DNA of 59,385 bases from positions 1 through 59,385 of the forward strand of contig JAITHJ010000011.1 of assembly GCA_031280035.1 (NCBI GenBank), given 5' to 3'. This document shows, piece by piece, positions 1 to 59,385 of the stretch. Below the pieces are notes generated by a model. The model did no database searches and was not told the origin of the DNA. It saw nothing but the letters and a program-made list of their open reading frames with translations. The stretch comes from Spirochaetaceae bacterium (GTDB lineage: Bacteria > Spirochaetota > Spirochaetia > Treponematales > Breznakiellaceae). Position numbers and translations under genes: made by a program. How positions within the stretch are numbered: position 1 is the stretch's first letter; each line of letters begins with the position of its first letter.

Positions 1-158
1 GTCTTTGCGCCGGCTGCGGAATCCTGCGTCTTACCGGCGGGAGCCTGAGACTGCGCGCCTGGGGCAAACGGATTGCCTTGCCCTCCTGAATGCTGGGCGT
101 CCAGCGCGCCACAGATGAAGACGGCAAAAACCGCCGTTAGAAAAAACTTGTTATTCAT
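1..158 (-). CDS. 5' part of an exported-protein gene running off the left edge (MNNKFFLTAVFAVFICGALDAQHSGG...)
   Basis: ATG at complement 156-158, with AGGAGG (complement 164-169) 5 nt upstream. The N-terminus is hydrophobic and signal-peptide-like, and the frame stays open to the window edge. It is too short for the ORF track. Confidence 0.5.
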   Translation of the reverse strand, partial: MNNKFFLTAVFAVFICGALDAQHSGGQGNPFAPGAQSQAPAGKTQDSAAGAK

Positions 159-181
159 ACTATCCTCCTGATTTTTTGTGA

Positions 182-490
182 TTATTCGCCTGTTACAATG
201 GTCGTGTATTCCGTCCAGAGAAATAAAATGCCCGGCCTATTGTAATACTCCACTGTGGCTATCTTCGTTATGTGTCCGTTACTCGCCGCTTCGGAAATGG
301 TCGGGTAGCTGACGTCCCCAAAAAAAGAAAGCCACACTTTAGACGAAGCGAACCCCGTCTTTGACGACCCGCCGTTTACGTTACTCAGCGTAGGATGCGG
401 CCCGTTAAACAATGAAGAGGCCGGAGAAGACGCGCATCCGGCCAGAACAGCGGCGCACAGCAGCGCCGTTACCATAAATTTTTTAATCAT
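182..490 (-). CDS. TRL-like family small lipoprotein
   Basis: Lipobox LAGC after a hydrophobic signal peptide. The C-terminal pattern ...ISEAASNGHITKIATVEYYNRPGILFLWTEYTTIVTGE resembles the TRL-like family signature (...GGITKI..VDY......Y....V.GE). AAGGAG SD upstream. Confidence 0.75.
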   Translation of the reverse strand: MIKKFMVTALLCAAVLAGCASSPASSLFNGPHPTLSNVNGGSSKTGFASSKVWLSFFGDVSYPTISEAASNGHITKIATVEYYNRPGILFLWTEYTTIVTGE

Positions 491-590
491 ACTTTGCTCC
501 TTGTAAGGTATGTTTTTTTATTTTTACCCCGCCGCGCGGGGATGATTTGAGGAAGTTTGAGCCGAAAGTCCGCGCGCGCGTTCCGGCTTT

Positions 591-884
591 CTGGAAATCT
601 ACGGCTCGCTTCTATAAATCTACGGCTCGCTTCTATAAATCTACGGCTCGCTTCTATAAATCTACGGCTCACTTCTATAAATCTACGGCTCGCTTCTATA
701 AATCTACGGCTCGCTTCTATAAATCTACGGCTCACTTCTATAAATCTACGGCTCACTTCTAGAGTTCTACGGCTCGCTTCTATAAATCTACGGCTCGCTT
801 CTGGAAATCTACGGCTCGCTTCTGGAAATCTACGGCTCGCTTCTGGAGTTCTACGGCGCATTTCTAGAAGTCTACAGCGCGCTC
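591..884. repeat. 21-bp direct tandem repeat, ~14 copies (consensus CTATAAATCTACGGCTCGCTT; edge copies CTGGAAATCT.. / CTAGAGTTCT..)
   Basis: Read directly. Units start at 591, 612, 633 ... 864 with strict 21-nt phasing and a few point variants (cgctt/cactt, tataaa/tggaaa). The last two units are degenerate. Confidence 0.95.
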
Positions 885-1097
885 CCGAAAATCCGCGCCG
901 CGCGGAGGATAATCTGTTGTAGAGGAAGTGTATTTTGTCGAATGCGGACGGTAATCCGCCGTGCGCGGAATGTCTGTCCGCGCGCGCGCTTTTCTGCGGG
1001 CTTTCGGATACCGCTCTATCCACGGCAGTCTCCCGAAAAGAAGAAAAACAGGAACAAAAAAGAACGCGGTAAAAGGGGGTTTTTAAGAGAGCGGCGC

Positions 1098-1108
1098 GGG
1101 GGGGGGGG
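1098..1108. repeat. G11 homopolymer tract in the manC upstream region
   Basis: gcggcgc-GGGGGGGGGGG-agtg, read directly. It lies ~240 nt upstream of the manC ATG, in an 850-nt non-coding gap. Confidence 0.9.
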
Positions 1109-1344
1109 AGTGTAATTTCCGCGCCGCGCGGGCTTAAGCCGGCGCGCTAAAACGGCGCGGTTTAGGCCCCGTACAAGACCGGAATCGTTCAAACAGGTAA
1201 ACGCCGCCTCACTCATAGGCGGCATCTTACTCCTGATTAAAAAAAACGTCAAGAGGCCGCGCGCGCCGTCAGTGCCCAAGGCGGAATGCCCGCGTTCATC
1301 CTGACCGCTTGACTTTTCTTTCCGCATACCGCTTAAATATTTCT

Positions 1345-2751
1345 ATGGGAATTCATGTACTTATACTTGCCGGAGGTTCAGGAACGCGGCTTTGGCCGCT
1401 TTCCCGTGAAGACGTCCCCAAGCAGTTTCTTTCGGTTTTTGACGGAAAGGCTTCGCTGCTCCAGCAAACCGTCATGCGAATCCGTGAGTTTTCGGAACAG
1501 ACCGGCGGAACGCTTCACATAATCGCGGCAAAGAAGTTCGCCGCCCTGGTATCTCAGCAGATGGCCGAAATCACTATTGACGGGGACCTCCTGCTGGAAG
1601 AACCGGAAGGGCGCAATACCGCGCCCGCCATCGCGCTGGGGCTGACGCGCCTGTTGCAGAAGGACGTTCCGTCTCAGGATACCGTTATCGTGCTGCCCAG
1701 CGATCATCTTATCAGGGACGAGTCGGGTTTCCGGCAGGCGGTGCAGAAAGCGGTCCGCGCCGCCGGATCGGGCAATATCGTACTATTCGGCGTTGTGCCG
1801 CTAAAGCCGGAGACGGGTTTTGGATACGTAAAGACCGTTAAAACGAATAATTCATCGTGGCGAAAAGTTGAATCGTTTGTTGAAAAACCGGATCTGGAAA
1901 CCGCGCAAAAGTACGTTGAGTCAAACGCCTATTTCTGGAATGCGGGAATCTTTTGCTTTCGTATAAAAGATATGGTTGAAGCGTACCGGAACTATTTTCC
2001 CGAAGGCGCCCGTATCTTCAATGAAAGCGCCGCCAGCCGTAAGCGGGCGGAAGCGGCCTTTTTGAAAGTAAAGCCGGTTTCAATCGATTACGCCGTCATG
2101 GAACACGCCCAGAATATCGTCTGCATTGAATTAAACGCCGGATGGTCGGACGTAGGCTCGTGGGATGCGGTCTGGGAAAATTCCCCGCATGATGAAAACC
2201 ACAACGCCGTTTCAGGCGATGTGTGTCTGCATAACTGCGAAGGCGTCTTTGTCCACGGCGGAAAAAAACTCATCGCCGCCGTCAACCTGAAAGATATCGT
2301 CATTGTCGATACAAATGACGCGCTGTTTATCGCGCCGCGGCAGGCCTCGCAGGAGATACGCGCCGTTGTTCAGCGGATTTCCAAAGAACGATGCAGCGCG
2401 TCCGCTTTACTGAACAAGCCATGGGGAACCTGTGAGTTTCTTGAAAAACAGAACTATTACCAGATAAAACGCATAATACTGCTCCCCGGAAAAGAAATAC
2501 CGTTCCATTATCACCGTAACAGTTCCGGCCACTTAACGGTACTGAAAGGAACGGTCATTGTTGACTGCTTCCTCCCGGAAACACAGCCGCAGAGCAGGCC
2601 GCTCGGTGAAGGCGAAAGTATTCTGATTGAAAAGGGATTTATACATCATGTCGCAAATAATACCGCCGAGCCGTGTGAAATAATCGAAGTACAGACAGGA
2701 GACTGCAGCGCCGAAGATTATCAGGAATACCAGTTTAATGCCGGTCAGTAA
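1345..2751 (+). CDS. manC: mannose-1-phosphate guanylyltransferase / mannose-6-phosphate isomerase (bifunctional ManC/CpsB type)
   Basis: N-terminal nucleotidyltransferase motif LILAGGSGTRLWPLSR..PKQF and a C-terminal cupin (ENRPWG-like NKPWGTCE, HYHRNSS.H). I placed the start at the ATG at 1345 (MGIHVLIL) rather than the TTG at 1309 used by the ORF track. Confidence 0.9.
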   Translation: MGIHVLILAGGSGTRLWPLSREDVPKQFLSVFDGKASLLQQTVMRIREFSEQTGGTLHIIAAKKFAALVSQQMAEITIDGDLLLEEPEGRNTAPAIALGLTRLLQKDVPSQDTVIVLPSDHLIRDESGFRQAVQKAVRAAGSGNIVLFGVVPLKPETGFGYVKTVKTNNSSWRKVESFVEKPDLETAQKYVESNAYFWNAGIFCFRIKDMVEAYRNYFPEGARIFNESAASRKRAEAAFLKVKPVSIDYAVMEHAQNIVCIELNAGWSDVGSWDAVWENSPHDENHNAVSGDVCLHNCEGVFVHGGKKLIAAVNLKDIVIVDTNDALFIAPRQASQEIRAVVQRISKERCSASALLNKPWGTCEFLEKQNYYQIKRIILLPGKEIPFHYHRNSSGHLTVLKGTVIVDCFLPETQPQSRPLGEGESILIEKGFIHHVANNTAEPCEIIEVQTGDCSAEDYQEYQFNAGQ

Positions 2752-2821
2752 CAGAGCGTCTTCTAACGTTCCAGAGCGTAATACTCCTGCGCGTACTATT
2801 CCAGAACACCGCGCGGAGAGA

Positions 2822-4174
2822 ATGGTTTTTTTTGCGCTGTTTGCCTTTGTTATAATAGGCGCCGCCGCGCCCGCCGCGCCGTCAGACATCGAATGGTATA
2901 CCGCCAACGGTTCGGGAATGCTGCTTGAAAAAGTAGATAGAGTCCGCGCGCTGCGATTCGCTTACGCCGTCTCCGTTCAAAATTTAAAGCCGGAAAACGC
3001 CCCCAAAGGACTTCGCAGATTCTACACAACTCCGTGGCGGATAGAATGCCGCGTTCTTTACGAAAAAGCGCGGAGGGTAAGAACTCAATGGATCTTTAAA
3101 GATACTGGGGGTACGACATACCTTATCGCCGTCATAAGCAACGATGGATCCGGCTTTATCGAATGGCATGACGGCAACGGCTATGTTGTTGAAGAACAAA
3201 GACTCGCCGCCGACGGTTCGGGTTTTTTTATTTCCTATACCTACCGCGAAACGTACCTTCTAAAAGCCGATGTATACCTCATCGAAGCCGCCGTCCCATC
3301 AGGCGGCGCGCAGACAGGCGCGGCGGACGGGGCTGCACAGAACGCGCCAAAGCAGACTGCGCCGTCAAACGCGCCGGCGAGCGGCGCAGCGAATAACGGC
3401 GCGCAGACCGCTTTATCAGACGCTTCGGCGGATGACGCGGCGGACGGGACGGCGCAGACCGGAGCCGTGCAGGACGCTTTGTCAGACGCGCCGCCGGATG
3501 ACGCGGAGCCGCCGCCGCCGCAAATATCGGAGGCTGAACGGGTGCGAAACCCTGAAGGGCCGATGGCTTTTCCCGAAAACTTTATTGCAGCCTCAGGCAG
3601 GGAAAGAGGCAGGGCCTGGACGGATAATTACCGTTACACCCGCGACCTGAGCCTTCGCGCCATCGAGCGGGTTTATTACGATCCAAAAGCGGCTGAAAAA
3701 GCGCAGCGTGTTTTATTTCCGCGCTTTGTCTTAGGCTCGTCCGTAGATAAAGACTTTGTAAGGCCGGGCGCGTCTCTTGCCTCAGAGTTTCTTAAAGATG
3801 TTTATGATGAAACGCCGGCTTCCATCACCTATTTAACGGATGATAAGCGCAGAATACTCTCCGAAACCAGAAAAGATGAAACCGGAGAGATTATAGGCGA
3901 AATATCGTACGAATGGGATAATAACAGGGTAACGTCAATCGTGTGGAAATCGAAAGATGATGAACGTAAAATAGAATTCCTCTATAATGGAAAGGGCGAG
4001 AGGATAAGTGAAAAAGATTATCGCAACAGCGCGCTTGAAAGAATGGTAACCGTTAATGGCGATACGGAAATAGAAGAACTCTATCTTGAAAATAATGTCG
4101 CGCTCAGGGCCGTCTGGAAAGACGGAAAAAAAATATCCGAGGAAAGGATCTTGAACAGAAGAGTAGAACGATGA
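2822..4174 (+). CDS. hypothetical exported protein with a central Ala/Gln/Asp/Pro low-complexity linker
   Basis: Long ORF. The likely start is MVFFALFAFVIIGAAAPAAP (a hydrophobic N-terminus). The stop overlaps the lolC-like start (ATGA at 4171). The C-terminal part has YD-like beta-hairpin periodicity (weak signal). No family recognised. Confidence 0.6.
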   Translation: MVFFALFAFVIIGAAAPAAPSDIEWYTANGSGMLLEKVDRVRALRFAYAVSVQNLKPENAPKGLRRFYTTPWRIECRVLYEKARRVRTQWIFKDTGGTTYLIAVISNDGSGFIEWHDGNGYVVEEQRLAADGSGFFISYTYRETYLLKADVYLIEAAVPSGGAQTGAADGAAQNAPKQTAPSNAPASGAANNGAQTALSDASADDAADGTAQTGAVQDALSDAPPDDAEPPPPQISEAERVRNPEGPMAFPENFIAASGRERGRAWTDNYRYTRDLSLRAIERVYYDPKAAEKAQRVLFPRFVLGSSVDKDFVRPGASLASEFLKDVYDETPASITYLTDDKRRILSETRKDETGEIIGEISYEWDNNRVTSIVWKSKDDERKIEFLYNGKGERISEKDYRNSALERMVTVNGDTEIEELYLENNVALRAVWKDGKKISEERILNRRVER

Positions 4175-5508
4175 GAAAAAAAATGTTTTCCGGCTTTGAA
4201 TGGATTTTCTTTGTAGTCATGCGCTCCCTTTCAAAAAAGAAAAACCGCAGTGATGTTTCATCTGTTCTTTCGATTTTTGAAATAGGCGCGGGAGTTCTTG
4301 CGCTTACGGTAATCATCGCCGTGATGAATGGGTTTCAGCTTGGCTTTATTGAAAACATACTTGAAATATCATCGTATTATATCCGTATAGATAATTTTCC
4401 AAAAGATAAATTATCCTTGCTTGGTGAATTCAAAAAAAATACGGAAATAGTATCCGCTGTTCCGTTTATAGAAACACAGGGCATTGTACGTGAGGAATTT
4501 AAAGATATGCAGTGCGCTGTTGTTTTGCGCGGAGTTCCTGAAAACGCAGTTGAAGAAGATCGCGGCATGGGTGGTCATCTTGAATTTATTGAAGGCGGCT
4601 TTGACGTTAAAAAGCCGCATTCGCTGCTTTTGGGCGCGGAATTGGCGGCAAACCTTGGCATAGAAACAGGCGATGAGATAGATTTTCTTTCTATTTCAAA
4701 TATTTTTTCCGTTGATGAAGATTCGTCCTTGCGTACTTTCACTGTAACAGGCGTGTTTCGTACAGGATATTATGAATACGATTCAAGCTGGGGGTTTATC
4801 AATATTGAAGACGCCGCCGCTGTTGAAAATGATAAAGAAGTTTGTACAATCGGCATAAAACTTAAAAACCGGTACAACGACATAATTACAATGCCTGAAA
4901 TAAAAAGCATAATAGACAATGCCTTTACAGAAAATGAACCGGGTAAATCCGGCATTGTAATAAGTTCGTGGCGTGATTACAATAAATCGTTTTTTAACGC
5001 GCTGCGTACGGAAAAGCTTCTTATGTTTGTACTCGTTGGTCTTATATTTATTGTTGTGGCGTTGAATATTTATCAGGCGCAGCGCAGATCCGTTCTTGAG
5101 CGCAGCGAAGAAATCGGTTTGCTGAGGGCGGTTGGCGCTCCGGATCTTTCAGTTCGGCTGACTTTTGCGCTAAAGGGGCTTGTAATCGGACTTATAGGCG
5201 CTTCTGGAGGCATGTTTTTTGCCCTTTTAATATCAACGCATATACAAGGCTTTTTTTCATTGATAGAATCAATCATTACGCTTGTAATAAAAGCTGCCTA
5301 TGCGGTAAGGGGCATATTTTACGGCAGTGATAATTTTGCTTTTTTTTCAAAAAATATATTTTATATACATGAATATACTGCACGGCTTATCGCAGGTGAA
5401 GTACTGTTTATTTATGTTTTTGCCGTACTGTCGGCGTTTATGGCTGCGTGGTTCGCTTCAGCCCGTATAAGCAGAATTAAGCCGTCGGAAATACTGCGCA
5501 ATGAATAG
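4171..5508 (+). CDS. LolC/E-family (FtsX-type) ABC transporter permease
   Basis: N-terminal TM, then a large periplasmic MacB-like domain, then a C-terminal FtsX-like TM bundle (RSEEIGLLRAVGA motif). It sits adjacent to a LolD-like ATPase. Confidence 0.8.
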   Translation: MRKKMFSGFEWIFFVVMRSLSKKKNRSDVSSVLSIFEIGAGVLALTVIIAVMNGFQLGFIENILEISSYYIRIDNFPKDKLSLLGEFKKNTEIVSAVPFIETQGIVREEFKDMQCAVVLRGVPENAVEEDRGMGGHLEFIEGGFDVKKPHSLLLGAELAANLGIETGDEIDFLSISNIFSVDEDSSLRTFTVTGVFRTGYYEYDSSWGFINIEDAAAVENDKEVCTIGIKLKNRYNDIITMPEIKSIIDNAFTENEPGKSGIVISSWRDYNKSFFNALRTEKLLMFVLVGLIFIVVALNIYQAQRRSVLERSEEIGLLRAVGAPDLSVRLTFALKGLVIGLIGASGGMFFALLISTHIQGFFSLIESIITLVIKAAYAVRGIFYGSDNFAFFSKNIFYIHEYTARLIAGEVLFIYVFAVLSAFMAAWFASARISRIKPSEILRNE

Positions 5509-5517
5509 GAGATACAC

Positions 5518-6198
5518 ATGAGTGATAATATTGTTCAAGTCAGCGGATTGATAAAAGATTATAAAACCGGACCGGAGATTCTACATATAATAAAAGGCGC
5601 GAGTTTTGAAATTAAACGCGGCATTGCGGTTTCTATAACCGGCACGTCAGGCAGCGGAAAAAGCACGCTTCTGAATATACTCGGCGGCCTTGACGTATTC
5701 GATAAAGGCGTTTGTATTGTAGACGGCAGGAATCTTGGGATTCTTCCTGAAAAAACACTTTCAGAATACCGCAGAAAAACTGTCGGCCTTATATTCCAAT
5801 TTCATTATCTGTTAAACGACTTTACCGCGCTTGAAAATGTAATGCTCCCTGCATATATCGCCGGAGAAAAAAAGAAAACGGCGCTTGACAGGGCAAAACT
5901 TCTTCTTGAAGAAGTTCAAATGGAAAACAGATTACACCATTATCCGTCAAAACTTTCCGGCGGCGAACGTCAGCGTGTCGCTGTAGCGCGTTCTTTAATC
6001 AACAATCCGGAAATAATTCTTGCTGATGAACCGACAGGTAATCTTGATGAAGAGAACAGCGTAATTGTGTCAAAGCTGCTTTATGAAAACGCCGCCAGAC
6101 ACGGTAAAACGCTTGTTATTGTAACGCATGATAATCAGGTTGCAGAACGCGCGGCATGCCGCTGGACACTGATAGACGGCGTGCTTAAGGAGGTATAA
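5518..6198 (+). CDS. lolD: ABC transporter ATP-binding protein, LolD-like
   Basis: Walker A GTSGSGKST, signature LSGGERQR, Walker B ILADEPTGNLD. Confidence 0.85.
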   Translation: MSDNIVQVSGLIKDYKTGPEILHIIKGASFEIKRGIAVSITGTSGSGKSTLLNILGGLDVFDKGVCIVDGRNLGILPEKTLSEYRRKTVGLIFQFHYLLNDFTALENVMLPAYIAGEKKKTALDRAKLLLEEVQMENRLHHYPSKLSGGERQRVAVARSLINNPEIILADEPTGNLDEENSVIVSKLLYENAARHGKTLVIVTHDNQVAERAACRWTLIDGVLKEV

Positions 6199-6205
6199 TC
6201 ATTTT

Positions 6206-7099
6206 ATGAAGTATTCTTGTTTGCATACACATACTGAGTTTTGCGATGGAAATGGAACGGTTGAAGATTTTTGCCAAAACGCCTTTGAAAAAGGCTTCGT
6301 GTCTTTAGGTTTTAGCGCGCACGCTCCGTTGCCGAAAGATATTGGAACAACAAGTGATTGGCATTTAAACGCCGATGATGTAAATATTTATATTGATGCG
6401 GTTAATAATGCAAAAGAAAAATGGCGCGGTAAACTTGACGTATATCTTGGACTTGAAGTTGATTTTATAAGAGGCTGCGCAGGTCCGTCTGATAATTGCT
6501 GGCAAAAATTAGGCCTTGATTATATTATCGGTTCTGTACACCGCGTGCCGCCTTTGGATAAAAAAAATGATTGGGCAAAAAATCCGGAAAATAAAAATAA
6601 GCTGCTGTGTATAGACGGTACGCGTGAAGATTTTGAGTTAATTATAAATAAAGAATTCGAAGGAGATTCGCGCGCGCTTGTTGAAGCATACTATAATGAT
6701 TTATCCGCAATGTGTACCGCAGGAGGATTTGACATACTTGGTCATGCCGATCTTATTGTAAAAAACAACAAGAATGATATTTTCTTTTCAACACAAAGCG
6801 GATGGTACAAACAGTGTGTTTATAAACTGGCGGATACGCTTGCGGAAAAAAATAATATCATTGTTGAAGTGAATACCGGCGGATTAAATCGCGGCAGTAC
6901 AACTTCATTGTATCCTTCAGACGATATTCTAAAAATATTTATGCTGAAAAACATTCCTGTAACAATAAACGCCGATGCGCATAGCGTTGAGCATCTTGGC
7001 GGATTTTATGAAAAAGCGCGCGTTTCTCTTCTTGCTTCCGGTTATAGAGAATATATGCTTTTTAATGGCAAAAAAAACTGGACTGCATCAGTACTATAA
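6206..7099 (+). CDS. PHP-domain histidinol-phosphatase (HisJ family)
   Basis: N-terminal CLHTHTEFCDG metal motif. GSVH and HADL motifs are typical of PHP/HisJ phosphatases. Confidence 0.75.
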   Translation: MKYSCLHTHTEFCDGNGTVEDFCQNAFEKGFVSLGFSAHAPLPKDIGTTSDWHLNADDVNIYIDAVNNAKEKWRGKLDVYLGLEVDFIRGCAGPSDNCWQKLGLDYIIGSVHRVPPLDKKNDWAKNPENKNKLLCIDGTREDFELIINKEFEGDSRALVEAYYNDLSAMCTAGGFDILGHADLIVKNNKNDIFFSTQSGWYKQCVYKLADTLAEKNNIIVEVNTGGLNRGSTTSLYPSDDILKIFMLKNIPVTINADAHSVEHLGGFYEKARVSLLASGYREYMLFNGKKNWTASVL

Positions 7100-7103
7100 T
7101 AGC

Positions 7104-8402
7104 ATGAAACGTATAGTGCTTAAAAAAGGTGAAGAACACCGCATTAAATCAGGTCATCCGTGGGTTTACAACAATGAAGTCCTTTCGGTCTTTGATGGAA
7201 AAAATGCAAAACCATGCGGACTTGATGCGGGAGAATGCGCTGATATAGAGACCTATAATAAACATTATTTAGGCCGCGCGTTTGTAAATCCGCATTCAAA
7301 AATAATTGCCCGGATATATAGTCCGTCAAAAGAAGGTGCTGACAGCGGTTTTTTCAAGCGGCGTTTACGGGAAGCGTTTGAACGAAGAAATTATCGGGAC
7401 AAACATGATTCTTTAAGGCTTGTTTTTGGCGAAGCTGATTTTTTACCCGGCCTTATAATAGATCGTTTTGTCGGCTGGAGTTTACGTGATATAGAAACAA
7501 ACGATATACAAAAGCCGCTTGAATTTGATAAGATACATAAAATTCTTGGCGAACCGTCAGTATGCGTTGTAGTACAAATTCTAAGTTTTGGCATGGAAGC
7601 ACGGCGTGAAATAATTTTGAAGGCGCTTGTTGAAATGTTGTTTCAATTTTATGGCGAACCATTGTTTATCCTTGAGAAATCATCTATAAACGCGCGTCAA
7701 ATGGAAGGATTACCGCCTGGCGAAGGCATTATCAGCGGAACGGTTCCTGAAGACGGCATAGTTATTTTTGAAAACGGCTATCCGTTCATAGTTGAATTTT
7801 TCAGTGGACAAAAGACAGGACATTTTTTGGATCAGGCCGAAAATCACCGTGCAGCGGCGGTATATGCGCAGGGCAAAAAAATCGTATTAGATGCGTTTTG
7901 CTATACAGGCGGATTCGCCGTACACTGCGCGCGCAGCGGTGCGGAAAAGGTTATTGCCGCAGACTCGTCAAAAAATGCAATTTTATTGCTTAAACGTAAC
8001 GCTGTGTTAAATAATGTTGCGGATACAATAACTACAGTGGAAACCGATGTATTTGAGCTTCTTACAAAATATGAATGCGCTAAAAAAAAGTTTGATCTTA
8101 TAGTTCTTGATCCGCCGGCTTTTGCAAAATCACGGCAAGCGCTCGATGGAGCAATAAGAGGCTATAAAGAAATCAATTTAAAAGCTCTTTTAATGCTTAA
8201 TAAAGGAGGCATGCTTATAACGTCTTCATGCAGTTTTGCGCTGAGTGAAATAAATTTTAAAAGAATTATTCATGCTGCGGCGCAGGATGCAGGTAAAAGA
8301 ATTATACAAACTGAATTCCGAACACAGTCTCCGTGTCATCCCATACTTGTAGGTTATGATGAATCGCATTATCTTAAATGCGGTATATTTACTATCATAT
8401 AA
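7104..8402 (+). CDS. rlmI: class I SAM-dependent 23S rRNA (cytosine-C5) methyltransferase, RlmI-like (PUA + MTase)
   Basis: MKRIVLKKGEEHRIKSGHPWVYNNEV is a canonical RlmI N-terminus. It also has QKTGHFLDQ and DPPAFAKS motifs. I moved the start to the ATG at 7104, because the track's 6975 extension overlaps the previous gene. Confidence 0.88.
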   Translation: MKRIVLKKGEEHRIKSGHPWVYNNEVLSVFDGKNAKPCGLDAGECADIETYNKHYLGRAFVNPHSKIIARIYSPSKEGADSGFFKRRLREAFERRNYRDKHDSLRLVFGEADFLPGLIIDRFVGWSLRDIETNDIQKPLEFDKIHKILGEPSVCVVVQILSFGMEARREIILKALVEMLFQFYGEPLFILEKSSINARQMEGLPPGEGIISGTVPEDGIVIFENGYPFIVEFFSGQKTGHFLDQAENHRAAAVYAQGKKIVLDAFCYTGGFAVHCARSGAEKVIAADSSKNAILLLKRNAVLNNVADTITTVETDVFELLTKYECAKKKFDLIVLDPPAFAKSRQALDGAIRGYKEINLKALLMLNKGGMLITSSCSFALSEINFKRIIHAAAQDAGKRIIQTEFRTQSPCHPILVGYDESHYLKCGIFTII

Positions 8403-8411
8403 TAGGCGTTT

Positions 8412-10139
8412 ATGAGTAATTTTCAAAAGTTTACAATTTTTTGTTCATTTTACAAGCCGCATTTAGCGCTTTTTACCGCCGATATGACATGCGCGCTTAT
8501 GGTTGCTTTTATCGATTTAAGCTTTCCCATGTTTACAAAGTGGTCTATTGAGAATCTTTTGACAGAAGGTCTTTGGAAATTCTTTTTTATATTTATTACG
8601 GGGCTTTTATTGTTATATGTTTTCCGCGCTATGTTTGTTTATTTTATTACCTATTGGGGACATAGCTGCGGCGCATTCATCGAAGCTGATATAAGAAACA
8701 GCATTTTTAAACATATACAAACTCTGTCATTTTCCTTTTTTGATTCGCAGCGTACAGGACAATTGGTTGGCCGTGTAACTACGGATCTTTTTGATATTAC
8801 TGAACTTGCGCATCATGGTCCGGAGGATTTGTTTATAGCGGGGATTACACTGATCGGTTCGTTTATCTTGATCTATTCTTTCAGGCCGGAAATGGCTTTA
8901 ATACTTCTTTTTTTTATTCCATTGATTGTTTTACATATTATTGGAAGCCGCGCCGGATTATTAAAAACTGCACGTACCGTAAAACAAAAGACAGGAGAAA
9001 TTCTTTCAAGCATGGAATCTAGTATTTCAGGCTTTCGTGTTGCTGCAGCTTTTACCAATGAAGAATATGAGCATAAAAAATTCAATGATGGTAATGAAGA
9101 TTATAAAAAATCGCGTATAGTTTATTTTAAGTCAATGGCGCGTTTTTGCTGCCGGACTGAGTTTATGACAAATGTCATGAATGTAATCGTACTTGCCGCC
9201 GGCGGCGCTCTTATCATGAAAAATAAAATGACATTAACAGAACTGATTACGTGCAATCTTTTTATGGCGTCATTTTTACAGCCAATCCGGCGCCTTCAAA
9301 ATTTTGTAGAAAGTTACACTGTTGGCATAGCCGGTTTTACACGTTATCTGGAACTTATGAGTGTTAAACCTGATATAGCGGATAACAAGGATGCGGTAGA
9401 AATTGATCATATTAACGGCGTAATCGAATATAAAAATGTAAGCTTTTCATATAATAAAGGAAAGCGTGTGTTTGCCGGTATTAATATTTCCATACCCAAA
9501 GGAAGTACGCTTGCGTTGGTAGGTCCTTCTGGAGGCGGTAAAACAACTCTTGCCGCGCTTTTACCGCGCTTTTATGAAATTATTGATGGTACCATAACTA
9601 TTGACGGCGTAGATATAAGAAAAATAAAACTTAAGTCTCTTAGGGAAAAAATCGGCATGGTTTCACAGGATGTATTTCTTTTTGCAAGCACAATAGAAGA
9701 TAATATACGCTATGGAAAACCTGACGCGGCCGTTGAAGAAATTGTAGATGCTGCAAAAAAGGCTGAGATTCACAGAGATATTATGAAAATGCCGGATGGA
9801 TATAAAACTATAGTGGGTGAGCGCGGAGTGCGTCTTTCCGGCGGACAAAAACAGCGTATCGCTATTGCCAGAATATTTCTTAAGAATCCGCCGGTGCTTA
9901 TTTTGGATGAAGCTACGTCAGCATTGGACAGCGTAACGGAAATTCGTATACAAGCCGCGCTGGAAGAATTATCAAAAGGACGTACGACGCTAGTTATAGC
10001 GCACAGGCTTTCCACGATACGAAACGCCGAAAACATTATAGTAATTGATGAAAACGGCATCCGTGAACAGGGCGGTCATGATAGTCTTATTGCTGCAAAC
10101 GGAGTATACGCAGAACTTTACAAAGCGCAGAACGGCTAG
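8412..10139 (+). CDS. ABC exporter, fused permease/ATPase (MsbA/multidrug type)
   Basis: Six-TM N-terminal half, Walker A GPSGGGKTT, signature LSGGQKQR, Walker B LILDEATSALD. Confidence 0.9.
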   Translation: MSNFQKFTIFCSFYKPHLALFTADMTCALMVAFIDLSFPMFTKWSIENLLTEGLWKFFFIFITGLLLLYVFRAMFVYFITYWGHSCGAFIEADIRNSIFKHIQTLSFSFFDSQRTGQLVGRVTTDLFDITELAHHGPEDLFIAGITLIGSFILIYSFRPEMALILLFFIPLIVLHIIGSRAGLLKTARTVKQKTGEILSSMESSISGFRVAAAFTNEEYEHKKFNDGNEDYKKSRIVYFKSMARFCCRTEFMTNVMNVIVLAAGGALIMKNKMTLTELITCNLFMASFLQPIRRLQNFVESYTVGIAGFTRYLELMSVKPDIADNKDAVEIDHINGVIEYKNVSFSYNKGKRVFAGINISIPKGSTLALVGPSGGGKTTLAALLPRFYEIIDGTITIDGVDIRKIKLKSLREKIGMVSQDVFLFASTIEDNIRYGKPDAAVEEIVDAAKKAEIHRDIMKMPDGYKTIVGERGVRLSGGQKQRIAIARIFLKNPPVLILDEATSALDSVTEIRIQAALEELSKGRTTLVIAHRLSTIRNAENIIVIDENGIREQGGHDSLIAANGVYAELYKAQNG

Positions 10140-10714
10140 AGATCAGCCGGAACACTAAGTTTTGTCAGTATTACGGCAAGTTCGTGTATAGGTACATCCA
10201 TATTATTCTTCAGCCAGTGCTGTATAAGACCGATTGTACCGTTTACTTCAAAGACAGAATAATATTCCCTTGTTTTATCGGTTAGCGTCTTTTTATGAAA
10301 AAGCCTTTCAGCCTGTTTGTAATAACGGCGAAGCAGCCGTTTTTGAAAATTAACATCGCCATTTTCGCTTAATAATATCTGAATAAAGTTGTTGTTGTTA
10401 GCGATATATAAAAGCAGTTCTTCAATCATTTGGGTGATTTTTTGAATAATTTCGTAATTACTGTTTCTGTTGCTATATTTATTTAATATATCTTCAAAAT
10501 AAGCAAATGTTTCTTCCTGTGTTTTTTGCAGTAAATCATACTGGTTTTTGTAATACGTGTAAAAAGTTGAACGGCTTATATCGGCAAGCGTACATATATC
10601 CTTTATTGAAATATTTGTAATAGGCGTTGTTTTCATGATTTCTATAAGGCTATCCCGCAAAACTTTTTTTGTATAGGAAATTTTGCGGTTTGTTTTTATT
10701 GTAATGTTTTCCAT
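10136..10714 (-). CDS. TetR/AcrR-family transcriptional regulator
   Basis: N-terminal HTH ISIKDICTLADISRSTFYTYYKNQYDLL. Size and position fit: it is divergent from the MMPL operon. Confidence 0.85.
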   Translation of the reverse strand: MENITIKTNRKISYTKKVLRDSLIEIMKTTPITNISIKDICTLADISRSTFYTYYKNQYDLLQKTQEETFAYFEDILNKYSNRNSNYEIIQKITQMIEELLLYIANNNNFIQILLSENGDVNFQKRLLRRYYKQAERLFHKKTLTDKTREYYSVFEVNGTIGLIQHWLKNNMDVPIHELAVILTKLSVPADL

Positions 10715-10756
10715 AAAAGACGACCAATACTCCTACATTGTAATAAAAAATGCACA

Positions 10757-10789
10757 GTACTGAACAAAATACACAGTATTGTTCAGTAC
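10757..10789. promoter_or_regulatory. candidate TetR operator: 11-bp perfect inverted repeat GTACTGAACAA-N11-TTGTTCAGTAC
   Basis: Read directly in the tetR / MMPL divergent intergenic region. Confidence 0.55.
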
Positions 10790-10814
10790 AGAACATATTA
10801 AAATAAAATGTATA

Positions 10815-10843
10815 TTGAATTTAATTTTCAATGTATTCATAAT
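10815..10843 (+). promoter_or_regulatory. sigma70-like promoter for the MMPL operon (TTGAAT-17-CATAAT)
   Basis: Hexamers read directly, with a 17-nt spacer. They lie ~25 nt downstream of the palindrome. Confidence 0.4.
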
Positions 10844-10864
10844 CTATAATATAAAAAATATCAA

Positions 10865-13504
10865 GTGGAGGTTTTCAGGATATTTATGGAAAAGCTATTC
10901 AAGCATCCGTCTATCGTTGTAGGCTTTATTGCGGCAGTTACCGTGTTTTTTTCATTTCAACTTCAAAAGGTTGAGCTTGATAATAACAACTTTCGTTTCC
11001 TGCCTAAGAACGATCCTGCGCGTGTTGTATCTGATTATATTGAGGAAGAATTTGGTGGTTCGGTTTTGGTGCTTGTTGGTCTTGAACGCCCTTACGGAAC
11101 AGTTTTTGATGCCGAATTTCTTAAACGCACCGAAGATTATATCAATGCGGCAGAGTCGATAGAGTATGTTAAAAATATAAATTCTATTATGTCAACGCAG
11201 TACATTACCGGAAACAGTGACAGCATAATTGTTGATGATCTTGTTTCAAAAGATTTTTCGGGTACTCCTTCTGAAATTGAAGAACTAAAACAGCGGATAG
11301 CGTCATGGGATATTTTTAGAGGAGCTATAGTTTCTGAGGATCTTTCGGCTACTCAAATTCTTATTTCACTTGATATTCCTTCAGAAGACGCAGGAAATCC
11401 AAGGGTAAACGCAAGCCTTATAAAAATACGCGACAGCGCTAAAATAATGTTTAACGGCCTTGCCAATGTTTATGTTGCGGGTCTTCCGGTTGTAAGCAGT
11501 ACGATAAATGAATCGATGAATACGGATCTTAAAGTGCTTATACCGCTTGTTATACTTGTAGTATTGGCTATTCTTTTAATTTCGTTCAGAAGATTGAGTT
11601 TTGTTCTTTTGCCGTTAATTACCGTAATTGTTGTTGTTATCTGGACGATAGGCGCTATGCCGTTTTTTGGCATACGGCTTTCAATTCTTTCCACTGTTTT
11701 GCCGGTAATACTGGTTGCGGTTGGAAGCGCATACGGCATTCATATTGTAACTCATTATATGCATGATGTAAAAGGCGCCGTTTTGACAGTTGAAGAACAC
11801 CGGACGATTGTATTTGCGCTTCTGCGAAAGATTATAAAACCGGTTTTTCTTGCGGCGCTTACAACGTTTTCCGGTTTTGTATCATTTTGTTTTACGCCGA
11901 TTGTTCCAATGCGTGAGTTTGGGGTTTTTTCGAGTCTTGGCGTAATCATATCATTTATTGTAGCGGTAACTTTAATTCCTTCTTTAATTTTGATGCGCGG
12001 TCCTCGTTCCATTCCAAAAACGCTCAGAACGAACATTGCAGAGCGGAGAGATAAAATAAGTATCTTTATAACTAATTTATTCTACGCTATATCGCAAAGG
12101 AATATTTTGGTGTTTGCTTTTATGCTGGTTGTTGCAGCAGTTTCAGTATATGGTCTTTCAAAAATAGTCGTTGATAATGTGTTATTAGAATTTTTTCAAA
12201 ACAATACCGATATAAGCCGGTCTGACCGCTTTATTCGTGAATATTTTGGAGGTTCAAAAGAATTAGTTCTTGTTGTCCAAGCCGATACAACAGAAGAACT
12301 GCTTAATCCGGCTGTGTTGAGCGCTGTAGACGGCCTTTCAACATATCTTACCAGCCGTATTCCTGAAGTAGGTAAAGTAGTTGGTTTTACAGACGTTATA
12401 AAACGTATAAATCAGGTTTTTAATGTTGATGAAAGTCCTGATGGCCTGCGTCCTGTTGTACAAAACACTGCTGTAAGTGACGACGGTTTTGGCTTTGGTT
12501 TTGACAGTGTTGACGACAGCAGTTCATATTCTACAGTTGCCGAACCGGAAAATATTCCGGATAAAGCAGGTTTAGATCAGTATACCGCCGCCGATATTAT
12601 TAAGCTGCTTGATATTGCTGCAAGTAAGCGTGAAAAAATGTACGGCAATGATCTTGTCCGGGAACTTGAGCGCCTTACAAACTATAATGGTTTTGCATAT
12701 TATGAAATACCTGCCGACCCTGAACGTTATGGTAAAAAAAGTGCGGAAGAACTTCAGGCGCTCGTTTCAAATTATCTTGTACTGCTTGCCGGAGACAGTA
12801 ATCTGGAATATTCAAATGATCCGCTTGAGCCTACGGCCATTAAAACGTTAATACAGCTTCGTACAACAGGACAGAAAGATACGCAAAGCATAATTGATAT
12901 TATAAATGCGTATATAAGTTCGAATTTTCCAAAAAATGTCAAAGTGGTGATAGGCGGCGGCGCAACTATAGAAGGCGCAATCAGCAGTTTGGTAGTAAAC
13001 TCGCAAATTGTGTCGATTATTATTTCTGTGATTATGGTATTTATTATAATTGCGCTGTCTAACCGCTCGTTTGTAGCGGGTATTATAGCAGCTGCGCCGC
13101 TTACGCTGGTCATGCTGTGTAATTTTTCCGTTATGGGTTTTCTTAAAATAAAATTAAATGTTGGTACGGCGCTGATTTCCAGTCTTGCTGTCGGCATCGG
13201 CATTGATTATACAATTCACTTTATTGAATTCTTTAAGCGCGAATATAATGAGGGAGGCGGCGATTTTCTCCGTAGGACTTTCATGAACTGCGGAAAGTCA
13301 ATAATGATCAACGCAATATCTGTCGGCGCAGGCTTTGGCGTTTTAGCCGCATCGCGTTTTAGAATTCTTGCTGAGCTTGGTTTGCTTGTATCACTTAGTA
13401 TGCTGATAACAGCAGTTATAAGCCTCACATTGATTCCGGCAATGCTTATAACATTTAAGCCGAAATTTATTTACAATAAGAAATTACAGGAGGAAGTAAA
13501 ATGA
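10865..13504 (+). CDS. MMPL/RND-superfamily membrane transporter
   Basis: Two 6-TM bundles, each preceded by a large soluble loop. It has SSD-like repeats (GSAYGIHIV / GIGIDYTIHF). The start may instead be the ATG at 10886. Confidence 0.85.
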   Translation: MEVFRIFMEKLFKHPSIVVGFIAAVTVFFSFQLQKVELDNNNFRFLPKNDPARVVSDYIEEEFGGSVLVLVGLERPYGTVFDAEFLKRTEDYINAAESIEYVKNINSIMSTQYITGNSDSIIVDDLVSKDFSGTPSEIEELKQRIASWDIFRGAIVSEDLSATQILISLDIPSEDAGNPRVNASLIKIRDSAKIMFNGLANVYVAGLPVVSSTINESMNTDLKVLIPLVILVVLAILLISFRRLSFVLLPLITVIVVVIWTIGAMPFFGIRLSILSTVLPVILVAVGSAYGIHIVTHYMHDVKGAVLTVEEHRTIVFALLRKIIKPVFLAALTTFSGFVSFCFTPIVPMREFGVFSSLGVIISFIVAVTLIPSLILMRGPRSIPKTLRTNIAERRDKISIFITNLFYAISQRNILVFAFMLVVAAVSVYGLSKIVVDNVLLEFFQNNTDISRSDRFIREYFGGSKELVLVVQADTTEELLNPAVLSAVDGLSTYLTSRIPEVGKVVGFTDVIKRINQVFNVDESPDGLRPVVQNTAVSDDGFGFGFDSVDDSSSYSTVAEPENIPDKAGLDQYTAADIIKLLDIAASKREKMYGNDLVRELERLTNYNGFAYYEIPADPERYGKKSAEELQALVSNYLVLLAGDSNLEYSNDPLEPTAIKTLIQLRTTGQKDTQSIIDIINAYISSNFPKNVKVVIGGGATIEGAISSLVVNSQIVSIIISVIMVFIIIALSNRSFVAGIIAAAPLTLVMLCNFSVMGFLKIKLNVGTALISSLAVGIGIDYTIHFIEFFKREYNEGGGDFLRRTFMNCGKSIMINAISVGAGFGVLAASRFRILAELGLLVSLSMLITAVISLTLIPAMLITFKPKFIYNKKLQEEVK

Positions 13505-14280
13505 AATATAATAAAATTGTTGTATTTGTTGTGTTGTGTTATTTAGCAGGTTCTTTTGCGAATGCGCAGGATGCCGCTTCTATTATGGATACGGCAAGAA
13601 ATCGCATTAAGAAAGAAACTCTTTCTTCACGCTCGCGTATGGTAATTACAGCGAAGGATGGTTCAACATCAGAAAGGCTTATTGATCAATACTCAAAAGA
13701 CGGGCCAAATGGAGCGCGTATAATTATTGTGTTTCAAAAGCCGGCAAATGTTGCGGGCACGCGTTTTTTGACAATGGACAATAAAACGGGCGGATCTGAC
13801 CGCTGGATATTCTTGCCGAGCCTTGGTAAAGTCCGCCGTATTGCCGCGTCTGAAAGCGGAGGCAGTTTTATGGGAACTGACTTTTCTTATGATGACATAT
13901 CATTGAGTGACAGAGAAGCAAACCTTGATACTCATACAATGCTGAGGGAAGAAACATTAAACGGCGCCGCATGTTATGTAATTCAGTCCATTCCAAAAGA
14001 TACCTCTTATCAATATTCAAAAATTATTACATGGATCGATAAGAATAAAAGTTTCATATATAAGAGCGAATTATATGATAAGCGGGGTACATTGGTAAAA
14101 GTGATGGAGATGTCCGGATTTAAGGATATTCAAGGCAGACAAACGCCGTCGCAAATAAAAATATCAACAGTTAATACAGGGACTTATACAACTATTTATA
14201 TAGAGATCACTAAATATGATGATCCAATACCTGAATCTGTTTTTACTACAGCGTATCTTGAAACCGGGAGATCAAAATGA
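13501..14280 (+). CDS. outer-membrane lipoprotein-sorting (LolA-like fold) protein
   Basis: Signal peptide. The motifs WIFLPSLGKVRRIA....SFMGTDFSYDDI match the LolA-like/DUF1329-type family pattern. Start overlaps the MMPL stop (ATGA). Confidence 0.8.
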   Translation: MKYNKIVVFVVLCYLAGSFANAQDAASIMDTARNRIKKETLSSRSRMVITAKDGSTSERLIDQYSKDGPNGARIIIVFQKPANVAGTRFLTMDNKTGGSDRWIFLPSLGKVRRIAASESGGSFMGTDFSYDDISLSDREANLDTHTMLREETLNGAACYVIQSIPKDTSYQYSKIITWIDKNKSFIYKSELYDKRGTLVKVMEMSGFKDIQGRQTPSQIKISTVNTGTYTTIYIEITKYDDPIPESVFTTAYLETGRSK

Positions 14281-15596
14281 GAATACGTATTTCTATTCTG
14301 TTGTTGCTGATGACAGTACGTCTTGCTGCACAGGATTTTGGATTTGGTGATGAAGCTGCTGCAGCAATTCCAGATAACGGGCAGTCCGTTTCGGTAAGCG
14401 GTGAAGCGTCAGCTTCATTTACAGGATATACCGATGATTTTTTGGAGAATATTTCTGAAGTAAAATCCGGCGATCTATTTTCCGGTAAAATTAATTTTAG
14501 CGCGAAGAATTCATTTGCCGAGTCGCTTATCAGTCTTAAATTATCGACAATTCAATCACAGGCCGTTGTGCCTGCTTCCGCTTTTCCTGTTGCGTTTGAC
14601 GAAGCGTTTGTCCGTATGTATATTGGCGGGGCTGAAGTCGAGGCCGGATTGCGTAAGCTTACATGGGGAAAGGCGGACAGTTTTGGACCGCTTGATATAA
14701 CAAATCCTTATGATTATACAGAGCTTACCAATCTAAGGAATCTGCTGGAAATGAAAATCGCTAGACCGCTTGTTCATCTAACGTATCGTTTGGGAGAATT
14801 CTCAAAAATTGAAGGTCTTTTTATTCCGTATTTTGAAGGCAGCCGTTTTGATACAAGCGGACGCTGGAAACCATCACAAATGGATTTTTCACAGTCTCCT
14901 ATCCCCATCTCTATTATTTTTGCGGATACTTCAACTCTTGCATACGCTCAGGAAGGGCTGCGTTTGACAGCAACGGTAGGATCGTCTGATATTGGCATAC
15001 AATACTACCATGGCAGAATTAACAAGCCGGCGTATAAAATAACGCTGGCTTCTCCTCCGTCAGTTGAAATTTTATATAACGAGTATAATCAGATTGGAAT
15101 TGACTGGGCGCGTGTAATTGCCGGTTTTAATATCCGGGCGGAAACCGCCGCAAATATTACAAGTGATTTCAAAGGTGATGATGGTTCTGTTTATAATCCG
15201 TCAATAGCGTGGTCGCTTGGGTTTGATCGTGATATTTTTTGGAGCGTTAATCTGAATATTCAAGCAAATGAAAGTATTAGACTGATGAATAATAAGACGG
15301 GCAGTGCCGATATTATGGCTTCCGATTTTGATATCGAGGGAGGCAAGGATGCAACATACACCCGAATTACGGCAGCTCTTTCAAAAAAATTTTTTCGTGA
15401 TGAGCTTGAACTGCGCACCGCTGTTCTTTGGGACATAGAAGATAATGACTTTTTTATAGTACCGGCGGTTGTCTGGACAAAAGATTCGGCAAGCGTAGAA
15501 TGTTCAGGAGGCATTTTTGGAGGCGATGATAAAGGAGAACTCGGCCAGTATTATAAAAATTGCTTTGCCAAAATCATTCTAAAGTATCTATTCTAA
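14277..15596 (+). CDS. putative outer-membrane beta-barrel protein (DUF1302-like)
   Basis: Signal peptide. It has a GLRKLTWGKADSFGPLDITNPYD motif, alternating beta-strand periodicity and a C-terminal aromatic residue (..KYLF). Start overlaps the upstream stop. Confidence 0.6.
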   Translation: MRIRISILLLLMTVRLAAQDFGFGDEAAAAIPDNGQSVSVSGEASASFTGYTDDFLENISEVKSGDLFSGKINFSAKNSFAESLISLKLSTIQSQAVVPASAFPVAFDEAFVRMYIGGAEVEAGLRKLTWGKADSFGPLDITNPYDYTELTNLRNLLEMKIARPLVHLTYRLGEFSKIEGLFIPYFEGSRFDTSGRWKPSQMDFSQSPIPISIIFADTSTLAYAQEGLRLTATVGSSDIGIQYYHGRINKPAYKITLASPPSVEILYNEYNQIGIDWARVIAGFNIRAETAANITSDFKGDDGSVYNPSIAWSLGFDRDIFWSVNLNIQANESIRLMNNKTGSADIMASDFDIEGGKDATYTRITAALSKKFFRDELELRTAVLWDIEDNDFFIVPAVVWTKDSASVECSGGIFGGDDKGELGQYYKNCFAKIILKYLF

Positions 15597-15656
15597 TTTT
15601 TATTTGTACGGCATTTACTATTCGCCGGTGGTTATATCAATTCGTATTTGACTTTA

Positions 15657-15689
15657 CTGCCCTGCAGATTATTGCAGGACAGTTTTATT
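15657..15689 (+). terminator. rho-independent terminator after the MMPL operon
   Basis: Stem CTGCCCTGCA / TGCAGGACAG (one mismatch), loop GATTAT, followed by TTTTATT. Confidence 0.6.
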
Positions 15690-15730
15690 GGTTGTATCTG
15701 GTTTAATACCCCGCGGTTCTGCCGTGCGGT
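15683..15730 (+). repeat. copy A of a ~48-nt dispersed intergenic element (TTTTATTGGYTGTATCTGGTTTAATACCCCRCGG...GCCG)
   Basis: About 43/48 identical to 18657-18704 by hand alignment. Confidence 0.8.
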
Positions 15731-15782
15731 TTATTGATAATCTATTGACAAAAATAGTTCTCCGCTGTAGTTTGAAACGGTA

Positions 15783-16952
15783 ATGTTTAAAATTCTTACA
15801 TTAAATAAAATATCAGCGGAAGGAATGGCGCTCTTTGACAGCGAAAATTACGAAGCTAAAAATAATATTGAAAATCCCGATGCTGTTCTTGTACGCAGCA
15901 CGGATATGTACGGCATGGAAATTCCAAGCAGCGTTCTTGCTATAGCGCGGGCAGGAGCGGGTTATAACAACATTCCAGTAGAAAAATGCAGTGAACGCGG
16001 TATTGTGGTTTTTAATACACCGGGCGCAAACGCAAATGCCGTTAAAGAACTGGTTCTTGCCGTGTTATTTCTTTCGTCAAGAAAAATATTTGAGGGCGTG
16101 GAATGGATGAAAAGTCTTTCCGGCAGCAAGCAAGAACTTGCAGATATTGTTGAAGCGAATAAATATCTATTTAGTGGTCCGGAAATTCATGGTAAAACTC
16201 TAGGCGTTGCCGGACTTGGCGCCATTGGCGCGGCTGTTGCGAATGATGCATTGGCGCTTGGTATGGAAGTAATTGGATACGATCCGTATATTTCAATTGA
16301 TGCGGCTTGGAAACTTTCCCGTTCGGTTTGCCGCGCCGATTCTCTTGAACAGCTGCTTGCAAAGTCAGACTATATTACAATACATATCCCATTTAGCGGC
16401 GACACAAAAGGTTTTTTGAATGTTAATAATATACCTTTTATAAAAAAAGGCGCGCGGCTTATCAATATGGCGCGCGGCGGGCTTATTGATGACTGCGCCA
16501 TTATGACTGCGCTGGATTCAGGTGCTCTTTCGTATTATGCTACTGATTTTCCGTCGTCGAATCTTATCGCGCATAAAAATGTACTGTGTATTCCTCATTT
16601 AGGTGCGTCTACGCCTGAGGCTGAAATAAATTGTGCAAAAATGGCAGTGACGCAGTTAAAAAATTTTCTTGAGACTGGCGCGATAAAAAATTCGGTAAAC
16701 TTTCCTGATTGCCATCTTATAGGCAATGAGTGCAACCGGCTTTTGGTTGCAAATAGAAATATTCCTAACATGGTAGGACAGATTACAAGCACACTAGCTG
16801 GTGAAAATATTAATATTACTGATCTTATTAATCACCATAAAGGAAATTACGCTTATAATATTATTGATACTGAGCAGCCTATTTCTAATAATGTACTTGA
16901 AAGGCTAAAAAAAATAGAAGGAGTTGTCCGTGTACGGACGATGCAAAAATGA
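15783..16952 (+). CDS. serA: D-3-phosphoglycerate dehydrogenase (with C-terminal ACT domain)
   Basis: NAD-binding motif GVAGLGAIGAAVA, a 2-hydroxyacid dehydrogenase core (NMARGGLID, HLGAST) and an ACT-like tail. Confidence 0.88.
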   Translation: MFKILTLNKISAEGMALFDSENYEAKNNIENPDAVLVRSTDMYGMEIPSSVLAIARAGAGYNNIPVEKCSERGIVVFNTPGANANAVKELVLAVLFLSSRKIFEGVEWMKSLSGSKQELADIVEANKYLFSGPEIHGKTLGVAGLGAIGAAVANDALALGMEVIGYDPYISIDAAWKLSRSVCRADSLEQLLAKSDYITIHIPFSGDTKGFLNVNNIPFIKKGARLINMARGGLIDDCAIMTALDSGALSYYATDFPSSNLIAHKNVLCIPHLGASTPEAEINCAKMAVTQLKNFLETGAIKNSVNFPDCHLIGNECNRLLVANRNIPNMVGQITSTLAGENINITDLINHHKGNYAYNIIDTEQPISNNVLERLKKIEGVVRVRTMQK

Positions 16953-17323
16953 GTAAGCACTATCTTTCAACAACAGAATTGGCGCGGTTTGCGACAAACG
17001 CGATTTTTGGAATAAGCGGATGCGTTATTTTTGCAGCCGCAAAATTTTTTATAAATGTGCTGATTGGGCCGGTGGGTATGGTGATAGGAGGCATTGCTGC
17101 GATTTTAGGCCTAACCGGACTTTTTTCAGCGGATAAAAACGATAGACGGGACGGACTTACCGTATTTGTTACCGGAGCGCTTTTTGTTATCATAGCAGCA
17201 GAGCTTGGTCCGGTAAGATTTTTTGCCGGATACCTGCTGTCCGCTGGCGCTTTTATGTCGTTTGCTTTTGGGGTTTGGAATGGAATTCGTTTTTTGATTG
17301 GATTTAAAAGACGCTCTTCATAG
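16949..17323 (+). CDS. small polytopic membrane protein, unknown function
   Basis: Three or four hydrophobic helices. It is translationally coupled on both sides (overlapping stop/start). Confidence 0.55.
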   Translation: MSKHYLSTTELARFATNAIFGISGCVIFAAAKFFINVLIGPVGMVIGGIAAILGLTGLFSADKNDRRDGLTVFVTGALFVIIAAELGPVRFFAGYLLSAGAFMSFAFGVWNGIRFLIGFKRRSS

Positions 17324-18651
17324 TGAAATATTTTTTTGAGACGTACGGCTGCCAGATGAATACGGCGGAATCTGACACATTGCGCCGTATGCTTGATGAG
17401 AAAAACTGGCAGGCGTCAGACAGCGCCGGAGATGCTGTTCTTATTATCATTAATACTTGTTCGGTTCGTGAAACTGCTGAACAGCGCGTATTCGGACGTC
17501 TCGCGCATTATGCTGCGCTTAAAAAGAAACGCCGGTTTTATCTGCTTGTAACAGGATGTATGGCGGCGCGGCTCGGAAATATTCTTTTGGAAAAAGGCGC
17601 TGATTTTGTTCTGCCGCCTGAATCAAAAGACAAATTCGACAGTATTATAAACACGCTAAACATGCCGCAGTTTTTTACTGCGGATAAAACAGTCTGCGAA
17701 AGGCGAATAACTCATGATAGTGTTGTTAATGGCGGTGTAGTGCGGCGTAATTTCCGTGCGTTACTGCCAATAATGCAGGGATGTGATAATTTTTGTTCTT
17801 ATTGTATAGTACCGTATGTTCGCGGACGGGAGCGGTCATGCTCACCATCGGAAATTCTGAATGAGCTTACAGCGCTTGCCGCTGCCGGCGTGTGTGAAGT
17901 AACCCTGCTTGGACAAAATGTAAACTCATACCGGTATACTGAAAACGGAAGCAGCGTTATGTTTCCCGAACTGCTTGAACTTGTCGCGCGTCTGTCGGTG
18001 AATGCGGGAATTCGGCGTGTGCGGTTTCTTTCAAGCCACCCAAAGGATTTTACTCCGGAGATAATCGAGACATTAAGCCGTAATCTTGTTTTTTGCCGGC
18101 ATATACATCTTTGCGTTCAGCATGGTTCAAACCGCATGCTTGAGCTGATGAACCGCCGCTATACGCGGGAAACTTATTTTGATCTTATATATGCAATTCG
18201 AAAAATGATGCCGGGCGTAACATTTTCAACAGATATTCTTGTGGGTTTTCCCGGTGAAACCGAAGAAGATTTTGAGCAGATACTCAGTTTAATGGAAGAA
18301 GTTAGATTTCTTTACGCTTATATGTATCATTATAATCCAAGAGAAGGTACGGCTGCTTATAACTTGTCTGGCAGAATAAGCGAAAGTATAAAACGGGCGC
18401 GGCTTGCCAAAGTTATTGAACTGCAAAAACATCATACTAAAGAATATTTGCTTTCACGGCTTGGCAGTGAAGAGGAAGTGCTTGTTGAAGGAATCAGCCG
18501 TAAGAACAAGTCGGAACTGCTTGGCCGGACGGAGAAAGATGAAATGGCCGTTATTTCAGGAGATAGTTCTTTGATAGGTTCGTTTATTAAAGTCCGGCTG
18601 CTTGAGCTGCGCGGGAATACGCTTTGGGGTGAATATTTGAACAAAATATAA
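17323..18651 (+). CDS. miaB: tRNA-i6A37 methylthiotransferase MiaB (radical SAM)
   Basis: UPF0004 N-domain (FFETYGCQMN), radical SAM motif CDNFCSYCIVP, C-terminal TRAM domain. GTG start. Confidence 0.9.
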   Translation: MKYFFETYGCQMNTAESDTLRRMLDEKNWQASDSAGDAVLIIINTCSVRETAEQRVFGRLAHYAALKKKRRFYLLVTGCMAARLGNILLEKGADFVLPPESKDKFDSIINTLNMPQFFTADKTVCERRITHDSVVNGGVVRRNFRALLPIMQGCDNFCSYCIVPYVRGRERSCSPSEILNELTALAAAGVCEVTLLGQNVNSYRYTENGSSVMFPELLELVARLSVNAGIRRVRFLSSHPKDFTPEIIETLSRNLVFCRHIHLCVQHGSNRMLELMNRRYTRETYFDLIYAIRKMMPGVTFSTDILVGFPGETEEDFEQILSLMEEVRFLYAYMYHYNPREGTAAYNLSGRISESIKRARLAKVIELQKHHTKEYLLSRLGSEEEVLVEGISRKNKSELLGRTEKDEMAVISGDSSLIGSFIKVRLLELRGNTLWGEYLNKI

Positions 18652-18656
18652 TCGTG

Positions 18657-18749
18657 GTTTTATTGGCTGTATCTGGTTTAATACCCCACGGCTTTGCCGC
18701 GGCTGTAAAATTCAAAAACATTTGAAAGATTGGTATTAAAACAGATACA
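18657..18749 (+). repeat. copy B of the ~48-nt dispersed element plus an inverted partial copy (18669-18686 vs 18731-18749)
   Basis: TGTATCTGGTTTAATACC pairs with GGTATTAAAACAGATACA, which can form a long hairpin around the inner GC hairpin CCACGGC/GCCGCGG. Confidence 0.75.
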
Positions 18750-18771
18750 CTAAAAAAATTTCCTACCCAAC

Positions 18772-18846
18772 GACAGCCCCTTTCTGTTACAACAAAAAAT
18801 ATACCAAAGCAGAAAGGGGCTGATACCGCTGGGCAAGACCAGCGGT
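18772..18846. other. two adjacent strong hairpins between convergent miaB and the SIMPL gene (possible bidirectional terminator)
   Basis: CAGCCCCTTTCTG-N23-CAGAAAGGGGCTG (13-bp stem), then TACCGCTGG-N7-CCAGCGGTA (9-bp stem). Confidence 0.5.
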
Positions 18847-18921
18847 AGTTCATTATAATATTCTTAACTGCACACATTCATAGTTTACACAAAATGCGCC
18901 TATACGATTAGACGTTATTGT

Positions 18922-19659
18922 TTACTTTAATAAATATTCTAATTTTGTTGTTATAAACGCCGTTTTATTTTTTGAAAAAATATCAAACGCTCCGCCGCTG
19001 CTGTAACTGTCCGGCGGTGAATTTTCAGCGATTATTTGGAATACGCCAAGATTCGCGGATTTCAGCTTTGTGATTTTAGCTCCGGCTTCTTTTGCTATGG
19101 TTTCCGCTCGTATTCTGGAATTTTCCGTAGCCTCAACAATCAAATTTAATTTTAACTCGTCCAGTTTTGTATAATAATATTCAGGCGCCATAGAAAGAAA
19201 TTCAACGCCTAAATCAATTAATTCTGTAATATCCCGTGATATTTGTTCAATTTTATCAACATCATTGGATTCTATTTTAACACTTTGTGTTAAGGTATAT
19301 CCGGTAAATATAGTATTAGTTAATCTCCCTTCATAATTATATTCATGATGATAGTTTTCTTGAATCCTTATCGAAGAAAAAATAATTTCATTCTCGTTAA
19401 TATTATTTTTTATAAGATAACTTTTTACCGCAAAAGCGTTATTTTTTAATTGGTCATAAGCATCTTTTGAAGTTTTTGCTTCTTTTGAAAAAGATCCACG
19501 CCAAACAATTAAATCTGAAGTAAATGATTTTGTAGCCGAACCCGTTACGGTTATATAGTTATTTTGAGCGGTTTTAAACGAAATAAGATTGGCTGAAAAA
19601 ATTAGTACGCAGATAACCACTGAAACGCATACTATCAGGGTTTTAACATATTCTTTCAT
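18922..19659 (-). CDS. SIMPL-domain (DUF541) periplasmic protein
   Basis: N-terminal TM/signal. The pattern ITVTGSA....D...W.GSF...... and overall length are typical of the SIMPL family. Confidence 0.7.
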   Translation of the reverse strand: MKEYVKTLIVCVSVVICVLIFSANLISFKTAQNNYITVTGSATKSFTSDLIVWRGSFSKEAKTSKDAYDQLKNNAFAVKSYLIKNNINENEIIFSSIRIQENYHHEYNYEGRLTNTIFTGYTLTQSVKIESNDVDKIEQISRDITELIDLGVEFLSMAPEYYYTKLDELKLNLIVEATENSRIRAETIAKEAGAKITKLKSANLGVFQIIAENSPPDSYSSGGAFDIFSKNKTAFITTKLEYLLK

Positions 19660-19712
19660 ATCTCTTTACTCATCTCCTCTTTATATACCCACGCGGTCTA
19701 CAATGCGGCATT

Positions 19713-20522
19713 TTATCCGCGGCGGGGCAATTCATTTTCTTTACTTTCAATGTCTTTAAAATAACGGACGGTTCTTACTTTGAGTTCATCCGTTGCATCT
19801 TCATCGCATACGATAATAGCGCGCGGGTGCATTTGAAGGCAGGAAAGCGTCCAAAGATGCGTTACAGGTCCTTCCACGGCGGCGGCCAGCGCCCGCGCTT
19901 TTCGCCGTCCGCACGCTATTATCACTATTTCCCGCGCTTCCATAATGGTGCCTACGCCGACCGTAAGCGCTGTCGCCGGTACTTTGTTTGCATCGCCGTC
20001 AAAAAAACGGGAGTTTACTTCACGGGTTTCTTTTGTAAGCGTCTTTATCCGCGTACGTGACGTAAGCGATGATCCGGGCTCGTTAAATGCGATATGTCCG
20101 TCTTCACCCATGCCGCCCAAAAAAAGTTCAATGCCGCCGCATGAAGCGATCTTTTGTTCATAGCGGCTGCATTCTTCGGTCAAATTGCGCGCCGTACCGT
20201 CAAGAATATTAGTCTGCAGCTCAGGTATGTCAATATGCTGAAAGAAATTTTCATGCATAAAAAATCTATAACTTTGTGGATGAAGGCCGTCAAGTCCGGT
20301 ATATTCATCCATATTAAATGTAATGACATGTTTAAAACTTAAATTTCCGGTTTTGTACATACCGACAAGTTCTTTGTAGATGCCAAGCGGACTTGAACCT
20401 GTGGGAAGGCCAAGCGTAAACGGCCGGTCTGCTGATGGAGAGAAAGAACGGATGCGCTGCGCGATATAATGCGCCGCCCAGTAACTTGCTTTTTCAAAAT
20501 TCTCTTTTATAATAAGTCTCAT
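19713..20522 (-). CDS. nagB: glucosamine-6-phosphate deaminase
   Basis: MRLII...LGLPTGSSP...FNMDEY...[15 protein letters not shown] motifs. Confidence 0.93.
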
Positions 20523-20528
20523 AATATC

Positions 20529-21692
20529 TTACAATATGTTAAATTTTATATCACCGCCGGCTATAACTGTCAAGATACGCCAGTTCTTATCAAACACGGT
20601 TAAATCCGCATCCCCTCCGGGTACCAGCGCGCCTTTATTTAAATATCTCATAATGCGCGCCGGATTTGTTGACGCAGCGCGGACAGCGTCTTCCAGACTG
20701 AAGCCAAACTCAACCAGATTTTCAATGCCTTTTATCATCGTAAGCGCGCTGCCGGCGATTACGCCGTCCGATTTTCGCCGCCACAATCCGCCGGAAAATT
20801 CGACTTCTTCACTGTTAGCAAAGTAGGGCGGGGACTCCATATCCGTAGGTTTGAGGCTGTCTGTAACAAGTACAATATTTGCCGCACTTTTATCGCGCAG
20901 GAGAAACTGAAACAGCGCTTTGTGTACGTGCAGGCCGTCAGCTATGACTTCGCACGTTGTTTCATGATGAATTAGTATGGCGCCGGCTGCATTGGGATTC
21001 CGGTGTTCCATTGCGCTCATTGCGTTAAATAAATGTGTTGTATGAAAAATGCCGGCGAGTATGCCTTCGACCATATTTTCATAGCTGGCGTTTGTATGGC
21101 CGGCTTGAAGGACGATGCCTTTTTTTTCGCAGTAAAGCGCAAGTTCATGCATGTTTTTAAGTTCAGGTGCAACAGTCATGTTTATGATATGTCCTTGCGC
21201 GGCGTTCCAAAGCTCTTCCATAAATGGTATGTCGACGGAGCGCAGGAACTCAGGCTTTTGTACGCCCAGATATTTGGGCGAGAGAAACGGTCCTTCAAGA
21301 TGAAATCCCATAATTTTTGCGCCTGTTTCTTTGCCGATTGCAGGCAGCAGAGCTTTTATTACACTGACCATATCGGCGCTTGGATATAACGTTGGGTTAA
21401 AGGCTGTTACACCGTATTTTATAAGAAACTTTGACATTTCAATCAGTGCATCTGCAGATTCATCGTCCGTACCGAAACCTCCTGCGCCGTGGATATGCGT
21501 ATCTATGAATCCCGGGGTTATGTAGGCTTTATTTACGTCAATAATGCGCGTGTTATTTGTAAATCTTTTTTGAGCGAGTCTTTTCTGGGTGAAAACATCG
21601 GAAACTACGCCGTCTTCTATTAGGACAGCGCAGTTTTCGATAGTTGAAAAACCTGTAAATATTGTTCCGTTATGCAGACAAACCGAAGACAT
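20529..21692 (-). CDS. nagA: N-acetylglucosamine-6-phosphate deacetylase
   Basis: GFIDTHIHGAGG metal motif, HLEGPF, AGHTNA. Adjacent to nagB. Confidence 0.92.
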   Translation of the reverse strand: MSSVCLHNGTIFTGFSTIENCAVLIEDGVVSDVFTQKRLAQKRFTNNTRIIDVNKAYITPGFIDTHIHGAGGFGTDDESADALIEMSKFLIKYGVTAFNPTLYPSADMVSVIKALLPAIGKETGAKIMGFHLEGPFLSPKYLGVQKPEFLRSVDIPFMEELWNAAQGHIINMTVAPELKNMHELALYCEKKGIVLQAGHTNASYENMVEGILAGIFHTTHLFNAMSAMEHRNPNAAGAILIHHETTCEVIADGLHVHKALFQFLLRDKSAANIVLVTDSLKPTDMESPPYFANSEEVEFSGGLWRRKSDGVIAGSALTMIKGIENLVEFGFSLEDAVRAASTNPARIMRYLNKGALVPGGDADLTVFDKNWRILTVIAGGDIKFNIL

Positions 21693-21757
21693 AAGTTAGT
21701 CTATATGGTAAGCGGCTTATAGTCAATTACACGGCGGTTTTCCGGCTGTTAAGAAAG

Positions 21758-22891
21758 TTAGATTTCGCGCGTAACCTTTCCTTTGCCGGAAATTTTTTCG
21801 GTAAGCTGCGGATTGCCGCGGTAAACGACTTCACCTGCGCCGGAAATGTGTACGACAAGGTTATCTTTGCACCACACGCGCGCTCTGCCGGAACCGCTTA
21901 TGTCAAGATTTGCCATACTGACGGGAAAGTTGTTTGCGTCAAACGTTCCCGCGCCGCTTAATACAACGCGTACTTCTTGCATTCGGTCAAACACATTGTC
22001 GATAACTTCAATGCCGCCCGAACCGTCCATCAAAAAAACAAAGATGTTTGGCGTATATACATCGAGTACGCATTCGGTAAACTCAAGTTTTTTACCAAAC
22101 AATCCTTTTGTGCCAATACGCAGCATATTCTTCCTGACGATTATATCAAGATATTCTTTAAGATTCGCGTCGCAGTTTAGCGTAATTTTGTTTTCCGCAC
22201 TCTTATGCACACGAACGGTTACACCGTCCAGCATTGATTCAATGCCGGTAAATTCAGGAAGCGTTTGTTCAACCAGTTCTGTTACGCCACTGCCGCGTAT
22301 GGTTTTTCCGCCGCCGCGTGTTTTTTCGGTTATTTCTGGATTACCTTTACAGATAACGTTTCCCTGTCCAAGCGTTTCAATTGAAAGATTGTTTTCAGCC
22401 CATACACGCGCCGTGCCCGCGCCGGTAATTTTAACGCGCGCTGTTTCCACCGGAAACGCATCTGCTATAACATTACCAGAGCCTAAAACATCAATATTCA
22501 ACGTTTTACCGGCAAAGACATTATCAAGTATTTCTACATTGCTTGAGCCCTTAATAAAAATGCCGTTTAATTCATTCGTCCACACATCAACCGTAAAGAT
22601 AGTGAACTGGATATTTTTGTTAAACTGCCATTTTGAGCCGGTATATAAAACATTGTTTTTAACGGAGAGATCAACATATTCCTGCAAATTGGCGTCGGTA
22701 TTAAGAATGATTTTATTCTCCGCGCCTTTATGCACACGAATAAGAACGCTTCCCGTTGATTCAATTGCGTAAAAAGGCGCAATCTGTTTTTCTATAGACG
22801 CCGCAACGCCGTTTCCTTTGATAACATTCAACGAACATGAGACGAACGCCGCGCCCGCAAGAACCGCAAAAAAAAATTTTGTTTTTTCCAT
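21758..22891 (-). CDS. lipoprotein with two tandem DUF2807 (head GIN) domains
   Basis: Start at MEKTKFFFAVLAGAAFVSCS (lipobox), with GAGGAG SD. There is an internal duplication (..RVHKGAENKIILNTDANLQEYVD.. / ..RVHKSAENKITLNCDANLKEYLD..). GSG/GAG beta-helix-like repeats. Confidence 0.75.
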   Translation of the reverse strand: MEKTKFFFAVLAGAAFVSCSLNVIKGNGVAASIEKQIAPFYAIESTGSVLIRVHKGAENKIILNTDANLQEYVDLSVKNNVLYTGSKWQFNKNIQFTIFTVDVWTNELNGIFIKGSSNVEILDNVFAGKTLNIDVLGSGNVIADAFPVETARVKITGAGTARVWAENNLSIETLGQGNVICKGNPEITEKTRGGGKTIRGSGVTELVEQTLPEFTGIESMLDGVTVRVHKSAENKITLNCDANLKEYLDIIVRKNMLRIGTKGLFGKKLEFTECVLDVYTPNIFVFLMDGSGGIEVIDNVFDRMQEVRVVLSGAGTFDANNFPVSMANLDISGSGRARVWCKDNLVVHISGAGEVVYRGNPQLTEKISGKGKVTREI

Positions 22892-23003
22892 AAGAAACTC
22901 CTCTATAAGTTTTATCATTGATAAAATATTTATTCCATTCAACTGCACAATAATGCTGCTGAATGTTCTTTAATCCACCAACGGCGGCATATAAAGACAA
23001 AAA

Positions 23004-24422
23004 TCATTCACGTAGAAGAATACCTTCTTTTTTCAAAACGGTTAATGCATTGTTAAATTCTGCCAGTATTGTATCTATAGAAAATAAATATAATGATTGA
23101 TGTAAAGAAACAAAATCAATGCTTTCAACTAGCAGATCTTTAACAGTAATTCCTTCAACTTTATTTTGCAATGTTAATAGTATTGAAAAAAAGTATAGGT
23201 CAGTTATTTTATAAACTTCTGTTTGTTCGTGATTATAAAGATACATAACATTTTCAATTATATCATACGTAACAAGTTTATTTAATATTATGATTTCAGT
23301 CTCATGTAATTTATCTCGCAATTCATTTTGTATTCGTTCTTTTTCAAGAAAAAATATTTTTTTACAAGATGCCGGCGCGCTTTGTTTATCATTTTTATTA
23401 AGTCTTACTACTGTGCATGGAGTACATTCTTTTTTAAAGAATTTACATAAATTCTTGCATTCAGAGTAAATATTATTTAAACCAACACTGTACACATAAT
23501 TAAACTCTCTGAAAAGCGGTGCTTGTATAAGCGTGCTTATATCAGTGCTGGAAAGATTTATTTTTTCGAGATGTTTTTCTTTATAGATTTTTACAGTTTT
23601 TTCATTCTCCGTCAATCTATCACATGGATAAATAAAACCTTTCCAATCTATATAAGAATAGCCAAAACCAGCACTGCATGTACGCACAGGTAATTTAAGA
23701 TTATATCCATATTTATTATTAATATAATCAACAATAAGAGGTGAAGAAAATTTTGGAATTAATTGACAGTTAACATTTTTTTGTAGTGCGCCCAAACATT
23801 TTACAAGTTCAAACAATTCGTCTTGTGTAAACTCTTGAATATATTTATTATCTTTTTCAGTTATCAGTTCAAGTCCTATCCATTCATCAATGCCAATATC
23901 ATCAAGAAAGGTTATTAAGTATCCTAATTCAGCGATATTTTGCTTTGTAATAACAGTATTGACACAAATTTTATAAGGATTATTCTTGCATAGATTTTTT
24001 AGATTATCAATAACTACATCGTAAACTTTTCCACCGCGTATTTTATTGTGCGTTTCTTTAATACCGTCAATGCTTATTACTATTAAATCGATACAGGATA
24101 ATTTACGTAATTTTTCAATATATTGTTTTTTTAAAAGAAAGCCATTGGTATTGATGCCGACTTTTATTCCGCTTGTATTATTCTCTATATAAGTAAGAAT
24201 ATCCAAAAAATCTTTTCTATGCGTGGGTTCTCCGCCAAGAAACTGAATATGAGTAACGCCTATAGAATTTAATTTTGATAGAATAGTATAAATATCCGTT
24301 GTATCAATGTCCTTATAAAAATCATTTTCACGTTCTTTTTTATTGATGCAAAAAGAACATGCAAGGAAACATTGTTTGGTAATATCCCATTTTATGTTTT
24401 TAAGAAACATCTTTACCGCCAT
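23004..24422 (-). CDS. radical SAM / SPASM-type peptide-modifying enzyme with C-terminal PqqD-like (RRE) extension
   Basis: CX3CX2C motif at residues 18-25 (CFLACSFC) and a GGEPT motif. The SPASM-like region is CSAGFGYSYIDWKGFIYPC (Cx12Gx4C), followed by CKNLCKFFKKECTPC. The last ~100 aa (..LVTYDIIENVMYLYNHEQTEVYKITDLYFFSILLTL..GITVKDLL...LKKEGILL) follow the PqqD/RRE pattern. The gene is very AT-rich. Confidence 0.85.
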   Translation of the reverse strand: MAVKMFLKNIKWDITKQCFLACSFCINKKERENDFYKDIDTTDIYTILSKLNSIGVTHIQFLGGEPTHRKDFLDILTYIENNTSGIKVGINTNGFLLKKQYIEKLRKLSCIDLIVISIDGIKETHNKIRGGKVYDVVIDNLKNLCKNNPYKICVNTVITKQNIAELGYLITFLDDIGIDEWIGLELITEKDNKYIQEFTQDELFELVKCLGALQKNVNCQLIPKFSSPLIVDYINNKYGYNLKLPVRTCSAGFGYSYIDWKGFIYPCDRLTENEKTVKIYKEKHLEKINLSSTDISTLIQAPLFREFNYVYSVGLNNIYSECKNLCKFFKKECTPCTVVRLNKNDKQSAPASCKKIFFLEKERIQNELRDKLHETEIIILNKLVTYDIIENVMYLYNHEQTEVYKITDLYFFSILLTLQNKVEGITVKDLLVESIDFVSLHQSLYLFSIDTILAEFNNALTVLKKEGILLRE

Positions 24423-24516
24423 TTTAAAAAAGACAGGGATAATATTTGCATATTGTCCCTATCATTAGCATAATTGCAAATCAATGAGATTTGCAGTTGC
24501 TCCAACCACATTGATA

Positions 24517-24544
24517 ATTTAAGAGAGATATCTCTCTTAAATTT
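24517..24544 (-). terminator. perfect palindromic hairpin directly after the small-ORF stop (attenuator/processing stem)
   Basis: AATTTAAGAGAGATATCTCTCTTAAATT read directly. It overlaps the TAA stop at 24543-24545. There is no strong U-tract, so it is likely a partial terminator. Confidence 0.55.
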
Positions 24545-24620
24545 ACTCAGCTTCACAAAGATTGCAAAGATTGAGTGCAGGTGCTAAAATTGGAGCAAGT
24601 TCATCAGTGATTTTTTCCAT
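24543..24620 (-). CDS. candidate RiPP precursor peptide, 25 aa: MEKITDELAPILAPALNLCNLCEAE
   Basis: Hand translation of the minus strand. AGGAGG lies 6 nt upstream of the ATG (complement 24618-24620). It is 120 nt upstream of, and co-oriented with, the rSAM/SPASM gene. It has two Cys in a C-terminal NLCNLC motif. It is not in the ORF track because it is under 60 aa. Confidence 0.6.
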   Translation of the reverse strand: MEKITDELAPILAPALNLCNLCEAE

Positions 24621-24646
24621 TTATTTCCTCCTATTTATTAAGATTT

Positions 24647-24678
24647 TTTATAGTGCGCTGTATTTGCGTACTTGTCAA
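24647..24678 (-). promoter_or_regulatory. possible promoter for the peptide/rSAM unit (TTGACA ... CACTAT/TATAAA)
   Basis: The minus strand reads cTTGACAagtacgcaaatacagcgCACTATAAAaaatc. The spacer is 17 nt to CACTAT or 20 nt to TATAAA, so the -10 assignment is ambiguous. Confidence 0.35.
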
Positions 24679-24725
24679 GGTTTTTTACCAATTAACAATA
24701 ATATGTACAAGGGATTATTTCGCTA

Positions 24726-25571
24726 TCAAGAAACATGTACATAAATATTCTTAAAATTAAATGCAGCTTTAAACTTGACAAGCTTTTCTTTTGCGCTGGT
24801 GTAAGATTTTATGCCATATAGCGCAAAGTAAAATGCAAGTTCTTTTTCCAATGAATTACGAAGAAGGCGTATTTTTCTTTTTACGTCTAGCGGCATTACA
24901 GGAAATAAAGCAATATTTTCATTATAGATCTCTTCACAAAAAGCTTTAGCGTATTTATTCTTGTATTTATTTACATAAACATCTTCAATAATTTTATATT
25001 CATTGTATGTTTGATCGAGTACAGAGCGAAAGCCTTCTATACATTGTGTTTCACATAAACAAAGCCCGCTTACTACATTTGATTCTGCATCATACATAAC
25101 ATAAAGTACTTCGAATGCGCGTTCTTTAAAAAAAGAAATTTGCATAGTAAAAGTATAAAATACATGAAATCCTTTTATTAAATCAGCATCCTTGTAAATC
25201 ATATTTATATTATATTTACGCGAACATCCAATATTTGCGTTTTTTAGGAGAATGCGTAATGTATTGTATGAAATAAGAATATTGTTTTCTTTTAGCTTTT
25301 CTTTGATTTGCCTGATATTACAATTGGCGTATATATCACTTTGCACCAGTCCAATGATCCTCTTTCGTGTTTCTTCGCTGGTATAATTTGCCGGATGTTT
25401 GTTGGTATTACCATGAATAAACGCTTTTTTGCCGTATTTTCTTAATAATAAAACAAGCTGTTGAACACGCCGTACGCTTAGTCCAAGTTTTTGTGCAATT
25501 TCTCGAGTAGTACAGATACCATTAACTACATCTTTAATTAAGGTATATACGCGGTTTTGTTTTTCTGTCAT
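24726..25571 (-). CDS. HTH protein related to the N-terminal two-thirds of ISNCY-family (IS1202-group) transposases; truncated and probably non-catalytic
   Basis: The region YTLIKDVVNGICTTREIAQKLGLSVRRVQQLVLLLRKYGKKAFIHGNTNKHPANYTSEETRKRI matches the characteristic ISNCY N-terminal HTH/..HGNRG..P.N.. pattern. A residual ..LYVMYDAESN.. segment resembles the first part of the DDE core. At 281 aa it is shorter than the ~450+ aa I recall for such transposases. AT-rich. Confidence 0.6.
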   Translation of the reverse strand: MTEKQNRVYTLIKDVVNGICTTREIAQKLGLSVRRVQQLVLLLRKYGKKAFIHGNTNKHPANYTSEETRKRIIGLVQSDIYANCNIRQIKEKLKENNILISYNTLRILLKNANIGCSRKYNINMIYKDADLIKGFHVFYTFTMQISFFKERAFEVLYVMYDAESNVVSGLCLCETQCIEGFRSVLDQTYNEYKIIEDVYVNKYKNKYAKAFCEEIYNENIALFPVMPLDVKRKIRLLRNSLEKELAFYFALYGIKSYTSAKEKLVKFKAAFNFKNIYVHVS

Positions 25572-26076
25572 TTCAGTCCCCTTAATCTGATAATCTTGCC
25601 TTCTTACCGAAGGTAGGGTGTCTGCGCGCTATGAGCCGTAAACCGCTCTTGTTACTGAGATAGTGCGGAAATATAAGGAAACCTGAGAAAATATATCCGC
25701 AACACGCGGGGGTAGATAAAATGACGCGCCGAATTGTACAAGTTTTTGCTGTTGGTTACGCCATGTACTATACCGCCATTATTCATGGTAGACAGTATAT
25801 CAGCGCGGCATTTAGTTTGTCAACCGGTATCAAATAGTCCGTTGTCAGTTGCCGGATTTTAGCTATTCTTGCAAATATATAACTATAAAAATAAGATATA
25901 TATCTATTAGATTTAAATCTTGAGCTTTTTACGTAAAAACTTTAGATTACGGCTTGTTGGGTTTAGGCAGCCGGCGCATAGAGGCGCACTGTGGGGCTTG
26001 CGGATAAACTTGCAATGCCTGCGACTCTATGATAGACTTGCCGTTGTAAAATAGAGCGCTGTTTTGGAGTTGTAGT

Positions 26077-29055
26077 TTGTTTCTTAAAAGTCTTGATATT
26101 TTTGGTTTTAAATCCTTTGCCGATAAAACCCATATCGAATTCTCAGACGGAATTACCGCCCTTCTCGGGCCTAACGGCTGCGGAAAATCAAATGTCGTTG
26201 ACGCCATAAAATGGACGCTCGGCGAACAAAGATCCGCCGCCATGCGCGCCGAAAAAATGGAGGATGTCATTTTTAACGGCTGCGAATCACGCCACGCCCT
26301 CGGCGTAGCCGAAGTCGCCCTCGTTCTTGCCAACGATAACGGCCTGCTCCCGCGTGAAGAAGCCGAAATCGAAATTAAACGCCGCCTCTACCGATCGGGT
26401 GAAAGTCAGTATTTCATCAACAACCAAGAGAAAAAACTTAAAGATATCCGCGAGCTTTTTTGGGATACAGGCGTTGGTAAAGCCGCCTATTCCGTCATGG
26501 AACAAGGAAAAATCGACCAAGCCCTCTCCTCAAAGCCAGAAGAACGCCGCTATCTCTTTGAAGAAGCCGCCGGTATCACCAAATTTAAGGTGAAAAGTAA
26601 AGATGCCGAACAAAAACTCGCTAAAACTGAAGAAAATGTGCGCCAAGTCGAGGGAATTCTTAAAGAAGTAAAACATTCTCACGACAGCCTTAAAGTCCAG
26701 GCCGAAAAAACCTTGAAATACCGCAGCCTTAAAGATGAGGCCTTTGTTCTTGAACGCGATATTCAGCTGTTACGCCTCAAACAATTCCGTAATGAACATA
26801 ATGCACGCGAGGAAACACTCAGAAAACGTAAAGAAGAACGCGACTTCGTTAAAGCCGAACTCGATGCCGTTACTCAGGCCGTTGGAGAAAGTATGGATGT
26901 AGTCAATGATCTCCAATCCCAATTTAACGCTGCCCAGGTTGAGATTTTCGGACTGGCTAAAGAAAAACAGGGGCTGTACGATAATATAAAGCTGCTCGGC
27001 GAACAACGCGACGGATGTAAAAATATAATCACCTCCAATGAGAACCGTAAAACCGCCGCCGGCCTTAAAATCGAAGAATTATGCGCCGGCGCTGAAGAAC
27101 AGGACGGCATCGTCCTCGATATAAAAAAGAAAGTCGCCGCCATGGAAGAGCAAATAGCTTCCTTTGAACAGAATATCAATCTGGTTTCCTCCCAAATCAA
27201 CGAAAATGAAAAAAAAATCGGTCTCAATGAAGAAGAAATCATACAGCTCGAAAAACGGCAGCGCGTTCTTGAAGAAGAACTTGAAAGTATAACAGGTCGG
27301 CTCGTTACAGAGCTTGACCGCGGACTTAAGGACGCAAACTATTCACGTTCAGAGCGTGAAAACGCGGCAACAGCCCTTGAAGAATCGCTTAGCAAGATAA
27401 AAACAACGCTTGCAGGTAGAAAAGCGATACTGGAAGATCTTGCCGCCGCCGCCGACCGCGCGTCAAGCGGAGGAACGCTGCCTAAACCGGAAGAAATACA
27501 CCGTATCACGCTGAATCTGTCCGAAGAACTCGCCGCCGCCGCCGCGGAATCTGAACGTGCGCTGGATTTTTTTACCACGTACCGGAAAAATACGCCGTCT
27601 TTTCTAGACGAATTCCTTGCGCCTGAAGGAACTATAACAAGAAAACGAAATATAGACAGTGAAATCCACTCGGCAAAAGATACGGTGGCCGCAAAACGTA
27701 ACGAAATATTCAGTCTGCGGGAAGAAAACGGCGGCCTTGGTGTAAAAATCGAGCAGTATCGCACTACCCTACACGATCAAAGAGTAAGCCGTGCACAAAT
27801 GAACGCTCAATCCGGCGCGGCGGAAGAACAGGCCAGACTTATCCGGCGGGAACTCACCGGTCAGCAGGGACAGCTTAAGAATATTGAAGATGAACTTTTT
27901 CTCGCGCGGAAGCGGCTTGAAGAGGTCATTGAACGAATCGAGAATACCGAACACGATATAACCGAAATCGAAGCGAAAGAAAGCCGGCTTGCCTGTAATA
28001 GGGAAAAACTCGAAAAAGAGATAGCGGCACGGTCAAGCGACGTCTCCGGTAAACAGGACGAAATAACAAAAAAGAACGAAGAACTTTCAGGAATTAACAT
28101 AAGCCTTGAGCGTATTCATCTTGAACTTCTCCAGTCCGATACGGAAATAAAAAATATTCAGGATAATTTCCGTGAAACGCACTCCCGCGATCTTCTGGAA
28201 TTTGAAGAAAGAATGTACCAAATAACTTCAAACGCACAGGAGCTGCGTGAAAAACTTTCTGAAATACGTGAGACGCTTAAATCACTCGGTTCAGTAAATT
28301 TCATGGCGCCTGAAGAATTTACCGAGGTTAAAGAACGTTTCGATCATCTTACATCCCAAATGAACGACTTAAGCGCCGCCCGCGCGGATTTAGAAAAAAT
28401 TGTGGCTGAAATCCGCGCTGAGTCTTCAGAGAAATTCATGCTGACCTATAACAAAATCAAAAAGAATTTTCATAATATGTTCCGCCGGCTTTTTGGAGGC
28501 GGGCAGGCGCAGCTTAGGCTTACCGACAACAATCACGTATTAGAATCGGGTATTGAAATATTCGCACAGCCTCCGGGTAAAAAACTTGAAAATATTACCC
28601 TGCTTTCCGGCGGCGAAAAATCAATGACCGCCGTCGCATTGTTATTTGCCACCTATATGGTAAAGCCTTCGCCTTTTTGCCTGCTTGACGAAATTGACGC
28701 GGCGCTGGACGAAGATAACGTCGGGCGTTTTGTACAGCTTCTTCATGAATTCGGCAGTACAAGTCAGTTTATCATAATTACTCATAATAAAAAAACGGTT
28801 ATTGGGGCGTCTACTCTGCTGGGAATTACAATGCAGGAAAAAGGCATCACCAAAACTATTGCCGTTAAGCTCCAGAATGAAGAAGAGGCAGTTAGAAATT
28901 CGCCGCCGCCTGTTATCGGAGAATTTGGAGAATTTGTGGAGGAAGACGTTGAGCCTGAAGAAGGGCGCGAGCTTCCAGCCGGTATAAACGACCCTAACGC
29001 AGTCAGCGAGGTCGAAATTCATCCGATACGAAGCGGTTTGCCGGAAAAGACCTGA
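26077..29055 (+). CDS. smc: chromosome partition protein SMC
   Basis: N-terminal FLKSLDIFGFKSF...LLGPNGCGKSN, long coiled coils with a hinge, and C-terminal LSGGEKSMTAVALLFA...LLDEIDAALD. TTG start. Confidence 0.93.
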   Translation: MFLKSLDIFGFKSFADKTHIEFSDGITALLGPNGCGKSNVVDAIKWTLGEQRSAAMRAEKMEDVIFNGCESRHALGVAEVALVLANDNGLLPREEAEIEIKRRLYRSGESQYFINNQEKKLKDIRELFWDTGVGKAAYSVMEQGKIDQALSSKPEERRYLFEEAAGITKFKVKSKDAEQKLAKTEENVRQVEGILKEVKHSHDSLKVQAEKTLKYRSLKDEAFVLERDIQLLRLKQFRNEHNAREETLRKRKEERDFVKAELDAVTQAVGESMDVVNDLQSQFNAAQVEIFGLAKEKQGLYDNIKLLGEQRDGCKNIITSNENRKTAAGLKIEELCAGAEEQDGIVLDIKKKVAAMEEQIASFEQNINLVSSQINENEKKIGLNEEEIIQLEKRQRVLEEELESITGRLVTELDRGLKDANYSRSERENAATALEESLSKIKTTLAGRKAILEDLAAAADRASSGGTLPKPEEIHRITLNLSEELAAAAAESERALDFFTTYRKNTPSFLDEFLAPEGTITRKRNIDSEIHSAKDTVAAKRNEIFSLREENGGLGVKIEQYRTTLHDQRVSRAQMNAQSGAAEEQARLIRRELTGQQGQLKNIEDELFLARKRLEEVIERIENTEHDITEIEAKESRLACNREKLEKEIAARSSDVSGKQDEITKKNEELSGINISLERIHLELLQSDTEIKNIQDNFRETHSRDLLEFEERMYQITSNAQELREKLSEIRETLKSLGSVNFMAPEEFTEVKERFDHLTSQMNDLSAARADLEKIVAEIRAESSEKFMLTYNKIKKNFHNMFRRLFGGGQAQLRLTDNNHVLESGIEIFAQPPGKKLENITLLSGGEKSMTAVALLFATYMVKPSPFCLLDEIDAALDEDNVGRFVQLLHEFGSTSQFIIITHNKKTVIGASTLLGITMQEKGITKTIAVKLQNEEEAVRNSPPPVIGEFGEFVEEDVEPEEGRELPAGINDPNAVSEVEIHPIRSGLPEKT

Positions 29056-29136
29056 TTGATTCACGCCGTGCAGGATATGGTTTGTTCCAGATATTCTGCG
29101 GAAATATAATAAAATTTTTAAACAAGGAATAAAAAT

Positions 29137-29898
29137 ATGCGGTTTTTTGCCGGATCTAATCTATTATATAATCTTGGTTTTTTTGTACGCGCCGTACGAA
29201 GCGCGCCTTATTTTATAATGAATGGAAAACATTCTCATAGAATATTTGTAATGCAGGTATTATTCACGTTTGTTGAAGCGCTTGGCATTGCTGTTTTTCT
29301 TGCTCTTGGTATAGGCGCGGCGGTAATTGCTATTGGTATGCCGGCGCTTGCCGGATTTTCTCAGGAAAAATTCATCTATCCGCTGTTAATTACGATAATA
29401 ATGCGGGAGGCAGGACCTCTTCTTGTAGCGTTCATTATAATTGCCCGTTCCGCCACAGCAATAGCCACGGAGCTTGCAACTATTGTTATATCTCATGAAG
29501 TTGAAGCGTATATTTCTGTCGGCGTTGATCCGGTTGAACATTTGGCCGTTCCGCGGCTTTTGGCTGTAACATTTTCATCATTTTTGCTTAATGTATATTT
29601 TTCGCTTGCAGGACTTGCAGGATCGTTTCTTGTTGTCAAATTTATATATCCGTTGCCAGCAAATGTTTACTTTGCCAGCCTGTTCAGTAATCTGCATGTT
29701 CTTGACGTTATTATTTCGTTCGTTAAAAGTATAGTATTTGGCGTACTTATTTCGATTATTGCTATAAGCGCGGGTTTTTCCGTAGAACATTCCAGTACCG
29801 AAGTACCTATCGCCGGACTTAAAGCGGTTGGCGTAGCATTCATTTGGTGTATTGCCTCGGATATAGCGCTTTCGGCAGTCTATTATGCTCTGAAGTGA
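29137..29898 (+). CDS. mlaE: MlaE-family ABC transporter permease (orphan; no MlaF/MlaD nearby)
   Basis: REAGPLLVAFIIIARSATAIATELATIVISHEVEAY matches the MlaE/YrbE core motif (RELGPV..A....GRSG.A..AE.G.M...E...A). Five or six TM helices. Confidence 0.75.
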   Translation: MRFFAGSNLLYNLGFFVRAVRSAPYFIMNGKHSHRIFVMQVLFTFVEALGIAVFLALGIGAAVIAIGMPALAGFSQEKFIYPLLITIIMREAGPLLVAFIIIARSATAIATELATIVISHEVEAYISVGVDPVEHLAVPRLLAVTFSSFLLNVYFSLAGLAGSFLVVKFIYPLPANVYFASLFSNLHVLDVIISFVKSIVFGVLISIIAISAGFSVEHSSTEVPIAGLKAVGVAFIWCIASDIALSAVYYALK

Positions 29899-30011
29899 AA
29901 GTAATAGACAAAAACCGGCGCTGATCACGCAAAATATGCAATAGTTCGGTTTTGAATAAAACCGAACGGAGGCTTCACATTTTTTTTGAAAACGGTTACA
30001 TTGGTACAATT

Positions 30012-30668
30012 ATGAAACGTGGAATATTTTTTTTTATTGTAGTTGCTGTTCTATGCATATCAGCCTATTCGCAGTCTTCTGAAGGATTAACGCTCGCCCC
30101 GGGTTTGAATAACGATGATTTAAAAAAACTTATTGATAACCCCGCCGTACTGACTGCAAATGTCAAGGAGCTTCCAAAAGACTCAAATGGGAAAAATTGG
30201 TTTTCATTATTTTGTGATACGCATATTGTTTCTTTAGTTTCGATTGATACTATTTACGCTGTATTAAACGATTACGCAGACTATCCAAAGAATTTCAGTG
30301 GAAGCAAAAAAGTTGAAGTGATTCGCAAGACGAACGAAGGTAACGTTATAAAAGCAACAGCCGGTAAATTGGGTGTAACAAGCACCTATGTGTATCTCCA
30401 GAAAGAGCCTATAAATACATCTTCCGAACATTATATCATAAAAACAGAAATCAACGGTGAGGGAGACGGTACAATGAAAAATATGCTTACTGAATATTAC
30501 CTTAAAACGGTTGTGCTTGATGGAAAATCCTATACATATATAAGATTGCGTGATTTTACAGACTATATGGCAAGAATGCCGGGACAATTGACTGTAATGA
30601 AGAACAGCAATGAAAGTTCACATAAAGAAGGATTAGTGAACATTATAAAAGCGGCTGCCAAAAGATAA
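30012..30668 (+). CDS. secreted hypothetical protein, possibly SRPBCC/START-like fold
   Basis: Signal peptide MKRGIFFFIVVAVLCISAYSQS. The size (~200 aa mature) and alternating beta pattern fit. The fold assignment is a weak inference. Confidence 0.5.
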   Translation: MKRGIFFFIVVAVLCISAYSQSSEGLTLAPGLNNDDLKKLIDNPAVLTANVKELPKDSNGKNWFSLFCDTHIVSLVSIDTIYAVLNDYADYPKNFSGSKKVEVIRKTNEGNVIKATAGKLGVTSTYVYLQKEPINTSSEHYIIKTEINGEGDGTMKNMLTEYYLKTVVLDGKSYTYIRLRDFTDYMARMPGQLTVMKNSNESSHKEGLVNIIKAAAKR

Positions 30669-30681
30669 ATTAAAGTAAAGA

Positions 30682-32157
30682 ATGAAAATACACCATGTTA
30701 TTTTTTTTCTGTTGATTGTATCGGTTACAGTTCAGTCTGTATTTGCTGATGATTCGGAAGCGCGTGGAATAGAGCAGGCGGGAACTGGACATGATGAGGA
30801 TTCAGGCGCTGAACAAACAGATAATTTAGAATCAGGCATTATCCAATCGATAGAAGAGAATGCAAAAAGTGAAACAGCTATTGTTGAAGGAGCGGCGTCC
30901 ACCGCAGCCGGAGCTGGAAAAAACCTTATTGAGGCAGTAGGGTCTTTTTCGAATTCCGCAGTTTCAAGCGGAGTAGAAAAAGCTACCCAAGATTTTCCTG
31001 TTTTCTTAAAACTGGGAATGACGCTTACCATCTTTGGCCTGCAAATACTTTTAATATGGATAGTCTTTCATTTTTCGAAAATTCTTAAAAAGAAAGTTCA
31101 GTTTTTCGGCGGAAAAAAATTTAAAAATGTTCATTTTAAATCTATAGTATTACTGGAATCAAAACAAATTGTAGCCGTTTTTTGTTTTACTATAAATGTT
31201 TTAAAATATGTTCTGGCTGTTTTTCAGCTTATTATTACAATTCCTATAATTTTTAATCTTTTTGAACCTACAAAAAATATTGCGTCAAAACTTTTTGGAT
31301 ACATATTTACGCCTATAAAGAATTTTGCTATCGGATTTATTTCTTATATTCCGAATCTTTTTACAATTATTGTTATTATATTCATTGCGCATTATACATT
31401 ACGCGCATTAAGATTTTTTACACATCATATTGAAAAAGGAAAACTGATTATTCCCGGATTTTACGCAGAATGGGCTTTGCCAACATTTAACATATTACGT
31501 GTATTGCTTATTGCGTTTACAGTTGCTATGGTGTATCCGCATCTTCCAAACTCAGAGTCAGATGTATTTAAAGGGGTTTCTGTATTAGTCGGTATTCTGT
31601 TTTCTTTGGGGTCAAGCTCAATCGTAGGCAATTTAATATCTGGTATTGTTATGACGTATATGCGGCCGTTTCAGCTTGGCGATAGAATAAAAATAAATGA
31701 TATAACAGGATTTGTAATAGAGCGCGGGCCTATGGTTGTACGTATTCGTACCCATAAAAATGAAATTGTTTCAATGCCGAATCAAATGGTAATGAATAAT
31801 TTTATAACAAATTATTCTACGCCTGCATCGCCTGCATCGGAAGAATTGAACGGCCTTATAGTACATTGTCCGGTTTCAGTTGGTTATGATATTCCATGGG
31901 AAAGGGTGCATGAAATTCTTCTTAAAGCTGCTGGTAAAACTGAAAATACTGAAAAAACGCCGGTTCCGTTCATTAATCACTTAAAACTTGATGATTTTTA
32001 CTGTTTATATGAATTAAATGTCTATACAAAAGAAGTTAATATTCTTCCAAAAATATATACGAATTTGTACCGGAATATTCAGTCGGAATTTGCAGAGAAT
32101 AATATAAGTTTGAATTGTCCGCATCTGCATATAGAAAAAAATGTAAGTGAATTTTAG
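30682..32157 (+). CDS. mechanosensitive ion channel (MscS family) protein
   Basis: The pore helix plus beta-domain motif GSSSIVGNLISGIVMTYMRPFQLGDRIKI...GFVIERGPMVVRIRTHKNEIVSMPN is typical of MscS. Confidence 0.85.
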   Translation: MKIHHVIFFLLIVSVTVQSVFADDSEARGIEQAGTGHDEDSGAEQTDNLESGIIQSIEENAKSETAIVEGAASTAAGAGKNLIEAVGSFSNSAVSSGVEKATQDFPVFLKLGMTLTIFGLQILLIWIVFHFSKILKKKVQFFGGKKFKNVHFKSIVLLESKQIVAVFCFTINVLKYVLAVFQLIITIPIIFNLFEPTKNIASKLFGYIFTPIKNFAIGFISYIPNLFTIIVIIFIAHYTLRALRFFTHHIEKGKLIIPGFYAEWALPTFNILRVLLIAFTVAMVYPHLPNSESDVFKGVSVLVGILFSLGSSSIVGNLISGIVMTYMRPFQLGDRIKINDITGFVIERGPMVVRIRTHKNEIVSMPNQMVMNNFITNYSTPASPASEELNGLIVHCPVSVGYDIPWERVHEILLKAAGKTENTEKTPVPFINHLKLDDFYCLYELNVYTKEVNILPKIYTNLYRNIQSEFAENNISLNCPHLHIEKNVSEF

Positions 32158-32160
32158 TAT

Positions 32161-33288
32161 ATGTCAAATATAATTGATCAAATTTTTTGGCGCGGTGATA
32201 TAACATTTAAATTGCGGCCGTTTAATTCCCTTGATAATATTGTTTTTTCTTTACTTGCGTATTTCAGTTTTGACGGGTTTGTACCGGACAATTTTAAAAA
32301 GCCTTATATTAGTTTGGAGAAACTATATAAAATGGTGAAAGATGAGCAAAACGATATTTTTTTTAGTTCTTCTTCGTGCTTTAAAGAATTTCAACGCGAG
32401 TTTTTCAAGAAACTTATGTCTTCTTCAAGATATAAAGATATATGTATAGCGGGTTTTGTAAATAAATTTGATAAGGAACGTGAAATGCAGTTTTCTGCTG
32501 TAACTATATTCCCAAAAGGCGCTCATCCATATATAGCGTTCCGTGGTACTGATTCTACTCTTGTAGGCTGGAAAGAAGATTTTAATATGGCGTTAAACGA
32601 TATTATTCCGGCGCAAACCGAAGCAAAACTTTATGTAAGTAATGCAAGCAAAAAAATATGGGGGAAATTTTATGTGGGCGGTCATTCAAAAGGCGGAAAT
32701 CTTGCAATATACGCCGCCACATGCGTTCCTGTTAAAATACAAAGAAGAATAGTAAAAATATTCAGTAATGACGGCCCTGGATTTCAGCAAAATTTCTTTA
32801 AAGATATAAATTATAAGAGAATAAAAAATAAAATAGAAGCGTTTATTCCGCAAAGCTCCATCATCGGCCTCTTATTTGAACGTGATTATAATATAAATGT
32901 TATTGAGAGTTCTGTACAGGGATTTATGCAGCATAATATGTATACGTGGCAGGTTTGTCCCGATGACTTTGTATATGCGCATGATGTAACAGATAAAGCA
33001 TTAGCCTTGAATAAGGCGGTTATGTCGTGGATTAATAGTATGGATATAAGCCAGAGGGAAAAATTCATTGAGACGCTTTATGAAGCCGTTAATACTACAG
33101 ATATAAATACAATTCCTGATTTTGCTGAAGACTGGTTTCATAATACCGGACGTTTAATCCGTACATTTATAAAAATGAAACCTGAGTCAAAAAAAATTCT
33201 AGTACACACTATTTCAGATTTTATAAGCAGCATGAAAAAACATAAGTGTGAATCATCCGATCAAAAATGTGGAGAACGACATGATTAG
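32161..33288 (+). CDS. DUF2974 / Mbeg1-like alpha/beta-hydrolase-fold protein
   Basis: FRGTD.TLVGWKEDF and the nucleophile-elbow-like GGHSKGGNLAIYAA. Confidence 0.7.
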   Translation: MSNIIDQIFWRGDITFKLRPFNSLDNIVFSLLAYFSFDGFVPDNFKKPYISLEKLYKMVKDEQNDIFFSSSSCFKEFQREFFKKLMSSSRYKDICIAGFVNKFDKEREMQFSAVTIFPKGAHPYIAFRGTDSTLVGWKEDFNMALNDIIPAQTEAKLYVSNASKKIWGKFYVGGHSKGGNLAIYAATCVPVKIQRRIVKIFSNDGPGFQQNFFKDINYKRIKNKIEAFIPQSSIIGLLFERDYNINVIESSVQGFMQHNMYTWQVCPDDFVYAHDVTDKALALNKAVMSWINSMDISQREKFIETLYEAVNTTDINTIPDFAEDWFHNTGRLIRTFIKMKPESKKILVHTISDFISSMKKHKCESSDQKCGERHD

Positions 33289-34048
33289 ATATAAAAATAT
33301 AGACCAAATAAACAGAATACGTGAATCATGCAGAATGTTAAGCGCGATGTATAAAGAATTGATACCAATAGTAGAACCTGGAATTGAAACAATCGCCCTT
33401 GATAGATGGGCGTATAATTGGATTGAAAAAGCCGGCGGAAAACCCGCATTTCTGGGCTATGGCCCGGCAAAACATCCTTTTCCATGTACGCTTTGCGTTT
33501 CTATAAATAATGAAGTTATTCACGGTATACCATCAAAACGGAAGGTTAAGAATGGTGATTTGGTTAGTATTGACTCCGGTATTGTACTAGGCGGTTTTGT
33601 AAGCGATAAATCAGTTACAATTGAAGCAGGGAAAGTAAGTCTTGATGCGCATAAGCTTAATATAACGACGCGTGAATGTTTATACAAAGGAATAGAAGCA
33701 GTTCGTTCAGGCGAACGCCTGCATCAAATTGGCCATGCTATATATTCACATGCATCTGCTTCAGGCTACGGCGTTGTACGCGATTTCTGCGGGCATGGCG
33801 TTGGTTTTGATGTGCACGAAGATCCGTCAGTATCAAATTGTCCAAACGAAGGGCCAAATCCAAGAATGCGCGCGGGTATGGTCCTGGCAATTGAGCCGAT
33901 GATCAATCTAGGAACCGGTGATATTGAAGTACTTGATGATAATTGGACGGTCGTAACTTCTGATGGTAAATTATCGGCTCATTGGGAACATACGGTTGCT
34001 ATATTTGAAGACCATGTTGAAATATTGACGGAAGATATAGGCGCTTAA
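33281..34048 (+). CDS. map: type I methionine aminopeptidase
   Basis: Metal ligand motifs (VSIDSG, GHGVG, LAIEPM, HWEHT). The start at ATG 33281 overlaps the upstream stop by 8 nt. Confidence 0.92.
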   Translation: MIRYKNIDQINRIRESCRMLSAMYKELIPIVEPGIETIALDRWAYNWIEKAGGKPAFLGYGPAKHPFPCTLCVSINNEVIHGIPSKRKVKNGDLVSIDSGIVLGGFVSDKSVTIEAGKVSLDAHKLNITTRECLYKGIEAVRSGERLHQIGHAIYSHASASGYGVVRDFCGHGVGFDVHEDPSVSNCPNEGPNPRMRAGMVLAIEPMINLGTGDIEVLDDNWTVVTSDGKLSAHWEHTVAIFEDHVEILTEDIGA

Positions 34049-34055
34049 TTAAAAT

Positions 34056-34084
34056 TTGACAATTTAAGTTTATACAACTAATAT
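34056..34084 (+). promoter_or_regulatory. sigma70-like promoter (TTGACA-17-TAATAT) upstream of the MATE gene
   Basis: Hexamers and the 17-nt spacer were read directly. Confidence 0.5.
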
Positions 34085-34119
34085 ATTTTAGGATACTATA
34101 GACGAAATTTAAAAATTAA

Positions 34120-35562
34120 GTGATAATTCAAATGAAGATGTCTTATAATAGCGAAAAGAAACCAGAAACGGTGCTTCCTACCGCGGCAAGCAGACTGGGT
34201 ACAGAACCTGTTGGCAAATTAATGTTGCAATTTTCTATTCCGGCAATAACAGGAATGCTTGTAAACGCCCTTTACATTGTAGTGGATCGGATTTTTGTTG
34301 GTCGTGGCGTAGGTGAAATTGCGCTTGGTGGTCTCTCACTTGTTATGCCATTAATGACGCTTACAATGGCATTTGGGATGTTATTTGGTATTGGAGCGGC
34401 ATATATGATATCTATGCGTTTGGGACAGCAGCGAAAAAATGATGCTGAAAATGCATTGAATCATGGATTTTTACTGCTTGTTATATCAGGCGTTATATTA
34501 ACTGTGGTAGAATTCGCGTTCTTTAATCCAATATTTTCGATGCTTGGGGCACAGGAAGGGAGTCTTTCACTGGATTATGCAAAACGTTATTATAGAATAA
34601 CTCTTGCTGGTGAATTATTTTTTATAGTAGGATTTGGTCTTTCACACTGTGCGCGTGCACAGGGTTTTCCGATAATATCAATGATTGGCAATGTTATTGG
34701 CGCCGTTATTAATACAATACTTGATCCTATATTTATATTTTATTTAAAATTAAATGTTGAGGGAGCCGCGCTTGCCACCATAATATCGCAATTTCTTGCA
34801 GTGGTCTGGATGATATATTTTAGCAGAAGTAATAAGGCTGTCATTCGGCTGAAGCTTTCATCATTTAAACTTTCTCTTAATATAATAAAATCTATTACGC
34901 TTTTTGGTTCATCTCCGTCTTTGTTGCAGTTTGCAATAGTTTTTGTTCAGCTTCTGGCAAATTATAGCATGGGATGGTACGGCATTTCTGCTCTTGCAGT
35001 AGAGAATGGAGGCGATATAGCTCAGTCTGGCATGAACATTGTAGGGACAATATCAATGCTTATATTGATGCCGGTCTTTGGGATAAATCAAGGGGTACAG
35101 CCTCTATTGGGATTTAATTACGGAGCAAAGCAGTTTAAGCGTGTTAAAAACGCATTCATGCTTGCCATATTTGCGGCTACAGGAATATGTATTTCCGGTT
35201 TTATCGTTGTGCAGACGATTCCTGATTTAATTGTGATGCAGTTTGATCCTAACTGCAGCCGTGAATTTCTTTTGTGGACGCCATGGGCTTTGCGTATTGT
35301 ACTGATTTTTCTGCCGCTCAATGGGTTTCAAATAGTTGCTACAAATATGTTTGTAGTTACAGGCCGCCCAAAAACTTCAATATTGCTTGGTTTAACAAGA
35401 CAAGTTATAGCTCTTATACCATGTATGATCATATTTGGAAAATTATGGGGATTAAATGGAGTTATAGCGGCATTTCCGGCGGCTGATTGTATTGCATTTG
35501 TATTAACGTCATTCATGATTTATTTTGAATTAAAAAAAATGTCAGCAATGCGGGAAGAATAA
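34120..35562 (+). CDS. MATE-family efflux transporter
   Basis: 12 TM helices. The N-terminal ..LMLQFSIPAITGMLVNALYIVVDRIFVGRGVG pattern is typical of the MATE/NorM family. The start may be a few codons downstream. Confidence 0.85.
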   Translation: MIIQMKMSYNSEKKPETVLPTAASRLGTEPVGKLMLQFSIPAITGMLVNALYIVVDRIFVGRGVGEIALGGLSLVMPLMTLTMAFGMLFGIGAAYMISMRLGQQRKNDAENALNHGFLLLVISGVILTVVEFAFFNPIFSMLGAQEGSLSLDYAKRYYRITLAGELFFIVGFGLSHCARAQGFPIISMIGNVIGAVINTILDPIFIFYLKLNVEGAALATIISQFLAVVWMIYFSRSNKAVIRLKLSSFKLSLNIIKSITLFGSSPSLLQFAIVFVQLLANYSMGWYGISALAVENGGDIAQSGMNIVGTISMLILMPVFGINQGVQPLLGFNYGAKQFKRVKNAFMLAIFAATGICISGFIVVQTIPDLIVMQFDPNCSREFLLWTPWALRIVLIFLPLNGFQIVATNMFVVTGRPKTSILLGLTRQVIALIPCMIIFGKLWGLNGVIAAFPAADCIAFVLTSFMIYFELKKMSAMREE

Positions 35563-35567
35563 AATAA

Positions 35568-36716
35568 ATGATATTAATCGCATTATGTCCTGTTGGTTTT
35601 GAAAAAACATTATCGCTTGAAATAAAAAAACTTGCGCTTAACAGTGGTATATTGTATAGAATTATTGATTTATCGTATGGCAAACTACGATTTGAAACTG
35701 ACATAAAAGGATTATATTACGCGCTTATAGGCTTGCGTACGGCTGATAGAATATTGCTGCAATGCGCTTCTTCCGTTGTTCATGATTTTGACGATCTGTT
35801 TGAGCTTGCACATAATATTCCTTTTGAAGATTATATACCCAAGAATATGCCGCTTATTATAGAAAAAGTTAGAACAAATCGTTCATCTCTTTCTGCAAAA
35901 ACCAGTATTCAATCAGTTGCGCATAAGGCCATTGCATCAAGGCTTTGTACAAAATATGGTTTGCGGCGTCTTGCAGAAAACGGCATCCCAGCAGCATTGC
36001 GTATTTATATTGAAAAAGACAAGGCCGAAATTTTGCTTGATCTTTGCGGGGACCCATTATACAAACGCGGATACAGAACGGAAGGCGGCATTGCTCCGCT
36101 GAGAGAAACAATTGCAGCTGCCGCTCTTTTATCGTCAGGATGGAAACGTAAGTATCCATTATATGATCCTTTTTGCGGATCCGGTACAATTGCAATAGAA
36201 GCCGCGTTATATGCTTATAATATTGCACCGGGTTTGGGAAGAAATTTTTTTCTTGAGAAACTGTTATTCATCAGTAAAAAAGATATTGTTACGGCGCGCG
36301 AATTTTTTCTTCAAAAAATTGATTATTCATATAATGTTTGTATAACGGGAAGCGATTATGATAACACGTTAATAGAAACTGCAAAACGAAATCTTAGGCG
36401 CGCGTTTAATATAAAAAATCCGCCGGATAATTTTTCTTCAGTTAAATTTTATACACTTCCTGCAGGAGACACACAGACTTTTGAAAATAATGGCTTTATA
36501 GTTACAAATCCTCCCTATGGAATAAGACTTGGCGATACTGCCGCCGCTGAAGAAAATTACAAAAAGATGGCGGTTTTTAAAGACCGTTTCAGCGGATGGC
36601 ATATTATTGTATTATCGGATCATGAAGGATTTGAATCTTATTTTGGCGGCAAGGCTGATTCATGCCGTGAAATAATATGCGGCGCGTTGAAACTATATTT
36701 ATATACGTTTCATTGA
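35568..36716 (+). CDS. THUMP-domain class I SAM-dependent RNA methyltransferase (RlmL/YpsC-like)
   Basis: THUMP N-domain, PLYKRGYR, DPFCGSGTI (SAM motif I), NPPYG (motif IV). Confidence 0.85.
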   Translation: MILIALCPVGFEKTLSLEIKKLALNSGILYRIIDLSYGKLRFETDIKGLYYALIGLRTADRILLQCASSVVHDFDDLFELAHNIPFEDYIPKNMPLIIEKVRTNRSSLSAKTSIQSVAHKAIASRLCTKYGLRRLAENGIPAALRIYIEKDKAEILLDLCGDPLYKRGYRTEGGIAPLRETIAAAALLSSGWKRKYPLYDPFCGSGTIAIEAALYAYNIAPGLGRNFFLEKLLFISKKDIVTAREFFLQKIDYSYNVCITGSDYDNTLIETAKRNLRRAFNIKNPPDNFSSVKFYTLPAGDTQTFENNGFIVTNPPYGIRLGDTAAAEENYKKMAVFKDRFSGWHIIVLSDHEGFESYFGGKADSCREIICGALKLYLYTFH

Positions 36717-36759
36717 CGGATTTTTTGCTGCGATCATCATTGTATTTATTAAAATGCGG

Positions 36760-37668
36760 TTATTTTTCCCATAGCATATCAGGGTAACAACCGTCATTGA
36801 TTTTTTTTTCTATTTCTTTGCGTACTTTTTCGCGGTCTTCCGGATATGTCATTCCAAACCAATTATCTTGTGAAGTAAAGAATTTTATTTTTCCTTTGCC
36901 TGAAGATACTATTTCATTTACGCCTGAAGGAAGCAAACATTCCGCTTTTTCATTTTCGGCATTTTCAGAAATAAATTTTTCAAAGTATTGTACAAAATTT
37001 TCCATTACCATAATTGAGAATCCAAAGAAATTCATTGAAACCCATTCATTTCCTGTACACTCAATTTTTTTGCCGTCTATTATACTGATAATGCGGTTTC
37101 CTTCATAGCCTATTTCTTTATTTTCTTTCATTGAAGCAAGTTCGTTGTTCTTTATTTCACAAATTCCGCGTGATACCATGCCGGATTTACTCAATGTATT
37201 GCCGAGCATATAACCTACCATAGCATGTTCTGTTGATTCATTTGTTATGCTTGAAAGGTATTTTCCCATAATTTCAAATGCACTTCGGCCGTAATAGTCA
37301 TCAGCGTTAATTATGGCAAAGGGCGTTTTTACCGCATCTTTTGCGCATATAACGGCATGAATTGTCCCCCATGGTTTTTTACGGTCTTTTGCCGCTGTTA
37401 ATTGCATACTGTTAAGAAATTTATCATGGGTTTGAAATACATATTCTGCGTCAAAATTTTTCGATACACGATTAAAAAATCTTTCACAAAATTCTTTTTC
37501 TATCTCAGGTCTTATAACATATACAGCCTTGCCAAAACCCGCCCTTTTTGCATCATATGTTGAATAATCAAGTAAAGTTTCGTTATGCCGTCCTACTCCA
37601 TCAATTTGTTTTACACCGCCATAGCGGCTTCCTATGCCTGCGGCCAGAACAAGCAACGCCGGTTTCAT
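36760..37668 (-). CDS. sugar-phosphate nucleotidyltransferase family protein
   Basis: LVLAAGIGSRYGGVKQ is a glycine-rich NTP-transferase loop. The start at MKPALLVLAAG overlaps the galE stop (ATGA). Confidence 0.7.
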   Translation of the reverse strand: MKPALLVLAAGIGSRYGGVKQIDGVGRHNETLLDYSTYDAKRAGFGKAVYVIRPEIEKEFCERFFNRVSKNFDAEYVFQTHDKFLNSMQLTAAKDRKKPWGTIHAVICAKDAVKTPFAIINADDYYGRSAFEIMGKYLSSITNESTEHAMVGYMLGNTLSKSGMVSRGICEIKNNELASMKENKEIGYEGNRIISIIDGKKIECTGNEWVSMNFFGFSIMVMENFVQYFEKFISENAENEKAECLLPSGVNEIVSSGKGKIKFFTSQDNWFGMTYPEDREKVRKEIEKKINDGCYPDMLWEK

Positions 37669-38633
37669 TTTTGTCTCCTGTATACATTCCAACTTGTTGT
37701 TATCAATGTTGAAGCATCTGAATATGTTGATTTCCATTCTAAGATTTCCAGCGCTTTTTTTGCCGATGAAACAAGCGTCGCAGGATCGCCTTCCCGCCGT
37801 TTCACGATATTTGCATTGATTTTTTTTCCGGTAATTTTACGGGCGGTTTCTATTATTTCTAACACTGAAAGCCCCGTCTCACTTCCTAAATTCACTGTTA
37901 TGCTTTTATCTTGTTTAATGATATAATCTAAGGCAAGCCTGTGTCCTACAGCCAGATCGTTTACATGAATATAATCACGTATGCAAGTACCGTCAGGCGT
38001 ATCATAATCGCCGCCGAAAATTTGCAGTTCTTTTCGTTTTCCGGCTGCAGTTTCCATAACAATGGGAATTAAATTTGCCGGATTTTTTTCTAAACTCATA
38101 ATACGTCCGTTTATATCATAACCTGCAGCGTTAAAATAACGCAGGCTTGCATAACGCAGTCCTTTCAATTTATCATACCATGTCATAATACGTTCAATTT
38201 CAAGTTTTGTAAAGCCGTAATAATTTTTAGGATTTACCGGATGTTTTTCATCTACCGGCGTGTATTCCGGTTCTCCATAAACAGCCGCACTTGAAGAAAA
38301 TACTATGTTTTTTATTCCGTTTTCCAGCGCGGCATTCAGTATATTGATGGTTCCAGTGATATTATTAACCGAATATTTTTCTGGAGCTATCATAGATTCT
38401 CCTGCAGCTTTAAAGGCGGCAAGATGTATAATCGCGTTATAGCCGGCGGCGGCTTTCGATATATCTGAATAATTTAGTATATCGCCTTTTATAAAATTCG
38501 ATTCCGAAAATAAATTCGTCTTTGATCCGCTGGAAAAATTATCAAATACAGTAATATTATTTCCCGTATCAAGGAGTTCCCGTACCACATGGCTGCCTAT
38601 ATAACCTGCTCCGCCTACAACTAATATTTTCAT
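37665..38633 (-). CDS. galE: UDP-glucose 4-epimerase
   Basis: GGAGYIGSH Rossmann motif, SSSAAVYG, YGFTK (YxxxK). Confidence 0.92.
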   Translation of the reverse strand: MKILVVGGAGYIGSHVVRELLDTGNNITVFDNFSSGSKTNLFSESNFIKGDILNYSDISKAAAGYNAIIHLAAFKAAGESMIAPEKYSVNNITGTINILNAALENGIKNIVFSSSAAVYGEPEYTPVDEKHPVNPKNYYGFTKLEIERIMTWYDKLKGLRYASLRYFNAAGYDINGRIMSLEKNPANLIPIVMETAAGKRKELQIFGGDYDTPDGTCIRDYIHVNDLAVGHRLALDYIIKQDKSITVNLGSETGLSVLEIIETARKITGKKINANIVKRREGDPATLVSSAKKALEILEWKSTYSDASTLITTSWNVYRRQK

Positions 38634-38927
38634 AAAATACCTTTCGCCGTCTGTAACTTTTTTTCTGGAAGCTATTCAATGCATTTTAGTCCATAAAATT
38701 TATCGGCCTGCATCCTGTTTCATTTTAATTAAAGGGGGTAAGACCGCTTTATAAAAACGGCCGTAGTCTGTCAAATGAACAACCCCGCATGAAAAGTATA
38801 TCCTGAAGGATTAAGAGCTGTCAATATATTTTTATAAATTTTTGAAGGCCGTTATCAGCTGGTAATTTTCAGATGTTGACAAACAGAAAGTTAAATAATA
38901 AATTTTATAATTACAAGGAGAGTTTTT

Positions 38928-39428
38928 ATGAAAAGATTTTTATTGTTTGCCGTGTCTTTATGTATTACGGCTCTGTGTTTTGCCGATCCTGCTGAAGGAT
39001 ATTGGTTAAGTCTGGATTCTAAGACAAATAAACCTAATGCGGGTTGGTATGTTTATGTAAAGGACAGTGTTTTGTATGGAAAAATGCTTTCTTCGCCAGG
39101 ATCCGCCAAAGATAAAGTTGCATCGAATTGCAAATCGTCTTATAAAAATTATCCCCTGTCAGGCGATGTGTCTAAAATGAAGATATTCAACGAAGTTTTA
39201 TGGGTTTACGGCTTGAAAATGAGCAAAACAGGCGTCTGGGACGGCGGTACTATAATTGATCCGCAAAGTAAAAATGGAGCCAGTTATTCATGTACCATTA
39301 CTTTTCACGCTGCCGATGGAAAGAAGTATAAAGTAGATACACTCGAAGTTTACGGCGGATTAGGGCCTGTAGGCCGTACGTCAATTTGGCAAAGAACTGA
39401 TGAGGCTACGGCATCCGCAATGTGGTAA
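38928..39428 (+). CDS. DUF2147-domain secreted protein
   Basis: Signal peptide. AEGYW.....T.K......Y.....LYGK and ...G.I.DP..G..Y.C.I patterns. Confidence 0.7.
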   Translation: MKRFLLFAVSLCITALCFADPAEGYWLSLDSKTNKPNAGWYVYVKDSVLYGKMLSSPGSAKDKVASNCKSSYKNYPLSGDVSKMKIFNEVLWVYGLKMSKTGVWDGGTIIDPQSKNGASYSCTITFHAADGKKYKVDTLEVYGGLGPVGRTSIWQRTDEATASAMW

Positions 39429-39460
39429 TTTACGGTTTTGATTTTTTTTAAACACGCCGG

Positions 39461-40237
39461 CTACCAGCGGATGCAAAGCCCCTGTGATTCCGCGTGTTTT
39501 TTTATATCCGGTATCGTTGTTTTTCCAAAATGAAGCAGCGATGCAACAAGGGCTGCATCGGCGATTTTTGCGGCGGCAACAATTTGTTCCAGCGTACCTG
39601 CGCCGCCGGATGCTATAACAGGAACAGAAACTACACGGGTTACTGCCGCAATAAGTTCTAGGTCGTAGCCCGTGTTAGTACCATCGGCATCGATTGAATT
39701 GAGAAGTATTTCACCGGCGCCCAGCGTAACGGCGTGAACAGCCCACTCTACGGCGTCAATGCCCGTATCGTCTCTCCCGCCTCGTGAAAAAGCGTGCCAG
39801 CACGGCTTTTCATGCGGGTCTTTTTTTATGCGTTTTGCGTCGATTGACAGTACTACACACTGTTTTCCGTATGCCTGCGCCATCTCGGTAAGCAGGATAG
39901 GACGTTCCAGAGCTGATGTACATACCGATACTTTGTCCGCTCCCGCTTTCATCGCAGCGCGCATATCGTCAACAGAACGTATGCCGCCGCCGACACAAAG
40001 CGGAATAAATATTTCTGCGGATACGGTCTTTACAAGTTCAAGCAGAGTCGCCCTGCTTTTATAAGAAGCGCCTATATCGAGAAAGGTAAGCTCATCCGCG
40101 CCGTCGTCATTATAGCGGCGGGCAAGAGCGGCAGGGTCTCCCGCATCTACAATGCCTTTGAATTTAACTCCCTTTACAACACGTCCGTCATCAATGTCAA
40201 GGCATGGAATTATCCGTTTAGCAAAATTTGAAGCCAT
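39461..40237 (-). CDS. hisF: imidazole glycerol phosphate synthase cyclase subunit HisF (or HisF-like paralogue)
   Basis: KRIIPCLDIDDGRVVKGVKF...DELTFLDI...GGGIRS...ADKVS.....SIDAK...GAGEILLNSIDADGT..GYDL. The start is set at MASNFAKRIIPCLD. Confidence 0.88.
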   Translation of the reverse strand: MASNFAKRIIPCLDIDDGRVVKGVKFKGIVDAGDPAALARRYNDDGADELTFLDIGASYKSRATLLELVKTVSAEIFIPLCVGGGIRSVDDMRAAMKAGADKVSVCTSALERPILLTEMAQAYGKQCVVLSIDAKRIKKDPHEKPCWHAFSRGGRDDTGIDAVEWAVHAVTLGAGEILLNSIDADGTNTGYDLELIAAVTRVVSVPVIASGGAGTLEQIVAAAKIADAALVASLLHFGKTTIPDIKKHAESQGLCIRW

Positions 40238-40245
40238 AGAGCAGG

Positions 40246-40989
40246 TTACTTTTTTTTGAGTTTGTAAACGGCGAGCAGAATGCCGTAATAAAAATATTGA
40301 AAGACTCTTAAAATACGAATAGGATTTCTCATGCAGAACAGTATCCATTCCAGTCCGCTGTCAAACAACACTTTTGAGGGCCGGCGGCGGCGCTCGGCAA
40401 ATATATCAAAAATGTCGCTGCACCAAAGACGAAGTCCGGTATTAAGCTTCGAATTATTGTGTAAAATCCATTTTTCAGATCCATGTACGCCGTGATTCAC
40501 CATTAAAAGAGAAGGCGCGGATTTGCGAATAACCTGAATCAGCGTGTCTTCACTTTGTTTTTTGAATCCTCCAGGGAATCTTCCTATAATTCGTAATTTT
40601 TGAAATGTTTCGCGGATATGTTTTTCAGCCTTGTTGAGAATAGATGCCTTAGCGCCCAAAAGATAGACCGTACGCTCACGGCGCTCAAGGATTGTTAAAA
40701 GGTTAATGATAAAATTAAACGGCATATACCGTTCGGGCGTTTTTCCGTTCAGGAATTTTGCTCCGTTTACAATACTTTTTGAAATCGGAATTACCAGCGC
40801 GGCATTTTGGACGTAATCACGGTATTCGCCGGCACGCCGCGCTTTTAACAGATCCCAGAGTGAAAGCAGCACGATATTTTTTCCCTCGTTTCCATCAATC
40901 AGCGCAGTTATGACATCATCGAATTTTTCTTTTGAAACGATGTCTATAGGAACTTTTAACAACTCTATTCTTTCGCAATATGAACCCAT
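40246..40989 (-). CDS. WecB/TagA/CpsF-family glycosyltransferase
   Basis: Pattern LLKVPIDIVS...VYLLGA......A.......P.L.I.G...G.F.....E..I...I....P.LL.V..G.P.QE.W, typical of this family. Confidence 0.8.
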   Translation of the reverse strand: MGSYCERIELLKVPIDIVSKEKFDDVITALIDGNEGKNIVLLSLWDLLKARRAGEYRDYVQNAALVIPISKSIVNGAKFLNGKTPERYMPFNFIINLLTILERRERTVYLLGAKASILNKAEKHIRETFQKLRIIGRFPGGFKKQSEDTLIQVIRKSAPSLLMVNHGVHGSEKWILHNNSKLNTGLRLWCSDIFDIFAERRRRPSKVLFDSGLEWILFCMRNPIRILRVFQYFYYGILLAVYKLKKK

Positions 40990-41738
40990 GAATCCTTCTC
41001 CAATAGCAAAACACGGACCGCGGCGATTGCATAAAGCGCGGTGGTTTCCACGCGCATAACCGAGCCGCGGAAAAACAACGGCTTAAATCCGTGTGATATA
41101 AATTCTTCTGCCTCCACTGGTGAGAATCCGCCTTCTGGTCCTATGACAAGAACCACGAATGCGGTAACATCTTTAAGATACCCATGCAGAGCGCAATATA
41201 CAAGGGGCTCGGTGTGAAGCGCAAAACCTGTTGCGCCCGCCGCTTTAAATTCTTCCCATAATGTAAATAGGCCGTCCATTTCAACCGGATTTCGTATCTC
41301 CGTAGGAACAGATGAACCGCTTTGCTGACGGGCGTTACGGGCAATTCTGCGCCAGCGCTCAATCTGGGCGCTTCCGGTACAGGACAGGCGGCGTACGCAA
41401 TGACGCGATACAAACGGCACGATTTCTGCAACACCGCATTCAACGGCCTGCCGCGTTATCATATCCATTTTCGAGCCTTTGGGAATAGCCTGCATTAACA
41501 CAATACGCGGTATTTCGGTACGGTCTTCGCTTTGAATATGCGGTTTCACGCTGAACACGATTTCCTGTCTTGTTATAGTATTCGCTATGACGCGGACAGG
41601 ATCGCCGGAAGGCAGCAGCGCTGGAATTTCAGAGCCTTTTTTCATTCTGCGGACATTAACCAGATAATGATGGTCTTTTCCGGTAATTCTCACCTGTCCA
41701 AAATGATCTGGCGGAACAGGCAGTATAAATTGTTTCAT
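40965..41738 (-). CDS. rsmE: 16S rRNA (uracil1498-N3)-methyltransferase
   Basis: HHYLVNVRRMKKG N-terminal PUA-like region and the C-terminal IGPEGGFSPVE knot motif. Confidence 0.88.
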   Translation of the reverse strand: MKQFILPVPPDHFGQVRITGKDHHYLVNVRRMKKGSEIPALLPSGDPVRVIANTITRQEIVFSVKPHIQSEDRTEIPRIVLMQAIPKGSKMDMITRQAVECGVAEIVPFVSRHCVRRLSCTGSAQIERWRRIARNARQQSGSSVPTEIRNPVEMDGLFTLWEEFKAAGATGFALHTEPLVYCALHGYLKDVTAFVVLVIGPEGGFSPVEAEEFISHGFKPLFFRGSVMRVETTALYAIAAVRVLLLEKDSWVHIAKE

Positions 41739-42409
41739 GGTGTCCTTCTATAATCGGCATTTTGAACAAATGGGATAAAATAATCAGGCAGAGGGGCGCT
41801 TGTATCAAGTATACCGCCTCCGGGCAACGGCATGATAAGCCGTGATGAATGCAGTAAAAGCCGTTTTAACGCACGTTCTTTGCGCAGTTTTTTATTCAAC
41901 GCCCAGTCGCCGTACTTTTCATCGCCTAAAATGACGTAACCGTTTTCTGACAAATGACGGCGAATTTGATGTGTTCTGCCCGTACAAAGTTCAAGCTCAA
42001 AAAATGTCCAGATTCCCAGAGGATCGTTAATAGTGCTTATAATTCCGTATCGTGTTTTGGCTGTTTTGTCTCCGTTTTTATAGTACAGAAAACTTTCTAT
42101 AATACCGTTCTTTACAAGATTTTTTGCCGTCCGTTGGCGTCCACACACGGCAAGATACCGTTTTACCGTTTTTTTTCCAGAAATCGCCGCTGAAAAGTAC
42201 GCGGCTGCGGCAGACGATTTAGCAACAATCATAACACCTGATGTGTCTTTGTCCAACCGATGAACGAGGTACGGCTTAAAATCGCATGACGCTGAGAGAA
42301 CCGCATCAAGGCTCAGCGTTACGCCGCGGCCTCCTTGTACGGAAATCCCCGCATCTTTGTTCAGAGCAACGCAGTCTTTATCTTCATATAGAAAAGTTAT
42401 ACCTTTCAT
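41735..42409 (-). CDS. RluA-family pseudouridine synthase
   Basis: Catalytic HRLDKDTSGV motif, then GRTHQIRRHL. Confidence 0.88.
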   Translation of the reverse strand: MKGITFLYEDKDCVALNKDAGISVQGGRGVTLSLDAVLSASCDFKPYLVHRLDKDTSGVMIVAKSSAAAAYFSAAISGKKTVKRYLAVCGRQRTAKNLVKNGIIESFLYYKNGDKTAKTRYGIISTINDPLGIWTFFELELCTGRTHQIRRHLSENGYVILGDEKYGDWALNKKLRKERALKRLLLHSSRLIMPLPGGGILDTSAPLPDYFIPFVQNADYRRTP

Positions 42410-43293
42410 TTTAAAAATGTTTTTATATATTCCTCGGCGTTAAAGCGGTGTATGTCTTCATATTTTTCTCCGTCGCATATAAAAATGACAGGTACATGAA
42501 AATTTACGGCAAGCGGAAAGACAACGCCGCCCCGGGCGCTGGAGTCAAATTTGGTGAGAATAACGCCGTCAATAGATACGGCGTTATTGAATGTTTCGGC
42601 TTGGAAAAGCGCGTTAGTTCCTGTTGTCGCATCCAGCGCAAGAAATTTTTTGTAGAGAATTTTTCCGCCGTTATTTTTCGCCGTGAAATGTTCAATGACT
42701 CTGTTAATTTTTGAAAGCTCTTCAATAAGAGCGGATTTTGTGTGCATACGGCCTGCCGTATCGGCTATAAGAGGATTGTAGCCGCCGGAATACGCGGCCT
42801 CAAGCGCGTCGTGGATTACAGCGGCGGCGTCTGCATTTTGTTTATGCGCTACAGTACGAACGCCAAGCCGCTCTCCGTGTATTTTTAGCTGATCTGCAGC
42901 CGCCGCACGGAAGGTATCCGCCGCGGCGAGCAGCGGCTTGTTTTTGTCTTTATACAGCGCTGCGAGTTTTGCCGCGCTTGTCGTTTTGCCGACGCCATTT
43001 ACGCCTAGTATAAGAATTACATTTAGTACCGTCCCTTCAAGCTCAGCAGCCGGTATGGCAGATGCGGCGGATAAATACTCTTTGAGCATAGAAAATAACA
43101 TATCTTTTGTCTGCACGGCGGTTTTAATTTTCTCTTTTTTGCATCTGGCTTCCAAATCTTCAACTGTTTTCATGGCAAGCGCCGCTCCAAAATCGCCTTC
43201 AATAAGCAGATCGCACAGCTGCTCAAAAAAATCTTCAGTTAATTCGGAGGTATTTCCCAAAAACAATTTTATCTTATCAGTCCATTTATTCAT
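42406..43293 (-). CDS. ftsY: signal recognition particle receptor FtsY
   Basis: NG domain: GVNGVGKTTSAAKLA, DTFRAAA, ADTAGR, TKFD. Short N-terminus. Confidence 0.92.
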   Translation of the reverse strand: MNKWTDKIKLFLGNTSELTEDFFEQLCDLLIEGDFGAALAMKTVEDLEARCKKEKIKTAVQTKDMLFSMLKEYLSAASAIPAAELEGTVLNVILILGVNGVGKTTSAAKLAALYKDKNKPLLAAADTFRAAAADQLKIHGERLGVRTVAHKQNADAAAVIHDALEAAYSGGYNPLIADTAGRMHTKSALIEELSKINRVIEHFTAKNNGGKILYKKFLALDATTGTNALFQAETFNNAVSIDGVILTKFDSSARGGVVFPLAVNFHVPVIFICDGEKYEDIHRFNAEEYIKTFLK

Positions 43294-44833
43294 TATCTAA
43301 CTCATTTATCCTGCCGCCGGCCTCTTCAGACATATCGAATGGCTCTGTTCCGTCGTTCTCCGGCTGCTTGAAAATGGCATTATTTTGATTTTGTCTAAAT
43401 AGCGCGCTTTCTTTACTGCCCTGATAGAGGTATATTCCGAGCCGGACAAAAAATTCAACAACAACTATGCCGGTTAATACGCCAAGGCCGCCGGCGGTGT
43501 AAAACCACATCCTCTGAGCGTTTAGTTTATCGGGCGTACGATTACTCTGCGCAAGATTATACGAGAACGTATACGAATTTGAAATTCCCGCCGTTAAAAA
43601 CGCAAGCGGCCCTATTAACCAAAGCCTTCCAAGCGCGCCGTAAAATCCTTTGCGCGCTTTTTCCGTTCTTCCAATCTCAGGCGGTATCACAGGGTTTAAT
43701 TTTAGAGTGGAATCTTGGGTTTCAATTTTAAATAAAGACTGCGCCGTTTTTCCGGCTCCTGTTTCTACGCTGATTTGTTTATACTTGTTTAAAGGCCCGC
43801 TCAGCGTAATGGGAGTTACGCCGGCGAACAAGCTGCCGGAATATACATTTGCCGTTTCTCCGCTTGTTGTTTCAACGATAACGGTTTCCACAGGAATTGG
43901 TTTTAAATCGAATTCGGCCTCAACATACTCGCCTTCGGTTAGATTGATTTCTTCTGTAGACGTAACATAGTTTTCCGCATAAACGGTAACTTCTACCGGT
44001 CCTGGAGTGCGCTCCATTACCTCAGACTTACCGCGTCCGGCATGATAGTCGTCGATGATGATGACGGCGTTTTCCGGTTTTGCGCTTACGGCAATCGATG
44101 CCGGAATCATGCCGCTTATTGAATTTATAAGTTCCGCCGAAAATTCGTCAAGGGCTAGATCTATATCTTCAATAGAAAAGAGGATTTTGTCTTTATACGA
44201 AACTGAACGCGTCCAGACTGTCCATAACCGCAGTTCAACAAGGATACGTTCATGGTAGATAGATACTCTTCCCAAAAGCAGTCCGTCGGCTTTTTTGTCC
44301 GAGCATAGATAGTACTCTCCACCGGCGGCGGGCGCGGCGGGAAAGTTATTCATAAGATTATCATCTGCTACTGAAAAAACCGGTTTTTCCCAAATAGAGG
44401 GCGAATGAATTTCAGTTTCTTCAAAAACTGCCCGCAATTCTTTTATTTCTTTATCTATTTTATTTCTTTTACGTTTTGTGTTCCAGTTCAGCGCGTTCTG
44501 GTAGAGAAGATGATCCCGCTGGGCCTGTTTATCGACAATTTTTTTTGCCATTTCACTCTGCGAACGAAGCCATGCCGCCTTCCAGTAATAGTCATATTCC
44601 GCTGTTTTTCTTAATTTGAATTCCAGACTGGCAAAGTGTTTTACAAGTTTACGCATTACGACATTGCCAATAGCGGCTTGCGCCGGCGGAAGTCCTGAAA
44701 CATCAAATTGAGTTATACAAAGCGCCCATTTAGTATTAAGGATGTCCTGTTTTTTATTCTCGGATTTTCCAAGCGGGAACATAATGCCTGTTGAAAAAAT
44801 AAAAAACAAAAAAACGGCGAAACTCGTCCTCAT
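43286..44833 (-). CDS. exported PEGA-domain-like protein with C-terminal TM helices
   Basis: Signal peptide. There are two PEGA-like segments (..ENAVIIIDDYHAGRGKS.....GPVEVTVYAENY.. and ..NVYSGSLFAGVTPITL..) and two C-terminal hydrophobic helices. It is the first gene of the ftsY operon and is translationally coupled to ftsY. Confidence 0.55.
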   Translation of the reverse strand: MRTSFAVFLFFIFSTGIMFPLGKSENKKQDILNTKWALCITQFDVSGLPPAQAAIGNVVMRKLVKHFASLEFKLRKTAEYDYYWKAAWLRSQSEMAKKIVDKQAQRDHLLYQNALNWNTKRKRNKIDKEIKELRAVFEETEIHSPSIWEKPVFSVADDNLMNNFPAAPAAGGEYYLCSDKKADGLLLGRVSIYHERILVELRLWTVWTRSVSYKDKILFSIEDIDLALDEFSAELINSISGMIPASIAVSAKPENAVIIIDDYHAGRGKSEVMERTPGPVEVTVYAENYVTSTEEINLTEGEYVEAEFDLKPIPVETVIVETTSGETANVYSGSLFAGVTPITLSGPLNKYKQISVETGAGKTAQSLFKIETQDSTLKLNPVIPPEIGRTEKARKGFYGALGRLWLIGPLAFLTAGISNSYTFSYNLAQSNRTPDKLNAQRMWFYTAGGLGVLTGIVVVEFFVRLGIYLYQGSKESALFRQNQNNAIFKQPENDGTEPFDMSEEAGGRINELDNE

Positions 44834-44916
44834 ACACGTAGTATAACTCTTTTTTCCTCATTGTCAACGCTTCCGCTATTGAAATAAATCCGGATTTATT
44901 CTAAAATTGCGTTATC

Positions 44917-45930
44917 ATGAGAAACAAATTTGTTATATGCGTTATGGTCGCTTTGTCATTTGCTGCGTGTAAAAAAGAAGACGGCGTGAAAAATACCGGC
45001 GTAACGCAAATTGCGGTTTTTATTCCTGGAGTTCTTTCCGGCAGTCCAACTTATGAAATGCTTGCCGGCGGCGCAAGAAAGGCGGCAGGCAGCGCTCAAA
45101 ACGCGGAAGTTACGGTGATTGAAGCGGGAACTGTTCAGTCTGAATGGGAAGCAAAAATTACTGCGGTAGCCGCTTCCGGCAAATACGATCTTATCGTGTC
45201 GTCAAATCCGTCTATGCCGGATATAGCAAATTTAGCGGCGGAAAAATTCCCGCAGACACGGTATATGATTATGGACGGCATGCTTGATGGGAATCCGGCG
45301 GTATACACGCTGAACTATGACAAAAAAGAACAAGCTTATGCGCTTGGTTATCTTGCTGCTTTACTGACGGCGGAAGCCGGCGGAAGCGGCGTTATAGGAC
45401 TTTTAAGCGCACAGCATTATCCGGTACTTGATGATATTATTGCGCCTGCATATCTTGCCGGAGCGAAAGATGCGGACAGCTCTTCAAGTATTGATTTTCG
45501 CATAACTGGAAGCTGGCAAGATCCTGTAAAAGCCCTTGAGTTTGCCGGTGATATGATAGAGAGCGGAGTTAAGGTGATTTTAACCATTGCCGGCGGTGGA
45601 AATGACGGTGTTGTACAGGCCGCCGCTGAAAAAAACGCCAAAGTATTGTGGTTTGACAGCAATGCTTACGCTTATCGTCCCGGCGTTATAGCTGGTTGCT
45701 GTGCGACATATCAAGACAAAGCTGTAGAAGATAAATTAAATGAATTTTTCAATAAAACGTTACCGTTTGGTCATGCGGAGACCGTTGGTTTTCGGGATGG
45801 TTATACCGGTTTTATAGATGATGATCCTCTCTATATTTCTACGGTGAGCGAAGATATCAGAAAAAAACAAGCGGCAATGATTGAAAAACTTCTAAATGGA
45901 GATATTATTCCAGTCATTCATGAAAATTAA
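44917..45930 (+). CDS. BMP-family (TmpC/PnrA-like) ABC substrate-binding lipoprotein
   Basis: Lipobox SFAAC and the general BMP/Med pattern. It is followed by the canonical double-NBD ATPase and two permeases. Confidence 0.8.
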   Translation: MRNKFVICVMVALSFAACKKEDGVKNTGVTQIAVFIPGVLSGSPTYEMLAGGARKAAGSAQNAEVTVIEAGTVQSEWEAKITAVAASGKYDLIVSSNPSMPDIANLAAEKFPQTRYMIMDGMLDGNPAVYTLNYDKKEQAYALGYLAALLTAEAGGSGVIGLLSAQHYPVLDDIIAPAYLAGAKDADSSSSIDFRITGSWQDPVKALEFAGDMIESGVKVILTIAGGGNDGVVQAAAEKNAKVLWFDSNAYAYRPGVIAGCCATYQDKAVEDKLNEFFNKTLPFGHAETVGFRDGYTGFIDDDPLYISTVSEDIRKKQAAMIEKLLNGDIIPVIHEN

Positions 45931-47558
45931 TGCCGGATTTTAGGGTTGAAATGCGGGAAATTTATAAATATTTCCCTGTAAATGGCATTACAGCGCTTAA
46001 CGGAGCGAATTTTAATATCAAATCCGGCGAAATCCACGCCCTTTTAGGCGAAAACGGCGCAGGAAAATCAACATTGATGCAAATTCTTGCCGGATTTCTT
46101 ACACAGGATGCGGGAAAGATAACCATAAATGGAGTTGAAAAACGGTTCCGCTCGACTCAGGATGCTATTATTTGCCGCATAGGCATGGTAAGACAAAAAC
46201 CGGAGCTTACTCCGGGTCTAAAAATCTGGGAAAATTGCGCCCTCGGCGTTGAAGGCGTTTGTTTGCTGGCCGGCTACCGGAAGTCTGCCAGAGAACGGGT
46301 GCATTTATTAAACAAGCAATTGAATTTCGCTCTTCCTATTGACGCTAGGACGGAAACGCTCTCCATTGCCCAGCGGCAATTTGCCGCCGTCCTTGCCTTG
46401 CTGCTTCGCGGTACGCTTTTTTTGGTATTTGATGAACCGACGGCTATGCTTAGTTTGCAGGAAAGTGTGCGTCTTTTTGATTTGTGGCGTAAAATTATTG
46501 CAAACGGCAAGGGAGTTGTGATTATATCGCATAAGCTTGAGGAAACACTGACGCTGGCTGACCGGTTTACCGTATTGCGCAATGGAAAAACCGCTCTTAC
46601 CTGTACGGCGGAGGATTGCAGCAAACAGCGTATCATAGAGGCGATGTTTGGTGAAGAAAAGCCTGTGCAAGTAAAACCGCGCCGGAAAATGATTTTGGAA
46701 GACGATTTGGAAACGAATACCGTCCAAAAAGACGAAACAAAATGCGTTTTTGATGTAAATTGTCCGGTAATTGAAGTAAAAAATCTATCAGTATCAGAAA
46801 CGTTATTTCCGGCGCTAAAGAATCTTTCATTCAAGGTAAAACGAGGTGAGATTCTTGGAATTGCCGGTTTTAGGGAGAGCGGAATTGAGACTCTTGAACT
46901 TGTCCTTGCCGGTTTTATAGAACACGGAATTTCAGGAAGCATTTTGCTGAACGGTGTTGAAGTAACCGGAAAAGGAACCGCAGTTTTCAGAAAAAATGGC
47001 GGCGCGCATTTTAGCGCGGGAAGAAAAAAAATTGCCGCGGGAAAATTCATTATGCCGGAAGATCCATGCCTTTCGATTCGGGATAATCTATTGATTTATG
47101 CTCATAAACGGCTGCTTACTCAAGGTTTTGGAAAAATATTAAAATTTTTTGATAAAAATAAAACGGACGACTGGCTTTCCGGCGTTATGAATGATGCTGA
47201 AATCAACCGGAATGGAAAGGAAAAATGGGGAACGCTGTCAGGCGGCATGGGGCAAAGATTACTTGGCATACGGGAATTTGCAGAAAATCCGTCTCTTGTT
47301 CTGTGTACTGAACCTGCTTGGGGGCTTGATAGAAATAGACGGCAAAGATTCTTTCATTATTTACGCAAAAAAGCAGCGGAAGGATGTGGAATAATCATTT
47401 TTTTTTCAGACATTGATGAATTTTTTATAATTTCGGACAAAATTATGGTTCTTAGAAATGGAAAATGCGCTGAATTACTGTGTTTAAATGATAAAAACCG
47501 GAATTCAGATGTAGAAATTATCTCAAAAAAAATAAAAATGGCGTTAGTCGGAGGATAG
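45930..47558 (+). CDS. ABC transporter ATP-binding protein with duplicated NBDs (nucleoside/sugar uptake type)
   Basis: NBD1 Walker A GENGAGKST. NBD2 is degenerate (GIAGFRESGIETL) with LSGGMGQR. Confidence 0.85.
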   Translation: MPDFRVEMREIYKYFPVNGITALNGANFNIKSGEIHALLGENGAGKSTLMQILAGFLTQDAGKITINGVEKRFRSTQDAIICRIGMVRQKPELTPGLKIWENCALGVEGVCLLAGYRKSARERVHLLNKQLNFALPIDARTETLSIAQRQFAAVLALLLRGTLFLVFDEPTAMLSLQESVRLFDLWRKIIANGKGVVIISHKLEETLTLADRFTVLRNGKTALTCTAEDCSKQRIIEAMFGEEKPVQVKPRRKMILEDDLETNTVQKDETKCVFDVNCPVIEVKNLSVSETLFPALKNLSFKVKRGEILGIAGFRESGIETLELVLAGFIEHGISGSILLNGVEVTGKGTAVFRKNGGAHFSAGRKKIAAGKFIMPEDPCLSIRDNLLIYAHKRLLTQGFGKILKFFDKNKTDDWLSGVMNDAEINRNGKEKWGTLSGGMGQRLLGIREFAENPSLVLCTEPAWGLDRNRRQRFFHYLRKKAAEGCGIIIFFSDIDEFFIISDKIMVLRNGKCAELLCLNDKNRNSDVEIISKKIKMALVGG

Positions 47559-47578
47559 AGGATGGTAAATATCACCTG

Positions 47579-48508
47579 ATGAATATTCTTCAGACAATTT
47601 TTATTACGCCGTGGTCAAGCGTGTTTTTTGTGGGGAATATGTTTGATTATATGGCGTTATTGCTGCCCGCGTCGCTTGCGGCGGCGTTTGCCTTTCGTGC
47701 AGGACTTTGTAATTTAGGGCTTGAAGGGCAAATTTATGCGGGCGGTTTTATGGCGGGCGTGTTCCTTATACAAATGCAGCGCTATGATTTTTTCAGTACG
47801 CCGTTGTTGTTCACAGCCGCTCTGATCGCTATGTTTACAGGCGCGCTGCTTGCTGCCTTTTGCGCTTTTTTAAAAAAAGTTACGGGGACAAATGAGCTTA
47901 TTACATCTTTTTTACTTAGCGCGGGTATTACTCCGGTGGTAAACTATTTTATTACCGGCCCATTGCGCGATACGTCTGGAAATCTTCTTGCAACCAGACC
48001 GTTTGGCCGGTATTTTATGCTTGACCGGCTTTTACCGCCGTCATCTCTTTCCGTCTCATTTTTTATTGCGCTCATTTTACCGCTGTTTGCTTTTGTATTC
48101 TTTAACAAAACAGTTTCTGGATACCGGTTTCGTCTTGCCGGAGATTCACCGGATTTTGCCCGTTATGGCGGCATAGACGCCGAACATTATTGGATTCCGG
48201 CGTTCAGTTTTTCCGGAGCGCTCGGCGGGCTTTCCGGGTTTTTCGGCGTGGCCGGAACCTATGGTATGCTGCATCAAAATTGGACCGGCGGTTTAGGCTG
48301 GGCGGGTATTGCCGTAGCGTTAATTGCCCGCGGTGATCCGTTAGTTATAATTCCAGCGGCATTTTTTTATGCGTATTTAAAATCAGGAACGGATACGGCG
48401 CTGCTTGTTTCAGGAGCGGCTTTTGAATCGTCAGCGCTGATACAGGCTGCTGTTCTTTTTTTTGTAACTGCGCGCCGGATATTCTCTATTGGAAAAGCTG
48501 GAATTTAG
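47579..48508 (+). CDS. ABC transporter permease (BMP-type uptake system)
   Basis: Polytopic membrane protein in the operon. Confidence 0.8.
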   Translation: MNILQTIFITPWSSVFFVGNMFDYMALLLPASLAAAFAFRAGLCNLGLEGQIYAGGFMAGVFLIQMQRYDFFSTPLLFTAALIAMFTGALLAAFCAFLKKVTGTNELITSFLLSAGITPVVNYFITGPLRDTSGNLLATRPFGRYFMLDRLLPPSSLSVSFFIALILPLFAFVFFNKTVSGYRFRLAGDSPDFARYGGIDAEHYWIPAFSFSGALGGLSGFFGVAGTYGMLHQNWTGGLGWAGIAVALIARGDPLVIIPAAFFYAYLKSGTDTALLVSGAAFESSALIQAAVLFFVTARRIFSIGKAGI

Positions 48509-49364
48509 AATGGTTTTGCAGATATTATTTCAGGCAGTGCCGCTTTTACTTGCGGGAACAGGGGTTCTTTGGACGGAACTTGCCGGTTTTCTTTCAATAT
48601 CGATAGAAGGATGGATGTCTTTTGGAGGATTTGTTTCTTATATAATCGCGTTATATACAGGTTCTGTTTTCTGGGCTGTGATAATAGCGTCGCTTGCGGC
48701 GGCGTTTTTAAGCTGGCTGTGCGCCCGGTTCGTAATCCGCGCCGGCGCCGATCCTTTTATTGTTGGTCTTGCGTTGAATCTAGGAATATCAGGCGGAATA
48801 ACGGCTGTTTCGTCGAAGATTTTGGGCGCAAAAGGCGTTCTACGCCCGTTTGATTTTACCGGCGCGGCAAATAGTGAACTGTTTTCCTTTGGAATAGCGG
48901 TATCGTGGTCATTTGTTTATGCTGCGGTTGCCGGCGCGTTGATATCAGCTTGGTTATTAAGGCGGACGCCGCTTGGATTACGGACTATTGCCGCAGGTCT
49001 TTCGCCTGAGGCCTCACTTGAGCGCGGTTTGGATTTCAGATGTTATCGTACAATAAGCTGGGCATTTGCCGGTTTTTTTGCCGCGGCGGCCGGCGCGGCG
49101 CTGACATTCAGAGTTGGCGTATATACGCCTGACGGTGTTTCAGGCCGCGGCTGGCTTGCGATAGCCGCTGTTTTTTTGGGATTTCGGAAAATACGCGGAA
49201 TTATTGCCGCATCTGTACTGCTTGCTGCTGCGGAACACGTCTGTATTGACGCGCAAAAACAGAATTTCGCGCCACAGACCGCTCTAATCGGACTGCCGTC
49301 GTTATTGGCGCTTTTATTATATTCAATTTCGCAGTTTATGGAAAAGAAAATAGTACGAGATTAA
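48489..49364 (+). CDS. ABC transporter permease (BMP-type uptake system)
   Basis: Polytopic membrane protein. Its start overlaps the upstream gene. Confidence 0.8.
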   Translation: MEKLEFRMVLQILFQAVPLLLAGTGVLWTELAGFLSISIEGWMSFGGFVSYIIALYTGSVFWAVIIASLAAAFLSWLCARFVIRAGADPFIVGLALNLGISGGITAVSSKILGAKGVLRPFDFTGAANSELFSFGIAVSWSFVYAAVAGALISAWLLRRTPLGLRTIAAGLSPEASLERGLDFRCYRTISWAFAGFFAAAAGAALTFRVGVYTPDGVSGRGWLAIAAVFLGFRKIRGIIAASVLLAAAEHVCIDAQKQNFAPQTALIGLPSLLALLLYSISQFMEKKIVRD

Positions 49365-49425
49365 CCTGTGTTTTAGTCCGCGCTGTATGGCTGCTTCAAT
49401 TGGCTCTTTATAGTATAATGTTGTT

Positions 49426-50409
49426 ATGCAGGATCTCTTTGGGCGCACGATAGATTATCTTCGTATTTCTGTTACGGACCGTTGTCCGGCCCGGTGTATT
49501 TATTGTATGCCGGATGCGAACGTGAATTGGCTGCATCATAGTGAAATACTTTCGTTTGAGGAAATGCTTCGTATATCAGCGCTTATGGCGGAGCTTGGGA
49601 TAAAAAAAATAAAAGTTACCGGCGGCGAACCTTTGGCAAGACGCGGAGTTATTCCGTTTATAGAGCGTTTAACAAAAATCAGCGGCATAGAAAAAGTAAG
49701 CCTTACCACGAACGCGATTTTTCTTGATGATCATCTTTCGTCATTGATTTTAGCCGGAATAAGCGCGATTAACATAAGTCTTGATACGCTCAACGAAGAA
49801 ACATTCCGCAGGATAACAAGGACGAATGCGTTTGCAAAGGTATGTAACGGTCTTGCGGCGGCGCTTGATGCGGGAATTCAGGTAAAAATAAACTGCGTAC
49901 CTATATCGGGATATAATAACACGGATATTATTCAAATTGCAAAGCTTGCTGAAAAAAATAGTGTTCATGTACGGTTCATAGAATTGATGCCGCTGGGATT
50001 CGCTTGTGAATTAAATCCAATTTCGCCCGGGGAAATTTTTATGATGCTGGAAAAAGAATTCGGAAAACTTTTGGTCTGTAATGATAAATTAGGCGCAGGC
50101 CCGGCGGAATATTTTAACATAAGCGGATTTTCCGGAAAGATTGGCTTTATAAGCGCGCTTACGCATACATTTTGTGCGTTATGCAACAGAGTTCGTTTAA
50201 CGTCTGCCGGAATGCTTAAGCCATGCCTTGCAAGTGATATAAATATAGATATAAAATCGATGCTGCGCGGCGGCGCAGGTGATTTTGAAATAAAGGACGC
50301 CATAAAAAAAATTATATTTGAAAAGCCGCCGGCGCATAATTTTACCGCGGATAACAAAATTCATGCTGATGTACATAAGAGGCGGTTTATGTATAGAATT
50401 GGCGGATAG
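49426..50409 (+). CDS. moaA: GTP 3',8-cyclase MoaA (radical SAM)
   Basis: YLRISVTDRCPARCIYCMP, KVTGGEPL, and a C-terminal second cluster CALCNRVRLTSAGMLKPCL. Confidence 0.9.
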   Translation: MQDLFGRTIDYLRISVTDRCPARCIYCMPDANVNWLHHSEILSFEEMLRISALMAELGIKKIKVTGGEPLARRGVIPFIERLTKISGIEKVSLTTNAIFLDDHLSSLILAGISAINISLDTLNEETFRRITRTNAFAKVCNGLAAALDAGIQVKINCVPISGYNNTDIIQIAKLAEKNSVHVRFIELMPLGFACELNPISPGEIFMMLEKEFGKLLVCNDKLGAGPAEYFNISGFSGKIGFISALTHTFCALCNRVRLTSAGMLKPCLASDINIDIKSMLRGGAGDFEIKDAIKKIIFEKPPAHNFTADNKIHADVHKRRFMYRIGG

Positions 50410-50428
50410 CGGTACATTTGGAGTATGT

Positions 50429-50860
50429 ATGGGCAGAGTAACGGCTGTATGCGTGAGTGAAAAAAAGGGTACGGAAAAAAGAAACGTTGGTGAAGCGTTA
50501 TTTGTCGAACAAAGCGGTATCGAAGGGGACGCTCATGCCGGAAACTGGCATAGACAGGTAAGTCTGCTTTCGTTTGAGAAAATCGAACAATTTCGCGCGC
50601 AAGGCGCCGCCGTTGATTTTGGCGCGTTTGGAGAGAATCTTGTTGTGGAAGGCATAGACTTTTCGAGTCTTAAAATAGGAACAGTTTTTAAATGCGGCAA
50701 TGTTAGTTTAAGGCTCACTCAAATAGGCAAGGAATGCCATAATCACTGCGCGATTTTTAAAAAGATGGGCGATTGTATTATGCCGCGTGAAGGCGTTTTT
50801 GCCGAGGTTTTGCGCGGCGGTTTTATAAAAACCGGCGATGAATTAACTATTGCCGTTTGA
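50429..50860 (+). CDS. MOSC-domain protein
   Basis: MGRVTAVCVSEKKGTEK.....GIEGDAHAG.WHRQVSLLS....GENL..EGI motifs. The start is at the ATG at 50429, with a GGAG SD. Confidence 0.8.
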   Translation: MGRVTAVCVSEKKGTEKRNVGEALFVEQSGIEGDAHAGNWHRQVSLLSFEKIEQFRAQGAAVDFGAFGENLVVEGIDFSSLKIGTVFKCGNVSLRLTQIGKECHNHCAIFKKMGDCIMPREGVFAEVLRGGFIKTGDELTIAV

Positions 50861-52315
50861 AATCCGGCTGGCGCGCGCTTTTTTTTCAAGGAACGCCTTG
50901 TACTTTTCAGGATCGGCCTTGAACGCGACTATTGGAGATCTTCTATCCTCACCGGCTTTGCCAAGCGCGCGTTCCGCTTCGTTGATGAGCCTTTCCGCGT
51001 GAAGAGAACGTCCGGCCATAGAAGATATGCCGATAAGAAGTTCCGATTCCGATTCCAGCGGTAATTTGGCTATTGCTTCCCGGTGAAACCGCTTTGCCGT
51101 TTCAAATGCATCATCAATCGAAATTCCGGGTACAATAATATAAATTCCGGGCACATTTTTTTCAAAAATACGGCTGCCTCTTTTAAAACATCCGGCGGCA
51201 GCCTCTTCAAGCGTCTTATAAAGAACATTTTCAGCCGTCCACATTGCTGTAATTAACGAAAGATCCTTGCCGTTTTCTTCGGCTTTTGCCATTTCCGGAG
51301 CAAGTTCACTGGCGAATGACGGTTCACCGGAGAAATCACCGAACGGGTCAGTCTCATATAAGCCTGATGACGGAAATGGATTTTTCCGCGAATTTTCATC
51401 ATCCGTTTCGAACTGCGGCAGACCGCCGGCAGTCAAATCATCTTCAGCGTCTTCGTTGCGTAACGAATCAGTTACATGGAACGGGTCTTTTTCTTCGAAC
51501 TTGGATTCATCTTCAGTAAACAATATATCTTCCGGTTTTGGAACGAAAGGCGCGTCGTGGCGCGCAAAATCAGGTTCCGGCGGCAGAATGAAATTTTCAT
51601 TATCATCGGTTGTAAAACCGTTACCGGAAAATTTGTCAGCCTGCGGCCGCTCATCGATAAATGGTTCTTGCTCTTCATAATCATCAGGATAATACCGCTC
51701 CGCTTTTCGTGATTCCACATTCGGTCCGCTGCCAGTAAATTCATCGATCGCAGGTTGTTTTTTGACTATAACCATATCGGTAATTAACAGAGAGAATGAG
51801 ACAACAACGGCGATAAGAATTGCCAGAAGGACTTTTCTTAAGATGAATAAGAGATTATCAAAATCTATATATGTTGACACTGCGCTTATAACAATATTTT
51901 GCAAACCTTCGATACGGAGCGGAGCAGGTTCCAGCCGTTTTAGGAGATAAAGGCCTCGGCTAAAATAAGGATAATTTCCCGTCCATTTTACAAGGCCATG
52001 CGTTTTTTCAACGGCAATAGAATAATCCCCCGGAGCTGAGATAATCACTGCCTGCAGCGACTTAGCGCTGGCTACGGTATCCCGAATGTCCTCTTTGAAT
52101 GAAGCCGTCTTCCAGCCGAGTACTCCGGCGGAAGAAGCTAAGTCTTTCAACTCGATATACTCACGGGCCGTTATGTCACTATGATCTCTGACAGCCCCAT
52201 ATATGAGCAAAAACGCGTAAATTGTAGAAATCACATAAATGATCATGCACAATACGCTTACTACAGCCTGAAATTTCCGCCAAATACTTTTCACTATAAT
52301 ATTTATGATTTTCAA
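50843..52315 (-). CDS. membrane-anchored protein with an acidic disordered linker and a degenerate GGDEF-like C-terminal domain
   Basis: Two TM helices flank a periplasmic segment, followed by a long D/E/P/F-rich linker. The C-terminus follows the GGDEF scaffold (..IYIIVPGISIDDAFETAKRFHREAI....LLIGISS....LINEAERALGKAGE) but lacks the GG[DE]EF signature. This is inference only. Confidence 0.5.
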   Translation of the reverse strand: MKIINIIVKSIWRKFQAVVSVLCMIIYVISTIYAFLLIYGAVRDHSDITAREYIELKDLASSAGVLGWKTASFKEDIRDTVASAKSLQAVIISAPGDYSIAVEKTHGLVKWTGNYPYFSRGLYLLKRLEPAPLRIEGLQNIVISAVSTYIDFDNLLFILRKVLLAILIAVVVSFSLLITDMVIVKKQPAIDEFTGSGPNVESRKAERYYPDDYEEQEPFIDERPQADKFSGNGFTTDDNENFILPPEPDFARHDAPFVPKPEDILFTEDESKFEEKDPFHVTDSLRNEDAEDDLTAGGLPQFETDDENSRKNPFPSSGLYETDPFGDFSGEPSFASELAPEMAKAEENGKDLSLITAMWTAENVLYKTLEEAAAGCFKRGSRIFEKNVPGIYIIVPGISIDDAFETAKRFHREAIAKLPLESESELLIGISSMAGRSLHAERLINEAERALGKAGEDRRSPIVAFKADPEKYKAFLEKKARASRISNGNS

Positions 52316-52498
52316 CGCTTATAATAAAAATTAAATACGCGCCGAACCTTTTACCCCCTCTCCCCACTGCTACGGTTTTATGCAATAATCGCATACAGAA
52401 AAACAACCGGCGGCGTTAAGGAATATTTTGGCGATTATGATAGTAATTATTTTAATGAAAGTCAAGAGCCGGTTTTTTGTCTGTTCTATGAGATACAT

Positions 52499-54667
52499 AT
52501 GGATAAAGACGGCCGCGATAAGCAAAAGACGCTGGATGCCGAAAGAATAATTTCTGAACTGGAAAAAGGCGGCGCAACAGCTTTGGCGCTGCCTTATTAC
52601 GAGGCGCGTCCGTCGCAGCTCGATTTAATGCGGCTTATAATCCGTGCTTTTAACGAGGACAGTCTTGCTGCGGCGGAAGCCGGAACAGGAGTTGGAAAAT
52701 CATTTGCCTACCTCCTGCCGGCCATTGTTTTTGCGTCGGAGAACGATGAACGTATTGTTATTTCCACGGCGACGATTACCCTTCAGCGGCAATTATTTGA
52801 GAAAGATATACCTGTTGTAAGCGCGGCTCTTAATATTGACTTAAAAACTGCGCTTGTAACGGGACGCAGGAATTTTCTTTGTTTAGAGCGCCTTTCCGGC
52901 GCTCTTGCGGAAGCCGGAGCTGAGTTTGATTTTGACAACAAAGAAACGATAAGAAGGATCGCGGCGTGGGCCGAAATTACAAAAACAGGCGATAAACCGG
53001 ATCTGCCGTTTATGCCGCCGGAAGATGTTTGGTCGCGGGTTTCCTCGGAGCCGGACGCCTGCTTGGGAATGAGCTGCCCGGAATACGGACGGTGTTTTTT
53101 TATGGCAATGCGCAGAAAGGCGGCTGAGGCGCGGATACTTGTCGTTAATCATCATCTGTTATTTGCCGATCTTGCTGCACGCGGCAAGGCTGGCGAATAT
53201 GGCGGTACCGTTGTGCTTCCGGCATATCAGCGGATTATAATTGACGAGGCGCATACAATAGAAAGCGCCGCTACAAGTTTTTTTTCTGCTGAACTGAATA
53301 AGATGGAAATAAATCTTACACTTGGACGTTTATTCAAACAGCGCGGTACGGCAAGATCGGGTCTTTTATTGCGTCTGTTTGCTTTTTCCGGCGGTGAAGA
53401 TAAAACATCCCTCTGGAACGGCGCTGTTAACGCGGTTCGAAACGCCGCTGCGAAACTCGACACCGCCGCTCTGGAACTTTGCGGTACAAAAAGCGTTTTT
53501 CGTTTTATTCCGCCAAGGGATGATATAATAAATCAGCATCTTGTTCCGTTTCTGATTGATCTTCAGACTTCAATAGTTGAATTTATAAAAGAGATAAAGT
53601 CAGTTTTGAATGCGGTTGAAGAAAAAGATTTCAGCGGTAATGAAAAGGCGGCGTCCGGCGCGGACACGCTGCTGCGTGAAACGCATCTGCTTTCTAACCG
53701 TCTGGCTGAGACTGCTGAACTTTGCGGTGCGTTTGTAAAATACAAGGACTATCCTGCGAATGTATTTTGGCTTGAAAGACGCTGTTCCAGACATACCGGC
53801 ACAAAAGATTGGGCGGTTCTGCAAAACGCTCCGGTTGATGTTTCAGAGAAATTAAAAACGTCTCTGTTTGAAAAACATAAAACGGTTATTTGTCTTTCCG
53901 CCACGCTTGCAGCCGTGGGGCGTTTTGATTATTGGGCGGACCGCTCGGGCATTAAGCTTGCCGTTTATGATGACGGCGGACGGCGCGATGTTTTGACGGG
54001 AAAATTTCCTTCTCCTTTTCCTTTTGACGAATCCGTATTGACGGCGGCGGCTCTTGACGCGCCTTCACCTTTAAGTCCGTCATTCAATGGTTTTGTCAAC
54101 AACGCCATACCGGATCTTGTAATGGCCTCTGAAGGTTCGGCTTTGATTTTGTTTACTTCGTTTGAGAGTCTTAAGAGCGCCTATAAATTCGCCGCGCCCT
54201 GTTTAGAAGCCGCCGGAATAAAATGCCTGAAACAGGGAGACGATGACCGCAGCCGTCTTTTACGCGCTTTTATTGATGATGAAAAAAGCACGCTGTTTGC
54301 TACCGATTCGTTTTGGGAAGGAGTTGACGCGCCGGGTGAAACGTTGCGCCTTGTTATAATATGCCGTCTTCCGTTTAAGACGCCCGATGATCCGGTATTT
54401 GAGGCCCGCTGTGAGACTATAGAAAGGCGCGGCGGCAATCCGTTTATGGATATTTCCGTCCCTGAAGCCGTGATAAAATTCCGCCAGGGTTTTGGACGCC
54501 TCATGCGGCATTCAGGCGATAGGGGCGTGGTGGCTGTTCTTGACGGCAGGATACTTACAAAACGTTACGGTGAAATTTTTCTGCGTTCCATTCCACGGAC
54601 TAAAACGAGTTTTGGCAGTTTCCCAAAAATCCTGCGTGATATTAAGGATTTTTTTGCGCTGGCGTAA
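52499..54667 (+). CDS. dinG: DinG/Rad3(XPD)-family ATP-dependent DNA helicase
   Basis: AEAGTGVGKSFAYLLP (Walker A), an FeS Cys cluster (C..., CLGMSCPEYGRC), DEAH box (IIDEAHT), and C-terminal FWEGVD / QGFGRLMR motifs. Confidence 0.88.
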   Translation: MDKDGRDKQKTLDAERIISELEKGGATALALPYYEARPSQLDLMRLIIRAFNEDSLAAAEAGTGVGKSFAYLLPAIVFASENDERIVISTATITLQRQLFEKDIPVVSAALNIDLKTALVTGRRNFLCLERLSGALAEAGAEFDFDNKETIRRIAAWAEITKTGDKPDLPFMPPEDVWSRVSSEPDACLGMSCPEYGRCFFMAMRRKAAEARILVVNHHLLFADLAARGKAGEYGGTVVLPAYQRIIIDEAHTIESAATSFFSAELNKMEINLTLGRLFKQRGTARSGLLLRLFAFSGGEDKTSLWNGAVNAVRNAAAKLDTAALELCGTKSVFRFIPPRDDIINQHLVPFLIDLQTSIVEFIKEIKSVLNAVEEKDFSGNEKAASGADTLLRETHLLSNRLAETAELCGAFVKYKDYPANVFWLERRCSRHTGTKDWAVLQNAPVDVSEKLKTSLFEKHKTVICLSATLAAVGRFDYWADRSGIKLAVYDDGGRRDVLTGKFPSPFPFDESVLTAAALDAPSPLSPSFNGFVNNAIPDLVMASEGSALILFTSFESLKSAYKFAAPCLEAAGIKCLKQGDDDRSRLLRAFIDDEKSTLFATDSFWEGVDAPGETLRLVIICRLPFKTPDDPVFEARCETIERRGGNPFMDISVPEAVIKFRQGFGRLMRHSGDRGVVAVLDGRILTKRYGEIFLRSIPRTKTSFGSFPKILRDIKDFFALA

Positions 54668-54752
54668 AACGATTCAGCCATACTGGACATTTATTAATTT
54701 ATAGTATACAATTACTATAAAATTACTAAGATAATAAATTATGGAGGTTTCT

Positions 54753-55673
54753 ATGGCTTGTGTTGAAAAGGTTACGGATTTAATTGGAAATACGCCGCTT
54801 GTCAGGATTAATAAGATCAATGACGGTAATGCGGTGATTTACGCAAAACTGGAGAGTTTTAATCCATTGCATAGCGTTAAAGACAGAATCGCTTTGGCTA
54901 TGATTGAGGCAGCGGAGAAAGAGGGAAAAATTACAAAGGATACCGTTATAATTGAGCCGACGAGCGGAAATACCGGTATTGGGCTTGCTTTTGTGTGCGC
55001 GGTTAAAGGGTACAGTCTGATTCTTACTATGCCGGAGACAATGAGTATTGAACGCCGCAAGCTTTTAAAGGCGCTTGGCGCGCGGCTTGAGCTTACTGAA
55101 GGAGCAAAAGGCATGAAAGGCGCTATTGAAAAAGCTATGGAAATCGCAAAATCCACGTCAAAATCTTTTGTCCCGCAGCAGTTTAATAATCCGGCGAATC
55201 CGGCGATTCATGAAAGGACAACGGGCCCTGAAATTTGGGAAGATACCGGCGGCAAAGTCGATATTCTTATCGGCGGCGTTGGTACCGGCGGTACAATTAC
55301 CGGCGCGGGCAAATTTTTGAAAAGCAAAAAAAGCTCAATTACGTTAATAGCCGTGGAGCCGGCGGCTTCACCGGTTCTTTCCGGCGGAAATCCAGGCCCG
55401 CATAGAATTCAGGGTATTGGCGCAGGCTTTGTGCCTGAGGTTTTTAATAAAGACCTTATTGACGAAATTTACAAGACTGATGACACAAAGGCCTCAACAA
55501 TAGCGCGGCGGGCAGCCAAGGAGGAGGGTATCCTTGTTGGAATATCTTCCGGCGGCGCGCTTGAAGCGGCGATAACCGTATCAAAAAGGCCGGAAAACAA
55601 CGGAAAGACAATCGTTGTTGTATTGCCTGACACTGGTGAACGCTATCTTTCTACCTGGCTTTGGGAAGAATAG
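54753..55673 (+). CDS. cysK: cysteine synthase A (O-acetylserine sulfhydrylase)
   Basis: PLP lysine motif [26 protein letters not shown]. The start is at the ATG at 54753, 5 nt after GGAGG. Confidence 0.93.
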
Positions 55674-55758
55674 CGGCCTGTTTCCCCGCGCCGCTGATCC
55701 GGCCTCTTTTCCAAACGCGGTAAAGCGGTTTCCGGCGGCGGCGCGCGTTCCTGCGCGT

Positions 55759-55777
55759 GTGCGGCTTTTGGCCGCAC
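55759..55777. terminator. hairpin between convergent cysK and the GLUG-protein gene
   Basis: GTGCGGC-TTTTG-GCCGCAC followed by CGTTTCTT. Confidence 0.45.
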
Positions 55778-55789
55778 CGTTTCTTACCG

Positions 55790-57235
55790 CTATCTGTTTC
55801 CAACGTCTTTGGCGGCGACGGTTTGGGTACAATCTTCTACCGTTACGCTAGGTTCGGCGTATCCTGCTATACCTCCGGTGTTGCTTGCACCGCTTAATAA
55901 AGCGCCGGTTACGTGGACGTTCCTTATTTGGGTTGTTCCGCTGGCGCGTCCCGCCGCGCCTCCTAAATTAGAAGCCGCTCCGCTTGTATAAGAACCGATG
56001 TTGATAGAGACGTCTGAAATAATTCCATTGGTTACGCTGGAGAAGAATCCATAATCGTCCGAACTGGCAGCAAAATTCAACCCTGTTACGGAAAACCCCG
56101 CCCCGCGGAATTCTCCTGTAAAGCCGGTGAATATGCCGGCAGTGGGTATCCATGTAGATGAATAATTGCAGGGTGAAATCATTACAAATGAGTCGTTTTT
56201 TCCGCTCCAGGGGCCGCTTGGAACGAGCAGCGCTGCGAAGACCAGATTTGAAATGGGCAGTCCTGCAAACACCGGCGTAAGCGTTATAACGCTGAACACA
56301 TCAGGAAGCCCATTTTCTACGTCTTCATAGTACAAGCGCGGAAGGAGGTTTTCGTGGGTGAAAATAATCCAGATCCGTACGGGGTCTCCTTTTTTCAGCG
56401 AGGTATTTTCTTTTAGAATCAGGTACCAGTCATCGCCGCCGCAGAATCCTTCAAAGTCGTTTGGGTTTATATGCATACCGCCGCTTGCCTCCAGAATTCT
56501 ATCGATGGGCGTTTCCGGTTTAACGGCCAGGCCGACATACGCGCGGTAGCCGGCGGTGGTATACTGCTGCACGCCGGCTTGGTTTAATTCGACCTTAAAC
56601 ATCGGCGGCAGGCCGGGGATATTGGCAAGAATATCTCTGCTTTGTTCGCCGTAACCCATATTCAGTTCGTCGACGGTGATAAGTGAGCCTAAATTGTTGT
56701 CAGGAAGCTCGATTTCGCCGCCGGTATCGGGAAGTTCGACCAGCGGAAGGGGGTCGCCGGCATCGTCTTTATCGGGCGTGGTGTAATAAAACGCCTTGAG
56801 AATGCCCATTACTACCGGATATTTTGAGATTTCAGGGATTTGGTCTAAGTAAGAAGTTTTCCGCGTGAATTCGATAGTGAAGCGCTGTTCCGTATTCTTG
56901 TATTTTTGGGGGACGGTAATCTTGAAGCGGCTGCCGTCAAAGGGGCCGGCGGATATGCCTATCTTTTCAGCGTTTTCGCCGGAAAGATAGACTCGTACTA
57001 CCTGATATCTCATAGGTATTTCAGGGCTTAACTTTAATTTCACCCAAAAGGAAAAGACAGATTCTTCTTCAGGGTCTAAATCCGCCTTGTTTTCTGAAGA
57101 TCCGGTAATGCCTTCGCAGCCGGATGCCGGCAAAAAAAGAAGCGCGGTAAGCGCCGTTATAAAAACTTTTTTCAAGGCCGTCCTGACGGAACAAATCATA
57201 GTGATGATAGTAGTACGATTTCGAATTATTTTCAA
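55790..57235 (-). CDS. lipoprotein with C-terminal GLUG-motif-like repeats
   Basis: Lipobox LPASGC. The C-terminus has GFFSSV..G.I / GGAAGRASG / GGIAGYAE repeats reminiscent of the GLUG motif. The start could be the internal M at 57199. Confidence 0.55.
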   Translation of the reverse strand: MKIIRNRTTIITMICSVRTALKKVFITALTALLFLPASGCEGITGSSENKADLDPEEESVFSFWVKLKLSPEIPMRYQVVRVYLSGENAEKIGISAGPFDGSRFKITVPQKYKNTEQRFTIEFTRKTSYLDQIPEISKYPVVMGILKAFYYTTPDKDDAGDPLPLVELPDTGGEIELPDNNLGSLITVDELNMGYGEQSRDILANIPGLPPMFKVELNQAGVQQYTTAGYRAYVGLAVKPETPIDRILEASGGMHINPNDFEGFCGGDDWYLILKENTSLKKGDPVRIWIIFTHENLLPRLYYEDVENGLPDVFSVITLTPVFAGLPISNLVFAALLVPSGPWSGKNDSFVMISPCNYSSTWIPTAGIFTGFTGEFRGAGFSVTGLNFAASSDDYGFFSSVTNGIISDVSINIGSYTSGAASNLGGAAGRASGTTQIRNVHVTGALLSGASNTGGIAGYAEPSVTVEDCTQTVAAKDVGNR

Positions 57236-57325
57236 GGGCCGCGTGTTTTTATCCGGTGCGGCCCTCCACCGGCGCAGATTGCGGAAATGGCAATCCTTTG
57301 CGCCTGCGCCCCGCCATTGCAGGGG

Positions 57326-58468
57326 TTAATCACGTTCCTGTGCCGCTCCCATGCCCTCAGCGGCGCTGTCCCCTTCTTTAACAAAGGGGCCTAAGAGCAG
57401 ACCTTTTTTCGCAAGCAAGAACGGAAGCAGAACGCCCGCAACGCCGGTAAGTGTAGAGCTAAACAAGATTGAAGGAATAATTGAAGGAATATGAAGATTG
57501 TAGGGAGAAGCTATTACAAAAGCTGTCTTCACCACAAAAAACATTGTTCCTATAAAAATCCCCTGCATTATTTTGTTGTCCGCAAATTTTGCCTTCAAAG
57601 CGGGGATTTTTGGGATGCCGCAGACAAGATATCCTGTTGCTAAAGCCGTTATGCACCTATTTTTTAGGTTTGTAAAAAGCAGCATGATTATTTCGCTTTT
57701 TCCATAATGATCTATATCTGTAATTATATTCCAAAAGTTGGTAATAATATCCGGCGCTGCGGTCGTCAGAGTCGTCAGACCGGAGATGAGGGCTCCCACA
57801 ATCGGTCCAAAAAACACAGCGCTTAAGCCAACCGGTATGTTGAGTATCGTGAGTAGCAGGGAGGGAATTTTGCCGGACAGACCTCTCGTTGCAATGTCCA
57901 GTACCACAAGAGCGGCGGCGGCAATAAGATGCTTTTTGGTAAACTTCCATTTTGGCAAACAGAGAATCTCCGGCCATTCATCCTGATTGTTTGCAAACGT
58001 GCCTTTAATTATACGGACCACATCAGGAATCCAGCACAGCAAAAACAGCGCAAGGAATGCCAGAGCCGGCAGATATGAGCCGAGCATTGACTGCATAACA
58101 TAATCATAGCCGGTGTCATACCCCGAAAAAGCGCCGGGGTTGGAGTCATAAAAACTCATAGGATCCCTCGCCATGACGAACGCTTTTACGCTGGAAGTTA
58201 TGGGACCTATAATCAAAAAGAGAAGAAACAACACGAGTTCCGTTATGGCGCGTTTTTTCTTTCCGGCGGCAAAACAATGAGCGCCAAAGCATCCCAGAAA
58301 AATACAAAGCAGCAAATGTGTGATGTTGGCATTGGCCGCAATGGGCGCTCCTGTCTGCGCTGACCCTGCCGCTCCTGTGCCTGAACCCTGTGCGGGGTTG
58401 CCGCATTTTCCACAGAATTTTTGCCCTTCTTCCAGGGCGTTTCCGCATGACGGACAAAACTTATTCAT
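57326..58468 (-). CDS. zinc-ribbon + TM2-domain + polytopic membrane protein
   Basis: N-terminal CPSCGN..x..CGKCGN zinc ribbon, a TM2-like segment (LLLCIFLGCFGAHCFAAGKKKRAITELVLFLL), then ~6 more TM helices. Confidence 0.6.
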   Translation of the reverse strand: MNKFCPSCGNALEEGQKFCGKCGNPAQGSGTGAAGSAQTGAPIAANANITHLLLCIFLGCFGAHCFAAGKKKRAITELVLFLLFLIIGPITSSVKAFVMARDPMSFYDSNPGAFSGYDTGYDYVMQSMLGSYLPALAFLALFLLCWIPDVVRIIKGTFANNQDEWPEILCLPKWKFTKKHLIAAAALVVLDIATRGLSGKIPSLLLTILNIPVGLSAVFFGPIVGALISGLTTLTTAAPDIITNFWNIITDIDHYGKSEIIMLLFTNLKNRCITALATGYLVCGIPKIPALKAKFADNKIMQGIFIGTMFFVVKTAFVIASPYNLHIPSIIPSILFSSTLTGVAGVLLPFLLAKKGLLLGPFVKEGDSAAEGMGAAQERD

Positions 58469-58564
58469 AATAATTCCTTCGCGGTCTTTCCCGCCGTCTT
58501 ATATCGAGCCGCCTCCACGAAGCGGCCCCCAAACGCCGGATGTCTCCGGCGGAAATGGCTTTTG

Positions 58565-58620
58565 CAGTTGTCAGTTATCGGTTGTCAGTTGTCAGTAATC
58601 AGTTGCCGGTTGTCAGGTTT
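58565..58620. repeat. heptamer-phased tract, 8 x C[A/G]GTNNN (CAGTTGT CAGTTAT CGGTTGT CAGTTGT CAGTAAT CAGTTGC CGGTTGT CAGGTTT)
   Basis: Read directly. Positions 58572-58589 form a perfect 18-bp inverted repeat with 58691-58708. Confidence 0.85.
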
Positions 58621-58690
58621 TTACTCTGGTATATCAGAGCAGCCCGGCGCGTCCGCCGCACTCCGGTCTATCGCCCAAAGACTGACAACC

Positions 58691-58720
58691 GATAACTGGC
58701 AACCGGTAACTTCCTCACCC
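58691..58720. repeat. inverted copy of the heptamer tract (ACTGACAACCGATAACTGGCAACCGGTAAC)
   Basis: The reverse complement of 58691-58708 equals 58572-58589 exactly. Confidence 0.85.
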
Positions 58721-58880
58721 GCTGATAATCAGGCTCACCACGTTTGACCACGGGCCGCGCGCTCCGGTGGAGTTCTCGTAATCGGCGGCTTTGCCGTAGT
58801 CCGCCTCGGCATAATGGTAGACGCGGCTCGTTCCCGCCTGATAGTCCGAAGGTATATCCTCGGCGCGCGCCGCTCCGGCG

Positions 58881-59069
58881 GGTATACCTTTTGGCTCAGA
58901 CGGCATACCTTTTGACTCATCAGGTATACCTTTTATTTCAGACGGCATACCTTTTATCTCATAAGGCATACCTTTTACCCCAGACGGCATACCTTTTGTC
59001 CCAGAAGGTATACCTTTTACCTCAAAAGGTATACCTTTTGACTCATAATACATGTATTTTGTCCCAGCC
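58881..59069. repeat. 21-bp tandem repeat, 8-9 copies: invariant core GGYATACCTTTT + 9 variable nt
   Basis: Units start at 58881, 58902, 58923, 58944, 58965, 58986, 59007, 59028, with a degenerate unit at 59049. The core contains the 8-bp palindrome GGTATACC. Confidence 0.93.
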
Positions 59070-59082
59070 GGAATGTCTGTGG

Positions 59083-59159
59083 CAGATTTCAGATTTCGGA
59101 TTTCTGATTTCAGATGTGTGTGCTGAGTGGACAGTGAACAGTAGTCAGTGGACAGTTTT
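59083..59159. repeat. heptamer-phased tract (CAGATTT CAGATTT CGGATTT CTGATTT CAGATGT ... GAGTGGA CAGTGAA CAGTAGT CAGTGGA CAGTTTT)
   Basis: Read directly. A further inverted heptamer block lies at 59251-59277 (CCGGCAACTGATAACCGACTACTGAAA). Confidence 0.8.
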
Positions 59160-59385
59160 GCGTCCGGTATACCGGAGTAAACTATGCTGTCTGTGTTAGG
59201 TAAGCTAGTTCGGCGTGAAACCCCTGTAATCTGAAATCCCGCCCAAAACGCCGGCAACTGATAACCGACTACTGAAAACTCCTGCGGGGGAGGGGGGCGG
59301 AGAAAATGCCCTGTTTTGCGCGGTCAATCCCGGTAATTACAAAGCCGGAAAGCAATTTTTTTGCGCCGGGTATGTCTGTGCCGTA

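Follow-up and report, generated by a model that had tools for sequence, protein, structure and literature searches.

A probably acquired, AT-rich two-gene RiPP cassette with a predicted Asn-Cys thioether peptide in a termite-gut-type spirochaete

An AT-rich island beside smc

What do three very AT-rich genes lying between a lipoprotein gene and smc encode, and how did they come to be there? This question was raised by a 59,385-nt stretch of Spirochaetaceae DNA, here called the window. The answer developed below, which we consider fairly probable, is that the segment from 23004 to ~25600 is a horizontally acquired AT-rich insert, and that it centres on a two-gene RiPP cassette for Asn-Cys thioethers which has lost its exporter.

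The three ORFs, all on the minus strand, were of 472 aa (23004–24422), 25 aa (24543–24620) and 281 aa (24726–25571), at exactly the positions given in a preliminary description made from the sequence alone, and the two flanking genes named there were also confirmed. One is a DUF2807 (GIN-domain) lipoprotein gene (21758–22948, minus strand; PF10988, 2.6e-39), which has a G+C content of 0.43, lies outside the AT-rich island and likely starts at M20 (22891), with the lipobox FVSC. The other is smc (26077–29055, plus strand), which has a host-type composition. The best Smc match was 74% identical, and those of Treponema primitia ZAS-2, Breznakiella homolactica and Leadbettera azotonutricia were 63–64% identical; judged by smc, the host is a termite-gut Treponema/Breznakiella-type spirochaete.

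In 500-nt windows, G+C was 0.26–0.32 over 23001–25500 and 0.44–0.48 on either side. The segment 23004–25571 (0.292, versus 0.423 for the whole window) had the lowest G+C among all 2.57-kb windows (mean 0.419, sd 0.048). The radical SAM gene had a GC3 of 0.19 and the ISNCY-like gene one of 0.23, ~2.5 sd under the mean of the 42 other window ORFs of at least 200 aa (mean 0.38, sd 0.075). The sharp drop in composition reported earlier was thus confirmed by both the 500-nt windows and the GC3 comparison, and these values (G+C 0.29, GC3 0.19–0.23) support a compositionally foreign region. The best promoter-like site of the region (TTGACA, 18 nt, TATACT, with TG; 25794–25823, minus strand; 11/12 matches) was located upstream of the ISNCY-like gene and may drive transcription across the entire island; it is a consensus match only, in a region where such sites are no more numerous than in shuffles.

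A radical SAM/SPASM maturase with a predicted C-terminal RRE

Residues 1 to ~245 of the 472-aa protein (23688–24422, minus strand) formed a radical SAM core according to PF04055 (8.5e-24; 85 bits, cut-off 29.5), alignments and an AlphaFold model, placing the protein in the radical SAM superfamily. Its CX3CX2C motif (C18/C22/C25) and a GGEP motif at 63–66 were conserved in 24 relatives. Translation may really begin at the second ATG (24410), which would agree with the MFLKNIKWD start seen in the homologues. Residues 249–353 (23364–23678, minus strand) comprised a SPASM domain with seven auxiliary-cluster cysteines; in 24 relatives, C249, C267, C322, C326, C333 and C353 were invariant and C336 reached at least 90% conservation. 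The Pfam SPASM profile was sub-threshold in the window protein (17.2 versus 21.5 bits) and cleared its threshold in the relatives P0005 and P0028. By its cysteines the enzyme is assigned to the SPASM subfamily, and binding of the two auxiliary [4Fe-4S] clusters typical of it is predicted.

The AlphaFold model of the maturase (pLDDT 88) had SuiB, SkfB, CteB and anSME as its best PDB matches. An AlphaFold model of residues 365–472 (pLDDT 89.9) contained four strands followed by three helices, a PqqD-like RRE by its fold (residues ~377–472; 23007–23294, minus strand). When this domain was compared with the PDB by Foldseek, the top matches were almost all RRE domains, the best being TbiB1 (5v1v/5v1u; TM 0.74–0.78, rmsd 2.6–2.9 Å), with lasso B1 (6jx3), PqqD (5sxy), the CteB RRE and the PbtF RRE among the others. 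The signal was weak in the sequence of the window protein (hhalign E = 0.002, probability 13.5%; no Pfam PqqD match), and relatives P0021 and P0028 carried a Pfam PqqD match at the same C-terminal position. The predicted fold points to an RRE-dependent RiPP maturase.

The enzyme might instead be a non-peptide SPASM protein (a sulfatase, cofactor or haem maturase) beside a chance 25-codon ORF, and tungsten-cofactor maturase, NirJ, AhbC/D and MoaA are indeed among the top NCBIfam matches by E-value. These matches, however, were far under their cut-offs (e.g. 85 versus 380 bits) and covered mainly the generic radical SAM core, and no NCBIfam model came near its cut-off for the maturase. Membership in a family such as anSME, named earlier as a possible outcome, was therefore not found: anSME was a generic structural neighbour at rank 10 and no NCBIfam equivalog reached its cut-off. 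No C-x-P-x-R motif was present in the adjacent 25-aa peptide, and there was no sulfatase gene nearby. This explanation is already contradicted by the C-terminal RRE, by a conserved ABC exporter at other loci, by the N-x-C peptide gene conserved upstream in nine loci and by the uniqueness of the 25-codon ORF (see below), and we regard it as hardly credible. PF04055, the SPASM cysteines and the precursor support the radical SAM/SPASM peptide-maturation cassette that had been proposed.

The precursor peptide gene

The 25-aa ORF (24543–24620, minus strand) encodes MEKITDELAPILAPALNLCNLCEAE, with a leader of ~residues 1–16 and a core of two N-x-C units, N17-L-C19 and N20-L-C22 (NLCNLC). A Shine-Dalgarno sequence, AGGAGG (24627–24632), was found 6 nt ahead of its ATG, as strong as had been reported. 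The upstream signals read from the sequence (24627–24678, minus strand) also included a perfect −35 TTGACA (24673–24678) and an imperfect −10, either CACTAT (17 nt) or TATAAA (20 nt); because of this −10 the promoter scan did not list the site.

Among the 599 small ORFs (20–60 aa) in the window, this one alone contained at least two N-x-C motifs, and it occupied the exact position of the precursor genes at homologous loci. Motif and conserved upstream position argue that it is a real precursor gene beside the enzyme gene, as first supposed, and not a chance ORF. Its leader start, MEKITDEL, resembled MNDITAKF (L004), MKKIKSKF (L005) and MVNVTLDF (L003). The DNA for the two NLC units is an exact tandem repeat of the 9-nt CAATCTTTG (minus-strand reading; 24556–24573; TRF period 9, 2 copies, 100% matches), so the peptide may descend from one with a single unit. 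Enzyme and precursor are both intact in the window copy.

A structured spacer between precursor and enzyme

The 126-nt spacer between the two genes contained three predicted hairpins on the minus strand. A perfect, 100% complementary 14+14-nt palindrome (24516–24543; in RNA a stem of 12 bp and a loop of 4 nt) starts at the precursor stop codon and is followed by a further hairpin (24467–24501). The last is a terminator/attenuator-like hairpin (24432–24463) with a CUUUUUU run (24425–24463 in all) that stops just ahead of the radical SAM start codon. The predicted fold of the spacer had −41.9 kcal/mol (z = −6.2), and 0/200 shuffles were equally stable; equivalent spacers were structured in 7/8 loci (z −4.2 to −7.8). 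The precursor would be translated from its strong Shine-Dalgarno sequence, and the hairpins, the last with its U-run, would limit read-through into the enzyme gene, giving much precursor and little enzyme. These terminator-like hairpins had been overlooked in the preliminary description, together with the C-terminal RRE and the family-defining N-x-C repeat.

A rare family of Asn-x-Cys cassettes

Nine other loci had a small ORF with N-x-C units, preceded by a Shine-Dalgarno sequence, before the maturase gene and an ABC exporter behind it. N-x-C precursors were found upstream of the maturase in L002–L006, L021–L026 and the window, and the homologous precursor genes carried similarly strong Shine-Dalgarno sequences. 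Their cores consisted of one to three GSNAC units, of GNNAC/GSNAC, or of NNNC twice; the only residues invariant across all cores were an Asn at i and a Cys at i+2. Repeat units in other loci varied at synonymous sites (in L005, GGG/GGT/GGC, TCA/TCT/AGT and GCC/GCG/GCT), indicating selection on the peptide sequence. The window core, NLCNLC, differs in lacking the G-S context and in having a period of 3 residues, versus 4–7 at other loci. A short precursor with a maturase, and a leader and core conserved across loci, indicate a RiPP cassette. Its canonical layout is a tandem Asn-x-Cys precursor, a structured spacer, a radical SAM/SPASM enzyme with C-terminal RRE and an ABC exporter.

The family is very rare and uncharacterised. 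A search of 5.8 billion proteins gave 64 matches, of which just 5 exceeded 36% identity, and ~9 representatives exceeded 240 bits among 1.84 billion. The nearest relatives of the window cassette were at most 44% identical and lay on unrelated contigs. NCBIfam and Pfam held no curated model for precursor or maturase, and a literature search found no paper on the N-x-C cassette family.

Loss of the exporter

A dedicated ABC_membrane+ABC_tran exporter directly followed the maturase in 9/9 other loci, and these exporters formed a co-evolving family of their own. The window had no cassette exporter, the DUF2807 gene following the maturase instead; tblastn with the cassette exporters found in the window only a generic ABC protein (8412–10139), 22–26% identical and 13 kb off. 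Two other treponeme copies were pseudogenes (2/3 of the other treponeme-type copies): in L001 (a Termitinemataceae MAG) the maturase gene was split and the precursor absent, and in L006 (a Treponema MAG) the maturase was internally deleted to 127 aa beside a one-unit precursor. The lack of a nearby protease, exporter and immunity gene noted in the preliminary description is supported; the same description had called the locus a stripped-down RiPP-like one. The exporter is indeed absent, but given its presence in all nine homologous loci and the two treponeme pseudogenes this is best read as loss.

Decay might have gone further. The window copy could be a non-producing remnant of an acquired cluster, with ORFs merely not yet broken after exporter loss, and the missing exporter, the broken L001 and L006 copies, and an atypical core in which a recent 9-nt duplication created the second unit would all fit. 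Yet ORFs of 472 and 281 codons are still open in DNA of 28–31% G+C, the catalytic and cluster cysteines and GGEP are all intact, and the Shine-Dalgarno sequence, hairpins and leader motif have been kept; moreover, several RiPP families, e.g. SCIFF, function without a local exporter. Such a remnant is possible but on balance rather unlikely. Under the favoured reading of an acquired cassette with a lost exporter, the window copy would be either a partly decayed acquisition or reliant on an unrelated transporter. It may be non-producing, given the absent exporter and protease and the L001 and L006 pseudogenes.

Predicted chemistry of the peptide

From its fold, the C-terminal RRE would bind the ~16-residue leader, M-x-x-I-T-x-E-L. 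By analogy with known enzymes, the radical SAM cluster would cleave SAM to a 5′-deoxyadenosyl radical that takes an H atom from Asn, and a SPASM auxiliary cluster would hold the thiolate of the Cys two residues downstream, so that a C-S bond forms. Carried out on N17-C19 and again on N20-C22, this reaction would close a pair of small thioether rings, of nine members with bonding at Cα (as in QmpB/suisactin) or of ten with bonding at Cβ (as in NxxcB). This two-ring prediction follows from QmpB/suisactin and NxxcB as the nearest chemical precedents.

QmpB/suisactin has a pair of sactionine rings, each nine-membered and spanning a single residue, formed from Asn Cα to Cys S (PMC11851443, PMC13361665, PMC12395415). 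The two systems share a radical SAM/SPASM maturase, a short precursor and an acceptor-X-Cys arrangement with an Asn acceptor, which matches the two N-x-C units here. Suisactin, with un-nested, very small rings, is a type 2 sactipeptide from the QMP subfamily of radical-SAM RiPPs. Clusters of this subfamily occur in streptococci and are linked to shp/rgg quorum sensing, whereas the window host is a spirochaete and the upstream gene is transposase-derived; no QMP motif was found in the 25-aa peptide and no Rgg-type regulator at the locus, so the cassette falls outside that subfamily. The C-terminal RRE is a further difference from QmpB, as compared by description and not by sequence. Other members of the N-x-C family, unlike QmpB/suisactin, have 2–3 G-S-N-A-C units and an ABC exporter.

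NxxcB, of the NxxC subfamily, joins Asn Cβ to Cys S in a ranthipeptide-type β-thioether, and its auxiliary Fe-S cluster was proposed to activate the thiol (PMC9389541). It too is a radical SAM/SPASM enzyme joining a Cys thiol to an upstream Asn, a likeness that for the window is drawn from motif and analogy. Compared again by description and not by sequence, its spacing is N-x-x-C versus N-x-C here, and NxxC clusters are streptococcal, rgg-linked and of a single motif, whereas N-x-C cassettes have tandem repeats. Repeated short Cys motifs, one SPASM maturase and minimal clusters are also features of the ranthipeptide systems PapB/freyrasin and SCIFF/CteB, and CteB was among the best structural and sequence matches to the window maturase. 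PapB, however, links Cys to Asp in C-x3-D units, the RREs of PapB and SCIFF/CteB are N-terminal, and the NCBIfam PapB model scored 66.9 bits against a cut-off of 340. The closest solved structure was SuiB of streptide (Foldseek 9e-15, TM 0.55–0.61) and the closest PDB sequence SkfB of the sporulation killing factor (1.1e-15), both leader-dependent RiPP maturases but only 17–21% identical to the window enzyme. SuiB makes a Lys-Trp C-C bond and has an N-terminal RRE, versus C-terminal here; SkfB carries a [2Fe-2S] cluster in a Twitch-type domain.

A working RiPP cassette might nevertheless perform another reaction, for instance Cys oxidation, epimerisation, cross-linking through C-C or C-O, or thioether formation with some other acceptor. 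SPASM maturases of similar fold catalyse diverse reactions, the Lys-Trp-forming SuiB being the top structural match and anSME close, and function in the radical SAM superfamily is not predictable from sequence (PMC10288494). Against this, the core residues that are invariant are just Asn and the Cys two positions after it, and both known radical SAM reactions on Asn and Cys yield thioethers (PMC9389541, PMC11851443). We consider a different chemistry unlikely, and from the Asn-x-Cys motif and these same two precedents (PMC9389541, PMC11851443) a peptide of the sactipeptide/ranthipeptide class is predicted.

The ISNCY-like gene and the origin of the island

The 281-aa HTH protein (24726–25571, minus strand) was of ISNCY/IS481-type transposase derivation, with a match to NCBIfam ISNCY_2 (NF033594; 7.6e-21, 74.7 bits versus a cut-off of 250, profile positions 2–195/368) and weak matches to HTH_29/HTH_28. 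It was ~90 residues shorter than the ISNCY model, the N-terminal HTH and first half aligning. Its match was below the cut-off and covered about half the profile, and no inverted repeats bracketed 24726–25571; the protein is probably not an active transposase. The gene had been described as truncated and decayed, but its ORF is intact, in DNA of 0.31 G+C, and its sole homologue, P0186, is of the same length (286 aa, 47% identity, colinear over 98%) in an unrelated context. No other cassette had an ISNCY-like gene adjoining; the gene, whose composition is similarly foreign, derives separately from a transposase and does not belong to the conserved parts of the cassette. It is for that reason weak evidence on how the cassette arrived, and of the two grounds first given for horizontal acquisition the low G+C stands and the transposase-like neighbour counts for little.

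The region might, alternatively, be native, its low G+C reflecting local mutational or functional bias in a patchy genome. Other low-G+C genes do occur in the window (18922–19659 at 0.31; 30682–33288 at ~0.34), and searches of the locus turned up none of the marks of an insertion (att site, tRNA, integrase, flanking repeats). An empty site was likewise not found in L017–L019, the closest three relatives represented by long contigs: the cassette was absent upstream of smc there, and in these nearest genomes, 65–74% identical in Smc, the region upstream of smc was not syntenic. The same genes in the same place with host-like composition, which would have spoken for native genes, were thus not seen in these three relatives. 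A native origin is very improbable, since the island is the most extreme stretch of the window in GC3 as well as G+C, its nearest relatives are distant and on unrelated contigs, and the family was not in other sampled treponeme genomes except for two decayed copies at different sites. Family maturase genes had a G+C content of 0.16–0.32 in every host, including L003, L006 and L021, where the flanks were 0.5–0.6. This AT-richness in unrelated hosts, together with the two treponeme pseudogenes, makes horizontal transfer followed by decay likely for the cassette.

A three-gene island of foreign composition

The preliminary description had proposed a minimal radical-SAM peptide cassette in an AT-rich, horizontally acquired island. 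Three co-oriented minus-strand ORFs were found between a DUF2807 lipoprotein gene (21758–22948; PF10988, 2.6e-39) and smc (26077–29055), in exact agreement with that reading: a 281-aa ISNCY-like HTH protein (24726–25571), a 25-aa peptide, MEKITDELAPILAPALNLCNLCEAE (24543–24620, AGGAGG 6 nt upstream of its ATG), and a 472-aa radical SAM maturase (23004–24422). The sharp fall in composition was also borne out. G+C was 0.26–0.32 in 500-nt windows across 23001–25500 but 0.44–0.48 on either side, and the value for 23004–25571 (0.292, against 0.423 for the whole window) was the minimum among all 2.57-kb windows. GC3 of the maturase and ISNCY-like genes was 0.19 and 0.23, compared with a mean of 0.38 (sd 0.075) for the 42 other long ORFs. 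The composition of the island is foreign.

A precursor peptide with tandem Asn-x-Cys units

The 25-aa ORF is the precursor of the maturase. At the other loci read (L002–L006 and L021–L026, all with relatives of the maturase), a small ORF preceded by a strong SD lay just upstream of the maturase gene and contained Asn-x-Cys units, mostly in tandem. The precursors were MNDITAKFVTGGISTHGDNACGGGSNACSLPGTSTK (L004), MKKIKSKFGLGAALTGSNACNGSNACRGSNACQSVPILG (L005) and MKFKIVKRHYGNSRLNNNCNNNCGTID (L025/L026), and the C-terminal cores of the others were ...GASNACKGSNACIGSNACPTPY (L002), ...VQGSNACGGGSNACMISR (L003), ...ANGSNACSAPSVTSG (L006), ...AAGNNACGGGSNACGDTRNMD (L021/L022) and ...RLNNNCNNNCSEPK (L023/L024, Anaerococcus tetradius type). 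Only Asn and Cys, at positions i and i+2, were invariant among the core residues. The window core (...ALNLCNLCEAE) conformed to this pattern, and its leader start, MEKITDEL, was similar to MNDITAKF (L004), MKKIKSKF (L005) and MVNVTLDF (L003). Among 599 small ORFs of the window, the 25-aa ORF alone contained two N-x-C motifs.

Repeat units of the other loci varied at synonymous sites (in L005, GGG/GGT/GGC, TCA/TCT/AGT and GCC/GCG/GCT), indicating old repeats that have been preserved as peptide sequence. In the window precursor, the two NLC units were a perfect 9-nt tandem duplication (24556–24573), indicating that the second unit was recent; the ancestor of this peptide probably had one N-x-C unit. 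No Pfam or NCBIfam model recognised the N-x-C precursor peptides. A match of the NCBIfam BufA2 model to GSNAC repeats (E = 0.0065, 16.7 versus 60 bits), which might have linked them to bufferins, looked like chance.

A maturase with a predicted C-terminal recognition element

The enzyme had been described as a radical SAM/SPASM protein, and this was confirmed by a radical SAM core (PF04055, 8.5e-24) with CX3CX2C (C18/C22/C25) and GGEP motifs, and by seven SPASM cysteines (C249, C267, C322, C326, C333, C336 and C353) that varied little or not at all across 24 relatives. No NCBIfam equivalog came close to its cut-off (best 85 bits versus 380), indicating that the maturase was not an anSME, NirJ, MoaA, PqqE, PapB or other curated type; grouping with a non-peptide SPASM family such as anSME was thus not seen. 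PADLOC matches to pVip (viperin) of 76–81 bits raised a defence reading, but they were taken as the shared radical SAM core and the reading was rejected, since the SPASM region, the recognition element and the precursor pointed elsewhere.

The full-length AlphaFold model (24 sequences; pLDDT 88, pTM 0.86) matched the peptide maturases SuiB, SkfB and CteB best in the PDB, followed by anSME; SkfB was also the best PDB match by sequence. The last ~100 residues, four strands and three helices, were modelled alone with a pLDDT of 89.9, and the best PDB matches of this domain were almost all RiPP recognition elements (RREs): leader-bound TbiB1 (TM 0.74–0.78, rmsd 2.6–2.9 Å), a lasso B1 protein, PqqD and the RREs of CteB and PbtF. 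A Pfam PqqD domain occupied the equivalent C-terminal position in two distant relatives of the maturase. The RRE assignment was based on the structure model instead of sequence comparison, hhalign against the PqqD-bearing relatives giving a weak match (13.5% probability). Together, the modelled fold and the PqqD domains at the same end argue for a domain order of radical SAM, SPASM and C-terminal RRE, with no N-terminal extension.

Predicted chemistry

Two characterised radical SAM/SPASM enzymes bond Asn to Cys. In NxxcB chemistry, Asn Cβ is joined to Cys S and the spacing is N-x-x-C (PMC9389541). QmpB forms an Asn Cα to Cys S bond in the orientation acceptor-X-Cys, yielding suisactin with two un-nested nine-membered sactionine rings, in which a single residue lies between acceptor and Cys (PMC11851443, PMC13361665, PMC12395415). 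By analogy with these precedents, and with Asn and Cys invariant at i and i+2, the window peptide is predicted to acquire two small thioether rings, N17–C19 and N20–C22. Ring formation would proceed by H-abstraction at Asn, followed by capture by a cluster-bound thiolate. The spacing differs from that of NxxcB, being N-x-C instead of N-x-x-C. Membership of the QMP subfamily was rejected on its defining context: that subfamily has an shp/rgg operon, a QMP motif and a streptococcal host, whereas the window has none of these. Likened by motif and description, the cassette would work like QmpB rather than be a member of its group.

Structured spacer between precursor and maturase genes

Between precursor and maturase genes, the spacer had far more structure than its shuffled counterparts in seven of eight loci (z −4.2 to −7.8). 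The 126-nt window spacer (z −6.2) contained three hairpins: a perfect 14+14 palindrome starting at the precursor stop codon (24516–24543), a second at 24467–24501, and a third at 24432–24463 followed by CUUUUUU and then immediately by the maturase ATG. Such an arrangement, classic for RiPPs, would make a short precursor transcript abundant and let only limited transcription continue into the maturase gene. Upstream of the precursor gene there was a perfect −35 sequence, TTGACA (24673–24678); the −10 was imperfect and the site was unlisted by the promoter scanner.

Loss of the exporter

A fused ABC_membrane+ABC_tran exporter of 522–604 aa followed the maturase in all nine other loci, directly or within ~320 bp, with a short 84-aa ORF between the two in L021/L022. 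These exporters tracked the maturase phylogeny (88% identity between L003 and L006, 28–44% among others). In the window, the DUF2807 gene, of host-type composition, begins 55 bp past the maturase, and the 59-kb window has a single fused ABC protein (8412–10139), which was 22–26% identical to cassette exporters, the generic ABC level. The locus had been called unusually stripped-down. An exporter is indeed absent, but comparison with the family makes this a loss and not a design: the window copy is at a stage of exporter lost, enzyme intact, and may be heading for decay. We think improbable a further reading, in which the N-x-C-repeat peptides are an undescribed RiPP class and this spirochaete has kept the exporter-less pair because its cross-linked peptide acts inside the cell, for example as a metal- or redox-active compound or a signal, and not as a secreted antimicrobial.

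L021 belongs to a branch whose maturases are short (360 aa) and have no C-terminal domain; there the 84-aa ORF (5070–5324) overlaps the maturase stop and precedes the exporter. Its position suggested a split-off RRE, which was unsupported by sequence (hhalign E = 0.29, no Pfam PqqD match).

Probable horizontal entry and decay in treponemes

The best match of Smc was 74% identical, and those of Treponema primitia ZAS-2, Breznakiella and Leadbettera were 63–64%, placing the host, as judged by this protein, among termite-gut treponemes. Among relatives on long contigs, the three nearest (Smc 65–68% identical) carried unrelated genes upstream of smc, in one case an IS200-type gene, and the region was neither an empty nor a conserved cassette site; thus the same genes do not occupy the same place in these relatives, and the cassette is not conserved there. 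Maturase genes of the family were all of 0.16–0.32 G+C, while flanks reached 0.61 in L003 and 0.51–0.55 in L006, and the L021 contig was 0.48. The fuller family members came from low-G+C contigs (L002, 0.20; L004 and L005, 0.31) or Anaerococcus-type Firmicutes. The two further treponeme-type copies lay at different sites and were broken. In L001 (Termitinemataceae MAG), the maturase was split and the precursor absent; in L006 (Treponema sp. Gx481_bin52 MAG), the maturase was internally deleted to 127 aa and accompanied by a one-unit GSNAC precursor and an intact exporter. An AT-rich maturase in every setting, together with these broken copies, points to repeated horizontal entry of the cassette into treponemes, followed by decay.

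A search for marks of mobility found neither direct nor inverted repeats flanking the island, no tRNA or integrase, and no link to phages or plasmids. The whole 59-kb window contained zero tRNA genes and zero Rfam families at the gathering threshold. No common non-coding ends were detected when the island was compared by blastn with all loci and with the remainder of the window.

In a related spirochaete (L019/L020, 7123–7635), an IS200/Y1-type transposase gene lies directly upstream of smc, so this position may be a recurrent insertion site in the lineage. The L006 copy lies in a 5-kb island (3000–8000) of 0.33–0.37 G+C within 0.51–0.55 flanks, which also contains two unrelated ORFs of obscure function (349 and 129 aa). 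A DUF2807 (GIN-domain) lipoprotein gene adjoins the maturase in both the window (21758–22948; downstream, G+C 0.43) and L001 (3132–3839; upstream of the maturase pseudogene, island-like at 0.31–0.35). The two proteins are only 25–29% identical, and the shared neighbour may be a chance occurrence, may mark a neighbourhood favoured for insertion, or may be functionally linked.

The ISNCY-like gene

The ISNCY_2 model covered the 281-aa protein over only profile positions 2–195 of 368 (74.7 bits versus a cut-off of 250); on this comparison, it is no true transposase. Judged from the alignment, the stretch following the HTH may be a compacted DDE core in which the catalytic residues have been replaced. 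The gene had been called decayed, but no decay was visible: its frame stays open for 281 codons in DNA of 31% G+C, and its single homologue among 5.8 billion proteins was of nearly equal length (286 aa), with 47% identity and a colinear alignment over 98% that is broken by a single 1-residue gap. The homologue lies beside a pseudouridine-synthase-like gene in ~49% G+C DNA with no radical SAM gene nearby. No ISNCY-like neighbour was found beside other cassettes, and an HTH fragment beside the L001 maturase pseudogene, considered as a counterpart, proved unrelated. The ISNCY-like gene could have come in with the cassette, or could be its regulator.

A small and rare family

Uncharacterised radical SAM RiPP families number in thousands. 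Only 64 matches to the maturase were found in 5.8 billion proteins, five of them above 36% identity, and among 1.84 billion cluster representatives searched by profile, ~9 scored over 240 bits and 190 reached E <= 1e-30. The genome collection yielded one close but deleted copy (L006) and distant radical SAM proteins of Verrucomicrobia, a metagenome collection one distant match, and viral contigs none. Plasmids carried relatives at 26–32% identity only; a Clostridium perfringens plasmid cluster was inspected and belonged to a different family. A literature search found no paper on an N-x-C-repeat radical SAM family.

These cassettes define a small, previously uncurated radical SAM RiPP family with tandem Asn-x-Cys units, a conserved three-gene architecture and an unusual enzyme layout, with the predicted RRE at the C-terminus. 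The observation in the preliminary description holds, and its interpretation is correct at the core. The N-x-C repeats, this putative RRE, the conserved exporter, its loss, the candidate attenuator hairpins and the chemical prediction are additions to that description, and the view of the transposase-like gene is corrected. No long-standing question is opened, and the likely chemistry already has precedents; if the prediction is true, nine-membered sactionine rings of the suisactin type, or else β-thioethers at Asn, would extend far outside the streptococci. On the horizontal-transfer reading, the treponeme copies would represent an AT-rich biosynthetic cassette repeatedly entering, and decaying in, termite-gut hosts.

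Other compositional features of the window

The composition of the window is patchy elsewhere as well, yet no other stretch is equally low. A SIMPL/DUF541 gene (18922–19659, minus strand; G+C 0.31, GC3 0.24) lies between host-type genes and may be foreign. A second low-G+C patch (30682–33288, plus strand; ~0.34, GC3 0.25–0.28) contains genes for an MscS-like channel and an Mbeg1-like protein (PF11187, 4e-77). The start of the window (1–4174) has a G+C of 0.50–0.58, against 0.36–0.43 in the next 15 kb, with a sharp boundary at ~4000; it encodes a ManC-type nucleotidyltransferase/isomerase (1309–2751) and a 478-aa ORF without a Pfam match (2738–4174).

Follow-up and report, generated by a model that had tools for sequence, protein, structure and literature searches.

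In the CteB/SCIFF maturases and in SuiB, the RiPP recognition element (RRE) precedes the radical SAM core. In PqqE with PqqD, MftC/MftB, StsB/StsC and WgkB/WgkC, a PqqD-type domain holds the leader for the SPASM enzyme as a separate protein. C-terminally fused RREs are known from the proteusin radical SAM epimerases of the PoyD/OspD type (PMC7470986, PMC8326336). As to the chemistry on conserved Asn and Cys residues, NxxcB makes a link between Asn-C-beta and Cys-S, and QmpB one between Asn-C-alpha and Cys-S (PMC9389541, PMC11851443).

Here we have analysed a stretch of 59,385 nucleotides from a termite-gut spirochaete (contig JAITHJ010000011.1), which we call the window throughout. We consider it probable that a small, horizontally acquired low-GC island in this window carries a minimal RiPP cassette, composed of a 25-residue precursor and a SPASM maturase with a C-terminal leader-binding RRE, which would act by Cys-Asn thioether chemistry. 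Our in silico results cover the enzyme class, the seven-Cys region, a predicted RRE fold of the tail, a conserved precursor family and a conserved gene order.

The enzyme gene and its radical SAM core

The radical SAM/SPASM peptide maturase gene lies at 23004..24422 on the minus strand and, read from its ATG in the ORF list, encodes 472 aa. It is an intact and genuine gene rather than a chance ORF, since its product scores 85 bits with PF04055 (cut-off 29.5), has full-length homologues with E-values between 1e-82 and 1e-102, and gives a full-length AF2 model with a mean pLDDT of 91.5 and a pTM of 0.90 from a 51-sequence alignment. The best neighbours of this model in Foldseek are SuiB, SkfB, BlsE, CteB and anSME. 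In addition, positions 21000-26112 are covered by a single contig of even depth in an independent assembly of a termite-gut metagenome run, and the locus is therefore no assembly chimera.

A scripted read-out of the 472-aa translation places Cys at residues 18, 22, 25, 110, 145, 153, 209, 219, 249, 267, 322, 326, 333, 336 and 353. The first three form a CX3CX2C cluster motif, CFLACSFC at residues 18-25, and this motif together with the PF04055 score above the curated threshold assigns the enzyme to the radical SAM superfamily. The core occupies residues 14-171 (23910..24383, minus strand) according to the Pfam stretch, the Cys positions and the alignment, and both the cluster residues C18, C22 and C25 and the GGEP motif (G63-G64-E65-P66) are near-invariant among the 51 aligned sequences. 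None of the curated NCBIfam/TIGRFAM radical SAM equivalogs comes near its cut-off: the best is TIGR04317 with 84.9 bits against 380, and all 25 listed models, which include W_rSAM_matur, NirJ, AhbC/D, MoaA, MftC, StsB, WgkB, PapB, PqqE and ScmE, stay far below.

The close homologues all begin with MF[LV]xN[IV]KWD. As M5 of our enzyme is invariant among them, the true start is probably the ATG at 24410, which would give a protein of 468 aa and shift the first cluster Cys to residue 14. No clear ribosome-binding site was found before the gene when the sequence was read. An earlier sequence-only reading of this DNA had argued that a CX3CX2C cluster beginning at residue 18 leaves no room for an N-terminal RRE. 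The motif is indeed found at C18/C22/C25, and a start at M5 would leave still less space. The classic relatives in the homologue search have ~95 residues before the first Cys, with PqqD at residues 41-97 in P0035.

The auxiliary-cluster region

The SPASM-type region, as delimited by motifs and the family alignment, spans residues 249-353 (23364..23678, minus strand) and contains seven conserved Cys. Its first motif, C249-x12-G262-x4-C267, reads CSAGFGYSYIDWKGFIYPC (residues 249-267), and its second, C322-x3-C326-x6-C333-x2-C336, reads CKNLCKFFKKECTPC (residues 322-336). The region shows the seven-Cys SPASM pattern of CX9-15GX4C, a four-Cys block and a single distal Cys, with C249, G262, C267, C322, C326, C333, C336 and C353 invariant or near-invariant in the family and C353 as the last family-invariant Cys; the structural neighbours of the model are also SPASM enzymes. 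PF13186 (SPASM) stays below its gathering score, with 17.2 bits against 21.5, and its match reaches no further than residue 323, short of the second Cys block.

The canonical four-Cys spacing, CX2CX5CX3C, is absent from the enzyme, which has CX3CX6CX2C. About 20 relatives carry CX2CX6C-x-P-C, while the remote SPASM matches of the same search have the canonical spacing; the query and P0002 have one additional residue in the first spacer of the four-Cys block. As judged from these alignments, the unusual auxiliary-cluster spacing is a trait of the clade. The departure from the textbook spacing that had been read from the letters alone is real, and so are the two motifs and the stretch of roughly 100 residues said to follow them, since 119 further residues lie C-terminal to C353. 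The divergent subfamily proposed at that time is also borne out: no NCBIfam model comes near its cut-off, and of 1.84 billion representative proteins, only 14 are matched by a profile of the tail.

A candidate precursor gene and the related loci

The ORF list contains a candidate precursor gene of 25 aa, MEKITDELAPILAPALNLCNLCEAE, at 24543..24620 (minus strand), 120-132 nt upstream of the enzyme gene. The peptide has a leader, and its core holds two Asn-x-Cys units. A Shine-Dalgarno sequence, AGGAGG (24627..24632, minus strand), is read 6 nt before the ATG of the precursor gene. The pattern N.C.{0,4}N.C occurs only twice in the six frames of the 59 kb, once in this ORF, and C19, N20 and C22 of the peptide are invariant across the homologous peptides. 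On the basis of such conservation, the ORF is likely the substrate gene of the enzyme. Its core, NLCNLCEAE, diverges more than any other in the family and does not contain the G-S-N-A-C consensus.

Folding the intergenic region with RNAfold gave a perfect 12-bp stem-loop, AATTTAAGAGAG-ATAT-CTCTCTTAAATT (24516..24543, minus strand), which begins at the precursor stop codon, and a comparably strong hairpin was found 3' of the precursor stop codon in seven of the eight loci folded. No T-run accompanies the stem-loop and the terminator scan made no call for it; this element between the two genes is a probable attenuator or transcript-stabilising hairpin. Before the precursor, the sigma-70 promoter scan likewise made no call, and a TTGACA at ~24679 sits at a 20-nt spacer from TATAAA. 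Another ORF, 24413-24556 (minus strand, 47 aa), overlaps the enzyme start and was rejected as the precursor, since it lacks both an NxC motif and homologues and extends across the hairpin. NCBIfam returned nothing above noise for six precursor peptides, and BufA2 was set aside as the precursor family, its weak matches reaching 14-17 bits where the cut-off is 60. The window was also scanned with Rfam and for tRNA genes, with no match.

Ten homologous loci (the window, L001-L005, L007, L013, L017 and L018) encode peptides with an invariant C-N-x-C, a near-invariant upstream N and two to three NxC units. These units occur as NAC, NLC, NNC, NFC, NSC and NGC, all with the N-x-C spacing. In each of the ten locus types counted, a precursor gene accompanies the gene of the homologous enzyme; it is directly upstream in nine, and in L001 a DUF2807 gene stands between the two. 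A short precursor gene beside a modifying enzyme, conserved across loci, is the organisation of a RiPP cassette. The leaders of the window and of L001 have [IV]T[DN][ED][LY][AS]P[IV] in common.

An ABC exporter directly follows in L002-L005, L007/L008, L013-L015 and L016-L019. Unlike in most family loci, neither an ABC exporter nor a protease adjoins the enzyme in the window. A generic ABC exporter gene is present elsewhere in the window, near 9.8 kb. Only one remote relative each came from searches for related loci among GTDB representative genomes and JGI metagenome contigs; the family is tiny, and its members come from gut and termite-gut anaerobes.

Proposed chemistry

The precursors show conserved Cys and conserved Asn, substrate features that are relevant to sactipeptides and ranthipeptides. 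In the former class, the thioether joins the Cys sulfur to an alpha carbon, and in the latter to a carbon other than the alpha carbon. We propose that the N-terminal part of the precursor, with its ITDELAPI-type leader, would dock on the C-terminal RRE as an extra strand, and that the core NLCNLC would be brought to the active site. There, the Cys thiol of the core may bind the open site of an auxiliary cluster, the 5'-deoxyadenosyl radical would remove a hydrogen from the alpha or beta carbon of the Asn that stands two positions before the Cys, and a Cys-Asn thioether would close a three-residue ring, one per Asn-x-Cys unit. By analogy with described enzymes, we infer Cys-Asn thioether rings as the product, and their regiochemistry likewise. 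If the peptide is cross-linked in this manner, these would be unusually tight thioether rings, with possible use in peptide engineering.

The same cassette with the same C-terminal RRE could, in principle, carry out another chemistry, with the Cys joined to another acceptor (e.g., a C-terminal Glu, as in PapB-like enzymes) or with epimerisation or oxidation in place of cross-linking. The core in the window ends with CEAE, and PapB-type ranthipeptide enzymes form Cys-Asp/Glu thioethers (PMC9413430). Furthermore, radical SAM/SPASM RiPP enzymes that resemble each other in sequence differ widely in the reactions they catalyse (PMC9389541), and no curated family model reaches its cut-off for the enzyme. 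However, only the N and the C of the NxC units are conserved across the family, and whatever follows the last Cys varies freely or is missing, as in L018, which ends with ...GSNAC, and in L013, which ends with ...CNNC. A downstream acidic acceptor is therefore not general, and we regard a different chemistry as unlikely.

The low-GC island and its neighbours

The edge of the low-GC island with the precursor and enzyme genes is marked by a transposase-like ORF of 281 aa at 24726..25571 (minus strand). It corresponds to the N-terminal HTH part only of a truncated ISNCY-family transposase: NCBIfam NF033594 gives 74.7 bits against a cut-off of 250 and covers profile positions 2-195 of 368. The GC content is 0.309 in this ORF and 0.278 in the radical SAM gene, compared with ~0.46 in the flanking nagA/nagB and smc. 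A DUF2807 lipoprotein gene lies directly downstream of the enzyme gene (21758..22948, minus strand; PF10988, E 2.6e-39) and has a host-like GC content of 0.427; it may be an accessory gene or a mere neighbour. The HTH/transposase-like neighbours of the window and of L001 share no similarity and were rejected as one element. L001 (Termitinemataceae), the only other spirochaete copy, contains an in-frame stop codon, and the cassette may be decaying in this lineage.

These surroundings bear on the question whether the spirochaete carries the cassette only as a non-functional, IS-associated remnant of a larger cluster, which has lost its exporter and yields no mature product. Several observations are consistent with such decay, i.e., no ABC exporter by the enzyme where six of the seven other locus types have one, the truncated ISNCY transposase directly upstream, the in-frame stop codon in the related Termitinemataceae copy, and a weak ribosome-binding site at the enzyme start. 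On the other hand, the enzyme has kept all its catalytic Cys and the GGEP motif intact, the precursor retains a perfect AGGAGG and the invariant C-N-x-C, and the generic exporter gene near 9.8 kb is present in the window. A dead remnant seems to us quite unlikely. The preferred reading, a functional cassette, implies that it would be active in its spirochaete host with no exporter adjoining it.

The C-terminal domain

A long linker helix, residues 351-371 (23310..23372, minus strand; DSSP on the AF2 models), joins the SPASM region to the C-terminal domain. The latter comprises residues 377-471 (23010..23294, minus strand), and AF2, Foldseek and hhalign to the tails of relatives point to an RRE fold, i.e., a PqqD-like winged helix. 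DSSP on both AF2 models assigns strands at 377-380, 384-389, 392-397 and 402-406, and helices at 409-418, 427-441 and 449-465, and the predicted structure has the strand-strand-strand/three-helix winged-helix fold of the solved RREs. Two independent AF2 runs, one of the full-length protein with 51 sequences and one of the tail alone with 6 sequences, agree on the domain; its pLDDT is 92-97 in the full-length model, with 76 at the last few residues, and 91.2 in the model of the tail alone.

When the tail model was compared with the PDB by Foldseek, the top 12 matches were RREs, and almost all of the best matches were of this kind. They include TbiB1 (5v1v), TfuB1 (6jx3), the PbtF RRE (8t19), McbB, ThcOx, CteB and MccB, and several of the matched RRE structures were solved with a leader peptide bound. 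For TbiB1, the match has an E-value of 6e-4, a TM-score of 0.78 on the target and an rmsd of 2.5 A.

At the sequence level, PF05402 (PqqD) has no match in the tail even at E<=10, and hmmscan against Pfam reports no family at all; six close family tails gave scattered chance matches only, none of them to PqqD. The tail profile found no solved RRE among all PDB sequences, the only match being a chance one to HLA (E 1.9). The sole sequence link to PqqD comes from hhalign of the query-tail profile against the tails of PqqD-positive relatives (80.5% probability, E 1.3e-5). hhalign gave nothing when the tail profile was compared with one bona fide PqqD domain (the second gene of L006), nor when the query tail, as a single sequence, was compared with the profile of the relatives. 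Twelve of the 14 proteins matched by the tail profile with HMMER are enzymes of the same family or fragments of them. Not counted among these are the two weakest matches, to P0074 (an acidic repeat protein) and to P0075, and no bridge from the tail to annotated PqqD proteins was found among the 14. A Pfam-positive C-terminal PqqD does occur in more distant relatives whose domains follow the same order (27.4 bits in P0021 and 29.1 bits in P0028); in the second L006 gene, which has SPASM at residues 252-328, PqqD follows at residues 386-449 with 52.2 bits.

Overall, the assignment of the tail as an RRE is supported by its predicted fold and not by its sequence, in AF2 models that come from shallow alignments; leader binding would be the proposed role of the tail. 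The sequence-only reading had seen in the tail the pattern of a PqqD-type RRE. The fold part of that claim holds, considering the pLDDT above 90, the Foldseek matches to RREs and the PqqD-positive relatives, while the PqqD part finds no sequence match to PF05402. Neither the Pfam nor the PDB-sequence searches assigned the tail to an unrelated domain, and both AF2 runs returned the winged-helix RRE fold.

As RREs are structural homologues of DNA-binding winged-helix domains, which turn up as false positives in RRE searches (PMC7470986), a tail with no PF05402 match might also be a generic winged helix that serves DNA binding, dimerisation or partner binding instead of leader recognition. This appears very improbable, for the top 12 Foldseek matches are RREs and not regulators, the domain is fused to a class of peptide-modifying enzyme that normally requires an RRE, and Pfam detects PqqD at the same position in homologues. 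That the protein is no RiPP enzyme but an antiviral enzyme of the viperin type, or a maturase like anSME that acts on a protein such as the DUF2807 lipoprotein, is scarcely credible: the PADLOC prokaryotic viperin (pVip) models score 76-81 bits and NCBIfam viperin NF038283 68.5 bits, anSME is among the structural neighbours of the enzyme model and a DUF2807 gene is present at both spirochaete loci, but NF038283 has a cut-off of 180, the viperin matches are limited to the radical SAM core (residues 10-201; for PADLOC, profile positions 5-188 of 262), the SPASM Cys region is absent from viperins, and most family loci have no DUF2807 gene, yet always an NxC peptide.

Fused, split and RRE-less forms

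With the leader-binding RRE as the preferred reading of the tail, the related loci can be compared for its presence. Some sister loci have no fused tail: the sister-clade enzymes are 355-360 aa long and end 7-18 residues past the last Cys. In L016/L017, a separate 84-aa ORF overlaps the enzyme stop codon, and it matches the tail profile of the relatives with 68% probability (E 4.7e-5). This overlapping ORF suggests a gene fusion, and the C-terminal position of the RRE most likely arose when the enzyme gene was joined to a separate RRE gene immediately downstream.

Tentatively, all these loci might be taken as one undescribed RiPP family, in which NxC-repeat peptides are processed by dedicated SPASM enzymes to carry two to three three-residue (i to i+2) Cys-Asn thioether rings, and in which the RRE is absent, encoded by a separate overlapping ORF, or fused to the C-terminus. 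If this is true, the NxC family offers a natural test of how and why RREs become fused, and of whether an RRE is as effective at one end of a SPASM enzyme as at the other. The fused, split and RRE-less versions on near-identical cores would also be a clean system for determining what the RRE contributes.

Comparison with known systems

Literature searches with the core motif, with NxC plus radical SAM, and with SPASM plus C-terminal RRE returned no description of this enzyme family. In terms of substrate, NxxcB/NxxcA of Streptococcus orisratti and QmpB are similar to our cassette: there, too, a radical SAM/SPASM enzyme acts on a short precursor with a conserved Asn and a nearby downstream Cys (PMC9389541, PMC11851443). 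NxxcB differs in that its motif is N-x-x-C, whereas the window family has N-x-C (i, i+2) repeated two to three times and is set apart by this precursor motif. All family precursors carry N-x-C and not the NxxC motif of the NxxcB family, and no curated model links the enzymes.

With regard to domain composition, the CteB/SCIFF maturases (5WHY, 5WGG) and SuiB (5V1Q) combine a radical SAM barrel, SPASM and an RRE in one polypeptide, as the window enzyme does, and the fold matches of its tail include the CteB RRE. The difference is that our enzyme has the RRE after the SPASM region, and CX3CX6CX2C instead of their CX2CX5CX3C. The stand-alone TbiB1/TfuB1 RREs of lasso peptides (5V1V, 6JX3), whose fold fits the tail best, match it over ~90 columns with TM-scores of 0.74-0.78 on the target and rmsd values of 2.3-3.0 A, but these proteins belong to another RiPP class and are 12-14% identical to it. 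L016/L017 appear to have the split form, i.e., that of PqqE plus a PqqD-like protein, whereas the window enzyme is one polypeptide with a tail too divergent for PF05402.

The proteusin epimerases have the radical SAM cluster only, with no SPASM auxiliary clusters, and they epimerise rather than cross-link, as a review describes; no sequence relationship between them and the window enzyme was detected. Nevertheless, the principle of a C-terminal RRE fused to a radical SAM enzyme is already known from them, and the window enzyme therefore extends a known theme and overturns nothing.

RiPP genome-mining tools search for RREs by profiles and mostly expect them at the N-terminus of SPASM maturases or in a separate protein. 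Considering that the RRE proposed here is invisible to the Pfam PqqD model and placed after the SPASM region, such clusters would be easily missed, or filed simply as "radical SAM protein". The window enzyme thereby represents a variant, rare and uncharacterised, within a well-known kind of peptide natural-product system.

The enzyme gene and its Cys motifs

The radical SAM/SPASM ORF at 23004-24422 (minus strand, 472 residues) is a real gene, since it matches PF04055 (Radical_SAM) with 85 bits against a cut-off of 29.5, aligns with five full-length homologues at 37-43% identity (E 1e-82 to 1e-102), and yields, from a 51-sequence alignment, a full-length AlphaFold2 model with a mean pLDDT of 91.5 and a pTM of 0.90. 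A scripted read-out of the translation has reproduced all motifs listed in the sequence-only reading, i.e., CX3CX2C at residues 18-25 (CFLACSFC), Cx12Gx4C at residues 249-267 (CSAGFGYSYIDWKGFIYPC), and CX3CX6CX2C at residues 322-336 (CKNLCKFFKKECTPC).

All close homologues share the N-terminus MF[LV]xN[IV]KWD and M5 is invariant among them, so the true start is probably the ATG at 24410 (M5), which places the annotated M1 at 24422 four codons too early. Counting from M5, the first cluster Cys is residue 14, which indeed leaves no space ahead of it for an N-terminal RRE (RiPP recognition element), as had been claimed. Classic relatives from the same search have ~95 residues ahead of the first Cys, and one of them, P0035, shows a Pfam PqqD domain at residues 41-97. 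Neither of the enzyme ATGs (24408-24422) has a clear Shine-Dalgarno sequence, in contrast to the precursor gene and to the enzyme genes of the homologous loci L002 and L004.

In the auxiliary-cluster region, a further Cys lies at position 353, from which 119 residues remain to the stop codon. The Pfam SPASM model reaches only 17.2 bits on the enzyme, under its cut-off of 21.5, and the match ends at residue 323. Across the family, C249, G262, C267, C322, C326, C333, C336, and C353 show little or no variation, and the Cys among them form the seven-Cys SPASM pattern. In structure, the full-length model is closest to SuiB, SkfB, BlsE, CteB, and anSME (E 1e-11 to 1e-14), that is, SPASM or twitch RiPP maturases plus anSME. 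The textbook SPASM spacing is CX2CX5CX3C, and the unusual spacing previously pointed out for the second motif is a trait of a clade: CX2CX6C-x-P-C is found in about twenty relatives and CX2CX5CX3C in more remote members of the same alignment, and the first spacer is one residue longer in the query and in P0002. The departure is genuine but modest, with the third Cys shifted by one position and a Pro fixed ahead of the fourth.

A C-terminal domain with a predicted RRE fold

We have predicted the structure of the tail (the residues after C353) independently from six sequences (pLDDT 91.2), and its topology is that of the full-length model. Both models contain a long linker helix (351-371), four strands (377-380, 384-389, 392-397, and 402-406), and three helices (409-418, 427-441, and 449-465). 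When the PDB is searched with the tail model by Foldseek, the first rank goes to leader-bound TbiB1 (5v1v, E 6e-4), which superposes with an rmsd of 2.5 A and a TM of 0.78 on the target, followed in order by more TbiB1 chains, leader-bound TfuB1 (6jx3), and the PbtF RRE (8t19), then by McbB, ThcOx, CteB, and MccB. All of these listed matches are RREs or RRE-containing proteins, and no DNA-binding regulator is among the leading matches. The proposed C-terminal PqqD-like RRE module would have been refuted by a profile match of the tail to an unrelated domain, or by a predicted structure lacking a winged-helix/RRE fold; since Pfam gives the tail no family and both models show the RRE topology, the RRE interpretation stands, with the predicted structure as its basis rather than membership in a sequence family.

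At the sequence level, the isolated tail has no Pfam match at E<=10, and none of the six tails of the close family (0/6) matches PqqD. The tail profile finds no sequence of a solved structure, gives no match when compared with one strong PqqD domain, and has only 14 matches among 1.84 billion representative proteins, all from the same enzyme family except the two weakest. Sequence comparison yields one positive signal only, a profile-profile match of the close-family tails to those of more distant relatives, which covers the whole domain (80.5% probability, E 1.3e-5, 76 columns). These relatives are relevant to the tail because they share its domain order and carry a C-terminal PqqD recognised by Pfam, as in the proteins P0021 (residues 371-425, 27.4 bits) and P0028 (residues 388-445, 29.1 bits) and in the second radical SAM gene of locus L006 (SPASM 252-328; PqqD 386-449, 52.2 bits, E 8e-14).

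The tail-profile search has also returned P0074 (383 aa), an acidic repeat protein with four tandem ~65-residue units (IIYNIPTIGDAQIMYDELNDKVYYIDDGNPEEVGSLEEFLEEQGITMNDLKKE). The unit aligns in four stretches to positions 23-88 of the RRE-tail profile (E 5e-5), and the protein may consist of RRE-like strand/helix units arranged in tandem, or else the match may be a compositional artefact.

In the clade with the CX2CX6CxPC block, about half of the enzymes have a tail of 98-128 residues, and the remaining ones end 7-18 residues past the last Cys. Two tail-less types have been inspected. In L016 and L017, a 360-aa enzyme is followed by an 84-aa ORF overlapping its stop codon (5070-5324 and 4438-4692, respectively), and then by an ABC exporter. 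The 84-aa protein matches neither Pfam nor the close family's tail profile; it aligns over its whole length with the tail profile of the distant relatives (68% probability, E 4.7e-5) and is likely a discrete RRE. In L018 and L019, the exporter comes directly after the enzyme. The simplest reading would be that the enzyme gene fused with an independent RRE gene located just downstream of it, or that the change went the other way.

The candidate precursor and its family

A candidate precursor ORF of 25 codons (MEKITDELAPILAPALNLCNLCEAE) lies at 24543-24620 (minus strand), 120-132 nt upstream of the enzyme; its ATG is preceded by AGGAGG-N6, and a perfect 12-bp hairpin starts at its stop codon. 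The pattern N.C.{0,4}N.C occurs only twice in the six reading frames of the window. Small ORFs of this type precede the homologous enzymes in other loci, with the peptides ...GASNACKGSNACIGSNACPTPY (L002), ...VQGSNACGGGSNACMISR (L003), ...HGDNACGGGSNACSLPGTSTK (L004), ...TGSNACNGSNACRGSNACQSVPILG (L005), ...RLNNNCNNNCSEPK (L007-L009, labelled Anaerococcus tetradius at NCBI), ...KGKDQCNCGENGCNNC (L013-L015), MKDVTNDYSPVPPDFNFCSNSCGKDKG (L001, a Termitinemataceae MAG), ...AAGNNACGGGSNACGDTRNMD (L017), and ...AADNACGGGSNAC (L018). When ten peptides are aligned, C19, N20, and C22 never vary and N17 hardly does, thus each peptide has two to three Asn-x-Cys units. The leaders of the two spirochaete peptides are alike (ITDELAPI and VTNDYSPV), and a K-F-[IVG] motif is common to several others.

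A hairpin right after the precursor stop is the usual layout of RiPP operons, and a strong one lies directly 3' of the stop codon in seven of the eight loci folded. In most loci an ABC exporter (PF00664 and PF00005, 522-604 aa), lacking an N-terminal peptidase domain, is encoded downstream of the enzyme. NCBIfam has no model for the peptides, and our literature searches have found no published description of the NxC-peptide/enzyme family.

Genomic context in spirochaetes

The window derives from a termite-gut metagenome, and in an independent assembly 21000-26112 lies within one contig at even depth. The stretch 23004-25571 has a GC of 0.28-0.31, against 0.43-0.47 in neighbouring genes (0.455-0.467 in nagA, nagB, and smc), and comprises the enzyme gene (0.278), the precursor region (0.314), and a truncated ISNCY transposase-like ORF (24726-25571, 0.309). 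The latter (281 aa) covers only the N-terminal half of its model (NF033594, 74.7 bits against a cut-off of 250). This GC contrast and the transposase-like ORF thus mark the precursor and enzyme genes as part of a small island of ~2.6 kb that was acquired horizontally and is without an exporter. The region's best promoter-like site (TTGACA-18-TATACT with TG, 11/12) is at 25794-25823 on the minus strand, upstream of the transposase-like ORF. Another compositional boundary is seen at 1-4000, where GC is 0.525 against 0.36-0.48 elsewhere in the window.

The only other spirochaete copy is L001, whose enzyme gene (3863-5278) has an in-frame TAA at about 3998-4000 (...ILNIIA, stop, LEKENVERIIFLDGEP...). 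This split gene is either a pseudogene, the product of a sequencing error, or read through at the stop. L001 retains an intact precursor ORF (2856-2939) and hairpin, and the enzyme copy in the window keeps all catalytic residues. Given the in-frame TAA, the cassette may be decaying in the spirochaete lineage.

In both spirochaete loci a DUF2807 (GIN-domain, beta-helix) lipoprotein gene adjoins the radical SAM gene, downstream of it in the window (21758-22948, minus strand) and between precursor and enzyme in L001 (3132-3839, plus strand, 24 nt ahead of the enzyme start). The two proteins are 29% identical (E 9e-25), and the GC of the gene is island-like in L001 (0.34) and host-like in the window (0.427). 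It could encode an accessory or immunity protein in place of the ABC exporter, or its position could be a coincidence.

Proposed mechanism and comparison with known systems

The analysis shows the predicted fold, the motifs, the precursor family, and the synteny of the enzyme-peptide system. Among characterised enzymes, NxxcB forms an Asn-C-beta-to-Cys-S thioether, with the Cys thiol probably bound to an auxiliary cluster, and QmpB forms an Asn-C-alpha-to-Cys-S thioether (PMC9389541, PMC8326336, PMC11851443). Since the only conserved core residues in our family are Asn and Cys, always two residues apart, we propose that the leader would dock on the C-terminal RRE and the enzyme would close one Cys-Asn thioether ring per NxC unit. 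It is by analogy that we infer leader binding, thioether chemistry, and regiochemistry.

The working principle would resemble that of known RRE-dependent radical SAM/SPASM thioether maturases. The enzyme is a member of no curated NCBIfam family, the tail is not a member of Pfam PqqD, and the system falls outside the NxxC group because its motif spacing is NxC. Locus L006 (2081-8372) holds a different cluster of three tandem radical SAM/SPASM genes, two with a C-terminal Pfam PqqD, followed by FemAB-family, AdoMet decarboxylase-like, and BpsA_C genes; its upstream region shows no convincing NxC precursor, with one candidate ORF ending ...SKSGCGMCKHVYA.

A C-terminal RRE fused to a radical SAM enzyme is already on record for proteusin epimerases (PMC7470986, PMC8326336), and Pfam detects the order radical SAM - SPASM - PqqD in other uncharacterised proteins; the domain order of our enzyme is therefore unusual but has precedents. 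The apparent novelty lies in the small family itself, which combines NxC-repeat precursors, a SPASM spacing specific to its clade, and an RRE that is fused, split, or absent.

Follow-up and report, generated by a model that had tools for sequence, protein, structure and literature searches.

The window analyzed here, the whole stretch of 59,385 nucleotides from a Spirochaetaceae bacterium, carries on its minus strand a 25-codon open reading frame (ORF), followed by the gene for a radical SAM (rSAM)/SPASM-type enzyme listed as 472 amino acids long and by a co-directional gene for a DUF2807 lipoprotein (Table 1). The translation of the short frame, MEKITDELAPILAPALNLCNLCEAE, ends in a stop codon. 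The ORF had been proposed in an earlier note that did not state its strand; the frame, the Shine-Dalgarno (SD) site, its spacing and the palindrome were all verified, and the strand is minus. The AGGAGG said to lie 6 nt before the ATG is exact, and at this optimal spacing it constitutes a strong ribosome-binding site. The same-strand distance of 120 nt between the peptide gene and the rSAM gene, whose ATG is at 24422, was also confirmed, as was the perfect palindrome right after the stop codon, which is made up of 14+14 nt and shares the last base of that codon. Profile scans assigned the neighbors in the window as a transposase-like HTH protein, DUF2807, NagA/NagB and SMC.

Table 1. Features of the peptide-enzyme locus and its surroundings, in window positions
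Feature	Position	Strand	Basis or remark
ISNCY-like transposase fragment or HTH protein	24726..25571	-	upstream edge of islet; context only
TTGACA, -35-like hexamer upstream of peptide gene	24673..24678	-	read from sequence
Shine-Dalgarno AGGAGG	24627..24632	-	6 nt 5' of ATG
Precursor peptide gene (candidate)	24543..24620	-	25 codons + stop; translation MEKITDELAPILAPALNLCNLCEAE
Leader, about residues 1-16	24620..24573	-	of MEKITDELAPILAPALNLCNLCEAE
Core NLCNLCEAE, two N-x-C units	24572..24546	-	9 residues
Perfect 28-nt palindrome, hairpin 1	24516..24543	-	begins at stop codon; repeat search and RNA fold
Terminator/attenuator-like hairpin (24432..24463) with U6 run (24426..24431)	24426..24463	-	directly 5' of rSAM start
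Radical SAM/SPASM-type peptide maturase, 472 aa as listed	23004..24422	-	Pfam, predicted structure, homologs
SPASM-type auxiliary-cluster region, residues 249-353	23364..23678	-	seven conserved Cys
C-terminal RiPP recognition element, PqqD-like winged helix, residues 377-471	23010..23294	-	AF2 and Foldseek
DUF2807 lipoprotein	21758..22948	-	directly downstream, co-directional; Pfam DUF2807 135 bits

This AT-rich stretch is full of short ORFs (168 of at least 20 aa within 13 kb), so that a 25-codon frame is uninformative on its own; it could be open by chance, with the rSAM enzyme acting on another substrate. The exact window peptide was not found among about 15 billion predicted proteins, which means that no gene caller ever called it. 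The evidence that decides on the frame is comparative, and it was approached from both the enzyme and the peptide side.

The earlier note had suggested looking beside homologous rSAM genes for a conserved small ORF ending in a Cys motif. Such an ORF, on the same strand and upstream, with two to four copies of N-x-C, was present at 11 of 11 homologous rSAM loci with upstream DNA, the enzymes of which are 27-43% identical to that of the window; L024, a partial member of the family, is truncated on its upstream side. A GGAGG-type site was located 5-8 nt before the peptide start at 10 of the 11 loci. Searching with a profile of the peptides themselves added 15 more without a name, mostly of the form [DN]NACGGGSNAC, and at both of the contigs examined (2 of the 15) a homologous enzyme adjoins in the order peptide-rSAM-small ORF-ABC exporter. 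To the window enzyme, these two rSAMs show 30-32% identity (E values of 1e-43 and 8e-38). As a control, 3182 ORFs of 12-90 aa were taken in six frames from 164.5 kb comprising the whole window and 21 unrelated rSAM loci, and the pattern N.C.{0,6}N.C occurred in only one of them, namely the candidate. With the same arrangement reached from either side, a motif that singled out the candidate among the control ORFs and a strong, optimally spaced SD site, a chance frame is extremely improbable, and the comparative sequence data effectively refute it.

The family as it stands numbers 26 peptides of 25-45 aa, with the window peptide (25 aa) and that of L034 tying as the shortest. All 26 keep the N-x-C repeat in at least two units, and some have up to three or four; the canonical core is NACGGGSNAC. 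The spacing from N to C is one residue in each of the 56 motifs (56/56), whereas the spacing from one C to the next N varies between 0, 1, 3 and 4 residues, and nearly all Cys residues of these peptides fall inside N-x-C units. The leader begins M-x-x-[IV]-T-x-[DEK]-[FLY] in the window peptide, in those of L001, L002 and L003, and in P0189. The family occurs in spirochaetes, in Anaerococcus (the L009/L032-type locus) and in uncultured bacteria of gut or environmental origin, about two dozen hosts besides the window bacterium, and across these phyla the repeat is kept at the protein level while codons, spacers and hairpin shapes differ.

Several candidates for membership or kinship were set aside. 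A Clostridium perfringens plasmid with a multi-rSAM cluster (tblastn, 28% identity) has no N-x-C peptide and was placed outside the family, and the "thuricin-like" cluster of Anaerococcus tetradius (Murphy et al. 2011) is a separate locus with other enzymes. Scans of genome and metagenome contigs with the rSAM alignment returned only distant rSAMs (22-35% identity) with no N-x-C ORF, and these served as negative controls. For the seven peptides scanned (that of the window and six relatives), no peptide-family model scored above its cut-off. A likeness of the GSNAC-repeat peptides to bufferin BufA2 (E values of 0.0065-0.04, cut-off 60 bits) is most likely compositional.

The enzyme belongs to the radical SAM superfamily, scoring 85 bits with Pfam Radical_SAM (PF04055), for which the cut-off is 29.5. 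Its cluster motif CX3CX2C reads C18-FLA-C22-SF-C25 and is kept in the homologs. The N-termini of homologs start MFLxNIKWD, and M5, at 24410, is probably where translation truly begins. Seven cysteines (249, 267, 322, 326, 333, 336 and 353) are invariant or nearly so across 28 homologs and, together with the fold, they place the auxiliary-cluster region with the seven-Cys SPASM domains, a class that binds two auxiliary 4Fe-4S clusters, despite HMM scores below threshold (Pfam SPASM, 17.2 bits against 21.5; TIGR04085, 16.9 against 27). They are spaced CX3CX6CX2C or CX2CX6CX2C, unlike the canonical SPASM form. The AF2 model of the full enzyme (pLDDT 89.5, pTM 0.88) had SuiB, BlsE, SkfB, CteB and anSME as its top Foldseek matches, with E values of 1e-13 to 1e-11 and 17-22% identity for SuiB (5v1s), SkfB (6efn), CteB (5why) and anSME (4k37). 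By sequence, the closest solved structure gave an E value of 2.6e-10. No NCBIfam family reached its curated cut-off among the best 25 of 62 matched; within these the top score was that of TIGR04317 (84.9 bits against 380), and other scores were 76.8 against 625 for StsB, 68.8 against 650 for WgkB and 66.9 against 340 for PapB. Judged from sequence and predicted structure, no characterized maturase is more than a distant relative of the window enzyme. Its relatives at E values of 1e-30 or less make up 23 clusters.

The C-terminal domain was modeled alone (AF2, pLDDT 91.4), and its top Foldseek matches were all leader-binding RiPP recognition elements (RREs), namely, those of TbiB1 (5v1v; E value of 8.5e-4, TM 0.78, rmsd 2.4 Å), lasso B1 (6jx3), McbB, CteB and PbtF, which include structures solved with bound leaders. 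It was this domain-only prediction and fold search that settled the point and not the sequence profiles: Pfam PqqD matched 4 of 12 aligned homologous C-terminal domains (best E value, 8.9e-8) and gave no match in the window's own domain, and a profile of the domain searched against PDB sequences was suggestive (E value of 0.023). At some homologous loci, the RRE is a separate ORF of 84-88 aa. On the strength of its model, the window enzyme carries a structurally clear RRE and is predicted to be an RRE-dependent RiPP maturase.

The main proposal of the earlier note, that the ORF encodes a precursor of the adjacent rSAM/SPASM enzyme, was thus borne out by the 11 of 11 loci, by the same arrangement from the peptide-side search and by the RRE in the enzyme. 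A conserved, co-directional short ORF with a conserved core motif is what a co-encoded leader-core precursor presents, and we consider it highly probable that the 25-codon ORF is the precursor peptide and the substrate of its neighbor.

The TTGACA hexamer that the earlier note had placed upstream does exist, but as a working promoter it lacks a properly spaced -10 element: no acceptable hexamer lies 16-18 nt downstream, with TATAAA at 20 nt and CACTAT at 17 nt. The promoter scan, which predicted 19 sites for the region where chance alone would give 17.3, did not list this one. The promoter claim is weakly supported because of these two results. The homologous locus L003 has a canonical TTGACA-N17-TATAAT. 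Downstream of the peptide ORF, RNA folding indicated three hairpins, the last of which bears the U-run just 5' of the rSAM gene. Hairpin 1 pairs over 12 bp (-13.5 kcal/mol, z = -4.2), the U-run hairpin folds at -15.5 kcal/mol (z = -4.7), and the whole 146-nt spacer has a z score of -5.2. Long hairpins follow the peptide gene at most homologous loci, whereas L004 and L035 have a single simple hairpin or no notable one. No Rfam family was found anywhere in the window. We infer an attenuator function for the U-run hairpin.

A short ORF with tandem Asn-x-Cys codons, then three hairpins and a U-run, also resembles the layout of classical leader-peptide attenuators such as those of trp and his. The ORF might accordingly be a leader for ribosome-mediated attenuation, its tandem Cys and Asn codons sensing tRNA charging and controlling read-through into the rSAM gene, and no substrate at all. 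What lies downstream, however, is no amino-acid biosynthesis operon but a peptide-maturase-type rSAM gene with an RRE and, elsewhere, an ABC exporter. Moreover, conservation resides in the protein motif and not in the codons, spacers or hairpin shapes, and L004 and L035 show at most one simple hairpin of note. We regard attenuation without a substrate as very improbable. With the ORF as precursor, the intergenic hairpins would instead act as a probably leaky terminator, yielding far more precursor transcript than enzyme transcript.

The peptide-enzyme pair sits in an islet of 26-32% GC, compared with 44-47% in the flanks, and was probably acquired horizontally. At the upstream edge, the 281-aa product of the transposase-like gene scored 74.7 bits against a cut-off of 250 with NCBIfam ISNCY_2, over profile positions 2-195 of 368; it is not related to the HTH protein found 3' of the L003 rSAM. 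No inverted or direct repeats were found flanking the islet as mobile-element borders. In all other intact loci examined (L001, L002, L004-L006, L009, L032, L034, L035, L037 and L040), an ABC exporter follows 3' of the enzyme, directly or after the small RRE ORF. No such exporter lies 3' of the window rSAM, the generic ABC genes of the window (23-29% identity) being 13-18 kb (and about 21 kb) away. The DUF2807 gene takes the downstream position here and in L003 lies between peptide and rSAM; an association of this lipoprotein with the pair is speculative.

These features raise the question of whether the gene pair, although real, is the decaying remnant of a horizontal acquisition, having lost its exporter and releasing no exported product. 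The foreign base composition, the truncated transposase-like gene, the exporter missing here but present at the other intact loci, and the rSAM gene of L003, which is split in the only other spirochaete locus, all fit such decay; the window copy could be a remnant because that one relative is disrupted. Yet no conserved Cys is missing from the window's rSAM ORF, which is intact and has its RRE complete; the peptide still has its SD site, the two N-x-C units and the family leader motif; and the genome has other exporters. Decay is unlikely in our estimation, though far from negligible.

Two precedents bear on the product of this pair. QmpB, the rSAM/SPASM enzyme of suisactin in Streptococcus suis (the streptococcal QMP subfamily), is described as forming two un-nested 9-membered sactionine rings, each from Cys-S to Asn-Cα with one intervening residue (Caruso & Seyedsayamdost, J Org Chem 2021), and in the available account Ac-Dhb-Phe-Cys, a synthetic analogue of the A ring in suisactin, implies an acceptor-X-Cys orientation. 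NxxcB of Streptococcus orisratti is described as joining Cys-S to the Cβ of an upstream Asn in a thioether (Caruso et al., JACS 2019), with activation of the Cys presumed to take place on an auxiliary cluster and with a motif defined by N and C only. The remark in the earlier note that an NxC repeat matches no motif class that can be named was therefore too strong, QmpB making two Asn-Cys rings with one intervening residue. By analogy with these enzymes, the product is rather likely an Asn-Cys thioether of either kind, Cα or Cβ, with Cα slightly ahead as the carbon attacked. In the mechanism that we propose, the RRE would bind the leader, after which an auxiliary Fe-S cluster would hold the Cys thiolate as the enzyme abstracts a hydrogen atom from each Asn. 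Each N-x-C unit would close one thioether ring, so that the peptide would carry two small rings, not nested, with a mass shift of -4 Da. Attack at Cα would give a 9-membered sactionine, as with QmpB, and make the product a sactipeptide; attack at Cβ, as with NxxcB, would make it a ranthipeptide, the class with thioethers to a non-alpha carbon (beta or gamma). One donor-acceptor pair per unit fits the family because N and C alone never vary and keep one spacing, with all else variable, the distance between units included.

The ORF may be a real precursor of the rSAM enzyme and nevertheless undergo other chemistry, such as an inter-unit link, cross-linking to some other residue or an unprecedented transformation of Cys or Asn. 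Reviews credit SPASM enzymes of very similar fold with oxidation in addition to C-C, C-O and C-S chemistry, and both the distance of the window enzyme from all characterized maturases and its non-canonical auxiliary Cys spacing would allow for such a departure. Against it, the fixed N-C spacing amid variable surroundings is what one donor-acceptor pair per unit would leave, and both Asn/Cys reactions characterized for rSAM enzymes are described as yielding thioethers. We judge other chemistry to be unlikely, if by no means negligible, and retain the Asn-Cys thioether as the preferred product.

The locus adds a compact and testable RiPP family of 25- to 45-aa peptides, in which a single enzyme brings its own leader-binding domain. 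The core consists almost entirely of modification sites and so would suit both the study of how SPASM enzymes choose between Asn Cα and Cβ and the engineering of very small tandem thioether rings. The locus also illustrates how systematically 25-codon genes are missed, the window peptide being in none of the 15 billion predicted proteins and its called relatives being unnamed. For spirochaetes of the Treponema/Breznakiella type, it adds a candidate modified peptide from low-GC donors.

Among known systems, SuiB, SkfB, CteB and anSME share with the window enzyme an rSAM core and an auxiliary-cluster domain, and SuiB and CteB also have an RRE, albeit at the other end of the protein. Solved SPASM maturases differ from the window enzyme in auxiliary Cys spacing; SuiB makes a C-C link, and anSME oxidizes Cys or Ser. 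Ranthipeptides of the PapB/freyrasin type carry repeated CX3D/E units that each yield one small thioether ring through one SPASM enzyme with an RRE. They thus resemble the N-x-C family in having a short repeated donor-acceptor unit and one RRE-bearing enzyme, but there the donor Cys comes first and the acceptor Asp/Glu follows after three intervening residues, and the RRE of PapB is N-terminal.

The NxxC system, compared by its description, is alike in pairing an rSAM/SPASM enzyme with a motif in which an upstream Asn and a Cys are the sole conserved residues. It differs in having N-x-x-C in place of the N-x-C that is invariant here (56 motifs, 26 peptides), the NNNC cores of L009 and L032 being the only ones also readable as NxxC, and in having a single motif instead of tandem repeats. 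NxxC clusters are described as Rgg/SHP linked and streptococcal. In the literature, curated models and source names searched, no description of the N-x-C family was found, and the family, peptide and enzyme alike, appears to be undescribed. It might even constitute a new RiPP class, in which N-x-C-repeat peptides are served by deep-branching rSAMs with a C-terminal or split RRE that are not kin to QmpB or NxxcB. Such a class would entail an unseen modification (another Asn-Cys linkage, an inter-unit link or independent convergence on 9-membered rings) and, in spirochaetes, a rewiring to the DUF2807 lipoprotein in place of the ABC exporter. We consider this combination quite unlikely.

The QMP system differs from the family in several respects. 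Its motif occurs in 0 of the 26 peptides, its hosts are streptococci and not spirochaetes, Anaerococcus and uncultured bacteria, and the family loci do not adjoin shp/rgg, as judged from general neighbor assignments. The family RRE, moreover, is C-terminal or a separate downstream ORF, and the copy number rises to three or four units. Still, two Asn/Cys pairs, each with a single residue between Asn and Cys, as described for QMP, are the very topology predicted for two tandem N-x-C units.

A search with the window enzyme returned 59 proteins at E ≤ 1e-5 in a set of 5.8 billion sequences and 23 clusters at E ≤ 1e-30 among 1.84 billion representatives; the enzyme family is rare. The DNA of all close homologues and several distant ones was examined, and in 11/11 loci with upstream DNA (the window included) a short same-strand ORF ending in repeated N-x-C units (Asn, one residue, Cys) was observed ahead of the rSAM gene, at enzyme identities of 27 to 43%. 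The L035 peptide includes NLCNLC, as does the window peptide. The control DNA (164.5 kb, comprising the whole window and 21 unrelated rSAM loci from collection scans) held 3182 short ORFs, and the repeated N-x-C pattern was seen in a single one of them, the candidate itself. An N-x-C peptide was not found in a C. perfringens plasmid rSAM cluster (28% identity), which marks the edge of the family. The earlier note had proposed the candidate as the precursor peptide of the adjacent rSAM/SPASM enzyme, to be checked by searching homologous rSAM loci for conserved small ORFs with similar Cys motifs; their presence at every locus, the peptide-side search and the RiPP recognition element (RRE) of the enzyme all support this proposal.

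A profile of the 11 peptides retrieved another 15 called peptides. They nearly all read [DN]NACGGGSNAC, and no source gives any of them a name. Two were looked up and lie in clusters ordered peptide, rSAM, 86- to 88-aa ORF, ABC exporter, with rSAMs 30 to 32% identical to the window enzyme (E values of 1e-43 and 8e-38). Among the 26 distinct peptides, 23 carry two N-x-C units, 2 carry three and 1 carries four. The first unit usually begins at residue 16 to 22, its middle position and that of the other units can hold A, L, N, F, S or G, and nearly all Cys residues belong to the motif. The spacing from N to C never changes, while the distance from Cys to the next Asn is variable (0, 1, 3 or 4 residues), an arrangement that fits a leader of about 15 to 20 residues and, after it, a series of independent donor-acceptor units. 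At least three types of leader sequence can be told apart: M-x-x-[IV]-T-x-[DEK]-[FLY], found with fused-RRE enzymes and common to the window, L001, L002, L003 and the called family peptide P0189, and ML+FK[IV]I+ and MLQYE[DE]IE, found with split-RRE enzymes. Since these types track the enzyme clade, the sequences suggest that leader and RRE co-evolve. The GSNAC-repeat peptides of L004 and L005 gave weak matches to the NCBIfam model of bufferin BufA2, a copper-binding RiPP (E values of 0.0065 to 0.04, 14 to 17 bits for a cut-off of 60); this likeness is probably compositional.

The window enzyme has the motif C18-x3-C22-x2-C25 and matches Pfam Radical_SAM with 85 bits. No NCBIfam family is matched, the best score being 84.9 bits (cut-off 380). 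Seven further Cys residues (249, 267, 322, 326, 333, 336 and 353) are invariant or nearly so in 28 homologues. The AlphaFold2 model built on these homologues (pLDDT 89.5, pTM 0.88) best matched SuiB, BlsE, SkfB, CteB and anSME in the PDB, a set of SPASM or twitch-type enzymes most of which mature peptides; the closest solved structure by sequence had an E value of 2.6e-10. The Pfam SPASM score, 17.2 bits, is below threshold, possibly because the auxiliary-cluster Cys spacing of residues 322 to 353 (CX3CX6CX2C in the window, CX2CX6CX2C in relatives) departs from the canonical CX2CX5CX3C. Residues 377 to 471, modelled alone (pLDDT 91.4), form four strands and then three helices. Their top fold matches were all RREs, several of them with a leader peptide present in the solved structure: TbiB1 (E value of 8.5e-4, TM 0.78, rmsd 2.4 Å), lasso B1, McbB, the CteB RRE, ThcOx, PbtF and MccB. 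Pfam PqqD matches 4 of 12 aligned homologous C-terminal domains, and shorter homologues (356 to 367 aa) lack the domain, its place being taken by an ORF of 84 to 88 aa just downstream that can be aligned with it. From its modelled RRE fold, the window enzyme is predicted to be built to bind a leader peptide.

With 168 ORFs of at least 20 aa in the surrounding 13 kb, the candidate ORF by itself is not significant; it is made so by the enzyme and the comparative evidence. The translation signal, the 120 nt from stop codon to same-strand rSAM start and the palindrome directly after the stop, all reported in the earlier note, were confirmed in the sequence (see the table). The TTGACA box is likewise present, but as a promoter it is weak evidence: the nearest good -10, TATAAA, is 20 nt off, the site is missing from the promoter-scan listing, and promoter-like sites are not in excess in this AT-rich region (19 observed versus 17.3 expected). 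Across the family, a GGAGG-type Shine-Dalgarno (SD) site lies 5 to 8 nt 5' of the peptide start in 10 of 11 loci and a long hairpin 3' of the peptide gene in most; the signals of L003 are textbook (TTGACA-N17-TATAAT, AAGGAGG and a post-stop hairpin). The spacer between candidate and rSAM folds into three hairpins (z = -5.2, for a folded stretch of 146 nt). Leaky terminators between precursor and enzyme genes are common in RiPP systems, and the last hairpin with its U6 is probably one, setting a high precursor-to-enzyme ratio. No SD site precedes the listed rSAM start, and the hairpin and U-run reach right up to it; the true start is probably M5 (MFLKNIKWD), because homologues begin at its equivalent (MFLxNIKWD).

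Features of the window and peptides and genes of the comparison loci
Locus	Feature	Position	Strand	Remark
Window	Candidate peptide ORF	24620..24543	-	MEKITDELAPILAPALNLCNLCEAE, then stop
Window	AGGAGG	24632..24627	-	6 nt 5' of candidate ATG
Window	TTGACA	24678..24673	-	upstream of candidate ORF
Window	Perfect palindrome	24516..24543		14+14 nt; starts at last base of candidate stop codon
Window	Terminal spacer hairpin	24432..24463		then U6 directly 5' of rSAM start
Window	rSAM gene	24422..23004	-	472 aa; listed ATG 24422; M5 at 24410
Window	Auxiliary-cluster Cys region	23364-23459	-	residues 322-353
Window	Low-GC islet	23000-25500
Window	Truncated ISNCY-like transposase or HTH gene	24726-25571	-	inside islet
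Window	DUF2807 (GIN-domain) lipoprotein gene	21758-22948	-	adjoining, co-directional with rSAM
Window	MiaB-like gene	17323-18651	+
Window	Mbeg1-like gene	32161-33288	+
L001	Peptide			MNDITAKFVTGGISTHGDNACGGGSNACSLPGTSTK
L002	Peptide			MVNVTLDFLKFIKVQGSNACGGGSNACMISR
L003 (Termitinemataceae MAG)	Peptide			MKDVTNDYSPVPPDFNFCSNSCGKDKG
L003	DUF2807 lipoprotein gene	3132-3839		adjoining, co-directional with rSAM
L003	rSAM gene	3863-5278		split
L004	Peptide end			GASNACKGSNACIGSNACPTPY
L005	Peptide end			TGSNACNGSNACRGSNACQSVPILG
L006	Peptide			MLRFKVIRPPVAAGNNACGGGSNACGDTRNMD
L006	XRE-type HTH gene	2478-4361
L009	Peptide			MKFKIVKRHYGNSRLNNNCNNNCGTID
L032 (Anaerococcus tetradius)	Peptide			MKYKRVDRKYKPSRLNNNCNNNCSEPK
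L034	Peptide			MLNYEEIEFCSIAADNACGGGSNAC
L035	Peptide			MYVKPQITTWKPGAAPTANLCNLCNGCNACPIKVTS
L040	XRE-type HTH gene	1550-3556

In the window, peptide, rSAM and an ISNCY-like transposase fragment form an islet of 26 to 32% GC between flanks of 44 to 47%, bordered by SMC and the DUF2807 gene; no terminal or flanking repeats were found around it. The host is a spirochaete: its NagB is 70 to 80% identical to proteins of Spirochaetaceae, Treponema and Breznakiella MAGs, and host proteins are singletons at 90% identity. The second radical SAM gene of the window encodes a MiaB-like methylthiotransferase (UPF0004, Radical_SAM and TRAM), an unrelated housekeeping gene outside the islet, and a Mbeg1-like protein (PF11187, 259 bits) is encoded downstream of an MscS-type channel gene. 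Unlike other intact loci, the window has no ABC exporter after the enzyme, and the ABC genes 13 to 18 kb (and about 21 kb) off are generic only (23 to 29% identity). L003 is the one other spirochaete locus; its rSAM is broken into 45- and 381-aa pieces that lack the GGEP...NTNG region, which makes it a pseudogene unless the assembly is at fault, and a DUF2807 gene sits between peptide and enzyme. Given the missing exporter and the split L003 enzyme, the window copy may either be functional with another export route or be decaying, the latter being rather unlikely in our view. The DUF2807 gene does not occur in loci with an ABC exporter; the window and L003 proteins share only 25 to 29% identity, and in the window protein the domain is duplicated in tandem. 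In the unrelated clusters L006 and L040, large XRE-type HTH proteins (627 to 668 aa, faint or weak HTH_3 and HTH_31 matches) are encoded just upstream of the peptide gene and are candidate pathway regulators.

A leader-core peptide and an rSAM/SPASM enzyme with an RRE are established here, as is their strict co-occurrence. In the proposed mechanism, the RRE would bind the leader, the Cys thiolate of N-x-C would bind an auxiliary cluster, the 5'-deoxyadenosyl radical would take a hydrogen from Asn, and C-S bond formation would close one ring per N-x-C, giving the window peptide two rings (-4 Da). By analogy with characterized enzymes, we lean towards an Asn-Cys thioether at C-alpha or C-beta as the product and regard some other chemistry as doubtful. 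NxxcB is described as joining Asn-C-beta to Cys-S within an NxxC motif, and SycC is a further enzyme attacking Asn-C-beta. QmpB, of the streptococcal QMP subfamily, is described as forming two un-nested 9-membered sactionine rings in suisactin, each joining Asn-C-alpha to Cys-S across one residue. The synthetic A-ring analogue, as described, implies the order acceptor-X-Cys. Because the predicted ring size equals that of the QmpB rings, C-alpha attack is slightly favored over C-beta for the N-x-C peptides.

Neither NCBIfam nor Pfam has a model that covers the peptide or matches the enzyme at family level, and protein searches from both sides returned no name for any member from any source. The core strings, or "NxC" with "radical SAM", yielded no paper in the literature searched; the family could still be listed elsewhere, uncharacterized, for example in the RaS-RiPP atlas or in JACS papers beyond that literature. 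In function, the window system resembles the sactipeptide or ranthipeptide systems of QmpB and NxxcB, a comparison made by description only that does not establish membership in the QMP or NxxC subfamily. The peptides differ from both in lacking NxxC spacing and any QMP motif, the window neighbors gave assignments other than the streptococcal Rgg linkage in family scans, and the RRE is N-terminal in SuiB and CteB but at the opposite end of the window enzyme. The N-x-C peptide-enzyme pairs are a new, rare family within the rSAM-modified Cys peptides, a well-known kind of system; the family has a close chemical precedent and is no categorical surprise.
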